DNA of 64,000 nt. It comes from Raillietiella orientalis (lineage: Eukaryota). The stretch covers positions 2,790,001-2,854,000 of the forward strand of contig JAYWIR010000006.1 of the NCBI GenBank assembly GCA_036172245.1, given 5' to 3'. The notes under the pieces are model-generated. The model searched no databases. It was given only the letters and a program-made list of their open reading frames with translations, and was not told the DNA's origin. Below, one piece after another: positions 1 to 64,000 of this stretch. Within the stretch, counting starts at the first letter, position 1. Each line of letters starts with the position of its first letter. The translations under genes were made by a program, and so were the position numbers.

Positions 1-2597
1 TTTGGCGCACAAAGGCATGTGAACTTGCCTGAGCCCCCTACTGCCCTCGTTTCAACCATGGCGCCGTTTGTCTACTGGGGAAAGAAACTCCCTGCCTCTA
101 GCGAAGTCCTCGATGACACAAGCTCTAATTCAGAATTCATGTGGATTCCAGAGCGCTGCCATCCCAGACTGGCGCTCCATCTATTAGAAACTAAATGAAA
201 CTGGAAATAGGGGAGGGTCCGAAATGCACTGACCCGAAGCAAAAGGGCCCCAAGCTTATCAGGGACTTGACTGGTGAGGGAATGGGGAATGAGCATGGAA
301 GACCGATGAATGCATAAATGAAGTAAGATGGACCGTGTATTTTTCCCGTGTGCACGCAGTGGAGCAGCGGCCGCACTTGGACGGGCGAGGAAAGAGAAAA
401 CATGAAGTGTGAAGCGAATGAGGTAAGAAAAAAACGAAAGGGACGCCGTTTCGCGGTCGTGACCTCTCCGTCAGAGTCAGGAAAGGCCACTGGCTTTCCG
501 GGAACGGTCCAGCTCTCCCTCTTCTCCTTGAGCGACCTTTGCAGGAAGTGGGAGGTTCTTCATCGGCAGATCGCTGAACTAGGTGCACGACTTCCGCCAC
601 CACGTGCTGATGGTTAGGTACTCCTTGTTCTTCCTGCACGAAGAGCTCAGCAAGCTAGCGGCTCTCATAACGGAGTAGATCGTGATCGGCTTTGTCTTCG
701 ACCTCCAGAAGTCGCAAGTCATGATAATGCCAGAGGCAAGGATTTCTCCCAATGTAGGAGGAGACCAGCGAGCACTGCCCTCTCGGCTTCGAGAGAACGA
801 AAGGGGCGCTGAAAGGGCCTCTAAGAAGAGCCCCTAGCAAACACGAGGAGGAGATGAAATTGAAGAAGCTGAACTCTCGCCTCCCGCTCAGTTACGATCC
901 GGACCAAACAGTTGGAGGCAAGAGATGGAAAGGCAGAAGATGGAGCAAGTCAGGATTCAACTTCATATGTCTACCAACTGTTTCGACATTCCGACCAGAG
1001 ATCTTCTGACCTCGCACACTCCTTCCCTCTCTGCTTGCCGAGGATACGAAAAAGCAGCTAGTGGCTACCTCGACTCTACTCATGGCACGAAGTGGTCTGG
1101 AAGTCAGGCCGCGGGCCACCCTCTGTGGGTGTCACTCCGCCGCGAGGTGAAACCCGGGCAAAGGAATGCACCCTGTGGAAGGCATTTCCGTGCTTCAGGA
1201 AGAAAGAAAAGGAGCTGGGCGAGGGTCTCCCGCCCAAGGGAACCGGAGACCCCGGTAGGGCAGACAGCTGGCTGCTTTAGAGAGTGGACTCAAGGATCGG
1301 AGTGGCGTCTGGACGGGCGTTCCTGAGCGCTTGCACAAAGGACCGAGCAGGGGTGACTGGCAGGACATTCGCCGGGATCCCCAAAGTTTTCGCCGTTATC
1401 CCCCGCGCTCCATCGGAAGTTCCCTTCGAGGAACAGAACGCTCCGATCCCGCTGCAAGTCTCTTGGTCAGCCCTGCAGAGCCCGTTTTGCTTGAAGCTGT
1501 TCCATTTGGATGCTGATCCCCCTTTCGAAGGACACCCGGCAATTTAGACTGGATCTTCCCGATTAAGAAATGTCTGAAGGTGGCGCGTGGCGGCTGGGGG
1601 CTGCTTGCCCATGCTGAAGCCTCCCGTCTGAAATAATCGATGACGCAGGAACCCACCTTAGATTGCTGCGTTCCGGCGCCGTCTCACGTCGGGAGCTGCA
1701 GGGGTCCTCCAGCTCAGCTTCCGCGAGGAGTGACACTTCCCGTCCAGGTAATGGCCTTTCGCTGATCTGCTTCCTGCGAAACTCCTCCTGTGCCTCTGCA
1801 ACGGCGCCGCAGGGACTCTCCGAGTTTTCCGATTTGCTTCTTCCGCTGTCGTTGCTGAGTCGCCTCGCCGCCAGACGGAGGAGAAGCCGGGATGGATCCG
1901 CATCTCCTCCGTCGCTTCCCGGTGAATCGGCTCAGCCGCGCGCATCCTGGACGCCGTGCGTTCGGTGGGTTACATCATCGGCGTCGTTCGATCTCATTTG
2001 CTCCCGAAAGGTAAAGAGTCCATCGTGTTTCCATTTTCTTTCATTCCTGCTCTTCGTGCTTTGCCGTGAGCGCGAACGCAGTTTGGACTTCTATGGCAAA
2101 TTGAAGGCGACTTCCAAAGTGCTTCGATACTTCTCAGGAAGAGAAAAGCAGAAGGAAAAGGAAAAAACAACCTTGACGACGGCTTTGTTGCGATTGGATT
2201 CCGCTGCCGAAGGAGTCGAACTCCTCACAGGATCAGAACTGCTGCCTTCAGGAGGAAGACCAACGACACCAACTTGGCATGAATGCAGTCCGCGGTAATG
2301 GTGTGTCTTTCAAAGCCGCGATGCCCACGTTGGTATAATCGACACGCATCCCCCGAAGACTGCTGCTGAAAATGCCGCTGTTCTGCCATGCCGCAATGAA
2401 TTCTCGATCAGACGCGAGGTTTGGCAATCTTGTTCCGTTGCTCTCCGCGAATCCGCCGTGATGCTCGCAGCCATTTTTAAAATTCACACGGCGCTGCTGT
2501 AATTGCCGATCGTTGTGCATGCGTTAGTTGCATCCGTCTTCCTCGTCTAAATCTACAATCGTAGATTTAGGTAGGTTCTCTCTCCCTGGGAGAGCTC

Positions 2598-4122
2598 TCA
2601 CCCGGTCACGCCGGGGCGTTTATTTCTGAACACATTATATCTGCGGTATTAGACCCCGCTACGGCCAATAGTTCATGAGTCCTGCCAGGAAGCCGATTCG
2701 CAGACCGGCTTGACTCTCCTCGGCAGCGGACGGGATAGAGGGTAAAACAAAAAGAAAAATAAATGGAACCCAAAAAAAAAGAAACTATTTGAAGGGCCGG
2801 GAAGGGATCACTGTCCGCTGGAGGAAGAGTCCATCCTCTCCAGGATGCCCTCGAGGTCCCTCTGCATAGCTCCTAGGGGACCATCCGATCGCGATTCGCA
2901 GGTAGCGACCCGCGTGTACGATAGGGGAGGAAAGGGTGATCCGAAACGAGGCGGGAACATCGCCTTCGTTTCGGATCATCCGTGTCAACTCGAGCACCAG
3001 GGGTGTCAGCTCTGCGGCGAAGCACTGAAAGAACTCCGCCGACAGGCCGTCCTCCCCTGGCGCCTTACTCCTCTTGAGCCTTTTAATCGCGGTGATGATT
3101 TCACCGGTCGTAAAAGGCTCGTTGAGGCTTTCTTTCTCCTCCTCCCTTATGGCCGGGGCTCCACCCGGAAGCAGGAGCCGCGAGGCATCCCACTCTGCAG
3201 GTGCCCTGGCGTAAAGGGAGGAATAAAATCCCTGCACGAGGCGACGTATCGCTGCAGGGTCCGAGTGTTCCTGGTCCAGGTTGTCCAGCACGCTGGGCGG
3301 CCCGGATTGCCAGGCTTGACGCTCAGCTCCGGCTTTGTACTCGGCCAAGCGACGGACGTTAGGGGTCCTCGCGTAACGACGGGTGTGCAAATACGCCCTT
3401 TCGTTGCGGGACCCCTCACAAAATCCGGGGGGCAGGCGGTGCATGGGGAACTCCTCGCAGAACTGGCGGACCGAGGCCTTCATGCGGTCCCAGTCCGAGG
3501 GATTCTGGAGGGTGACGCCTCTCAGGAATCGGCAGAGATGTTCCGCCGCACCTGAGATCCGCGTCCACTCCCCGGGAAGACGCCACGCCCTGGATGGTGG
3601 TCCTTTGCGATGCATAACTTTGAAAATCAACCGGAAATGGTTGGACAGCGTCAATGGAAGTTTTCCTCGTCTGCCGACCCGTGAGCACAGGTCGGCGTCT
3701 AGGAAAACGTGATCGACGCTTTGGACCATTTCCGGGAGGTCCCTCAACAAGTTGAGTGCCCGCATCGCCGCGCACAACTCGTTGGCCACGTCTTTTTGCC
3801 CGCAAGGCACACCTGACAGCAAGAGGCTGTTCAAATCTCCACCGATCAGATGTGCCTTGCGTACGTTTATATCAGCCAGCCAGTCGCGCTTCAGGGTTTC
3901 GAGGAACCAGGAACGTTCCCCGTACCCGCATCTTCCGCTCGGAGCGTACACGTTTGTCACGACAAGGTCGATCGAGTTGGACGACCTGAGGATCAGCTGG
4001 CCAACCCGACCGTCCTTGTCGAAGCGTATGTACTTGACGACGGCGTCGGCTGCTGGCTTCACAAAAAACGCGATGCCACAGGTGTTGCGAGAGCCGCATT
4101 GCCAATACAACCCATCCCCTGC
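2598..4122 (-). mobile_element. L1/Tx1-type non-LTR retrotransposon, internally deleted (APE C-terminal part, linker and RT domain 0, fused to last ORF2 codons and 3' UTR)
   Basis: ORF 2785..4323 has APE motifs GSRNTCGIAF, DGR, NVYAP, GGDLN, SVDHVF and LSNH, then EPFTTGEI...KAPGEDGLSAEFF (pre-RT). At ~2930 it jumps to the family C-terminus (RDLEGILERM, frameshifted). The 3' terminal AATAAA/CCCGG hairpin is at 2601-2624. Confidence 0.88.
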
Positions 4123-4937
4123 CTGCACCATCGCAGGAGCAACCCGATCCATAGGTGGCTGGAGGACTTGCGAGCTGGCAGACGCCGCCACGCCTCGCAA
4201 CATTGCGAAGGGACTCCTTCGGTGGAGCGAACATTTGAGTGTGCCCCCCGAAGAACTTGTGGTCCCTTCCTCCTGCTTGAACACTAATGTGTTTCCTTTG
4301 AGCTGGAAACAGGACGTCATCATGCTGGTGCATTGGGGTTTTCACTCCAACCAGCGGACGAACCGTGTTTCCGGGGGAGTTGTCTCCCCGAACTGCAAAA
4401 GGTGCGGAGGAGCCGAAACGCTCCCGCACCTGCTTTTGGACCGCGGTGGAGGCTGTGGCGGAGGCTGGCCTCAGCTCTCCTGCACCAGGGGGACACCGCG
4501 AGGGACTTGATGCGCCGCTTCTTCACGTCAGGCGGCCTGCCTTTAGGTGCTGTCATCGCAACGGTCTGTTGCACCCGCGCCATCGACAAGGCCCACCGTG
4601 AGTTGGAGAAGCTGGCCATTCTTCGTCAACCCACCGGAATAGCTGGCGTGAGCATGGCGTCGGCTGCCGAGTGGGCCCATCTTCCAGAGGGCGTTAGGAG
4701 CGAGATCGCCAGCATGCATAGCCGGTTCTGAAAGACTGGAACGGCCGCACCAAAGACCCCTGTCCCTTACCCTCCCCATATTTTTACTTTTATTTTTTAT
4801 ATGTGTATTTTTATATGGTCCCCTCCCTCCCGTTCCGGACTTTCGGTATACCCCCCTTCGTTTCTTCTGTGTCCTTTGTCCGGGAACTCTGTTCCTGGAT
4901 AGTTTATTAATAAACGCCCCGGCGCACCCGGGTGACA
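4123..4937 (+). mobile_element. 5'-truncated L1/Tx1-type LINE (subfamily B), ORF2 C-terminus plus 3' UTR
   Basis: LVHWGF...SPNCKRCGGAETLPHLL (CCHC-like), then WAHL...MHSRF stop at 4731. U-rich UTR, AATAAA at 4909-4914 and hairpin at 4918-4932. Confidence 0.85.
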
Positions 4938-4938
4938 A

Positions 4939-5120
4939 ACAAACGACTCCCTGCGATCCTCTCGATCTCCTGGGCGTTCTCCGCGGTGATCACGTGGATC
5001 TCCTTCATGAGCACCAGGCCGAAGTCACGCAGGATGTCAGGCCACACCCCCTCCCCGAGAGAGGGTGTGGCCTGATCGACCAGCAAGCACCGACTCTGCG
5101 GTCCTCCGGCTCGCACATCC
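4939..5120 (-). mobile_element. N-terminal part of the same LINE APE domain, separated by a nested insertion
   Basis: Reads DILRDFGLVLMKEIHVITAENAQEIERIAG (APE LQETH-like motif), exactly the segment missing in front of the APE at 4122, on the same strand. Confidence 0.65.
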
Positions 5121-7410
5121 GGAACTGAAGCCTTTCAGAATCGTGATTGGAATCCAAGAATGCGCTTAAAGGGGAGTGTGTAAAGGGTGATCGGTTTCAA
5201 CTGTGGAAGAGGAAGCACGGAACTGAAGTCTTCCAGTGAGCAGCCTTCTTGAACCCACCGCGGCGGAAGCTAGCTGGGCATCTCGGGTTCCAGAGATGCC
5301 TTGCAATGTGCTCCGAGCAGCAGCGTTGGATTCTACGCACGAGAGTGCAGGCGGTGCTTCGCATTTCGCGTGTAGAAGCAGAAGAATTTCCGACCGCGAA
5401 AGCGCACCTGTCCTTAAAGGCGGCTTCGCAAATGCAGATCCGAGAAGGAAGATCTCCTCCCCCCGAAGAGGATGGGAAAAAAATGCGACACTGCCATTAG
5501 TATTTTTAAGCAGACCAATGACGGCCGTCGGAAGTGGAAGAAGAAACGAACAGAAATACCGAGGCTTCTATTGAAAAATCCTCCAAGAAAAGAAAGGAAG
5601 CAGGAAAAAAATCTTAGGTTGGCAAAGTGAGCTGAATCCGAGGAGACCGTATTCCCAGATGCGGGAGGGGAACAAAAGAAGTCTAACGGTGAAGTCGGAT
5701 GGAAGGGATTACACTCTTCGAACGTTTAAACAAAGTTCGTCATTACAGAGTTCGCTCCTACTTTTAGGATGGCGCGTGTTCCCTTTCCCTTCCGTCACTC
5801 CTGTTTTGTTCTCTTGTTCTTTTGGGAACCTGATTGCACGTCGCACCATAGGCCACTCGAGCAGAGCATCTCGCATCCCGAGATCTCAAAGTACTGCTTC
5901 TCGAATCCTTTAGTAGGGCGATCGTCGAAATTCTTTTCAAACAAAGGCAGATCACGTGCATGTGTAGACCTCGGTCTAGCAGAGCAGAAGAACAAAAAAA
6001 AGGAAATGTTGGCTGGAAGGAGTGGACAGAGAGGCAAGTTTTTTGTCTGAATCGCATGTCCTGGTGAGCTAGAGACATAGAACCGTCAAGATCCAACGTC
6101 TTTGTTCACTCGACCAAAAGTACGATGAATGGCAACTCCCTGGTCCATTTTTTCTTTTTTTTCTCAGCAATCAGGCGTTTGCACTTTTACGAAAGATACT
6201 CAGAACAAGCGATACTCATAGCTACCGAACAAACCCCAAGGAGACCATTTGCTACCGTTGCAGCTCCCTGCCGCGAAGAGCGTGCAGCCACCGCGAGATG
6301 ACGGTTGATTCAGGATTCAGCATCGCTTTCAATTCCATGATATTTTGAGACTTGAAACTTCATCTCGACTTTCTGTTCCACTAGGAGTTGACAGGCATTT
6401 GAAAAACCACTAACCTAAAAGAGCACTGATGGTTGTAGCAGCTGCTGAAAACCGGGAGATTAATCGCTGCGTGCAGAACAGCATTTGCAGACGCACTGCA
6501 GCATCCAGATCAAGCATATTTCGAGAGCAAAAGCGAAATTGATGCAGCCGCATTTGAAGGAAGAGAATGCCTCTCCAACGGGAGCGAAGGAACGCAAAGA
6601 TGGTTGCCATGTCTTTCTTTGTGTGTCACAAATCAATCCAAGGAGGCTGCTGTTCGACTTATGAGGGGAGGGCGGTCGCGAGGTTCACTCTGCTTTGCTC
6701 TCCTCTCAAGAAGAGTCCCCATGGTAAACTCGGCCAGCACCGATGTTAGTCTTCTCCTGTGGAATAACAAGGAAAGCAAATATGCGGAAGCTGACTCTAC
6801 CCTTCCGGGCGGAGTTGAGCGCACTGTATCGACACTTTACCCTGCTTCCCCCTGAAGCCTTAGAAGGCTTTTATATCAGGCTGGATGCTCTCTTGATTAA
6901 AGCCAGATGATCCAGCGTGCTAGAAGCGGAGATTTCCGCTCCGAGCGCTTTTAGCAAACCTTGGGCAAGAGGCATCCACGTCAGTCCTCCCTGAGCTATA
7001 CAACGGGATTTCAATTTTGAGTTCGACCCCTGTAGCGGGCTCAAGAGAGATACCCAGGTCACCAAAGTCCAGGTACCACAAGTCCTGACTTCCGAAAAGA
7101 ATCACTCGAAATAGTTCCATTCCCCCTTAGAGGTCACCCTGACCTGCTACTATGGCGACGTACGTACTCCTGATTCCAGACTCCAGGAACACGTGCTAGG
7201 CCAGGTTTTTCACCCGGATTTTTCGGAGCATTTATTATTGAAATTTGATATACAATTTCATAATAAAGTCAGTTTTTCAAGTTTTTTCAGGCAGAACACT
7301 GGTTCTGCCTGTCTTGGGCATTCGTCCTTACCGGCCCTGAGGCCAGTGAGGTCTTTTTCGCTGGCAAAAGGGGAGGAAAAAACAGAAAAAAAGACGAAAA
7401 AAACAGTCGG

Positions 7411-9190
7411 AGTCCCTTGACCTTTAGCAGCTACTTTGAATTGGTGCTGAGCATACGTGGTGACTCTGGCCACTCTGTCGAGCTCGTGCCCGGTACGTCT
7501 GCCGTGTCGGCGGATGCCGACGATCTTCTACTTGCTCCCCATGTCCTCCCCGGCGTCAGCACTCGAGAACTTCGAGTTCAGCTGCGGGAAGGGCTTCTAA
7601 GTGAACAGGGAAAAATCGTCGGTGGGGCCAGTTGGTGCGACATGGGCTGGAAGGTCGGACTAGATCTGCTTGGAAATCCCCAGGACAGGTACTTAAAGCT
7701 CTAGGCGTTTCGTTAGGGGAATTCTGCCTAGAAGAAGCGTAGTTGGACCGTCTCCAAAAGGTAGAGATGGCGCTCGACCCGTTTCTGGAAGGCAAATTTC
7801 ATTTGTCGGAACAGGCCGCGTTCCGGAACGCAATCGCCGCTACTCTCCTCCCTCCCCTGCTTTTTGCTTGTCTTGTCCCCCGAGAAGCGAAAAAGCGGAC
7901 GAAGGACCTCCCAAGAATTGTCTGCAAACCTACCTTGTGGAGGTCCCGAGTCCAGCTGAAGGATTTGCCTGCACCGCGCCTGGATGGCGGCCTCGACCTC
8001 ATGACTTTGCTTCAGATGGAGATTCAGCTATGATGGCGAACAACGGCCATCGCGGCAAAGTACCGGAGCACCCTTCAGTACGTTCCTGCATGTCTTCTCT
8101 CTAGCCGTGTATCCCATACGGAAGGACTCGCATCCTACTATCTATGCTCCCTCCTCAAGGTTCCAAGATGCGGTCTTCTCGGTCGCTATTCGCCCTGGCG
8201 AAGGAAAACTGCTCATTGGTTTCTGCTCCATCTCCCAACTCTAGCGCTCGGCTAGAAGAAACAGTTGGCATGTAGGCGAAGCTGAACCAGGCAATCCCAG
8301 AAGTGTGAAACTGTCTGGACTCGGGAACCACGCCCGATGCTTGTTGCGGAGCGTCCTGGGATGTCCCAGAAGGAGCACGTGGGCGGAAACGAACCTCCTC
8401 GCTTCAACGATGTACTTCATGAGGAGGGCACTTGGCAGAAGCCAAACGACGAGGTCTCCTGCGACATCGCAGGTACAATGGAAACCGATGAGTAGCTCGA
8501 CCATAGGGCTGCTGACGGATGCTGCGACCCCGAGTGTCCTTCCACGAGAACTACGGCGTTGTGGAGAGCCACTTGGTATTCATAACGGAGATCTGGAGTG
8601 GCCCCTAGTGCTTAAGAACAGCAGCGCTCTCCCACTGCAGTCGGCACTTCTGCTGCTACGCTGGCGTCTTTCCTGCAATTCTCCCCGACATCACTGGACG
8701 CTAAGAAGGGCAAGCCCGGACTGTCACAAGTGCGAGGAACGGGAATCCCTCCTGCACCTATTTGTGGACTGGGTTTCCCTTCGGCACTTTCGAGAAGGCT
8801 TTGCTGCGACTCTCGGAACCTCCGGCGGCAACCCCAGGGACGTTGTCCGACTTCTCTTTGTGCGTGATGCCCTGCAGCCAGCCGCAGCCTCAGCAGCTCT
8901 CCGCTGCCTACAAGGGATCGTAGAGGTCTGGAGCGGAGCCAACAGAAGAAACGAGAGGGACGTCGTCCAGTGCGCAGTTTGCTTTCTGCAGATTGTGGCC
9001 AGATGGCCCCACCTGGGATCTATTCGGATGGACCTTGCTGACATCCTGGAGAGGATACAGACTCTCTCCAGAAGACTATGATCCCTTCTCGACCCTCTAC
9101 AATGTTTCAACCCTCTACAGTGTTTCCCCCTCCCTTCCGCTACTGAAGTGAACCTCGCCGGTCTGCAGATGGACAATCTGGCAGGTCTAC
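7411..9190 (+). mobile_element. 5'-truncated, decayed L1/Tx1-type LINE (RT domains 4-7, thumb, CCHC-like domain, partial 3' UTR)
   Basis: SPLTFSSYFELVL (domain 4), SADADDLLL at ~7507-7533 (YADD equivalent), VNREKS, LKALGVSLG, PRLDGGLDL and DCHKCEERESLLHLFVD. C-terminus RWPHL...DILERI with stop at 9081. Several stops and frameshifts. Confidence 0.85.
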
Positions 9191-9342
9191 TGTCACTGTC
9201 ATAAGTATTATCAGTGATTCTAAGTCCAATACATTAATTCTGCCATATTAGAATGTTGTTGACACCATGCGTGTCCTAGCTCAATTTGTAAGTTTGTTTT
9301 GAACTTTGGTGAACGCTCATGAGTGTCCGGGTGGGAATCGGG

Positions 9343-9480
9343 GACAACCAGGGTGGAGGGTTCTCTTCGGGGTTCCCTCTCAAGTGTGAGAGGAACGGAC
9401 TCCTTCCTCCGGAGTCCTTTCTGAACAGTCCCGCCCGAAGCACCCCCTAACTTGAAAAGTTGTTTCACGCACACTTGGGT
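9343..9480 (+). mobile_element. SINE internal fragment
   Basis: GACAACCAGGGTGG...GAGGAACGGACTCC matches the reverse complement of 56520-56648. Confidence 0.65.
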
Positions 9481-11584
9481 GGCGTCGAACAGTGTCAAAG
9501 AGGTCAGGGAGCCGCCAGGAAGCGAACGGTCCTTGACTGCTTAGCGAACCCAAAAAAAGACAAAGATGGGCACTGTGAGCTCCTCAAGGGACCAGTACGG
9601 CGCCGCTGCGAACGAGCAGTCGATGTTGGCTCCTTTCATCTTCCCAGATAGCGGAGGCGACGTCCTCGGGACTGCATGTCAGGAGGAGGGCGCGCTCCTG
9701 TTGAAATCGATATTGGTTTGGTGGAGGTCGCACGCTCGTGGCGGCAAGAGGAAGCTGACTCCGACCTGCCACAGGAGCCTGTGGCGCTGCCAGAGGAGGG
9801 TGCAAACGCGTCTGCGGGATAGCAGGAGGTACCGAGCCCAGCCTGATCCAGTTCCTTCTTCGCGGAATCGGACGATCCTTCCGTCTTGCTGGAGAGAAGC
9901 TGGCCAGGGGGCGTGTTGGGAGAAAGGTCCGCGCGATCAGCTGGAGTCCTCCTTTCGTGGTAGATGCTTCTCTTGGAACCGTCTGAATTCTCTCCTTCCA
10001 CCCCCCCGCGCGTGCGCACTTCTAGAGAAACCCACCGTGATCTGCAACCGAATCTGCCTTGATTCTCCCATGATGCCGCTGCGAGCACGCTTCGTTTCGA
10101 AACCGCATGCGTGTACTTATGGCACGCCTCGTTAATTTTCAGGAGGAGGCTCTGGAAGGAAAACGTGGCTCCTGATAACCCAGCCGTTAGTCCACGAGGC
10201 GGGCGTCTGCTGCTTGATGGGAAAGCTCTAGGGGAGGGAAAGCGCGCCTGCGGGGCAAGAGAGGTGGAGTTTTAGAAGCTCTCTCCTATCTACCCCGCGA
10301 TCCACGAGTTTTCTGGAGCTTGCAGCTTCGAACACTCCACGCTTCGTTGGAGCGAACTTGTGGAGCCAGCGCACGGGAGCAGCGCAAGAGACTCCTTCCT
10401 GCTGGGAACCCAAAGGTCTCTCCAGCCTGCTCAAACCCCAGAGCAAGGGAGTGTCGCCGCGTTATCTTGGCAGGGGGCGGATTCGGGTCAGAGGAGGGCC
10501 AAGCAGCGAACGGTGGGAGAAGGGACACGGGGATTTTCTTCCTGCGCCACGGGGTGCTACGCACTCCAGCATCTCCGCGTCGCAGCCAGTCTACTCATCC
10601 GGCCGCCTAGGTGGAGTCGCTATCGTCCCCGCTGACGGCCCGACAGATGCAGGCAGTGCAGGTCCGCTGGGTGCGCAGTGCTCCAGCATGCTATACCTTT
10701 TCCCAGATGCTCTTCTTCGCTCCGAGATAACTTGACTTTGTCTCGGATCCGAGACCCAAAGTGACACTGTGACGAAGAGGGCGCTCCCCTAGGGAGCTGA
10801 AAAGTAAAATGGGTGATGACTCTTGCATCTCATCCTAGTAGCCAGGTCCTGCCGCAACCGACATCTGACCTGGGGCATCAGCTGGTTGGGCAGCTCTTTG
10901 CATTCTTCCAAGAGGTCATAATGTTTCCTAGAGATGGAAGCGGATTCGCTCAATTAGTGGTCGAGGATGTCTGTGAGCTACTGATGGTGGCGCACGGATC
11001 ATCACCAGTCAGCTAACCTTGGGTTTTCCCTGTTGAAGAGGAACTAGCTAAGCTCTTGGTGGCGTCCAAGACAAGACAACCATGGCCTTCCCCAGGTACG
11101 GGTACTCTGCAAGAGAACGCCGTGCTACCCTTCCGCTCCAGAACTTAAGAAGGTTAGAGATGCCTTTGGATTCCCAGCCGGACTCTCAGTTCATCCGCGG
11201 TCACCTTGTATTGCTACAGTCCGAAGCTCATGGGTCCACTATCCGAATGCCCCCGCGTCGTTCACCGGCTTGTCGAACTTTCCTGAGGTCTCTTTGAACG
11301 TGAGCTGTCCCGTATGTCTTCGTCCGTAGATAATGTCTGTTACGAGTGTGCTCGGAATTCCCCGGGAAGCTGGCAAGCGACTCCGTGAAACAGTCAGGCG
11401 CGGCCGGCCTCCGGCGAGGTGGCAAAGCGGTCGGCGTGCAGGAATTCGCTTGGTTCGCCACCGGGCAAATTCAGACATTCCTCGATCGAGATGCGATCCA
11501 AGTTGTCGTAGATCTTTCACAGGATCAGATTCGCCTATCTTAAACGACGTAAATATTTGATTTACCTCCACTGAAGATTTTCTG

Positions 11585-12429
11585 CCGGCTGTAGGACCCT
11601 TGATGAGGGTCAGCTTTCAGTTCCAGCCAGTCTCCAGGGCATCTGGGTTCCACCAGTGCCTTGATGCTGCTGCACTGGGACCTCCCGTGAAGTGTCCGCT
11701 GGCACCATTGGACATGGACTCGAGATGTGCAAGGTGAGGGGAGCGGGAATCCCTCTCTCACCTCTTAGTGGACTGCGTCGCCCTCCGGTCCCTTTGGAGA
11801 CTCTTTGCTGCGACCCTAGCAACCCTCGGAGGCAACACCAGAGACATTTTAGAGCGCCTCTTCCTGAGCGATCGTCCTCGCGCCGGTCTCATCCCTAGCG
11901 GCACTTTGCTGCCCAAGCGGCGGGACCGTGGCCTCATGGAGCAACGCCAGAGGAGGCCAGGACGACAGGAAAGTCATCTATTTTGCTGCTCTCTTCATGA
12001 GAATCGGTCAAGATGGTCCCATCTGGGAGTCATGAAACAGGAACTTGTGGACATCCTTAAAAGGATGCAGATCAACCCTATAGCACGCAGCGATCCCTTC
12101 CCTAATCCCTCATTTTTTTACTGTATGTTTTTCGTTTTATTTCTTCCCTTTTGGTTTATCTCCCCTCCCCCTGTGCTTCTGAGGCAGTTCCCGGAAGGTT
12201 CCTTCTCGTAGTTATAAATAACTTGTTAGGATCAAACGTCCTGCTAAGGACGTGGATATTTGTTTTTAATAAATAAGCGCCCCGGCTTTACCGGGTATCA
12301 ACCAGTGCCGCAGCCGAATATGCCGGCCTGAGTCAACCTGCGGGGGGCTGATTTCTACGTGGGGATTGGAACCCGCAACGCTTGGAGCCATGTGAAGAGA
12401 CCGCAGCCACCACGGCCGCCAACGCGGGC
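11585..12429 (-). mobile_element. SINE 5' fragment interrupted by a LINE at 11661-12300
   Basis: 11590-11660 aligns to SINE 18372-18440, and 12301-12429 continues into the tRNA-like head. Confidence 0.75.
11661..12300 (+). mobile_element. 5'-truncated LINE (subfamily A1) inserted in a SINE, 9-bp TSD
   Basis: LMLLHW...ESLSHLLVDC...RWSHL...DILKRM. AATAAA at 12268, hairpin at 12281-12295, ends GGTATCA. ACCAGTGCC at 11652-11660 and 12301-12309. Confidence 0.88.
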
Positions 12430-15400
12430 AGTGACCCTTGAAAACAGTCGTGAATATGTGACGGAAAATCCTCAGTTAGTTAATTGCTATTTCATGAACT
12501 GTAATTTACACTATACGTGGCATTCGACATGGAAATTAAGGTGATGTCTCCTAGGGAGATTCAAGGTACACTTCATTTATACAATGTCGCGGGCATTCAG
12601 AATATCGGTATTTTAGTATATGTTATTCAGAATACACCACAATACACTGAAGGAAAACGGCAGCGTAGAAAAATGCAATTCGTGAAAATTATTGAAAAGG
12701 AAATGAAGGGAGGGAGAAAATGTAGCTCATGGTTTCCGATACCTTCGGGCAATATGAGTTCAAAATTACATGACCTGAGAGCGGCATGCCGTAAAAATGA
12801 GGGGACGGTTCGAGGTGGATCCTAGCGAGCTACGAGGGTGGATTCAAAAGAAATGTTCTGGTTCGGTACTTAGCAAAGGTTTGCACAGAGGCAGATCCCC
12901 TGCGGACCGTGTACCGAGGCGTGGGTAACCCCTTTTGGCTGAAATGAACTCCATAGCCCACCGCGAACGAAGCCAGATGTGAGCAGCTTCGCCTTCCACT
13001 CAACGGTCAAACATTCGGAAAGGTGGCGCAGAATGCGGCGAAGCATCTGACGCTCCATGCCTTGGCAGTGCCATTCCAAACGGCGCCTCTCAACCTCTGC
13101 GCAAAAGTGGAAGCAGCTGACTTATGCGAAACCCTGTCTCCGTCTGCTTCGCCCTCTTCCTTCCTTGAGGAATCCGTGGAAACGCGAGCTGCCGAGCTAC
13201 GGTGACAGACAGCAGCGCGAGTGTAAGAGAAATTCAACCTGGGCAAAGAGCGCGCCACCGACACCTGTCAGCGACGATCGCTTCGCTGCTGCTGCCCATT
13301 GCTCCGTCGTCCCCGCTGCTCTTGCCTCCTTCCGGGTGGATGAAGACGAAGCGCTCGCTCTTGGCGTAAGACTGGCAATCCACACGCGAGCGCTGCAAAA
13401 CCCGTAGAGTATCCAACCCACAAAGGGACCAATTCCAAGCAACTTCTTCTCCTTTGGTATTACTGATTGCCCCCGATGAGATCAGTTTAATCAATCATCA
13501 ACCTCCTTTGTCTGTCAGTGCAAACGGGCGCGTTGCATAAGATCACCGGAAATGTGTGGGGAACCTACTCCAGATGAAGAGGGACTACCCAAAATGACAG
13601 AAAGCAGATGGCTTCGCACTGACCCGTCTCGGAAGCACTTAAGAATCGGTTACCGGTGCTCCAGGAGGTCGCTGTTTGCTGTCCTGAACCGCCAGCCGCG
13701 GCTCTGGTGAAAGAGAACAGGACACCGCGAGCGGAGCCAGATGGCGAGGACTGGTTCCCCATTCCGCCTCTAGAGGGACGTCAGCGTCGATCTGCGTTTA
13801 CCTGGTGGGTCTATCGTCGTATCACGCCCAGCATCCGGAAAACGACCGCACAATGAGAGGCCACCTCAAGAAAAAGCAGCCCTTTGTGGAGGTGGTGAAG
13901 AGGCCAGGCTGAAGTATCTCATTTGTCGCTGTTAGCAATGAATCGTCAGTCGAGTTCTGTCGCAGACAAGTCGATTAGACTGGATGAGGGAGAGGGATCC
14001 ATAACAACCCTCTGGGGTGGACCATCATCTCCGTTCGCATCATCCTCTGAGCGAGAGCAGAAGAGTGTCCACCCCACCTGCCTGTTCCTTCGAGAGCACC
14101 TCGGGTGCGTTCAGGAGCGCTCGAGAAAGAAAATGGAGGGACGATCGTCTGCTTTCTTGTCTCCTCGTTCCCTCGGCGCTCGTGCGGTTCTCTGGATCCG
14201 CCGTGTGGAGGACACACGAGGCACAGTGACCCATAATGAAAACTTGGCATACGGCTCCAGCATCCAGATGTGCATGAGAGGTGGCGCGGAACGAGGCAAA
14301 TCTGCCACGCAAGCTCTGCAAGATGCCTGGCAGATTTGTTCGAATTCTGGAGGGGCTACTCCCGAGGGGTTGCGCCAGAACGGCTAAAGAGAGAAGTGGC
14401 GCAGAAATTCCCTGAGGGCCATCTTCGAGAACAGAACGAAGGAGGCGTTCCACTCGTGCCATCTACCGCAACTTGCCGCCTGAGCTGCTCGGAGGCAGGG
14501 AGAGGTGGCCTCGAACCACCTAGTACCGGAAGTCAACCAGGAACTTTCTCATGCGTGGTACTTTGGCAGCAGCGCCGTCCAGCGGCTTCCCGGAGGGAGC
14601 AGAGCAAAAGAGGGAGAGGAAGAAGACCTCCACCCCTCGGCGGCCGAGAGGTGAGGGAGCTTGTTGGCGCCACCACTGCGCGTCCCAAAGTCAGGGGTGG
14701 TAGGAGCCGTCACATGAGCACCCTCCGAACCCCTGGTCGTTTCCTGTGCGTGTTCGCTTTGGTGCTCCCCTCGGGACGGGAGCATGAGGCGACTGGCGCT
14801 CTCTGCTGACCGGGTTGTCCACTGAGAGGAGCAAAAGCACCTCTTGCCTAAAGACAGCGCCTCGGAGAATCGCTCCAGCAGACGCAGGGCGTTCGATTCA
14901 TGGCCGTACTGCCACTCACGACGTTCTTCAGCGACTGATGTTTGCTCTCAGAAACCAGCCGCCGCGGTTCGCCCTCCATCCCCTCAGAGATCGGGACTCC
15001 ATCCCGTGTGCATGTGGAACCAGGGATCGCCTGCATCCTGAGCAGGCAACCAGTGATCGGAAGAAGATGAACCGAGGACTTTTTCTCCCTACCCCCTCTT
15101 CCCTTCCCCGATGCATCCACGTCCGCTCTCGCTTTGGGGTGCGGTCCTCGAACACAGCTGACCTGTGGGGCGGCGTTCTCCTCCGAAACAGACTTTGCTT
15201 TGTCCCAAGTAGGGGTTGCATTCCCGCACAAGCACGTTTATTGTTCCAGAACGCATCTTGCAGTGGCCTTCTCATCCCACATTGCCGTGCCATAGGGAGT
15301 ACGTGAGCCGGCCAGGAACGGAAGGGACCACCCTCACCGGAGGCGAAACCTGGGAGGAGTAGAGGAAGAGGGCGGAGGACCAACTAAGAAACAAATAATC

Positions 15401-16119
15401 GGAGATTGGGATGGACCGACCTCACGGCAGTGAGCGTCGTCTTCGAGGGCCCACGCAGGATGATGAAAAGATGTAAGTGAAAGACTTTCCCGCCGTTCCC
15501 CTGCTCTCCGCATGCAGGCAGTAGCAAGTGGCCCTCCGGGACGACGGTCACGCCCTCCCTTCATCTATCATGAAGGTCACCGCTGCTCGCGCACGGAGGA
15601 GAATCACCGGACAGGAGGCAGCTGCTGGTCCCGGAGAAATAGGCGCCCCTCGATGGAGGTCCTTGGTTGGAAGCACTGGGCAGCGGAATGCTCGCATTCC
15701 TGACCCAGCCGCCCGCGTCCAAGAAGCATGTGCGGCAGTGCACCCTCTATCCCGGAGGTGGGTGCGCTCCTGACCGAAGAAGAGTGGCGTTTGAGGAAGA
15801 TCCCGGTGCCCACAGGTCCGACAAGATAGAGGTCCTCTCACAGCGAAGAGGAAAGATGGGATCCTTAATCTTCCGCTGCGATTGCCAAAGAATTCGTTTC
15901 CCATTCGTGGGCTCTCGTCCAAGTCTTTTGGCGTGGCTGTGCTCTCCAGCCGAATCGTCTTCCATTGCGCGAAGGGCTTGGTGACCTCCGCAAGCCAACA
16001 GATCACCTCCCATGCTATGCCTCCTTCTTATTTAGCCGCTGCAGGTGGGAGGTTCTCGACGTGATTGGGTGGTGAGGAGCGACAGCTCCGTGAAGGGCAT
16101 TGGAGGTGAGGCTCCTCGT

Positions 16120-17200
16120 AGTGTAGAGTAGTGTGGAGTCCGGGCGCCGCCCTCCCTGAGGCAGAACGCCGGAGGACGGTGGTGGTGATAGCCACCAACA
16201 AAGGCATGGCGATTTCTAGACCACGGCTAGGGAGGGTAGTATCCTCCAAGATCGCTGACGCGGCGGTACTCTTCTGTATTTGTCGGGAGGATGCTGAGGA
16301 TGGCAGGAAAGTGCCCTCATCCTTGACAGCTCAAGTCTCGCTCTTGACCTTGTCTGAAGTCGTTTGGTCCATGCTTCCAGATTTTGAATAAACGAATGCG
16401 GTGGTTGCTAAGTGGTTGCCGACCACCTCACCTCTGGTGCTCGGCTGGAGAAGGAAGCGTGGTTGTGCTCGATTTCTTGAGGAGTGGACGCTTGGTGCCC
16501 ACATCTGGATGATCCGAGGCTCTTTCGGTGAGCTCGCGCGCGCTTTCCTCACTGCTGCTGCACCCTTTGGAATCCCTCGGGACCCAGAGACAGCAGATCC
16601 AGGCAGTGAAAGCTGCGGAGCACAAAGACGCGCGAGGTGCGGCGTCGCCCTGCCGGTGTTCAAAGGTGGAAGGACGTCTTGTCCGACACCAGCGGGACCC
16701 TGAGCTGTTGCAGAGAGGACGGGAGGCTGCGAAGGGGGAAAAGAGGATGAATGAGTTCCTCTGAGGAAGGTTGTCGAACCGGGTCCATTCCAACGGAGTA
16801 AAGTGGAGCCTTCCCGGCGACTGGAATCCGTTCTCGGGTCGACTAAAGTCCATTCCCGGTCGACTCCTAAGCACCATTCTCCTCCTCGCGTCGTCATCGG
16901 GAAGAAGTGAGAGTGGAAAGGCTGTGTGAGGATAGCAGCTAAGGTCCATTCTCATCCGAGATAAGACGGAAGAGAGAGATGAGGAGGCTCAACCGCGGAA
17001 CAAGGACGTCATTCCATCCTCAGTGATGCAGCAGCCACAGTAGAAGAGGAGGAGTGAAGATCGAACGGAGAATGCTCTGGGGACTGCGGTCAGCAGGTCC
17101 ACACAAAGGCAGGGAATTCGAGTCGTCTGCAATCAATCCCTTCTGGAGAAGGGGGGGAATGGGAGTAGCTTGTCGTGCCTCGCAAACGTTTTCGGCAACG
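16120..17200 (+). mobile_element. Possible LINE ORF1 remnant
   Basis: Broken frames with an RRM-like stretch (IWMIRGSFGELARAFL...PFG) and CSGDCGQQVH near 17070-17100. Weak similarity to ~1250-1500. Confidence 0.25.
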
Positions 17201-17819
17201 GCTGGGTTGCGTCACAGTAAGGAGGAAGATCCTCCGCTCCCTTCTACTCTTTCCGACTGCCGCCACGCGTGGCTGTCCATCCGTCCTGGACCCTCGTCCG
17301 TTGCTTTATTTTCTCCATCTTCACAGGAAGATGTCCTTTGTCCCGGCTCTTCTGCTCCCTGTTTGCTTCGAGGGAAAGTGTCGAAGGGACTGTGGTTAAG
17401 AGCTCATTGGGGAGACTGGACGGAACAGTCAGGAAAAGGAACTTCGCACCAAGCCTGGGTCTGTCCCTCTGGAAACAAGGAAGCGGCTCTCCCGCCAGCC
17501 ATTTTGGCGGACTCCCCCTCCCTTTTTGAGCCTTTTTGATCGTGTTCTCACTCGCCATCTCCACCCGCAGTCGTGCAGTCACCTGCCGATCTCGCTCCAT
17601 AGAACTCCACAGGTCATCCAGCGAAGTCCACGGGGGTCCTCCTGCCCGCTCATCCGATCCGCGCCCCCGCTAGAGGGGGACAACCCAAGCCTGGGGGTCT
17701 CGCTGGCCTCAGAGGGATTCCGATGGGCGTGCCCCAACAGTCCCGCCTGCTCAGCTCTTCTTTTTCCTCGAATGATGCAAATTTCTGAAGGAAGGGAGGG
17801 AAACTCCCCCGTTTTCCCT

Positions 17820-18614
17820 TCTCTTCTTTCAGCTTTTTTCCATCGGTTATTAGGGAATGCTTAAGAGCCGCTCGCCTCCTTAAGGCGGCGCTCACGAAGC
17901 GCTTCGACGCTGTCCACGCTCCCCGAGGGTACGTGTCACTCTCCAATTTGGAGGGTGACCCCAAAAGGAATCACCCTATGAATCCAGGAAGGCTCCAGAG
18001 GAAGTTCGTTCCTCTTACGCTTTAGGAACTCCGAAGGGAACTTTCTCTCCCTTGCCCTCGAAGGAACCTCAAGGTTTGTGGAGGTCGCTCCTGGTTTCTT
18101 CTCCAGAGGGCACCTGGAAAGGATCCACTCCTGGAATTTCTTTTCAAGAGGGACCTCCCGGAAAAGATCAGTCCCATATTTTCTCCTCTGAAGAGAACTC
18201 GGAAGGGATACTTCCGAATTTTCTCTAGAGGGCCGCTCCTGAAGAGAGCAGTGCGTATTTTGGACACTCTGGAGGTGTCAGTGCACCAGTTCCATGGTAC
18301 GAGATAGAGCGGGTGCCCCCGGGTCCATTCTCACAACCGAAAGGGAACCTGGAAAGATTCCTTGATTCCCTGAAGAATCCCGGAGGGTCAACTTTCAAAT
18401 CCCGGCCAGTCAACGGGGACATCCAGCTTGCACCAGTGCCCCACCCGAAGCCCGTGGACAAACCAGCGTCATTCTTCTGGGGTGGGGTGGGGTGCAGAAC
18501 TCGATACCCACGACGCACCTCTCGTCCTCGGCGTCGATTCTCCACGTGGGGATTCGAACTCTCGACGCTCGGTGCCACGCGCAGGGACCGTAACCACACG
18601 GCCGCCCATGCGGG
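17820..18614 (-). mobile_element. tRNA-derived long SINE-like element, near full length
   Basis: B-box-like GTTCGAATCCC (rev. of ~18549-18559), hairpin-unit body and 3' hairpin. Collinear with the copies at 30.0-30.8 kb and 33.1-33.9 kb. Confidence 0.8.
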
Positions 18615-21600
18615 TACGGCAGGAAACGTGTCCCTTCGGGGGCCCCGTCTTGGAGTTTCGGGTCTCTTCTACTTTTGGCTGCCCTGGGGCTCATCAGAAT
18701 GGAGAACAGGGAACTCCGCGCGGCTGCAGCCCGCGTCTCGGAGAAGCAGAGGAAGGTGTGCTTCCCTGCTCCGGGACACTCCCGCACTGCGTCTGGTCCT
18801 TGTCTGACGGATGTTCTGATCCTGGGCGGAGGCTAGCCCCACGGGGGCAAAGTCAAGCGCGTTCCGAATTGCAGCTTCGTCGCCACGGAGCGGAGAGGAA
18901 CTTTCACGTCTTTCAAGGCCACGAGCGGCGGCTTCCCCGGGAGGAAGAAACGGTCCATTTTTCAGCTTCCAGAAATGTTCGAGCTCCATCTGACAGGTGT
19001 CACGTGCATTATCCATCTTCATCCAGCTGGAACGCAAAGCGGGCGTTTTGGCTGCTAGCAGTGATGTGAGGCCGCTGTTTGTGGGCGCACGAATTCCGTG
19101 GAATACCCCCAAGCCGTCCTGCTCTCGGTTCTTGATGTCTTCTCCGGGCGCGGACGTCGTTTGGCTGTCGAAATTCTCGTCCTTCGGGGGACAACCGCTC
19201 TCGGCTGAGATGGACAACTTGCCCGCTTCTAAAGAACTAACTTCTAGAGAGCCTGCTAAAGAGCGAACTCGTCCGGAAGGGTCAGGGGCGGCAGAACGGA
19301 GCTCAAAAGAGGAAGTGCAGGACCAGACCTGCCGGAGGAGCTCGGTTGCGGCAGCCGAGGGTGAGAAAAGGGGAGGAGCTTTTTCGGATGCTACGGAGGA
19401 ACGTCAATGCGACCGGAAGCCCCTAGCAGGCTGAGGCTTTCTTCGAAACCCAGGAAGCCAGCGGCTGCATGAGAGGTGGCCCAAGAAGGCGCCAGCACAG
19501 CAGCTCCGATGGTCTTTAAGATGGCCTCGAGCTGCGATCAACAGCCGAAAAGGTTTGTCGACAGCTGCTCTGCTTCCTCCCAACCGTTCCATACTCGTCT
19601 AACGTCTCTTCCTCTCTCGATCTCCAGAGCACCAGTGATCGGTTTTCATGAACACGAACATGAACGCATCTCGAGATGCCGTTGCTTCGCCTTATGTGTC
19701 TTTTGCGACGTGCTGCGGGATGCTGCTGGATAGATGGTTGGGAAGACATCCTCCTCCCGCTACAGACTCAGCATCTCTGATGCTAGACTTCAGGATTTCA
19801 GGATTTCTCTGTCGATATCTCCGGAGACAAACAGGAAGATGACGCCGGAATATCCGGATTCCGGGACATCCTGAAAATTCCCTGCATGTGAACCCGCGTG
19901 CTGCGGACGGAAAAGGGAATGAAGGAAGGAGTGTACTCACCCCTTTTCCCGTCTCTGTCTCGATGGGTCGGTCAGACGGATCCCGTTCCCAGGAACGAAA
20001 TGGAATATCCCATCGAGGCGGCCTTCAGAATACAGTCAAAGTGCTGCAGTAAGCCAGCGTTCGAATCCGACTCGGCCTGCATGGCCGCCTGCCGCTGACC
20101 TGGGCGCATGACAACACGTAATCCCAGTGCACAGCCACGAAACACGCGAGTCTGCGCACGCGCCCCTGAGGCTAGCCGCAGAAACCGCCCTTCACACGGG
20201 AACGGAAGCGAGGGAAATAAATAAACCGATAGATGAATTCCGTGGGGAACGTGGCAATCGCGCGAAAAAAGTCTTTCGTTTCTTTTCCACGCTAAGTACT
20301 CAGGAACCGTTCACCTGGGGGCTCTGCTCATAGAGCTCCTTAACGCTGCCCCACGCCACCCAAGGGTGCGCGTCAACTCCTCCAGTCAGTTAGTTCACGG
20401 CTGCCAACGCGGATGTGTGTGGCTGCGGTTTCCTCTTCACCCGACGGGAGTACAAACGGCTTGCGTGGATTCTGGCGCCATCTATACACGGTCGTCGCTC
20501 TCACTCCTGGAATCGGGTACGGATGTACGCATCTCTCGGTGGGCCGACGTTGCAGGGTCGTCCACCTGGAACTGGCTCTCCTCGAACCGCGCACCGGGGT
20601 TCGCTGCAACGACCAGGCTCGAGACGGTTCGGTCGTAAGCAGCTCACACCGCGCCACTGATGTCTACCACTTGTGATCCAAGGAAGGCGTCACAGCATCA
20701 CAATAGGCTGGAAGTTGGATCTTTTCCATCCAGCTCTCAGCTCGGGGATCAGGCGACTCGTGACGTGCTTCTTCTTTACCTGCACTGTTGCCGAGTCGCA
20801 TGAATAATTTCACGATAGCGCCCAACGGACCCCCGCACAGATTCGTGTAGCGCCGCAGCTGCTGCGCATGGGAATGAAAGAAGGCGGAGTGCTTTGTCGT
20901 GATTCACAGGATCCGTCTGTGGCACTTTCCTTGGAAACTCGAGCTCTGCTACCGTTCCCCTGACTGCCATTTGAGGTCAGTCGTTTCCGGTTGGCGCATT
21001 CACTCTCTGCTTCCATGCCCTCTCTCGAGTCCGTTTCCATGGAAGCTCCCCTGTTTTGACGCCTCCTGCTCGGTCCGCGCGTATTATCTTGGCAAAGCCT
21101 TCACTCTCAAACGAGATGGGCGTTTCCAGCATCGGCACAGCTTCCGTCTACTGGGTTCAGCAAGTCCCTTCTCCTCAGATAACTGAAGGTCAAATTTTCC
21201 ATTTTGCCGGCAGTTGTGGTCCATTCAGCGCAAGCGCCTCTGCGTCTGCGTAGCCCAAGGTTGCTCCCCTGAGTGGCTTCCTAGTCTCTGGCATCTTCAT
21301 TAGCAGAATCTCAGGGTCAGAGAAAGGAATCCTTGAACTCGTGAAGAGCTCACTTCCGAGTCGTTCTGATCTGTGTTTGGTGATGTACTCGACCCACTCC
21401 GGCTTGGGTGTACGGTTCGTGGGAAACTCTCTTGTGGTCAAGACACGAAAGAGGATGTTCTCTGGAGGAATTTGGAACGCACTTGAGGTTGAAGAAATCG
21501 TTGCCCCTTAGCATTATCTTGCTTTGCTTACACTTGGCATCCCGGACGGTAGAGCAACCCCTTGAGGCCTCGCAAATGCACGAGCTGATGGGAACGGAAT

Positions 21601-22737
21601 GGCAATGTCCTCAGGCTAAGTACATTCGCGGCAGACTTCTTAAGAAGCCATGTTCTAAAATGGCTCCTGGAAATCTAACGCCGAAGACGGCATCAGTTTG
21701 TGAGTGCTAGGTAAAGGAAAAGCATCAGCAGTGCATAACTGGCTATTCCAGGAAAAAAAGGCAAAACGAAGGCTAAAGATGGCTTCCGAGAGTTGTGGTG
21801 AGCGTGCGGCAGAATTCTCTCGTCCACACACTTGCAGCGCCATGGAGGAATCGGAAGATGGACGCTTCCATCTCTGCTACTTTTTCGGAACCTCATGGTT
21901 GTGCCACTCTTCGGCCTCAGCTTGACAGTACTTCACCCTCCTCGAAGGTCTGAACTTGCCATCCGATCTTCCGCTGTGCTCCAGCAGGGCATTTTGCAGC
22001 ATGCATCACGTCCGGAGATGCGCTCAGCTCTCGGGCAGTGACACGCAGCCGCGTCGACAACAGAACTCGTCCTCGCTGCAGGTGGAGAATGCAAAGTTGG
22101 GTATCAGTCTTTCAGAAAAGACTCGACTTCGCTGTTGCTTCTCTCTCTCCCTCTTCCCCTCCCCCTCCCCTTTTCCTTGCGTTCAGTATGGTTCGTAAGC
22201 GAATGAGTTCCTCGACGGTCTCCATATTCCTTTCCAGTAGCATGGCAAGGGTGAGGACTTTTTTCAGGAAGACTGACCCCAGGAATGCCGCAATGCCGCA
22301 ACTCGATGCACGTCTCAGTTTCTTCGTGGGAGTGGCCCCAGTGGCGAAACTTAATTACGCGTAGATGCACCACGAGAAGGGTTGCCGTTTCGCGAGATGA
22401 CTTCAAAATTTCAGCGTCGGGTTCGGTTTCTGCAACCGTTGACCTCCCGTAGGTGCGGACATCTAGCAGGTGTGTAGCCGTAAAAACCCTGGGGTTGTTT
22501 CGAAGGTCTTGGCGAGGGAAGGTCCGGAGCAGCAGATTTCAAACGGTTTCACCCGACGAGGCGCGGGCTGTTTGCGGAACTTCCATGCATCCGCTCTTTC
22601 GTTCATGGATCAACGCACACTGAAGAAATGGATGTGAAATTCCGGAGGCACTCATCCCGTCGCACTGAGGCACCATCGTGATGACATGGCAACTTCGATC
22701 GTTTCTCGCGCTCAGAGACGGCATTATGAATGTGTGC

Positions 22738-22840
22738 TAGAATTTCTTCTCTGGAGGGAACCTACAAGGGACGCTTCCCAATTTCTCTGGAGGGCACTCC
22801 TTGAAGGGAGCAGCGCACTTCTTACACTCTGGAGAAGAGT
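22738..22840 (-). mobile_element. SINE internal fragment (hairpin units)
   Basis: GGGACGCTTCCCAATTTCTCTGGAGGG...GAAGGGAGCAG matches 33493-33540. Confidence 0.65.
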
Positions 22841-23885
22841 AAGGCATTCAAGGACTCAAGGTTTCCCAAACGTCGAAAAGAGCGCATTGGATTAGATCTC
22901 CCGAATTTCAGATGGCGCAGAAAGACAGCTGCCTTTCACGAAGAGCTCAGACTCCGTGGCGACTTTTCACAATGCGAGTGGGAACGCGGCATCGCCCGTG
23001 GGTGGACGCAAAAGCCGATCCCTGCGATCTTCCCCCTTCTCCCCCCAGAGTCGCTGAATCTCGGAAGCAGCTTCGGCGAACTCGTCCGCGCGGATTCCCC
23101 GGTCTCGTCCACCGTCGGCAACACTCGGAGACCCAGCAGCGACCACGATGTCAAGGGAGTTTCCGGGTTTCCTTCCGGACTGAGAGCTTTCCACATCCTC
23201 CTCGTATCAGGGGACCTTGGGGTCTGAACCTCCCGAGCAAAACCCAGGAGAAGAAGGTATTTCCAAGGAGTGATGTTTGGATGTTTCCAAAAACAGTGTT
23301 TCCAAGGAACATCCTCCTCCGCTCCTGAGCCCAAAGCGAAGGAGGATGTCATACGGTACGGGATGAGTCGTGACTGCTGCGGGGAAAAAACAAGAAAAGA
23401 TGAAGAAATCACTGCAAAGGAGCCAAGAGTGAGCGCCGCCAAAGACCTGAAGAGCAAAAAGACTCTTCACGACGTCCCTAGGAGAATCCTCCTCTCAGGA
23501 ATTCCGCGGCGGCTGCAGCGGGGACGTCGAAACGGGAACGGCGATTTCCTGCGTGCACGCAGAGGCAAGAGAGGAGACGACGGGAACCATGGAAACGCAG
23601 GAAGGGGATCCCAGACGGGATTCCAGATGCAGGATCGAACGCGGAGACACACAACGTGTTCGAAAGATATCGATGCTCGGAAAGGAAAGCCCACGCGAAA
23701 AGCCGAGAATAAGGGCGAGCCGGGGTCCGGAATGCTTCAGCGAATTTCGTGGGCTTTCCTATAGGAGCCTCGGGCGGATAGCGACGGACACGTCGGTGAG
23801 ATCCTGCGATTGGGGTTCGGCCCCTTTAGATCAGTGCTCGCGCAAACAAACGTCTGTTTTTATCAGGCATCCCATCTCATCTTAC

Positions 23886-24203
23886 TATGGATGACGTGCA
23901 GGACCAGGCTGTCCTGAATCCCACTGTACGGCTGGCACGTGTAGTTCCCAGCATCCTCTGATGTCACTTCCTTGAGCAGGAGCAGTCCCACGCTCGTTCG
24001 GTTGGAAAACATCTTCACAAAGATGCTGCTTTGCGTCCTCCAGGTCTGGTCGCTTCCCGAGGAGTTCATCAGCTTCCGGTTTTCCTTATACCACATTATG
24101 TAGGGATCCCTCTCCGTGTAACCCGTTATCCGGCACTTCAGTGTTACCCGGCTGCCGTGGTTCACGAAGAGCTCCCTCCCGTTCAGAATTCTCACCTCCG
24201 GAG
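23886..24203 (-). CDS. dpr: Dpr-family Ig protein exon 4 (Ig2: APEVRILNGRELFVNHGSRVTLKC...IMWYKE...DAGNYTCQP...LVLHVIH)
   Basis: TTTGCAG| acceptor and A|GTAAG donor. 318 nt, phase 1 to 1. Canonical Ig C-W-DxGxYxC pattern and Dpr Ig2-like ends. A further downstream exon (GPI/TM tail) is implied but was not identified. Confidence 0.9.
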
Positions 24204-24389
24204 CTGCAAATAGGCATTTTTACCTGGAGACAGCTGCGACCTCCCCCTGCTGCCACACCGCAGAAGGAAAGCGGAAGGAACTCTCCCGACGTTCGCATTT
24301 CTCCCTAAAGAAACCTATGTGGATATGAGGAGCGCCAGCTGCAGATGCGATCCGCATCTCCCTGCGGCTAGAAGCATGGCGAGGATCGG

Positions 24390-24760
24390 AGAAGCCCGTC
24401 CGAGAGGCTGCGGCCTCCTCGCGCGCGGCGCCGAGAGTCGAGAGTCGCGGGTTCGAATCCCCACGTGGAGGATCGATGCCGAGAACGAGGGGTGCGTCGC
24501 GAGTTTCAAGTTTCCCCCGCAGGATGGCGCTGGTCGGCCTCGGCTGGCTTCGGGTGTGGCACTGGTGGAAGCCGGACGTACCCGTTGAGTGACCACCATT
24601 GGAAGTTGACCCTCCGGGGTCCTGACAGGAATCCAAGAGTGCCGTTTCCCTTCGGGACTCTTTTCCAGTGGTGAAAATGGGACCGTCCCTACCCGATGGG
24701 CGGGGAACCTCCATCGCGTGCCATGGAACTGACTGATACGCCCTAGGGGGGGGTTCCTTT
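24390..24760 (+). mobile_element. SINE, 5' half
   Basis: GCGGGTTCGAATCCCCACGTGGAGGATCGATGCCGAG head and an empty GGCACTGGT site at 24558-24566. Confidence 0.8.
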
Positions 24761-26689
24761 CGCATTTTCTGTGCCCCGCACATGTGTGGTCGCGCCGGCA
24801 GCTGCGAGAGCAGAGATGCCCCCCTTTGTCCGGCGCACACCGCACGAGCGATGAGAGGTCACGACCAGAAAGCGCTGCACGCACGTGAGAGGATGCAGGC
24901 TCTCCTGTACAGGCGAACTTCCGCACAGATGGAGGCATCGAAATTGCGTCCGCGATGGCCGTCCGTTGCGTTATCTCTCTTTTCACAGATGATTTGTCCA
25001 AGACAGCATCTTGCTGAGGAATCGTCTTCGGAGTGCCGTGTGATTCACGGGCTGGCAATAAGTGCTCCGTCTGCTCGCGCATCGCCTTGGAAGGCGCCAG
25101 GACCATCACGTCATGACAACGCATTGTGGTCCTGGATTTGCGTCCAGCTGCAGGATCACAATCGATAATCCACGGGAAGAAGCTGCTGGAGCAGCAAAAG
25201 CGCGTGCCGCTCGCCACCTCGGAAAACTTTCCCGGAGGAAAAGTTATAATGGCGATGGTGATGAGGCAAACTTGAAATCGCGCATCGTGATTGGTTAATG
25301 GGAATGAGCGTGCGATCCGCAGTCCCGACGCGCACACGACGTGCGCCTCGACCCGCTGCCGGCGCGGCCACACGTGGTCTGCTGCGACACGAAAGGTCGT
25401 CGAGCTCTGGTTTAAAGACTCAGAGATGGTCGGGACGGAGTGCGTGGAAAGGACTTTCCAAACTGTCCTGTCCCGCGGATGCAGCCCAAGGAAGCTCTTG
25501 GTTTGATGGCATTATCCATCTGGGAGACTGTTCCAGGATCGCGGGGTGGAAAACGATGAAGAGTCAGCAGTGCTTCCTGCCGTTCATCCCAAACAAGTAG
25601 AAGATTCAGATTGGACTATTGGGAAAGATGCGGAAACGCACCTGAAGAATGAAACGGAAGTCTTGGAGTGAGAGTTGCAGTGGAAGGAGGGAATTCTATC
25701 GGTAGGAAAAAGAACCAGGGATGCAAAGATTCAAGGAATCACATTCGGAAACGCAAGTCCAGAGCTAATCTGTGCTTCTTCATCCAGCCTCCTAAATATC
25801 AACAGTTCCAAATTTTCTTCCACTGCTACTCGTTTATCTTTTATTTTCCAGAACGTTGGAGTGTCGACACGATGATGCAAAAGTTTGCCAGAGGCCCGTT
25901 TTGGAACTTCTCATTAGGGCGGGAGGATAGACAGCTGCTGCCTTATCCATGAACCCTTTGGGGAAGATTCGCGAAACTTTGGGAGCAGTCTGAGAAAGAA
26001 AGCGAAACCCGAGTTGCTCCAGCACCGTGCAGATCACGCAGCGGCAGCGAAACCTTTCATCCCGAAATACATCTATCCAGGAAGGAATTACGAGGAGCAC
26101 TGGAAACTGGTGGGAGTAGGTCTTCTTTAATTGCATGGCAAAGAGGAACAGAGAGGACCACATCCCAACGGAGGGAGAAATCCGCGGAGAATAAAGGGAA
26201 GCAGAGAGCAATGTGCTCCCTCACTGAGAATTCGCCTGCAACATCAGAATCCAGAAACCTCATCCAGGAAAACAGAAATGTTGCTCTTTCTGCAAGGCGG
26301 GGGATTGATGGGCAGCAGGGATGCACGTTCACGGCCTCATTGGTGGTCAACTGCATCCCGCTATACTCTCATCCATCCCGTTTATCAGACGCCTGCAGTG
26401 CCAGTGGATGTGGCAGGATCTGCAGTCGTTCCCAAATGGCGTCAGTGGATCGACGAACGCATCAGCGGCGAACGCGGCAAAGGGAGTGCCTTCCTGAATC
26501 CAGGAGAGGGTGAGGATGTCTCGAGAACTTGTCGTTTCTTGCAACAGTCGCTCGCTTTCCTTCTTCTCCCCCTGAGGCATTATCTGTACCTTGTTGTACA
26601 GAGTCAGCCGCGATCATCGACGGTCAACCGAATCAGCGCTTCGGGGATGGTGGAAATCCTTTTGGGGATCTTTTCTGCCTTCGCTGCTT

Positions 26690-27495
26690 TCCTTCCAGTT
26701 TTTTTGGTTTTGTCTTGCTGAGTACCTCGAGAACGTCGCATGCCTGGCGGCTCACTCAGCTCTTTGACGTTGTCCCAGGCCACCCAAAGGTGCGTGTTAT
26801 TCTTCAAGATAGGGGGTACCCCAGTAGGGGACCACCTTATAAAACAAGTAAGGTTCTGGAATAAGAAGCCCGTTGCTCTTACTCTTGGCAGGGGAGCCCC
26901 GAAGGTACCCCCAGAGGACTCCGCTCCATTTGTTCTTCTCCGAAGAGAACCCGGAAAGGATCCTCCGTTAGTATCCTTTCCGGGTTCCTGTTTACTCCTT
27001 TATTAGGAATTTTCAATACTAGGAAATTCCCCTATTAGAAATTCCTTCTCCGTAGAGAACCCGTAAGGGGAGCCGTCCCTGTTTACTCCTATGAAGAGAA
27101 TCCCAAAGGGACGCTTCCGAAATTCAGAAGGGTGCTTCCCTAAGAAAGTGGCACGCTTCTCTGCACTCTGGAGAGGTACCACACATACTCCATGTTACTC
27201 CAGGGTCCCCCCCCGAAAGAGGAGTCCTTCTCACAACCGGAGTGGAACTCCCTCTCCTTGATTCCTGGAAGGACCCGAAATTCGACTCTCATTGTCCTGG
27301 ACACTCATCGGGGACATCCGGTATGAACCGCAACCGGTGCCGCGCCCGAATGGAGGCCGACCAGCGTCATCTCGTGGTAGGAACTCGAAATCACGACACC
27401 CCCCCATCTCTCGGCGTCGATTCTTGCCGAGCATTCGAACCCGCGATACTTGGTGATGCCACACATGACCCGTAACCACACATGACCCCCGATGC
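26690..27495 (-). mobile_element. SINE, near full length, diverged
   Basis: Head (rev. GCGGGTTCGAAT at ~27433-27444) and hairpin-unit body shared with other copies. Confidence 0.75.
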
Positions 27496-29424
27496 GGTTT
27501 TTCTGGGCAGAATCGAGAGTGGTGGCATTGGCGGCACGAGCTGGAGGAGCAGAAGACCCTTCGGGAAGAGAGCCAGACGGAGGTTCCCTCGCAGCCTTAG
27601 CGGAACTAAGAGTGCAGAGGAGACTTCGGTAAGCTTCACTCTGCAGTGGAGTCCTCCAATTCATTGACGGAAGGACTCCACCGCGAGGTGAAGCTCCAAT
27701 GCACCCGCAAGAGCTCGCCTGCACGAAAACGGGAGACGACATGGAAAATATCTGGGATAGAGGTCGGACACCTGAGGCATGGAACGCCTCTGAAGAAAAA
27801 GTAGACTTCGAGACCTCAGCACTCGCTTGTCTGAGCCGGGGTAGGAAAAGGAGAGACTCGGTGCCGAAGGTTGAGGATGCAGGGCCGTGCTCCTTACAAA
27901 AAGTCGAGATGACGTCACGAGGAGTTCGCCGTAGAAGGTGGGTTGGCACTTCAGTCGTTGGAGGTCACCGCAACCAGAGAGCGTGCTTGAGTGAACGGTG
28001 CTCTTTTAGAACATAAAATAGAAAGGGATAGAAAAGGAGATAACCCTATGTTGATAGAAAGGGAGATAAGCCTATGCCGCAAAGAAGAAAAAAAAAACAA
28101 GACGAGGTACAAGACTAATGGATGAATGTCTTCGATTGAATGAGAATGGACCAGGGGATTCGGCAATAAAGAAACAAACAATTTCTGTGGGGCTGGGCTT
28201 CAGTCATGACTCAGCATGGTTAGGAAACTGGAGTCATCAGATAAACTGGCTCCAGATGAAGGAAAATGGACGATTTGCGATGCCCATGAATGCGCTTCAT
28301 TTCTATGTGGCATTCTTTCAGTTATTCGAGTGCATCTCGAAAAGTTACTTTTTTTTGGAAAGGGAGGGGAGGTGGGACGAAGGGGGCGTCCTCATCGAAA
28401 GATTGTCTTTTTTTTCTCCTTTCCTTTCAGTGGATGCCACGAGAACCGAATGTTTGCAGGCCCGAGCCCCTTCCGAAGATTCGTCTCCATAAATCAGCGC
28501 GGAAGTTTGCAGCGGAGCGAGAGATGCCGCTTCCCGCACCAGGCAGCTGGGGCGTGCATTCCCGGACGAGATCAGTGGGACAACACGAGTCACTGGACAC
28601 GAGTGATGGGGAACAAACCGCACGCGATGTGTGAGCTTTAAGAACGTCTCTCGGCACCTGAGGGCGAGAACGCCCACTTCGGTCATCCTGTCGTTCGCAA
28701 CGCGTAGAGCTCCGGTCTTTGGAGGTTTCCGATGCACCTTCCAACAGGAGGGCTCCAGACCGGAAGGCGGAGGAGCTTCCTCCGAAGCTGTTAATCAAAG
28801 TCACCAGCCGATGGGAAGCGAAGCGAAGTCCAGACAGGAGATCCAGACGCTGCTGATGCAATGGGCTGGTACTGACGATTTCTGGTTGGTTTCCTCGAAT
28901 GCTCCATCACCGGAGCTGACATTCGCAGATGGCAGAGTCGACCGGGCCGGGCCGCAGCCCCGAGTGAGGTGAAGAGAGACTCTCAGGCTGCCCGAGGCGG
29001 GGAGCAAACGAAAATTGCCGTCTCTCGGGTCGATTCCCGAGAGGCGGCCCGCTGGGGCACGGCGGACACCAATCGCGCGCGTCCCATTTGGACTGCGCGC
29101 TGGCTGGCCCGAGGTCGGAAAGAGTGGGGTCGCTTCCGACCTCAGCTGCAAGCAGCATGGAAGAATGCGAAAAACGCCACGGAAAGATGGAACCTTCTCG
29201 AAGGGAAGGCAAGACGGGTGGAAATAGAGCATGCCGTTCACGAAGACCCGCAAGCGCAGAGTACCGTGGGGTGCCCTCAGAAAGTGCGGGAAGCAGCTCA
29301 TCACAAAAGATAGCGGAAAACAAACAAACAACCAAAAAAAAAAAGATTGCGGACTCGAAAGATCGCCTGGGAAACTTGGAGGGGAAAAAAAAAAAAAAAA
29401 AAAACGATCTCTACTCGAGATAAA

Positions 29425-29640
29425 CCTTCTGATTCCTGTTCTCTCTCCTCACTTTCCAGGCTCCTGAATTCCTTCACCGGATCTAGCAGCACTGATTGGC
29501 CCATTGAAGCAGTGGAGGAGGGAGGAAGGGGGAGACTCGTACTAGAATTCGTTCCTCACGTTGGCGACGGCGTGGCTGAGGTCTCCGCGCGTGGCACAGA
29601 ACGTCGAGGATAGAATCCCGCCCGGGGAAGAATCTACTCT
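29425..29640 (+). repeat. Left arm of ~200-bp inverted repeat (partner ~30700-30905)
   Basis: Shared CTCACTTTCC...TTGAAGCAGT.GAGGAGGG...CTCGTACTAGAATTCGTTCCTC followed by the SINE head. Confidence 0.8.
29555..29640 (+). mobile_element. SINE tRNA-like head only
   Basis: CGTTGGCGACGGCGTGGCTGAGGTCTCCGCGCGTGGCAC...GAATCCCGCCCGGGG. Confidence 0.7.
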
Positions 29641-29999
29641 CCCGGTTATTTTCCACCAGGATGAAGACTGATCTGAGAGGATTGCCACTGACTCTGGGCA
29701 GAGAAGGGCGAACGCTACCTGTCGCCAAGGAGAAGGAAACAAAGCCTCCCAGAAAAAGTTACAGAAGCAAAACGCTGGCCACCCTGATCTCAGAAAACGG
29801 CCACAGTGCAAAGACATCCCTTGCTCATCCGAAGCCATGACACTCTTAGGCGATTACTTAGTTTGTGCTCGATGAGCTCTTCTCACTGTCTGGTGATACG
29901 CTTACAAAGAGGCGATTTACATGAGAACGCAAAGAGGGTTCTTCGCCCATCAGAAATTCCTCGCTGTGGCCAACTGGTGCTCTGATAAACGAATTATCC

Positions 30000-30780
30000 T
30001 TCCAGCTATCTTTTTTTTAGGGTGGGAGAAGAGGAGGACTCCAGTTTGCTAGTGCTCAAGAACCGTTTGTCTTGGGGGTCAAGAAGCTCTTTAGCACTGG
30101 TTTCGCCACCTGAGGATGCATGTAACTCTCCAATTTAGAGGGCGACCCCGGAAAGACCACCCTACGTATCCAGAAAGGCTCCGGAGGAAGGAGTGCTCTC
30201 CTCTTAGGCTTGGTGGGGAACCCCGAAGGCAACCTCTTCCGTATTCTCTCCTGAGGGGTACCCCAGAGAAGGTCACTCGTTTCTTCTCCGAAGGGAATCG
30301 CTGCCTGGAATTCTTTCTCCAGAGGGCACCCGAAAGGGAACCGCTCCTTGTTTACCCCACTAAAGAGAACCCCGAAGGGAACAACGCTTCCCAATTTCTT
30401 TGGAGGGTCACCCCCCAAAGGGAGCAGAGTGCTTCTTACTCTCTGGGGAGGTATCAACCAGCCCCACGGAAGGCGATGGAAGGTCCCCACGATGAAGAAG
30501 AAGACTCCATTTGCACAGCCGGAGGGGAACCCCGAACGGAATTGGTGTTCCTTGAGACTGAGCAGTTCTGGAAAATCTCTGGAAAGTCAGCTCCCAATCC
30601 TGACCAGTCGACGGAAGCATCTGGTTTTTACCAGTGACGTCCAGAGTCATCTTGTGGGGAAGGGACTCGAGAACCACGAGGCACCCAGCTCTCGGCATCG
30701 ATCCTTCCTCAGGGGAGATTCGAACCCGCGACGCTCGGTGCCACGCGCGGAGACCGCAGCCACGCCGTCGCCAACGCGAG
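30000..30780 (-). mobile_element. SINE, near full length
   Basis: Head at ~30700-30780, hairpin-unit body, 3' hairpin at 30051-30098 and A-rich tail. Confidence 0.8.
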
Positions 30781-33136
30781 GAACGAATTCTAGTACGAGA
30801 CACCCCCCTCCTCAACTGCTTCAAGGGGTCGGTCAGTGTTGCCAGATATAGTGCAGGCATTCGGGAGCAGGGAAAGTGAGGAAAGAGTCGAGAGCTGGAC
30901 TGAACCCTGCACGATTCCCGAAGGCAGAAACTTCGTGCTTCGTCGCGCTTGGGTTCCTCGCGCGCTTCGCTGAGGGCACTGCGTCCGTACGAGAAGAAAA
31001 AGGAACGAGATCGCCTCGGAATGGTTTCCAGGAGGATGAGTCGGAAAACGCTTCGGTCCACGGAAGTTCGGAGGGGAAGCCTCGCTTCCCCATAGAGCGA
31101 GTTTCCGTCTCCACGGCAGCAGCCGGAACGCCACTTCGCTCCAGATCGGTGGCAGTGAATCCAGGAGAGCGGACAGGAAGCGCTGCTGGCCATATTCACG
31201 GTCTTGCGCACCCCCAGCGTGCGTTCTTGAAACCTCCAAGCGACAGGCACAGCTTTTCGTTGAATTTCCCTTGATACCCAGTGGTCTCCTGTGCGTCTCG
31301 AGCCTTCCATGTGACACGTGGCCTAGGGTCCCTCTTCCAGACTGCCGCCCCCCTAAATGCACTCACTGGATGGCCGCTTGAAACTTTCTCTTTATCGAAT
31401 GGAAACGAAAATTCGCCCATAATTTGGGATTTTCCAGAGCAAACTTCAGCGTTGCTGAACTTGGTAACCCTGAAACACGGATGAGAGATGCAATCTTAAT
31501 GCCGCCGAAAAAGTATTTCTTGTAGCCTCCCATTCGAGAATGCGTCTCATCACTTGCTAGGAAGGGATGCTTAGCGCTATGCTTGCAAAGATGCGTCGAG
31601 CCTTCCTCGTTCTTCCAAAGGTCTCAGCTGAGGTCATCAGCATCCCGTTGCGGGAAATCGCTCTCGCTGGATGAGAATACATCCCTCTCTTGTACCTCGA
31701 TGCGAGCAACCCCAAAGTGTCGATTCTTCCTCACCAGTTGCACACAACCGATGCCGTTCAGCCTCCAAGGTGTCTGGGCCTCACGCGATTACCCGCATGC
31801 ATTATGCATCGGCTCCTCACGAACCTTCACAGCAGACGAACCGCATGGTAGAGTTCTGGACCGCTTCCGTTGGGCTTCGCGTCTCTGTTCTGGAAACCTT
31901 GCTGCTTTCGCAGAGAGGATCCCTTTCTGTCTGACTGCGCTGACGAGTGAAAACATGGAGTCTCAAGTTTGCTTGCCTAACGGCTACCCTCCACCTGGAG
32001 AACCCGAAAATCCTCGGGAGTTCTCTGCCTCAGACACTCTTCCCGCAGTTTGACGGAACGATCCTTCTATCTTCTTCGTAGGCGGCACGATGGAGTCGCC
32101 ATTCCGATGACGTCACCACCATTGCCAAGCAGGTGAGGCCGTGCCTTCATGCCGGCATTCCAGGAGACGCGGAACGGCGTGTGTTCTAATTCCCTGAAAG
32201 TTTGGCGTATCGATTTATCGATCGGCTCGGAGCCTTTCTGATTGGATTATGATTTCATGAGCGCATATGTCAACATCCATGAGAATGAACATCTCAAATC
32301 AGTTTGAAGGACAGGTAAGGAAAACAGAGTCTCCTTTCCGGAGAACGCTTTCCCGCGAGAAACTGAAAGAATCCCCGACGACAAATCGAGCAGGTGCTGC
32401 TTTTCCCGAGGAACATGGAAAATTACTCGCTGCGGCTTCCCGGCGCTTCTCGTCTTCGACTGGCTCCCTTCCGTTTGGCAAACCAGCCGCTGGACGCCGT
32501 GGAAGGGAAAGGCCACGTGTAGTGGCACCTTCTCCCACCCTGATCGGTGCACGTAGGGTCCCTCTGTCTGGGAGCGAAGATGGGAAGCGTCAATTTTGCG
32601 AGGGTCCATGGAAACGGTGCGACCTAATTTGCATCTTCGACTGAGGAAGGATCTTTCTCTAGTTTCACGGGTTCTAACGCACTCCAAAACGTCTCGGGTT
32701 AGTTGACCGAGGTGTCTGTCCATCTATCCTACCAGACGAGGTGTGCCTCTCCCCCACACAGCAAGCACTCCGTTGAAATCTCCCTTACTGGGGAAACGCT
32801 TGAGCAGGAGAGTTTGGGGGAAGCAGCTGAGAACCGGAATGAAAGTGACTTCCGAATTTCAGGGGCAAGGACGAAATCACCCCTCAGACACGGTTCCCTT
32901 AGCAGGCAGACCACCAGGGGTAACCGAAAAGAGGAAGGAGACGAGACCATGCATGGGGCCCCTGGTGCGATGTGTGGCTGCCCTCTGATGTACTCTGCCG
33001 AACAGCTTGAAAAAAGGAAACCACGCAGTGGTTCTTCTTTAGAAACCTTTGTCTTCAGCGGAACATGGTAGTCGAAGGAAATAGAACTCTTAGCTCGGAG
33101 GACGGAAATCTTTTGGTCTGCTTTTGCTACTAGCAT

Positions 33137-33897
33137 TTTTTTTTTTTCGGGTTTTCTTTATTTGGGGAGGAAGGGTTCGCAAAGTGCTGAAGAACCGTTC
33201 GCATCGTTACGGAGGCTCACGAAGCTCTTCAAGCACTGTTTGCTACCCAGGGGCGCGTATTAACTCTGCAGGTTGGGGGTAACCCAAAAGGGATCACTCT
33301 ATGAATATAGAAAGGTTCCGAGGGCAGGGTCGGTCCCCCGTACGCTTGGTAGGAAACCCTCGCCCTGGTCATCTCCAAAGGGAATCCCAAATTTCATTTC
33401 CTCCTGAGGGACCCCTGGATGTGGGGGCCTCTTTTCGGTTCTTCTCCGCAGGGAATCTGAAAAGAATCCTCTCCTTGTTTCCTCCTCCCGAAGGAACGCT
33501 TCCCAATTTCTCTGGAGGGTGCTCTCCGAAGGGAGCAGTGCATTTCTTCACATGCGGAAGAGGCGACCCCCTGAGAAGGGTATTGCAAGTCCCATGGTAC
33601 AACCCCAGTTTCACAACCGAAGGGGAACTCCAACCGGAGGGCTCTTCTGGATTCCTGGAAGGATCCCGGAGGTCAACTTCCAATCCCGGCGGCCAGTCAA
33701 CGGTGACATCCAAACAACATCGCCAGTGCCATACCCGAAGTCAGTGGGCCAACCAGCGTCGTCCTGCGAGGAAGAAGGACTCGAAACCCACGACGCATCC
33801 CCCGTTCTCGGCGTCGATTCTCCACGTGGGGATTCGAACCTGCTACGCTTGGCACCACGCGCCGAGACCGCAGCCACGCGGGGCCGCCAGCGCGACC
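33137..33897 (-). mobile_element. SINE, full length with poly(A)-like tail
   Basis: Head at 33820-33897, 3' hairpin at 33184-33236, then AATAAA and an A-run on the element strand (T-run at ~33137-33147). Confidence 0.82.
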
Positions 33898-35370
33898 CAA
33901 GTAAAGCTTATGATGTCTTGAATCGAGGATTTGTCTGAAACTTAATGTCAACAGGAAACCGAAGAGGGGATCTGAGGAGGATCCGAGGATGGAAGTCGCT
34001 GCCATTCGAATCCTTTTTCGAGCTTTGAGAGAACGTATTGAGCGACGAACCCGTGATTTCCTCAGGAGCTCCCTGCGCGGACTCTAGGTAGCGAACCACG
34101 TCAGAACACCCACACCAGTGCCAGGAAGACAAAACCGCTTCTCCTTGAGAGCAGGGGCGGGAGTTTCGTCGCTCAGTTTGAAAATCATGGAAGGCAGAAT
34201 CCGATCAATCTCTTCTGCCAGTGCTTGAAGAACACAGAGCTCGAGGACATATTGCTGTACGGAGAATGGACGCATGATCCATGAATCGGGAGCGGCCAGA
34301 CAGCGGGTCTCTACCTGCAGCAGGTTGCCGTCCCACGAGTTCGCTCCCCGCGGACACGAATTGCTTTACGTTTTCCTCCTTGCCTTGCACGTATTTTTGC
34401 AACCTGTCCCCTTTCCTGACGTCTCTAAGCGGATTGCGAGAGGCTGGAGATTTTCGTTTCGGCAGTGAAAATGGAGAACGGACCAGCTCGCGAGGACCTG
34501 ATTTTTTTTTCCTCTGCCCATCGGTGTGAAAACCCCTCGAAGAAGAACCCGGTGGCCACCACATAACCTCGGTTTTCGAAACCTCGTGGTCGTCAACAAA
34601 CCGAAGCTGAATGGAAACCTAATTTAATTTGTGGATAGTGGACAAGAGGGAAAGGTTTCTGAGAGGACAAGTCTTGGGAACGCTAGCAGGAAGCGTGATC
34701 CGGAAGTCGGAATAATCCTGACGGATTCCGTGGAAAAAAAATTCAGAGTGTATCGGGACATCAATTATGTCTTGGAATGGTGCAGAGCGGGAATTATTTA
34801 GAAGGGAAAGAAAACCATCCATTTCGTCCTGAAGCTGTTTTCAGTAGTCAGTGATTTGCTTTCTTTGTAAACCTCTTCGAGCTGCAAATCTCCACGCTGA
34901 ATGCTTCTTTGTTCTCCGCTTTTACCATGCGTCAGACCCCCATATGGCGCTGATTCGTATAACGCAGCGGCTCAGCAACGTCGGCGGTCTTCGTATGCAG
35001 CAGTAAAGCAACAAAAAAAAAGTTGGTTGGCCACTCTCTGTTATTTTTGCTCTATAAAAAAAATCGCTTTTGGGGGATGGTCTTTTCAACGGAACAAGAT
35101 GCACTTTTCAGAAAGAACGATGGAGCTGAAACTATGGAATTGTCCAAGCTGAAGAAAAATCAACAAAACTCCAAAAGTTCCTTTTTTTTTTTTTTTTTTC
35201 TGAAGAGTAAATGATGAAAATTTCCCCCCCCCCCTTTTGTTTTAAAGTGAGATAATAAATGTTCTACTGTTATTGAGTTTAAGGCACATTTTTTATCTTT
35301 TGCAAATACTATTACATTATTCGTATATAGCCCATAGGGATAGTATAACGCGAATTTGTATGAAGAAGAA

Positions 35371-35409
35371 CGTATCTCTAGCGAAGGTATCTCTAGCGAA
35401 CGTATCTCT
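35371..35409. repeat. 15-bp tandem repeat (~2.6 copies)
   Basis: CGTATCTCTAGCGAA GGTATCTCTAGCGAA CGTATCTCT. Confidence 0.85.
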
Positions 35410-36322
35410 CCCTGTAAGACGAGCGCATCCTCCGTTTTACGGGATCTACTGAACTTGGAAAACGTCAGGGGGGAGTGACCAAGGTGTTCTCTTCAAAAGG
35501 ATTCCAGAGTCCCCCATTCGAATCCTCTTTCAAGCCTTGAGCAACCGATTCGTGGTTTCCTCAGAAGTTCCCTGAGCGAATTCTAGGAAGCGGAACTCAA
35601 AACACACAAACAAACACCAGTGTCAGCAAGACGACATCGTTCCTCTGAGAGTAAGGGGACGGGATTTTTGTCAGGAAATTTGAAAACCCCAAAGGAAGAA
35701 CTGTGATGACAAACTTTACAAGGATTCTGAAAGAAAACTGCTATTTCCCTCTTCCTCTTCTCCAGGCGATTCCGAGTTCAAACAGTTTTTTTGCAAACGT
35801 CCTTTCCCATGCTCGCCGTGGGGATTCAGGGTGTTTCGAAAACACTGGAGCCATGCAGGAGACGCACAAAACCACCGTAACCACCGGAGCCGAGATAGTC
35901 CCTGAGCAAATAGAAAAATCGGTTGCTTCATTGGGAATCGCCGCTTCCTCCATCTGGAAGTGGGCACTGACCGATGCGATATGTGCTTAAGAGAGGAGGA
36001 GGGAGTTTATTGCTCCTATTCGAAACAAGCCCTGGAAATATTCCCTCAGATACCAGCATGTGAGGATGGGCAGGCCACTCCGTCACGTATGCAGTAATGT
36101 GGTGGAATCTGGCCAAGCAGGAATCGGCATTTCTTGTTAGCATTGTGCGTTGCCTATTCCTCAACGACACCGACCATCAGGAAAAGGACCCGCGAATCAG
36201 ACAAGAACGTAAACATCGCGTACGTGGGTTGCCATCGACAGATTCGCTTTCTTTCAGTCCAGTGTTTTCGGATTTCGGATCTTCCGGTTTCGCACAACCC
36301 TCAAAAGTCTCTGATTGCTTAC

Positions 36323-36533
36323 CTGTGCAACTCAAATGGAAAACCAGGCTGATTTTCGGCTCCGTGGACAGCTGACATTCGTAGAACCCGTTGTCTTCGG
36401 ATCTTGTGTTTCGAATCTGCAGCGTCCAGCCGTCATTCTCTTGGGAATTGAAAATTTGGAATCTCTCGTCTTTGATGTAAGTGAACGTTCCGACGGTCAG
36501 CAAGTGGGAATCCTTGTTGCGTATCCACGTGAC
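36323..36533 (-). CDS. dpr: Dpr-family Ig protein exon 3 (second half of Ig1: VTWIRNKDSHLLTVGTFTYIKDERF...WTLQIRNTRSEDNGFYECQLSTEPKIS)
   Basis: CTTTCAG| acceptor and AG|GTAAGC donor. 211 nt, phase 0 to 1. Close match to the Dpr Ig1 signature V(S/T)WIRxxDxHILTVGxxTYxxDxRF...WTLQI...DxGxYECQ(V/I)STxP. Confidence 0.92.
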
Positions 36534-39099
36534 CTGAAAGCTCTTTGGTAGAGGAAATTCCAAAAAGGGACACAGGAAACTACAACTCTTGTCACCAGGG
36601 TACCCTCTCAAATTCAACCTTCTGACTAGCAGCCCATTCCAACGGCCCTAGCGGAGAAGACAAAAAAAAAATACTTGTCTGCAGACAAGTGAAAAGGCAC
36701 AGATAGAAACAGAATCGCCCAAAACAGAGTGTGCTGTGAAAGGTTGATCAGATGCCTTCCTGGACCATTTCGACTCCATAACTTTGAAATTTCTGCGGCT
36801 TTTCATTCCTTGATGTTCCTGGATGGAAAAAGGGAAAGCAAGCTCGATTTCCGTAAGAGTGGAACGATGCATCTCAGGATCTCCAGCTCAGTTGCTTATA
36901 TCCACCATGTCATTCTGCCTAGTCTCTAGGCATGTGAATGCCAATGGATTCCCTCCATGGGATGATTTTCGAAGCGCTCTGTGACATCAGTCAATGCGCT
37001 CTTTGCAAGCGTATCAAGAAGCAATAGCAAGGAAGAAGAGTCCATGCATAAATGGAGATAATTAACAAACAGAGCTCGATGACCCTTGAGGAACGTCCCA
37101 ATAACGCGGGTTGTTAATCCGAAAAGAAGCGTAATCTCAAGATTCCGTCTAATAGAGTGCGTTTATCTTCCATCTCGGCCCGCACTCATCTTGCGAATTC
37201 CTCCATTCGGCATCCTCCCCGTGGGCGGAGGATTTGATTGCTGAGAAGAACCCCGTGAAGTCACTTCGAATTCATCTGCTGCTGCGCCCTCGTGCTCAGG
37301 CGAATGTGCGGACGAATGCCTCCAGCTGAATGACACAGAGATGCGGCTTTGTGCACCTCTAAAGAAATTCATCCCGAGGGGATCGGAACCACCTATTGAA
37401 CACAGAACTCGCCGGCGTGCTTGAACACCACCCGATCTCTGCAAGACAGGGATTTCCGTTGTTGCTTTGGCATCTGTTTGGACGATCGTATTAACGATCC
37501 AATGTCAAGCGCCGCCTCTGTTCCTTGATATCCTATAGAGAGCACTCGATCTTTGGTTTCTTGCCCCAGTTGCTGTATTCTATACTTTGTTTTCCCCTAT
37601 CACGGAAAAGCGGGGCTGCGCTCTACACGTGTGGTCATCTTCCTTTCTATTTTTGGAACAGACTCACATTCTGCTGCTCAGTTTCAAAGGCCTCCCATTT
37701 GCCTGGGGTTTTCGACGAGAGTACTTTTTCCGGTCCGTGATTTCCTGTTTCCAAGAGAGTCCAAAAGAAAAGTATGGCTTCCACAGAGAGGGTTTATTTG
37801 TCATTCTGTCTGATGGATGACCAAGGAAAATAACAGACCATGGAAAATCACCGCAAAGAATGATGGGCATGTTATGGAACTTGCATCGATTCTAGACGGC
37901 GAATTTAGCGAAACTCTTCGTGCTGCAAGGATAACGCTCTTTGTGTTTTTTTCCCACCGTGCATGTCATGCAAAAGTGAAACACCTCGGAACTTCATGGA
38001 AAGCAGCCTTGCGGAAGCCACCTCCGCCGCATCCGCATCCAGTTATTCCGTAATGCTGCATGGGCCCCTGTAGGTGACCAGTCAGTGTTTCTTGCTTTGG
38101 GGATTTCCCTGGATACAAGAGAAATGCAAGAGGTCAGAGGTGAAATTTGCGCATGAGATTCCTGCAAGAGCCAAAGCCAAATCTGGTGCTGTTCGCTCCC
38201 AGGTCGAAAAAAAATTGTTCTTGGATCTACAAGCAAGTTGATGATCTAGTTGAGAGGCGTAGCGAGTCACCCAGAGTTACTCTAAAATTATACCAAGTTT
38301 CCCAGAGGGGATGCAGGATTCAAGAATTCCTTCCAGCTCTGAAGCTCATTGCCCTTCACCAAAGTGCGATGTCTGCGTGATGGATCTAGTGAGATCCATC
38401 TCGTCTGGTGTTCTGCACTCCAAATGGTAAAGCTTTGACGTCAAAACTCGTTTTCTTCCTTGCCCTCTTGAACAGGGAGTGAGCTACCAGGTTTTTGCTG
38501 AGCTACGCTGACCAGCAGTGAACGCGTCTCGACCTCAATACATCACGCCGAACCTCACCAGGGAGAGGAAGCGCGTTCCCCCCTCCCTCTTCGAGTCGAG
38601 ACGGAACTGGACCAGACTTCTGCGCCAGCGCAGGACTACGGGCGCGCAGCTGTCCGCTTGTCTCGAGCAGGCGTGCTCAGCACTGAGAGCACAATTCCCG
38701 GAACCAAGCAGTGCAGCCACAAAGAGGCATGACCTTGCTCTTACGCTCACTTTCTCCCTTTCAAATTAAACGGCTAATGAATGAAATGGACCTCAAAGTA
38801 GCACCCAAGGGGGCAACGGAATGCTTCGGTAAGAGAATCAGATTCAGCCGCGTGGGTGCTTGTTGGAAAGAAGAAGAAAGTCTCTGTTCTCCACGTTACG
38901 GTAGCTGCGGAATTTCGGAAAGAGGGAGCGCTTAAAAGATAAATAAATAAATGGACAAACAAGTGGATGCTTCGGAGGAAAAAAGTGGGGAGATCGAGGG
39001 AGCTCCGTACGGCCTTCGAGGCAAGATTGCAGATGCGAACTGCGGAAGAAAGAAAGGTTTCCTGTTCCAAGATGGAAAATTCCAAGTTTCCCTTTAAGA

Positions 39100-39660
39100 G
39101 GAACATCGGATTTGACAGCCGGGGAATTGGGCTGCGCCCTCCTCGAGGTGGTAGCTCCCGGCTAGCAAAGAGGAGGAGGGTTCTGTTTCATTGGAACCCA
39201 AGTGGACGAAATAGGAATCAGGACGCGATGCGGACACTCCGTACCCTCCGAAGAGGTGTGCGCGACAGAATGCAGGGGAAGTGGACCCCCTGCACTCCCT
39301 GCCGTCCATTTCTGATCTCTTGGGGTCCATGGTATTCCTCTCCAAGAACCTCGCGGACGGGTTCTACGTTTCACTGTTTACCCTGCCCCGTTCTCGCAGT
39401 GGTGAAGACCGTGGTCAGTCCTTCCCGAGAGCGTGCAATCCGTAACCAGCTCGCAAACTTCTTGGAGAAAATCCGTCCCTCTTTGGTCCCTTGAAGGCGG
39501 TCCTTGGAAGCTGAAGGAGCTTTCCATCGAGAGTGCTGTGGCTCTTCAACATCCAGTATTCCTTTCCAGTTCTGGTGTCGGAGTCTGTGAGAAAGACCAT
39601 GATTTTATTCCAGAAGAGAACCTTCTGCTCATTATCAAGAGCATGGCACAGGTTTAGCCA
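39100..39660 (+). mobile_element. Possible decayed mariner-type transposase relic
   Basis: Ordered fragments FDSRGI, LRTLRRGVRDRMQGKW and SLFGPLKAVLG recall mariner catalytic-domain segments. HDNA and SPDL motifs and TIRs were not seen. Confidence 0.3.
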
Positions 39661-42554
39661 CGGCAGTCTCAGGTCCAGCTTCGATCCGTGACTCAAAGTG
39701 CACGATTAGCATGACTCCCAACTATGCATTCTAAATATACAGGAAGAGCTGACTAAAACCGGCTCACTTCGAGTAGTTACGCGGCGGAACGTGGGCGCGT
39801 TTTGAGAGGGGAAAGCTATAAGTGGCTCACCCTGTGACAGCACGACTACTTCCGTCGATGCCACTGGATGAGTCGCTTGAAATGGCACCCGGCATCATTC
39901 GTGAACAGCTGATTTCCTGAAAAGTGAATCATTGATCCCTTTGAGTATGGTTTTGTTTGGAATCCGTCTTCTTGGTGCCCAAGTCAGAAACTGTGGCAGC
40001 GCTGCTGATCCTTCTGGGAATCTTCTCGTGCGGTACCCTGATACATGAACGTGGAGCAAGAACCAATCTTCTGTTGCGAATCGCCTGAACCATTCCGCGG
40101 TTCACCTTGTCTTGTTGCCTCGAAGGACTCCGACAGTGCAGTTCTTCTCGTCTTTAGGTTCTCTGAACGGAGGATGACGAGGAAGACATCCTCATGCTTC
40201 CGTTTCTGGAACTGAAACATGGGCAGTGACCCTGAAGCTCAGCTCGGAAGCGAAGGAGCCCTTCCTGCTCCGAACAGCCGCGACAGCAGCAAGCAGCAAT
40301 CCAAGAGCTGTTGCCACCTTTCGCTCAGCAGGCATACGCATCCGTGGAAGACCGGAGACTCGGCAAGGAAAGCACGGAAGACAAAGCAATCCATTCAATC
40401 AAAGACTTTGACAAAGTCGGTCGTCCCAAGAACTCAAAGGCACGTTTCATCCCGGAGCATTTCGATAACTTTGCGCTCGAGGTCACGGTGACTGTGGATG
40501 CATCCGATACATATTCCCTAAAGTGAACTGTCGGAGACTGGAGTCCACTTCTCAAGGGAATGAAGGAACGTTCGGTTCGCCTAGAGATAAACGAGTGGCA
40601 CAACTCTTGCGAGAGTAGTTTGTTGGGGAGTGGACTCCGTTGCAGCTTCCTAGACCATTGGCGTGTTCCCAACATTCGTCCTTCAGAAGAGAAAACGAGA
40701 AGTAAAGGAGAAGAGAAACCAAAAGAAAAAAAAACTTCTCCAAAAAAGAAAAGCTGAGAGGGTGCTGCTACCAGAGGAACAAAAGTCTTTCCTTTAGTCC
40801 GCAGATTTGCAGGAATGTGTGCTGCGGAATAGCGAGAAGATCCGGAGATGACCTCAATGAAAAGGACGGAGAAGACGTCGATAAAGCAACCGAGCTGCAT
40901 CTGAATGGAAGCACCGAAAATCATCGATGAGTAAAGCGGCATGAAACAAAGCGGGCGAGGACTGGAAGAGGAAACACCGCCGAGCAACAGACAGTCCTCG
41001 CGTTTGTTCGCTACTAGGAAGAGCAGAGATCCCGAAAGTCAGGCCGAACTTCCACACCAGATAAGTTTCTGAAGAACGAGACCGCTCCAAACCAGCGACC
41101 TCGGAACGACGGGAGAATAAGCAGAACTGGAGCAAGAAGCAGCGAACGGTCCATCCAGGCCAGGGAGCAAACTCGTGCCCATACTGAGACTCAGACTCGG
41201 TTCGAACGAGCGCAGCCTGAAGGTCGAAGCAAAACATCCCCAAAATGAAAGGGAGAAACTGATGACCCGCTGTTTCCCTTCCTCGATTTCTTGGAAACTA
41301 CCTTCTGTCGTCGAGAGGGATCTCTGGAGTCCTCTGTGGAAAAGCATGCTGTAGTCCAGTGAGTCACGAAGAAGACTGAAAGACCGAGGGTGTTGGAAGG
41401 GGAGTCCGTCCCTCCTAGCAAGAAGCAGGAGATCGAAGAGAGAACTGAGACCGCTTTCCTCCTGAGAAGCGCCGAGCCAGCTCACTCAGTTGCCGCTGCA
41501 ATGGCTGCCGACGCTGACTGCGCCTTCTTGTTCGCTCCACCGAGGGCGCTTGCCTGCCCCAGCCAAATGCAGTAGAGCTTGGATCTTGCAGGAGACGTGT
41601 CGACAGACACAAATAGAGACGGAAAATGCATCTCCATCCTTTTTGTCCTTCTAGCTGCATTTCTCTCTCCGCTCGGGGGAATGATCTCCCATCCAGTGCC
41701 TGTTCCGATCACTCTGGGGTTGTGCTCGTTGGAGCACAGCCCACGGTGGGCCTCTCCAGTCGCCTGAGATCTGGTCATCCGCCGGATTTCGTGACTCCAA
41801 GGCAGCAGCAAATCCGCTGGTCTTGTGTGGGCAATGCAGGGAGCCAAATCCTCTGAGCCTGGTCTCTCTCTTCCTTGCCTCCTACATCTCCCGGGAGCGA
41901 GAATCGCAGGGTCACGTGTCGCAGCTTCCAATCCACTCCGGACTCAAGGCTGACTAAAATCCCTGCTTCGACTTCCGATCATTTGCTAGAACCATCGAGA
42001 AAGTGGGGGTGCGGTGGACCCACGAGCGGTCTGCCGGATGCTTCCGCAGAGAGATGGTAGGTTCTCGAAACCCTTAGCGCTCTCCCAGTTCCCGATCCCT
42101 TGGAAGGGACCCACGCTCAGAGTACTTCCAGGATGGCACTTCAAACGTCCAGCGGTGCAAATCCGAAGCCAGACCCTGGTAAGTTTACTCCCGGCAGTCA
42201 CACGGGATGTGTGAATCCACCTCCGGCGTGCGCACGCTGCAAAAGAGGGTTGTGCAGTTCTCGCTTGCCCAGGACCAGGTGTCCGGTCCGAAATCCGCAA
42301 GGACCCTGCGTTGACCCCGCCCTTCCCCTACTGCTCGCTCCTAGCCTCAACCTGCAATGCCAGCACGAGAGGCCCACTTGCAAGAAGTTGCGCGGATTTC
42401 GCGTGTCAGGAAACGGTAGGCATGCGCATTCTGAGCCGCTGGGTGCGAAATTCCCAACTCGTCGCCAGAAGGCGCTGCCACTTGGCAGCAACCACATCGA
42501 GAAAGCCGCACTGGAAAAGTGGCCCGTCAACCAGTAAATCCGAGCGTCGACTTT

Positions 42555-43055
42555 TTGTTGACAGTTGTGTGGATGGAGTCTCTGAGCGTGGTACCAAACG
42601 TTGCAGGTTCGAATCCCGCCCGGGAAGAATTGACGCCGGAAATATATGTCGCGGACTTTGAGTCCCCTCTCAGAACGACGTTAGTTGGTCCAAGGGCTTC
42701 TGGTGCAGCACTGATGGATACCGGAAACCGGACGCTCACGTGGACTGGCCAGGATTGGAAGCTGTCCCACCGGGATCCTTCCAGGAATCAAGGAGTCTGT
42801 TCCCTTGAGAGTTCTTCTCCAGTTGTGAAAATAGAGCCATTCCTTTCCTTTGGGGGAGGACATTCCATCGCTTATTAAAGAGCTGGTTGATACTTTCCCA
42901 CAAAGGGTTGCCTTTTTAAAGCGTCAGAAGCACGCTGCGCCCTTCAGAGATATTGGGAAGGGTCTCTTCGAGGTTCTCTTCAAGGAAGTAACAAAGAGTG
43001 GTTCTCTTCGGAGAAGAAACGAGAAGGCCCTGCGGAGGGTCTTCCGGACATAATA
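42555..43055 (+). mobile_element. SINE, 3'-truncated
   Basis: GCAGGTTCGAATCCCGCCCGGG head followed by the family body. Confidence 0.75.
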
Positions 43056-43135
43056 AGGGAATAGCTTTCTTTGAGGTTTACTTTGGAGACTTCAGGATTT
43101 TCAGGTCGGACCTGGTGTTCCAGAGAACGAAGGTC

Positions 43136-43422
43136 GAGCCGTCACGTGGCACCGCGGCGTTGTCTGCCTGTCCACCCGCCCGGCAGCAGCAGCAACTCGG
43201 AAGGCACGCCAGAGAGAAGAGAGCAGATGCAAGGGACTGCCGCCCTTTCACCTCACTAGCAGAGGAGCCGAAGAACGAAGAAGCGCTCGGGAAACTGGAG
43301 GTTTTTCGCTCGAAGGCAGAAAGCCTGAAGGAGAGGCCGGAAGCGCATCCAAATGACCAGGTCATGTTGTATTCAGTGCATGGTCGAGGTCACCAGCTAG
43401 AAGGAACAGCGTCAAGGAGCTT
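43136..43422 (+). repeat. Unclassified dispersed repeat, copy 1
   Basis: Aligns to the reverse complement of 52082-52360 (e.g. CGCTCGAAGGCAGAAAGCC, CATGGTCGRGGTCACC, CAAGGAGCTT). Confidence 0.75.
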
Positions 43423-43826
43423 CGGGAACCACCCGGACACACGTCGTGTGGACCAAATGTGATGCCACTGCTGCAGCTCTCGAACGCTGAGGCACTGACC
43501 AGCTCAGAGAGCACGACTGAATCGCTGCAGGCTTGCTGAGCAAGAATGTTTTTCCACCCTCCATAAGAGTGCCATTCTTGTGTGGATGTTTTTTCGTTAG
43601 TCTTTGATGGCACCTCATTTGGAAACGGCTCTAGCCTGATGAGAACAGAAAGGAACGGCAGAGATTCATGGGGAGCCACAGAAATCAGGGTTGCCGAAGG
43701 GAATCGAGGAGAAAACGAAACGATGAGAGCAGGGAGAACAATATCCAACAGACAAGCCAAACTGTTCTTCCCGGCATCGTCCTTGACAGCACAGCACAAA
43801 AAAGAAAAAAAATGTCTCGAACAAAC

Positions 43827-43972
43827 CGAACTGTTAGCAGAGTTTCCTTTTGAACACGACAGATGTGCGGTGCTTCCACACTGAGTTGTCAGATTCTTCG
43901 GAGAGTTAGCGAGCAGATATGGCGAATTCGAAATAGCGGTCTTCTGATCCTTCGTCGAACGGCGGTAGGAGT
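43827..43972 (-). CDS. dpr: Dpr-family Ig protein exon 2 (first half of Ig1: ...PYLLANSPKNLTTQCGSTAHLSCSKGNSANSS)
   Basis: Strong polypyrimidine acceptor TTTTTTTCCTTTCTTTTTAG| and donor TCG|GTTTGT. 146 nt, phase 1 to 0. The sequence resembles the Dpr Ig1 start 'PxF...NVT...G.TA.L.C'. Confidence 0.8.
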
Positions 43973-44683
43973 CTAAAAAGAAAGGAAAAAAATTCATGAA
44001 AGCACTAAGCCGTGGTCCAAAGCACAAAGAGATCTCTCTTTGTGCCATTCCCAGCAGCACCCAAAGGAGTCGTCTGCGAGAACTGGCGCGTCTCATCTAG
44101 AAAATTGAAACCTACTCAGTTCGTTCGCAATCTGCAGTGCTGCTGCATCCCACGCCGATGCATCGCGCTTCTGCAGTAAGGGACGCGCGCGGAGTGGACA
44201 GTTTTAAAATGCGCTGTTTGCACCGACAAATGTCTTAGAATAAAATAGGCTGACTTTGAAAGGGAATGAGACTGGACAAATGAACGATTTTTGGTGCTGT
44301 AAACGTGATAAATGGAGCGGCAAACGACTGTTACAACCACGGCGTAGAAGAGGTTACAGAAATGCTGAGCGGAACAACTAATCCATTAAGTAACAACTCG
44401 GGCTATAATGCGCGAACAGAACGGCCACGATGAATCAGCGATACGGAGTTCGCCTGCGTGGCTCAGCACCGGAAATGAAAGAAGAAGAAAAAATGATGGG
44501 ATGGAAAATCAGTCATCAAGCAGCCGAACCTGAGCGCGCGGCACGTTAGTTTCGCTACCCTTGAGATGAGACGTCTGACGGAACCAGCATGAGCTGACTG
44601 GGACACCTCGCGAAGCGTTGCTCGGAAACCCGCAGCGATCACTTTCCGGCTCCAGAGCAAGCAGCGTCCAGCAAGCGACTTAC

Positions 44684-44744
44684 CTCCCTTCCCATCCACG
44701 GCAACGGAGAACACAGCCAAGCCGAACAAAACCGTGGAGTTCAT
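44684..44744 (-). CDS. dpr: Dpr-family Ig protein, probable exon 1 (signal peptide MNSTVLFGLAVFSVAVDGKG)
   Basis: ATG at 44744 in GGCGGCATG context, 20 codons with a hydrophobic core, then a perfect AG|GTAAGT donor in phase 1 matching the phase-1 acceptor at 43972. An in-frame upstream ATG exists at 44807. Symbol is family-level only. Confidence 0.65.
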
Positions 44745-45717
44745 GCCGCCGCTGGCCGACTCGAGTCCACACCTAAGCGGGCATTCCGGAGTCCTCGGCA
44801 AAACCATAAAGAGAACGGATCGCGGCTGCTTCTTGACATTGTGCCGGGAGAATGCTCGTTCGGAGATGAATATTTGCTTGCTTTAAGCCAATACGGGCAC
44901 TGGTACTCCGGAGATCATTTTCCCGGCAGGACGCAGCCGCAGTGAAGGCGCGCACACACCACGTACACGCACAATCTCGCATTCGTGCACGCAGGGGGGA
45001 ATTGATTCCCGCAGAAGCCCGGCATATGCCTCGTTTGCCGATCGTTTCCTTCCTCGCTTTCCTCGTTTCCCGATAGTGTTCCCCGGCTTCCGTCGCGCGT
45101 CTCTTTGCCACGAATCCCCTCTCAGGTTCTGCCGCAATTCGAAAGGGAGGCTCCCTTCCCTTGCAGCAGGCTGCAGCCCTCGAAAATGGTGCTTGGTCCA
45201 TCGGCGAGCTTCCCATTCGTATCGATCCCTGCTCCTCGCCGAAGCACACAAGCCCAGCGCCTCTACGTCTCAAACAGGCTGCGGGGTCGACCCGGTATCC
45301 TGCCGGAAGGATGCGTTCCTTGCACCCTTCCTCCCGCCCATCCCCTTCCTCAAGCACCCTGAACTCACTACCGAATTCCGTTCCAGACTCCATCAGAGAC
45401 GTCACCAAAGTCGCCCTGTAGCTTGCACGCAGGACGTTCCTCCAGCATCCTTCGTTATCCCATCTTTTGCTCGCTTTTCCCTCCGATCTCGAGAGCATTT
45501 CGTCTTGGAGGGCAGATGGATGCGGCGGAGCGACGCGTTGCCAACATGGCTGCCCGCGTCCATTTCGGCCGCATCCTTGGTCCTCATTGTTGCCGGGTCG
45601 GGCGCGGGAAACGGAAAGCAGTCGTCAATTGCGAACCGGCTAGAGATCTGGAGGAGTTTCTGCAGCTCCAGAACGGAGGTCGAAAATCCTACAGTGCTCG
45701 GCTGGAAGCGCATTGTT

Positions 45718-46595
45718 TGACACCCGGGTGCTCCGGGGAGTTTATTTGTGAGATAAACAAACTCTGCTGGGGACCATCGGCCCTACAGCATCCGAAAGAG
45801 TTCGGAACTTGCCCAGTAACCGGCACGCAGGTTGGCGAGGTTCGCCTCGGCAGCGGAGGGGGAGGGGGCAAACAAAAATAAAAAGAAAAACACTATTTAC
45901 TAAAAAATGGGAGGATTAGGAAAGGGATCACATTCCGCTGGAGGCCGTCCTCTACATTCTTTCCAGGATGCTGGCAAGTTTCATCCGAGTATGCCCCACA
46001 TGGGGCCATCTTGCTCCAGTCTTCAGGAAGCGTAGGGCGAAGCAGGTGACGTCCCTGTCGTGCCGTCCATCTCTAGCGCAGCTCCAGGCTGCCACAATCT
46101 CAAATTGGCAGCAAACAACTGCTAGGGATGCGGCAAACGAATGGGCGTCGCTCGCAAAGAGGCATTTGAGCACGTCTCTGACAGCGTTCACTGGTGCACC
46201 TAGGACCGTTGCATCACGCAACCGGAGGGCCCGGAGGGCAACACAGTCTACAAGCAAGTGCAGGAGCTGGGATTCCCGTTCTCCGCACCTGCAGTAGTTG
46301 GGGCCCACAGCCTCCCGGGTCCAGTGAGAGCTGAGCACGTTGCACGGGATACCCCAGTGCAACAGCAGAAATGCCTACTTCTGCCACTTCAGGGGGAGGC
46401 CCCGGTTGTTCTCCAGCGCTGTGGGCTACTCGAGGTCATGCTGTGGGATTCCCAGCAGCTCGCCACAGCGCAATAGTCCTTTCGGTGGGGCACTTGAGGT
46501 CTCAGCGTCTGTCAACTGGGTCCAACCACCTAATCCCTTCTTTCTTCCAAATATTTCGCAACTGACCTCCCATTTGGTCAAATGGTTACTGCCCA
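45718..46595 (-). mobile_element. 5'-truncated LINE (subfamily A), imperfect ~17-bp TSD
   Basis: LLHWG...YCRCGERESQLLHLLVDC...RWPHV...SILERM stop at 45952. Terminal AATAAA and hairpin at 45723-45746. Flanks are GGCTGGAAGCGCATTGT (45700-45716) and GGCTGGAGGCACATTTT (46596-46612). Confidence 0.85.
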
Positions 46596-48350
46596 GGCTG
46601 GAGGCACATTTTGGGGCAGCACGTGGGAGCAGGAATTCCAGAGGTAGCGACCTAAAGATGACATTCATCTCCCATCAGACGTACCTCACGAGTCACTGTC
46701 AGTATCGTGTGGTATTTTTGAGGTCACTTGGATGTCAGAAGAGCATCGGAAAATTGAAAGTGGAAACCACGTGCATCCAGATTTGTGCGTTGATGGTCTA
46801 CCCTCGTGGGTGGGCTAAAAACGACTTTATAAGAGACATGTGATATCATCCTGCATATAAAATGAATATTTAAACAATTCTGATCGATAGATCTGAATTC
46901 ATAAACCAAAAGTCCCTTCAATGAAGTGGAAAATCAGTGCGCCGTTGGAGTCTAACTATTTTGAGCCTTGAGTCGTGATACTTCAAGCGATGTGAGGAAT
47001 TTTCTGGAGAGCACATACCTTTGAAAACGATTATTCTTGCACACTCGTACGGACAGAGGTTTCGGGCACTCCCGTGCTCTTTACTTGTATCTTTGTGCAT
47101 CCGCTGCATCCGTGCATACTGATCTTCATTGAAAAGAAGAAAAAAAAAAGTGCCGAAAAGGATTCATGGTGCTGATTTCCTGCAAAAATTGTTTATTGAT
47201 TTATTCGAAAACATCGAGGGGATATGAGTCGGATAGAATAAGCATGATGATGAGTTCGAGCAATAGTAACGGACAAACAGCAAACGGAAAGGCAAAAAAC
47301 TAGTGAATACATCGAAAGGTTGCAGGAACGACTGTGAAGCTCAGCTGTTGAAACTCTCATCAGGAAAAGGCTGATGTGAAGATTTGAGGGTTTCTCTCGT
47401 CGCCATGATTGGAATCGGAATTCTGCGAGCGCGCAAGCCGTTTTGCTTCTGCTGACACCAGAGTGTGCGTTCTGTCTGCTCCAATCGGGTCTTCGGGACC
47501 CAATCGTCTTTCTTCGCAAACACAACCTGTTGCGAATGATAATGAAGCAAACTCGATTTCGAAAGATGAACTCGAGGCTGACATCTGTCAACCACTTAAT
47601 TACGAAAACGATTGTGTGTTAGAGGACGTCTTCAGGCCATCCATCATGCTCAGTTAGGCCAGATTTTCTTTGAAGATCACCGAGAAAAACGGGGAAGGAG
47701 AGCAACAATTTGCTCTCTTTGCGAAATGAGAGATCCAGAAACGCCGAACTGTCTTATGGGGATGCCGTTTCCACATTGAAAGAAACGGATGCGCCGGCGA
47801 GGGCTGCAGCAGGACATGATGCTGTCGAGCAGCTCTCGTTTCAAAAGCGCCGGATTTCCCCGATCATGGAGATGCTTTCGTGCTTTCGAATTCAATGGCC
47901 AAACATCGGACCATGCCAAAGCATCATCAGCTCACTTCCTTCTAGGCACTCGTGATGGACAGTTCGGTGTCTCTGCGCCTGAATGCGGAAACACTGAGCT
48001 GCTTCATCAGCGAATGCAAGAATCTCCGCCTTGAAACTTCAAGAAGTTTTCTGGAACCTCAACAGATTGCATTTGCGCCTCGCATGCAAGTCGTCATGGA
48101 TGGCATCTAAATGGAGAAACTGAGGATGGGAAAGGCAAACAAGGAATGTCTTTCAAAGGGTTTCCACCTTTCGCATCCGTGCAAGCGCTCCTACTCTCAG
48201 CTCTGCCGAATTCTGAGTCGCTGCGGTCATTGCGCACGCTCTAGAAATCAAAACGGATTACCTGCTGTGCCATCCGGCAGCATCCTCGATGCATCAGGGG
48301 CTCCTGGCGCAAACTACAAGCGTCCAATTGAACTCACGGTCGATGTTCTC

Positions 48351-49780
48351 GGGTTCGCGTTGGCGGCTCAGAGTGACTGCGGTCTCCACGCGTAGTGCCC
48401 CTCATTGCGAGTTCCAATCCTCACGTGGAGGATCGACGCCGAGAGATGCATGCATCGTGGGTTTCAATTCCCCCCCTTCCGCAGGATGATGCTGATTGGC
48501 CCGTGGGTTTCGGATGCGGCACTGGTGGAAACCGGAAACTCCTGGCTGAATCCGTTGAGTGGCCTCCGGAATGGAGGTTGATACTCCGGTGTCCTTCCAG
48601 GGCTGCTCAAGGAGCACCAGTTCCCTCTGAGGTTCCCCTCCAGTTGCGCAAATGAAGCCTTCATAGCGTACCATGGATCTGGTTGATGCCCATCTCGAGG
48701 GGTGGCCTCTCCAGAGTGTCGCTGTTCTGCTGTTCTGCCTCTTCAGAGCTCTGCTCCCTCTGAGGTTCTCTTCATAGGAGGAAAGGAGCGGTTGCCTTGA
48801 AGGCTCCCTCCAAAGAAGAAATGAAGAGTGGTCCCTCCGGGGGTCCTATGAAGAGAGTGGGGTTCCTTTCGGAGGCAACCAGGGTGATGCTTTCTTCTCA
48901 AGCGTGAGAGGTTTTAGCTCGGTCATGTCATGACGTTCATTGCAAAATAAACAAGTCTGAGGAAAAATGTATACCCTCGAAAAACAAGAAAGCCAAAAAA
49001 AGGAGATCATCGGCGATGACCACCGGCACTCAAGCTGACTTCCAAAAAGAAAGGAACGGAGGGAGGTGGCCATAAATAAATAAAAAAAGAAAGGAGGTAA
49101 GGATAGGGGGTCTTTGGTATCAAACGTTCTTATTCTTCTAGAAGCGACTCTGGATGATGGCCATCTCCCTGGCGACTTCTACCAGGTGAGGTCACCTTAC
49201 TGCTACCCCCATGAAGGCTACTGCCATGCTGGTGGCCTCTCTTCGCAGCGAACTTGCTTCTAGCACATGGAGGACTGTCACTATTGCGCGCGGATGCAAC
49301 ATCTCGTTGCGACCACGGCGCCTTTCTCCAGTCCGCCTCCGGTAAAGAAGCGCAGCAGCAGGTTGGTGGCAGTGTCTTGGGGTTGATGGAGTGCCGAAGC
49401 GAGTCTCTGCTACAAGTCCTGAAGGACACTGCAGTCCCACGAGAGTTATGGAAGCGATTCCATTGCCCCGCACCTAAGACAGTTTGGGGATGCAACTACA
49501 CCGGAAACCAGGTGTCTGCGCTGATTGCACTGGAATTTCCATTGCAAGAACAGCAGAACGTCTTGTTTCCCAAGCGTGAGAGGAACGGATTCCTCCCTCC
49601 GAAACTCTTTCCGGATTCACAGGGTGGTCCCCTTCCGAGATACGCTTAACTTGAAGAGTCAACACGCACCCTCGGGTGGAATAAGCAATGTTAAGAGCTA
49701 TGAGAGCCCCTAGACGGATAGTTCTTAAGTATTTACCAAACCAAAAAAAAAAACTAGAAAAAAGGAAAAAAAGGAAGCTG
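48351..49780 (+). mobile_element. SINE, full length, interrupted by a LINE at 48912-49570
   Basis: Head and body at 48351-48911. The SINE resumes at 49571 (CAAGCGTGAGAGGAACGG...) through the 3' hairpin remnant and A-rich tail at ~49740-49770. Confidence 0.8.
48912..49570 (-). mobile_element. 5'-truncated LINE (subfamily B) inserted in a SINE, perfect 13-bp TSD
   Basis: KQDVLLFLQW...SPNCLRCGAMESLP...IIQSRF stop, collinear with the copy at 4123-4937. Degenerate terminal motif AATGAACGTCATGACATGACCGAG. CAAGCGTGAGAGG at 48899-48911 and 49571-49583. Confidence 0.88.
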
Positions 49781-52081
49781 GAAGGAGAGCAGAGAAAGCA
49801 GAAGAACCCAAAAGGATTTCAATCGAGGAAGTTCTGGATCCGAAAGACGCCGACTTCAGAACACGAACTCTTGCTAAAAGTTGCTCAATTTTTAGAAACA
49901 GCGAGTCCACGGATCCAGCGTTCCTTTCCGGATGAAAATTCGAATTTCCATCCCAAGCGTGGACCGGGATTACTTCATTATCCATTACATCATTCCCAAT
50001 CGTTCAAACTCCAGGAATAGGAGCTTTTCGACAAGTAGGCACCTCACCGGGATCGCCCACCAAACCCTCTCGATGCTCCGTGATCCTTCCAGAAACAGAC
50101 AACTTGAACTCACAGTTTCCATAGCAACTGAGCATAGCAGAATGAATACTTCCTTCACAGCGGCAGACTACATGGAGTCCGATGCGGAGATTTTTTCGAG
50201 AGTGTCACTCCAACATGAGACACACGATGGAGGTTTCCATCGATCCGATCGTATGTGGCTCCATCACCGTGGTTACTTCAGTCATCAAAACTCCGCTCTT
50301 GCACTGAGAGCGGACGAACACCCGAATCGTCGTTGCTCACCGGAAACTGGTACCCCTACGAGTGCTATCGAGTAGCCCGGGACAGACCGATTTCCCGGAT
50401 TGCACACCCCACTGGCGAGATGAGACGAGGAAATGCGGTCTTCGGCTTCGGGCAGGCCGTTGGTTCATCGCCATCTGTTCGGAACACTTGACGAAGTCAC
50501 AGCCCGCGGATAACTCGCCTTTCTCCGCAGAAGCCATGCTATATAGACCATGCTGTGATGTGGACGATTCTCCAGACGTGGCACGTGGATCGATTGAAAT
50601 CTCTCTTCAGAAGGGAAATCCTTCCTTACCGTGGTATCTCTGGAAGTTCCAGGGCACTTTTATGGAGTCTCTGGCTTGTTTTCCCTTCCTCTACGTGAGT
50701 CTTGTCTCTCCGTCTACGATTTTCCTCTCCTTATGCTAATGGGAAAAGCAAAAGCGCATCTGCAAACGGAAGCAGATCGCAACTTCGAAAACCCGGGAAG
50801 GGTTGAAACGGTGTCCTTGAGTAATTCCTCGAGGCCCTGCACCGAGCCCTCATTCGAGCTTCGACGCTTTCACATGAGAAATCCGGTCGAACCAGAGACG
50901 GAGTTCCATTCGAGTGATTCGTTCAGAGGCTGGCATCGGGAAAAAGCTGCTGCCGTCCCGGAAAATTCGCAGAGAATTCCAAGAGACTTCTTTTGCTGTG
51001 CATCGATGGAAAAGCGGTGAATTGCAAGCATCGTGCCTGCTGAAAGCAAGTGGGAGCACTCTGTTTTTGATGTATACACTCCACAGTTCACGTGTGAAGA
51101 CTTCGACGAAAGAAATCAAACCCCTCTGATGATGCAATGTATTGGTCCTATAAGCAGCTGGGGACACTGCACGCCGAATGCTGGAGTTCCAAAATAAAAA
51201 TGAAAATAAGCTGCATTGTTTCCTGCTCTTTCTGCTGTCGTTACCAGCCAACAGCTTCCACGTCCTCGTAATGACCAGTCCTCACAGTCCTTTCAGAGTG
51301 GTAGCAACGACAGTGGTTCTCAGCAGCTGAATGACAGACGCAAAACAATCGCGCTCTTTGGACCCAGAATAGTCTGGTTCACTCGTGAACAGTTACTCTT
51401 CCCCATAAGCATCCTGAACGTCCTTGAGACGAAGCCGGTGACTCGCTCTTCTGAAGAAATTACTGAATGCATACTTTGTAGGCATGCGTGCAGCCCATCA
51501 GCCGAAACGCAGAGGTCAAGACGCACCGAGTGACCACGTGGTGAGCCCTTGCTTTCCACAGTTCATTTTGTCTACGCCTCCTCGCACCAGCAGAACTCTA
51601 CCACGGTGTGCATGCGTAATGAACGCGGATGTCTCACGTCAGATAGACCTCTAGCAGAGTGGAGGGTTACCTTCCGGGTCATCTTCTTGCCTCGCTCATT
51701 CGCTTGCAGTCACGTTCACACGCTCCAAGGCCATCCTTGGTCTTTCACACATGGCTCTGGTCACTCACTACTTCTTGGCTCCTTGTTCATCTCCAAACCA
51801 ATGCACTCGTATGTGACGGCGGAACTTCTCAAGATCCAAATGCGTTTAGCCTTTTGTCTGCAGCGTCCGAGACTTCTTCCCTCGTCATGGAGCATACGGG
51901 ATGAAAATCCTGCCACAGTTCGCTTGGGAAATGGTCGTGAGCATTCTCTTGATGCCACGCTCAGCGATGAACCATGCACGTTAAAAATCCGCTGTTCATA
52001 AAGATCGAAGACATCAACAATCGACCATCAGTTATACAAACTTGGTACGTACGGCCTATGTTCGTGGGATCATCTAATTGA

Positions 52082-52360
52082 AAGCTCCTTGCGCTGTTTC
52101 TCGGTGACCCCGACCATGTACCCTGTCGTATTGGATGCACCGCCTGCCTCTCCTTCCGGCTTTCTGCCTTCGAGCGGAAGGTCTCCAATTTCCCAGCGTT
52201 TTTCGGCCCCTCCGCTAGTGGGGCGAAAGTGGAGCAGCAGAACAGCAGTCGCTTGCATTTGCTCTCCTTTGCTTTCCATGCCTTCTTCCGAGCTGTTACC
52301 AGGTGGGCAGACAGACAGGCAACCCGGCAACGCCGTGGAGTCACGTGACAAAGGAGCTCG
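52082..52360 (-). repeat. Unclassified dispersed repeat, copy 2
   Basis: See 43136-43422. Confidence 0.75.
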
Positions 52361-54899
52361 ACACGCGAGAGAAGGATGCGCAGGGCAAAACAGGAAGTTG
52401 GGGACGCCTCTTCGAAGCGCGCACCGAGCGATGTCCAAGCATCTGCTCCTCCGAGGGGACAGGAAAGGAGCCAATGAAGTTTTTGGAGACTATCCATTCC
52501 GCATTCTCGGACTTGGAAAGAGGGTGCTCTCTGCCCATTGACCAGCAGGTCCCCAGACGAACTGAGAGATCCAGGTGCCGTCACTCAGAAAATTCGGCAA
52601 GCCGTCACCAAGCGGGCATCCAACCACTCCGTCCTCACAGAGAGCGCTCCTTCAGGTTCTTTTAGGTGTTGACAGATTCCCCGGGCACAGTTCGAGGACC
52701 TCTCCGCCACCCCCACTTTGGTTGTCTTACCGGAAGCTCGCCGACACGCTGCATGCCCAGTAGGGGCCCCGGCCATGCTGGGCCTTGGTCGTTCCACCAT
52801 GCTCTCCCCTTTTCTGCGAAGGTGAAACAACTAGAGTTCTCCGAGCACGCCGTCGTTCTTCGGATCGCATACTCCCAACCTACCCGACCCCAAGTGCTCC
52901 CATTCAAGTTAGCGAGCCTCTTTCCACGAAGAGGAGAGGCAGTTCTTCGTCCACCCTTCCGTCGATATCGCTGCTGAGCTCTAGGAAATTCACGGACGGA
53001 CAGACTCTTCTTGCACGCACGGGTAGCAGTGTCTGCGGAATCATCAGCTTGAACCTTTTTGCACCCACCCCACTGACCGTAGAAACTCCTCACCGTCACG
53101 GAAGACGTCGCCACACGTCAATGTGCAGAGCTTCCAGCTTCTCTACGATGAGAACATTTAGCAGGGCGTCTTAGGAGGAGGAAGATTCGCTGCACCTGCA
53201 CTTGAGACGAGAGTTCACATCTGTATGTACGAGAAGCAGAAGGGTGTGTCGAATTGACGAACGTGTACACCTTCGCCTGCAGGAAAATCACATCCAGGAA
53301 GGAATTGAGGAGGCCTCTGGTTATGATCCGTCTCTACATATGAAAATCACGTATGAACACATATGCGCATGTTTTTCACACATTCTTTTTTTCCATATAA
53401 GTGTGTATATGTGGAAATTATTTGAGGGAATCACCACTGGAACTCGCACCCTTCCTATGGAGCCAGACGGTGTGCATCGATTCCGAAGAATGGTGCAGAA
53501 TGGAGGACTTGGTGTGGGTTGCAGCCGTACCCCCCCGGGCCATCATGACGCTAAGTGACTTCGAGAGAGTTACTCTTGGACGATGCCGACCCGCAATGAG
53601 AGACACCCCAAGGGGGCTGCGGACTTCTCTGAGGCATGAGGAATGGCTTTGCGCGGGGTGCTGAGGTCACTCATGCTGGGGTCCGCAGGGAAGGGGGGAG
53701 ATCGTTATAGGATTGGTGGGTTCTTAGAGGGCACGCCGAGAGGCGCGAACAGCGGGAAGCCCGAGGATGACAGTGCAAAAGAGCGCCCCAGTCGATGCTT
53801 TCCTGGCATCGTGTCGGACAGATTCGACTTGACGGCATGGCTGACGCAAGCTCCCACGTGCACCACGACCTCTGGTTCCCTGCTGCAAGAGAGAGAGAGC
53901 TGCGTTCTCCGCTCTTAGGTCGTTCTGTTCCTCACCCCCAGGTTTGAGCAGATTTCAGTGTCGTCCTGGAGTCCCATGCTTTCTGCTCGCTTCCTAAAAG
54001 TCTGGCTGCTGAGTGATGAAATCTCGGAAGGATGAAGGGATCTCCACTCCCTGACCAATGCGGGAAGCAGACGGATGGCTCTTAGTTCCATGGTGAGCTC
54101 ACAGGCGTAGCGTCCGCCTGTGAATCTTCGAGTGCTTTTCCGTGCCACAGGCACATAGGATCTGACCATTAAGAGGAAAACAGAAGAACATTCTAGAAAT
54201 CGCTCTTTTTATTTATTTATTTATTTTTGCTCTGCAGTTGAATTTGTTCTTTCCCTCCCGATGAGGACATCGGCAGCTCTTTGCCATTCCCTTCTTGCGT
54301 AACCGCTTGCCTTCTCTGTGGACCTTCCTCCTCTTCGGGTAGTTGCTGCATATCCTACGGAACTCGAGGCGAGGAGAGAAGTCATCCGCTTGAGAAGAGC
54401 TCCATTGGAGACGAAGAGCGCGTGAAAGGGGAATCTCAAATCGGCTGCTTGCGCTGGGAGCCCACGGGACCGCACCGACCTTCCCGGCTCGATTTCCTCC
54501 CGTCCTGGAGAATGTCACGCCGCACGATTGCAGGATCGCAGCTGCGGAAGGTGTCAAGTGTGACACTGACTTATGTGTCTAAATCGTCGCTCGCGGTATT
54601 GCCCTCTGACGCATCACTCCACCGGCAGAAGACGGCGGCGGAGAGGAGCCGGGAACTGATCTCCTGTGTGGACTTGGTCTCCTTCCGGATCTGACACTTC
54701 TTAGGGAGAGAAGAGGAGGGTAGTCCTCTGAACGCTGCCTCTCACTAGAGAGCACCCTGGAAGCGCTCTCAAGCGCTCGAGAGAGAAGGAAAAACAAATA
54801 CGGAGACTTCTGTACCCCACTGCCTACGAGGGATGCCCAGAGTCCCCAAAGTCTAGTCTGCAGGGTCCATGAAATAAAAAAGTGATAAGAGAGCTGGAG

Positions 54900-55500
54900 A
54901 TACCTCGGCTGTACCCCTGCAAAACGAGGCACCCTGTGTCTAACTGTCTCCAGCATTTAATATGGCTGCGATATCCATGAGACCTACAGGTTGGGGCATC
55001 TCCCGATGGAAGGATTATCCAAGACTTCGGATCTCAAGAAAAATTGGAGCCAGCTGATGTGGTGGCAGACGGAAGTTTCTTGTAAGCAAGGACAAAAGGA
55101 GAGGAAGAGCCAAAGGATGAAGAAGGCATGAAGATGGTGAAGACCGCAAAGACCTGGTCGCCGGTTCACTGAGAAGGATGAGTCCGACGGAGTCGCTTAC
55201 TTTTTGCTGGACGTCTCCCTTATGCGTCTCCCTGGAAGAGTCCCGTTCACGGAGTCCCACGCCGAGTACATGAGGCTGACAGCACATCAAGGCGGAAGAA
55301 GTAAAGTGGTGAATGCGGTGAGGGAAGAGCAGGGATCATCAACAGTGAAGATCTGGTTCTGGTTCCCAGGACTGCAGACAAGAGATGTCTCCAGGTGCCA
55401 GAGAGTCGGACCGAACAGGTAGAGTTGTCGGAGACAATGGGGTCACGGGAGAACATTATTCATGCCATTTGACTGGCCTTTACAATGACCCTCCTCATTC
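54900..55500 (+). mobile_element. Possible LINE ORF1 remnant (degenerate zinc knuckle)
   Basis: VKIWFWFPGLQTRDVSRCQRVGPNR*SC resembles the L1/Tx1 ORF1 lead-in and CX2CX4HX4C with two ligands lost. Confidence 0.3.
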
Positions 55501-56514
55501 GCACAGTGGCTTCAGGCCGGATGGACCTGCAGATTGCAGCTTTCTGAGGAGAGAAAGCACTTCGCTCGGAGAGTTGCTCTTCCCCGCATCAAGGTTCCTG
55601 GATGACTCCTGGGTTCTCATCTCCGGGAGCCGTTTTCTTCTTGCCTCATGGAGCTCGGCGCTCCCAGTCTCCCCTCTCCCTACCTATTTGATGTCCGCTA
55701 GCACAAGATCGTGGCTCTCTGGGAATAAAAGTCCAGGAAGCGATCCCCATAAAGCATTCAGGAAGCAAATGATAAGCGCCCGCGATCTTCTTCCAGTTCC
55801 CTGGGGACCATCAGCACGCGCGACGGGAACTATTTCTCGTTATCCCCTTCCTTCTCTGTTTTCATCGGAGGGAATTTGCAGGGATAACCAGGTGCGTTTA
55901 GTTCCGAGACGGATCGCCGCACTCCGAAAGAGATGAAATCTTCGCCCTGCACCGGTACAACACGAAAAGGACGAAACCTCTGCAGACCGAAGTAAAGATG
56001 GCGCCGCCACGTGCTTGGAAGACAGCCTCACCACCACCAGCAGAGACACGCACTCCTCTGACATTCCGGTTGTCTTCAGCATCCTTACCTGGGAGTTGTT
56101 GCCTCTCCGGCAGCACTTGGGAGGAGACCGCGTCCTGGGTTCTGTCCTAGTAAGGGTAGGCCCTTCTGTGAGGTAGACGACGATGGAGAGGGACTTCTTC
56201 CTTTCCTCTTTTTTTCTTCTGTAATCAAGTTTCCGAGCTCTTCTTTTCGGGGGTGGCGAGCTCGAGGAGGTGCTTCTCTTCTCGATGGACCCCTGAGAAA
56301 GGCGATCTTTCTTTAGAACGTCCTGCAGTCGGTCTAAAAGCTCCCCGCCTGCTTGCGCGGGTCCTGAAGAGCAGGACGCTGGAGGGCATTCGGCCATCAT
56401 TGCGGGCGCAGTGTTCTTCGCTGCCCGCTATGTCGCCTTGCGGCTGGAGGCTCTGCGGGGCGTCTGGAGGAAATCCTTGGGTTCTTTGTTTCCACGCGTC
56501 TCCGCGCACGGCAA

Positions 56515-57320
56515 CCCGCAGGGGGGAGTGTAATTCTTCAGGATAGGGGGCACTCCGGGATGAGGGTCCGCCCTATGAATCCAGGAAGGACTCGGAGTCC
56601 GTTCCTCTGGCGCTTGGGGAGGAATCTCACCTCCCACCCTGGTTGTCTCCGAAGGAGAACCCCGAAGGGAATATCCTTGCTCATTCTCTCCGGAGGGACA
56701 CCCCCCTAACGGGAGGTGGTCCTCTCCATTTCAAATTCTCCGAAGGGAACCCGGAAAAGATCCGCTTGTAAGAATTTCTTCTCCGGAGGGAACCCTCAAG
56801 GGAACCGCTCCTTTTTTCACTACTCTGAAGAGAACCCCGGAGGGACGCTTCCGAAACTCAGAAGGGGCGCTGCAACTTCCCTCAGGGAATCGCTCTCGCT
56901 TGCTTCCTTGCACTCTTCTGGAGAGGCGACGACTCGGAGAGACCCCCCAACAGGGGTGGTCCGCTCCTTTGAACAACTGGAGAGGTGCCGTGAGGGCTCC
57001 TGTTCCATCTTGAAACCGGGGGCGGTCCCCCGGTGATGGGGGTCCGCTCTCCGTTGCACGACCGGAGGGGGAACTCCCCACTCCTTGATTCCTGGAAGGA
57101 CCCGAAGGTCGACTCCCATTGTTCCGGCCTTCATGGGGGGCCTCCGACTTAATCCACCGCCGGGGCCACACCCGAATGTCTCGGCCAACCAGCGCCATCT
57201 TGCATGAGAAACTCGGAACCCAAACGACGCAGTGGCGTCAGTTATCTGCCGAAGTATTCGAACCCGCGACGCATGGTGCCACGCGCGGAAGCCTTAACCA
57301 CAAAGCCTCCGACGCGGGCC
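56515..57320 (-). mobile_element. SINE, lacking the extreme 3' end; clearest internal unit array
   Basis: Head at 57255-57320. Five to six ~40-45 nt CTCC(G/A)GA(A/G)GGGAACCC units at 56645-56870. Confidence 0.8.
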
Positions 57321-58519
57321 TCGGGGACGGGGAAAGGCTCTTCGGGGAAACCTCGGTTTTCTGGTGCAGGGGCTCGTCGAGAGTGCGCGACTCCTCTTCT
57401 CCGGAAAGTGCGAAGGTCTCGTCCACCTTCTCCCTGGCAATAGGCAGCTCCTCCAGGTCTCCTGGAAGCTGACCGTCTACCCTCTCCGGCAGCTCCTCCT
57501 CCTCCTCCTCCTGATCACCCTCCTCATGCTAAACGCCAGAGAGAGGTAACGGCGCGGACTGGTCACCACAGCAGCAGCAGTAGCAGCGGCCGGATTCCTT
57601 CAAAAACGCTCCCGATCCAAAGGGCGCCTAGCCGGCCATCTTGATGGTGGTCCACGACATCGCCAAGGACAACCTCCACCGCCGCCATCATCCACGCGGC
57701 ATGATGCAACTCAATCCCAGAATCCACCTTTTCTGTGGAACGGAGAACTTAGCTCATGCGGCTCGTGGAATAGCTGGAGTACTGCTTCAGGAACATCCAA
57801 AGATCTTCGGAAGAGATGCAGGTCTTCCTGCAACAGCTAGGTTCGAGAGCAGTGCGAAACCGAGAAAAATGCGTTGGCAAGCCTACCTGGTGCACGGATG
57901 GCGGAAAGACCCTTGCTGTGCTTGTGACTTCCCAGCCGATCCAGGACTTCGAATCAAGAGGGAGGGAAGCGGAGGAAGGGCAGATGTCTCTGTGGGGAGA
58001 GCAAGTAGGAGCGCGGCTGCGCATCCCATCCTTGGGGGCGTACGCAGAGATTGAAGAGATGGTAGAAAATACCCCGGACCGGCTCAGAAGGCCACGAGAG
58101 AAAGAAAGACTGGATCTGAGCAGTGGGAAGCTGAGACACAGGGGTCTCACCTTCATTGAGTTCGCCCGCTTCCTGCCCGAGGGCGGACGAAATGCTGGCT
58201 CAGGCAAGGTGAGGTCGAAGACCAAGAGACATTGCCACTGCTCCTAGGGGAGGAGAAGGGAGGGGGAAGGACGAGGGAATCATCTAAAGAAAAAAGCGAT
58301 GAGTGGTGATTCGAGTCCGCAAGAAGTGGCCGTCGGTCTATCCGGCGGCTGCCGTCCCATCCCGATTGCGCCGAAGGAGGAGCAGGGAGCAGGAGAAAAG
58401 GCAAAAAAAAAGACAGGTGCGTGGGGGAAGGAGGACGGGAAGGAAGAGAGAAGACGAAGGGAGGAGGGAGATGAAAATCTTCTGGGGCTCTTCAGTGTTC
58501 GATGCTTTCCTTCCAGTGG

Positions 58520-59840
58520 TTTTTTCTTTTTCCAGCTTTCCTTTTTGGGGGGGATGATAGGATTCTCAAAGTGCTGAAGAACCATTCGCCTCCTCAAGGG
58601 AGCTCACGATGCTCCTCAGCACTGTTCCACCTAGAGGCGCGTATTACTCTTCGAATTAGGAGGTGACTCCGAAGGTACCACCCTATTGATCCAGGAAGGT
58701 TCCGGAGGTGCAAGGAGTCCGCCCGTTCCTCTCACGCTTGGTAGGAAAACCCCGAACGAAACCCTCGCTCTGGTAATCTCCAAAAGGAACCCCTGTGGGA
58801 ACATTTTCCTTGTTCTTTTTAGAGAGATCCCAAGTTTGTGGGGGTCACTAATTGTTGCTTCTTCCGAAGGAACCCGCAAGGGGACCACTCCTCGTTTCCG
58901 GCCCTGAAGACAATCCTGAAAGGACGCTTCCGAATTTCTTTGGAGAGCGCTACCCGAAGGAAGCAGAGTTTTTCTTGACACTCTGGAAAGACATCGTTCC
59001 ATCAGCTGCATGGTACGAGATGGAGGTACCCCCAAGGGAATTGTCTACCTCATTCCTGGAAGGACCCGGAGGATTAACATTCCTACCCGTCAACGGGGAC
59101 ATCTGGTTTCCAGGTTCCACCAGTGCTGTACCTCCTGCATCTCCTAGTGAACTGTTGCCCTCTGGCCCCTTTGAGGACTCTTCGCCACGACCCTTGGAAT
59201 CCCGGGCAACAACGCCAGATGGGTTTTGAAGCTCCTCTTCCTGTGTGATCATCCTCGCGCCGGTCGCATCCCTGGTAACACTTTGTTGCCTACGCGGCGG
59301 GACCATGGCTGCATGGAGCAACGCCAGAGGAGGTCAGAACGACAGGAACGCCATCTATTTTTCCGTCCTCTTCAGGAGGATGGCGTCAAGATGGCCATAT
59401 CTGGAAGTCTTGAAACAGAAACTTGCCGGCATCCTTACAAGGATGCAGAAGACACCCTCCAGCACACAGTGATCCCTTCCCAATCCCCTCTTCCTCCATT
59501 TTTCTGACTGTATGTTTTTTGCTTTATTTTACTTTTTTGTTTGTCTCCCCTTTTCCTGTGCTGCCGAGGCGAACCCTGCTGGCCTGCGTGCCAGTTCTTG
59601 GCAGGCTTCTTCTCATAGTTATGAGCAACGTGGCAGGATCAAACGTCTTGCCACAGACGTGTATGATTAGGTGTCAATCACTGCTGCACCTAAAGCCTAC
59701 AGACCAACCAGAATCATCCTGTGGGAGGCTGAAAACCCACTATGCACTTATTTCTAGGAGTCAATCCTTTCCCGAAGGGGTTCGAACCCGCAACTCCCTG
59801 TGCCACGAGCGGGAACCATAGCCACACGATTGCCATTGCA
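58520..59840 (-). mobile_element. SINE, full length, interrupted by a LINE at 59134-59676
   Basis: 3' part at 58520-59133 (hairpin 58571-58622) and 5' part with B box at 59677-59840. Confidence 0.8.
59134..59676 (+). mobile_element. 5'-truncated LINE (subfamily A1) inserted in a SINE, ~15-bp TSD
   Basis: Closely similar to 11760-12250 (RWPYL...GILTRMQ stop at 59472) and ends GGTGTCA. Flanks ACCAGTGCTGTACCT (59119-59133) and ATCACTGCTGCACCT (59677-59691) are 12/15 identical. Confidence 0.85.
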
Positions 59841-60149
59841 GTGGCCTCCTCGGTCGGACCTGGAGACAAGGGTCTACACTGCTCAAGGAAGTACAACTTC
59901 CAAGGAGTACAACCCTGACCCAAGTTAGGTCCATAATGGAATCCTCCCTCTTCTATGAAGTTCGTCGAGCAGTTCCAGCGAACTCGGGGTGCCCTCCGAG
60001 CGCTGCCAATGCTCGCTGGCGGCAAAGGGCGGAGCTATCCCGCACGAACGCGTCCACTAAAGTCTTCAACAGGCAAGAAGGGGAAGAATTTCGTTCTCCA
60101 CCCGTAGGGACAAATCGACGATGATCTGTCCGAGGGGATCACCGTCGAC

Positions 60150-61200
60150 GTGTCCAAGGACGCGGCAGAACTTTCAAAGTCCGACGCTGTTCCCACAGAG
60201 TGGCACGAAAGGGTGCTGCACCGCTCCTTCAATATGCTAGAAAGCTGGCCGCGGACTCCCACCTGCGCGCGAGGGCATCTGCTGATCAGAACTGAGTCGC
60301 AGAGTGCCCAAGACGATCACATGCAGACTGTCGGTGGTCTCCAGACGCCTCATGACCCTATCAGCAATATCTTTGCCGCCATCGGAGGGTCGGAAAACCC
60401 AGAGTTGCCCCAGTTGGACGCAGGCACTATGGAGCTCCTCCCAATCTGAGGTGCCAGTGGAAGCGTTGGTGGCCTCCTCCGAAGAAACGACTTCCTGGAC
60501 TTTCATTCGATCTAATAGACGCTCGTGACGAAGACAGTCCTCGGGGCAGGAATGTAAGACGCTTGCCAGCGCCCCCTCTGCGCACCATTTCTCGCGAGAG
60601 ATGCAGCAAACTGCGGACGACTAGCATCCCTCCTCTCTGGAGACCGCAGGTGCGCAATCCGCTAAGCCCGGATAAGCTGCTGCTGCAAAACACGAGCGGC
60701 ACTTTCTGAACCAAAATGTATGGAAGCAGGGATCACTGGAAACGGGAATGCGCATGGAAAGCTCAACACCCACCCCTAACATGGACGCCATCAGTCCTCT
60801 GGGGACTCCCCACTCACAGGGGTACCAGACAACGTCAGCCCACTTCCCAGACGTCAGCGTCTGATCTTTCGGGGCTCCTTGCTTCCGTTGCTGAATTGTT
60901 TGGATTTGGAGAGGAAGAAGACGATCCTGCAGCGTGGAGGGTGACGTACCTCCGTGGTCACATGCCCGCCGGGCATCATTTATGCCACTAGAGAACGAGG
61001 CTACTCCGAGGCATCCGGCCTCGGGTACGCCAAAGATGAGCGCGGATGCTTGGCATTCCTCATGGAAGCATCGAGGTTCCGGGCTTCCTGGTGAATGCCT
61101 CCGGCCTTCCCCTCCGTCACCAGCACACTGCCATCTTGTTGGTGCACTGTGCACTCATCCGAAATGAGAGGAGCAGCCACGCGCCAGCGGGGAGAGCGAC
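60150..61200 (+). mobile_element. Possible highly decayed LINE ORF2 thumb/C-terminal remnant of a different subfamily
   Basis: WHERVLHRSFNMLESWPRTPTCARGHLLI and a later P...GGLL motif recall the L1/Tx1 thumb region. Many stops. Confidence 0.25.
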
Positions 61201-63926
61201 GATGCCGTTTTCTTCAAGAAAGAGAACGCAGGAGCATTCCGGTCCTACGATGCCGCCCTTGGTGATCCATTTGGACCCATGTCCACGTCCTGAAGGGACT
61301 GTCTATCGCCTCTATACTGGAGACGCTCTGCCGCATGGGAGCAGCGGCCACCACCCAAACGAGGGAAGAGAGTGGCCGACCCTCCCGGAGCCGTTTCCGG
61401 CTGCCCGCATGTGGGAAGCGGGCACTGTCCCAACAGTAAGTGAAGCGCGAGGGATCCTTGGGGGAGATGGTGCGCGCACTGACCGGATGTCAGTGAATGC
61501 CCTTTTCCCCTCTGCTTTCCATCTCTTTCCCGTAAGACACTGACCCTCGGGAATTCTGCCGAGTACCACGGGACCATTCCGTCTCGCTCCCTATCTATTT
61601 ATTTATTCATTGGACTCCCTTCCGCTGCCCCCCGAGTTCTGTCCTCATCGTTACGGGGTCGACACAGGACTACCCGGCAGCGCAAATTTTCTGGATTTCT
61701 TCATTCGCAACGAATGGCCCGTCAAACAGGGACGACGAGGTAACGCCGGAGCGCTCGTTCCAGAATTCCGTCGAGAAGAACGCAGTCCTTAAGAGAGAGA
61801 AGAAGAAAAGGTTATCCATCCCTCCGCCGGGGAACCGCAAGTTCCAGGCGCCGGAACGCGGCCAGTATGCAGGCGATCGGAGCCGGCAAGGCTGGGCACC
61901 CTCGGGCAGGAGCGCGGCGCACCTGCCTGCGCCCTCGCTGCCAATATGGGGGAATCCTGAAGAACAGGTGAGCCTCCAGCCGTGGTGTCGGAGTCGCACC
62001 GTGCCCACGCACTCCCATCCCCGTTCCGTGCGGCCTCGCTGGGGAGTAGCAGTGGTTTCCGGATGCACCGACCGCGCACCCTGATGACCAGCGAACGCCC
62101 ACGTGCAGCGCAATTCCCCTCCTGGTTTCCGCCGGCTCGTCTTCACCTCGGTGGGCCGCGAGCCGTCCTTGGGATGTCCGAAGCTCTCCGACGCGGGAAT
62201 TCTTCCCGCCTCCATCCGGCGGGAGCCAAGCCGCGTGTTCCACCGATCGCCGCATTCTGCAGCGCCCGCTCGCTGGAGAGGACCAGGCGCGGCCCTCGTT
62301 TCATCCATGAGGGAGGACGCCACCATTCGATGCCCATAGGTGTTGACTTCCCACGGAGAAGTCGACGCAGAAGAGGAGCCGCCTGCTGCATCCGAACAGA
62401 CGGCAAGGAGGAAGGACTCCCGTCGCCGCCTCCTGGAGCGCTGCGTCCTGCACCAACCCCCGCCGTTGCGCTCATCTCTCGGGAACACCTCGGAGGACTG
62501 CGCGAAAGAACCTCCTGCCATGGATCCGAAGGGAGGGCAACCAGTCCAGAGAGGAATCCGCGACGAGGGCAGGTGGCTATCCTGATCCCAATCGCTGAGG
62601 GACTCGAATAGCTTCTCGACCCATCGTCTCTCTAAATCAACCCACGCGTGAAGTAGTGATTGGTGATGAACGCCGATCTTAGGCCCGGTAAAGAGCGACC
62701 TTTCGTGACCCTTTCGCCGCTTGCATCCTTCACCAGTTCTCTGAGAACCGTCGTCCTTGAAACTCGACGGACTTGTTGTCAGCTGGACGGAGAGAGTTGA
62801 TGGACTCTGGCTGATGGTCGGGGTAACGCCGGAATGAGAGAGGTGGTCAACGGTGACGGGATCTTCGCCACGTATCAGCAGGATGGCGGCAGACATATCG
62901 TCACGACGAGTGATCGCTGCAAACACGTTCGACCGTCAAGCAGGTTTTTTCGATGCCTCTCTCTCGCATCAGCAGATCACCTTGGCGTGCGACTGCCCAC
63001 GACGGAGAGAGGCACGATTTCCACAATAATTTTGTTTCAAAGTCCACTCTTGCGCGTTCGGGCCTGCGCCCACTCCGTGCAAGGACGGTCGGCTCCGGCT
63101 GGGTCCGCCGTTGCCCGTGCTCGGGGCTTCCCGCGTTTCGTTGTGTGACGTGTGGAAACGAGCTCTGTGCAGAGATGTGACTTCGGAAAATGCTGCACGG
63201 AGGCCTTCGTGCCGCCCGCAGGAACGCCTGAAAGAGTTCGAGCAAATCCACCTCGGGAAGTTGTGAAGCGGGTCGTCGCGAAAGGATGGAGTCCTGGGAA
63301 GGCAGATGAAAAAAAAGATGGGTGATGAAACGTCTGCCCGTGTCTTCCCATCCTCGCAAGTGCACACACGTGAGATACTCTGCGAATCAGACAGATACTG
63401 GCTGCTGCAGTGGGAGGACGGCGGGATTGATAAGCTCGAAGAACACGGAAGCGGGAAGCATCGGTCAGTGAAACCTCGCAGAGGATAGACGCGTGCTGAA
63501 GAACGACCACTCGTCCGAGAGAGACCAGGGCTGGAAACCATGGAATTCCGCTTAGAGGTCCGAGGGAGGCATCGTTCCGGCTGAACGCGGATGGATTTAT
63601 GGCGTGCCAACAACAGGTATATTCTTGAAGGATTTTTCCTCTCGTCTCCAAAGGGTGCTTGGATGCGTTGTTTTGCTGAAGAAGTACCGTGATACAAAAG
63701 TATTTTGTGCTCGACCTGCTATTTGGATCAAAAGATGTCGAATGCCGAGGCTGGAACGCGAAGCTGTTTCGGAAGACGTCGGTGCTGTCGTCCAGCGTGC
63801 AGAGCAGCGCCGAGACATATATCGGACGCCCCCCGAACGATCCCGAGAATAGACCGGGATGCATGGGCGAATCGCCTCCGGCAGCTGCAAAAGTGCTGTT
63901 TGCCCTTCTTTTGATTGCCGCGCGAC

Positions 63927-63958
63927 GAGAGTATACTGGTTGGAGAGTATACTGCTTG
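63927..63958. repeat. 16-bp tandem duplication
   Basis: GAGAGTATACTGGTTG GAGAGTATACTGCTTG. Confidence 0.85.
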
Positions 63959-64000
63959 GCGCAGCGGCGAGACCTCCCGAGCAGCGAGGAAAGCCACCGG

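Follow-up and report, generated by a model that had tools for sequence, protein, structure and literature searches.

The DNA analysed here is a window of 64 kb (the whole stretch of 64,000 nt), composed of repeat-dense eukaryotic DNA with a GC content of 54%, in which two retroposon families meet: a LINE, represented by several diverged copies, and a shorter repeat of about 500 nt, which is treated here as a SINE. Two of the LINE copies, called A and B, each interrupt a copy of this SINE (Table 1). The sole host-gene-like signal among 136 stop-to-stop ORFs of the window is an Ig V-set open frame (36177-36647, minus strand; Pfam E 8e-8, above the cut-off), from which the source can be recognised as an animal.

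Table 1. Positions of the two nested insertions, of uninterrupted SINE copies and of related LINE copies in the window
Feature	Position	Strand	Remarks
Host SINE A, piece downstream of target site	11593..11651	-	model ~200-256; nhmmer, SINE profile
A, left target-site duplication ACCAGTGCC	11652..11660	.	read directly
LINE copy A, 5'-truncated	11661..12300	+	ends GGGTATCA
A, right target-site duplication ACCAGTGCC	12301..12309	.	9/9 vs left copy
Host SINE A, head	12310..12441	-	B-box-like motif at 12363-12373
Host SINE B, piece downstream of target site, through tail	58846..59118	-	model to ~496; profile match
B, left target-site duplication ACCAGTGCTGTACCT	59119..59133	.	12-15 nt
LINE copy B, 5'-truncated	59134..59676	+	ends AGGTGTCA
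B, right target-site duplication ATCACTGCTGCACCT	59677..59691	.	12/15 vs left copy
Host SINE B, head	59692..59842	-	B-box-like motif at 59778-59788
Uninterrupted SINE, empty site 18432-18440	18124..18638	-	profile and exact word match
Uninterrupted SINE, empty site 24558-24566	24376..24877	+	exact 12-mer TTCCACCAGTGC
Uninterrupted SINE, empty site 48518-48526	48327..48829	+	exact 12-mer TTCCACCAGTGC
Uninterrupted SINE, site with one mismatch (GCCAGTGCC)	33427..33923	-	alignment and profile
c2k, related LINE copy	2598..4170	-	59% to A in common 3' region; 3' flank not SINE
c4k, related LINE copy	4172..4937	+	47% to A; ends GGGTGACA, then AACAAACG; 3' flank not SINE
c7k, short related 3' fragment	7210..7420	-	3' flank not SINE
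c8k, related LINE copy	7351..9230	+	60% to A; C-terminal RT half, CCHC-like region, 3' UTR
c46k, related LINE copy	45720..46515	-	61% to A; ends GGGTGTCA, then AACAATGCG; flank not SINE

Read directly along the plus strand, locus A runs from the SINE (...TTCC) through ACCAGTGCC, the LINE and a second ACCAGTGCC back into the SINE, and locus B runs from the SINE (...TTCC) through ACCAGTGCTGTACCT, the LINE and ATCACTGCTGCACCT back into the SINE. Both LINEs are antisense to their host and their 3' ends abut the identical SINE base; when mapped to a profile derived from the remaining eight SINE copies, the two breaks share one model position, ~199/200 (the halves of A cover model 24-206 and 191-256, those of B 31-206 and 186-496). 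A first-pass annotation of this DNA had claimed the same SINE position and the same antisense orientation for both LINEs, together with target-site duplications matching at 9/9 (A) and 12/15 (B) positions, and direct reading and profile mapping confirm this description; the duplication of B is best given as 12-15 nt, because a CC(T) compatible with SINE and LINE alike leaves ~3 nt of play in the placing of its 5' border. Two other origins of this arrangement were considered and rejected: 3' transduction of the SINE flank, since the SINE continues 5' of the LINE, with a duplication, and a template-switch chimera, since the LINEs are antisense and flanked by duplications. Host SINE A stops at model ~256, without the ~250-nt tail present in B and in the eight other copies, and is either a 3'-truncated SINE or the product of a later deletion. 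In a low-coverage sequencing run (X1; 8% of sampled words, contigs mostly of single-read length), one contig that matches the window exactly runs across the junction of A; it probably derives from the same organism, hence it is no independent evidence. A paralogous contig of the run (record 8), about 80% alike, aligns with 12197-12318 and carries the AATAAA-hairpin segment that B lacks; it extends just 18 letters past the A junction, where the rule was 31 letters, and it is taken as only a hint and not counted as a third junction.

The two inserts are 74.4% identical in a gapped BLAST alignment and 78.7% identical over 511 ungapped columns, while all the other pairs among the eight LINE copies compared reach at most 62%, in agreement with the earlier view, formed by eye, that they are the most similar LINE pair. 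The first base of B aligns with ~11755 in A, which places the truncation points ~94 nt apart (about 100 nt had been claimed), with A reaching further 5'. The extra 5' stretch of A is genuine LINE, since it can be aligned with c46k and c8k, and a CCHC-like (Cys/His) knuckle is encoded there, ahead of ...SHLLVDC. Copy A contains the end of ORF2, with this knuckle and one stop, followed by a 3' UTR, an AATAAA and a 5-bp terminal hairpin; copy B is frameshifted and lacks the 31-nt segment with the AATAAA and the hairpin. Both retain the end part of ORF2 only, the endonuclease and the reverse transcriptase (RT) being absent from both, and are old, broken copies, which show the 5' truncation and the target-site duplications of variable length typical of LINEs.

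The hairpin, formed by CCCGG, a 5-nt loop and CCGGG, is predicted in three of the four copies having that segment (12256-12300, 45720-45764 on the minus strand, 2597-2641 on the minus strand, and 4893-4937), where the AATAAA and the 5-bp hairpin are kept and the loop letters vary. The 3' UTR of A and B closes with GGGT(A/G)TCA, and the 3' ends of the six copies in which they are clear (A, B, c46k, c4k, c2k and c7k; c8k and c49k were left out) read GGGT(G/A)(A/T)...; a poly(A) tail was found in none of these six. A retained hairpin at a 3' end without poly(A) fits the recognition of the RNA by the RT through its structure. A protein search with the C-terminal ORF of A among longer proteins gave no match, and a metagenome scan for the 3' hairpin pattern returned 31 stretches, which, apart from the pattern searched for, fitted neither the LINE nor the SINE profile and are chance hits.

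The host repeat is short, non-coding and dispersed, with many diverged copies, as is usual for SINEs. Its profile detects 19 pieces in the window, for a total of 5,396 nt (8.4%), among which eight uninterrupted copies align over the length of ~500 nt and two are interrupted; the target site is spanned by ten copies in 64 kb, namely the eight uninterrupted ones and the hosts of A and B. Pairwise identity among the copies is 58-78%. On the sense strand, in the head near the 5' end of the copies, lies a B-box-like motif, GGTTCGAANCC; at no more than one mismatch it has 15 matches in the window against 6.45 expected. A tRNA origin of the SINE head, as had been suggested, is unsupported: ARAGORN predicted 0 genes and Rfam gave no hit at the gathering score, nor, for one head, at E up to 10; the B-box-like GGTTCGAANCC alone is present in the copies. 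Because no tool supports a tRNA origin, we call the host, from its sequence features, a SINE-like Pol III-type repeat, using SINE for short. Its tail is made of a variable number of ~40-nt units, in which hairpins of the GGGAACC/GGTTCCC type are possible (e.g., 18124-18300, 30288-30450, 56750-56900). Similar ~40-nt units run beyond the end of the SINE profile, for which reason the copies' own 3' ends and duplications are hard to fix.

Empty versions of the target site are found in the uninterrupted SINE copies. The four proposed by the first-pass annotation stand in part: the word ACCAGTGCC is exact at 18432, 24558 (minus strand) and 48518 (minus strand), while the site at 33722 reads GCCAGTGCC, with one mismatch. 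For the more general word ACCAGTGCY, the window has nine occurrences where shuffled sequence would lead one to expect 0.77; three of them, at 30093, 34114 and 44896, are outside SINEs and have no LINE. Occupancy is thus two of the ten site-bearing SINE copies, which are also two of the four copies with the exact 12-mer TTCCACCAGTGC.

The nature of the element can be deduced from its relatives in the window rather than from A and B. An open frame of 518 codons in c2k contains part of a putative AP-endonuclease; c2k also holds an L1-like N-terminal extension and the start of an RT, and an internal deletion has fused these parts to the 3' UTR and the hairpin. Its match to Pfam Exo_endo_phos (E 0.0029; 17.8 bits) is below the curated cut-off of 24.5, its neighbours in the ESM Atlas carry Exo_endo_phos and RVT_1, and a stretch of it matches residues 401-510 of human L1 ORF2p with an E of 5.7e-18. 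Over 139 residues, c2k shares 61% identity with P0004, a database protein fragment of 619 aa that contains RVT_1 (Pfam E 4.7e-24); full-length database relatives carry Exo_endo_phos. In a tblastn search with P0004, positions 7351-8177 of c8k were 45% identical to its RT residues 269-550, and c8k, by joining this RT half to a C-terminus of the A/B type, ties that C-terminus to an L1-like RT. An RT of the non-LTR type is thus documented for the family through c8k and P0004, outside A and B. A Pfam scan of the 136 stop-to-stop ORFs of the window (two of them scanned twice) detected no RT. P0004 is the sole close relative among ~5.8 billion clustered proteins, and the next representative, a sea turtle product, is 34% identical; public protein sets contain little of this LINE family. 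P0004 matches L1 ORF2p at ~1e-39 and R2 at 7e-17; the PDB contains few LINE clades besides L1, so the likeness to L1 ORF2p does not separate L1 from Tx1. Since the RT and the N-terminal extension resemble those of L1 ORF2p, the family is assigned, on the basis of sequence similarity, to the L1/Tx1 group, with Tx1 and L1 not told apart; the names of the best RT relatives point to no clade. A poly(A) or A-rich 3' tail, the hallmark of the L1 clade, is missing from the six copies with clear 3' ends.

As for the arrangement of these relatives, c2k (minus strand) and c4k (plus strand) lie head to head and meet near 4170, and the long apparent ORFs at 3713-4510 (plus strand) and 2785-4341 (minus strand) are each partly the antisense of the other copy. 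At 61019-61180 (plus strand), tblastx gives a weak match to the part of the LINE that precedes the Cys/His knuckle, probably a further decayed LINE fragment.

From the junctions, a course of insertion can be proposed. Because the 3' end of the LINE marks the first nick, and is the same in both events, the endonuclease would make its first nick between GGCACTGGT and GGAA, on the sense strand of the SINE. This placement, already suggested by the first-pass annotation, follows from the junctions, and in the SINE consensus the B-box-like motif is ~102 nt upstream of it; it is uncertain by 1-2 nt, because the CAAACAA of c4k and c46k shows a possible LINE tail at the junction, and in A and B, too, 1-4 terminal bases of the junction could be LINE tail instead of target. 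The freed 3'-OH would then serve as primer for reverse transcription of the LINE RNA, starting at the hairpin-bearing, poly(A)-less 3' end; this synthesis would halt early and at differing points, and the second nick, on the opposite strand, would follow at a distance of 9 nt in A and ~12-15 nt in B, giving unequal duplications. A precise first nick combined with a loose second one is what a sequence-reading AP-endonuclease would give. The precision would come from recognition of the target sequence, presumably by the endonuclease itself, and pairing of the RNA 3' end, or of read-through SINE sequence, with the nicked DNA may add to it. On balance, we favour sequence-directed nicking by a LINE subfamily of the L1/Tx1 group, with at least two independent insertions at a fixed SINE site. 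Most copies of the subfamily may lie at this site, as do both of the A/B-subfamily copies in the window (n=2). The wider proposition, that an L1/Tx1-group LINE lineage of an animal genome targets, base-precisely and with a single orientation, a site in the body of a SINE of the Pol III type that is present in high copy number, is put forward more tentatively, as a serious possibility.

The main rival is a preference for a short motif, for example A-(A/C)-C-A, exerted by the endonuclease or by pairing of the RNA tail (...TCAA/CAAACAA), with the SINE merely supplying many copies of it. The four distant relatives with clear 3' ends (c46k, c4k, c2k and c7k, at most 61% identical to A and B) all lie outside SINEs, and therefore the wider family is not SINE-restricted; the flank of c46k starts with AACAATGCG, which agrees with the SINE target at 6/9 bases, that of c4k starts with AACAAACGA, with the first four bases alike, and the SINE makes up 8.4% of the window. 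However, a 4-base word occurs hundreds of times per 64 kb and is unable to explain the choice of the identical SINE base twice, and the flanks of c2k and c7k (GAGCTC and AAAACC) are without the motif. Moreover, beyond the common GGGTG(A/T), both c4k and c46k continue with CAAACAA, and this shared word may be LINE tail rather than target. A short-motif preference is rather unlikely, with an appreciable residual chance of being correct.

A second rival is tethering to the Pol III machinery: a Pol III factor bound to the B-box would bring the LINE to active SINE copies, with insertion about 100 nt away, as for the TRE elements of Dictyostelium. The distance of ~102 nt from the B-box-like motif and the fixed orientation with respect to the SINE agree with such tethering, and retrotransposons that target tRNA genes have been described (PMC5006619). 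Against it, the identical base used in both insertions suits the reading of a sequence better than the measuring of a distance, the searches of the SINE head with ARAGORN and Rfam found no tRNA-like fold, and the host SINEs had diverged before the LINEs inserted in them. Tethering appears improbable.

A third rival is a single insertion copied later by segmental duplication, by gene conversion between SINEs or by retroposition of a SINE-LINE composite. Copying would easily account for the occupancy of 2/10, and the tree of the SINE copies, which is star-like, does not contradict it: an AU test on 177 columns leaves a sister clade of the two hosts unrejected (p 0.28). Since this tree does not decide, independence has to be judged from the junctions, the flanks and the divergence. 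The 5' junctions and the lengths of the duplications differ, and the left duplication of B holds 4-6 more SINE bases than that of A, so that the B junction cannot be derived from an A-like one by simple deletion. Comparison of the flanks outside the SINEs, ~1 kb on each side, which had been indicated as a way to exclude duplication, revealed nothing in common, the best match having an E of 0.24 over no more than 20 nt. Furthermore, the two host SINEs differ at 59/166 columns (35.5%) and the LINE inserts at 109/511 (21.3%; Fisher p 4e-4), a difference that persists for transversions alone (14.5% vs 7.0%, p 0.007), with a CpG density alike in hosts and inserts; the hosts are about twice as diverged as the inserts, and therefore divergence of the SINE copies preceded the insertions. 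Nor are the hosts nearest neighbours: the SINE of A is closer to the copy at 18k (74%), and that of B to the copy at 30k (72%), than the two hosts are to each other (64%). The insertions are thus two independent events, as the first-pass annotation had held, and a single copied insertion is very improbable. The coincidence of two random insertions, for which nothing speaks beyond the small sample, is negligible as a cause of the shared site, since an arithmetic estimate from ten copies in 64 kb gives p ~6e-6 for one pair to share SINE position and orientation and ~2e-4 over the 28 pairs among the eight LINE copies.

LINEs with sequence-specific targets are known from several systems. Dewa inserts in tRNA arrays and Mutsu in 5S. 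In PMC4494074, LINEs of the Tx1 clade are described as preferentially inserted in piggyBac, Mariner, Harbinger and LTR elements: Tx1L in Tx1D (piggyBac), Tx1-Mar in Mariner-N4_AMi, Tx1-9_AMi in Harbinger, and Tx1-8_Crp and Tx1-4_AMi in LTR elements; the same source assigns Keno to U2 snRNA genes and Kibi and Koshi to microsatellites, so that the precedents of Tx1 and Keno cited in the first-pass annotation stand. The Tx1-clade elements resemble the present case in being LINEs of the L1/Tx1 group, here with a putative AP-endonuclease, that occupy a fixed place in another interspersed repeat, with 5' truncation and target-site duplications. They differ in their targets, since a SINE-like Pol III-type repeat is absent from those listed above, and the case described here consists of n=2 insertions of an element with a 3' hairpin and no poly(A). 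Keno, Kibi and Koshi share with it the sequence-specific homing to multicopy sequences of an animal genome (PMC4494074); the targets of these elements, and those of Dewa and Mutsu, are host genes or simple repeats and their specificity is strict, whereas here the target is a retroposon and n=2.

Human LINE-1 provides the best solved match of the N-terminal extension and the RT of the family (ORF2p; PDB 8uw3, 8sxt, 8c8j), and the family resembles it in the putative AP-endonuclease of the relatives and in the C-terminal Cys/His motif. It differs in its poly(A), which all six copies with clear 3' ends lack here, and in its nick site, GGCACTGGT/GGAA being unlike the T-rich one of L1; the nearest database relative outside the cluster is only 34% identical. 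The TRE elements of Dictyostelium (PMC5006619) are likewise found at a set distance from a Pol III promoter of the B-box type and in fixed orientation, whereas the base-exact junction of the present LINE speaks for the reading of a sequence. A full-text literature search gave, among the matches listed, no description of a LINE targeting a SINE; the supplementary target alignments of PMC4494074 are outside its scope. The A/B subfamily is probably a new member of the LINEs that target other transposons, with a new target, the SINE.

Two old copies are, for now, a lead rather than a system that can be called established. LINEs with specific targets illustrate how the recognition site of an AP-type endonuclease can become a long one, and there is interest in them as tools for inserting genes at chosen sites; a LINE landing in a SINE would add a new class of targets and offer a natural case of one retroposon family inside another. 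If most copies genome-wide were found at the SINE site, this would be the first LINE described with a SINE-specific target, as far as the literature search shows. If sequence-directed targeting of the SINE is true, one retroposon family would be the renewable landing pad of another, and nested copies of the two would reflect targeting and not chance, which bears on the ageing of both families and on the reading of repeat annotations.
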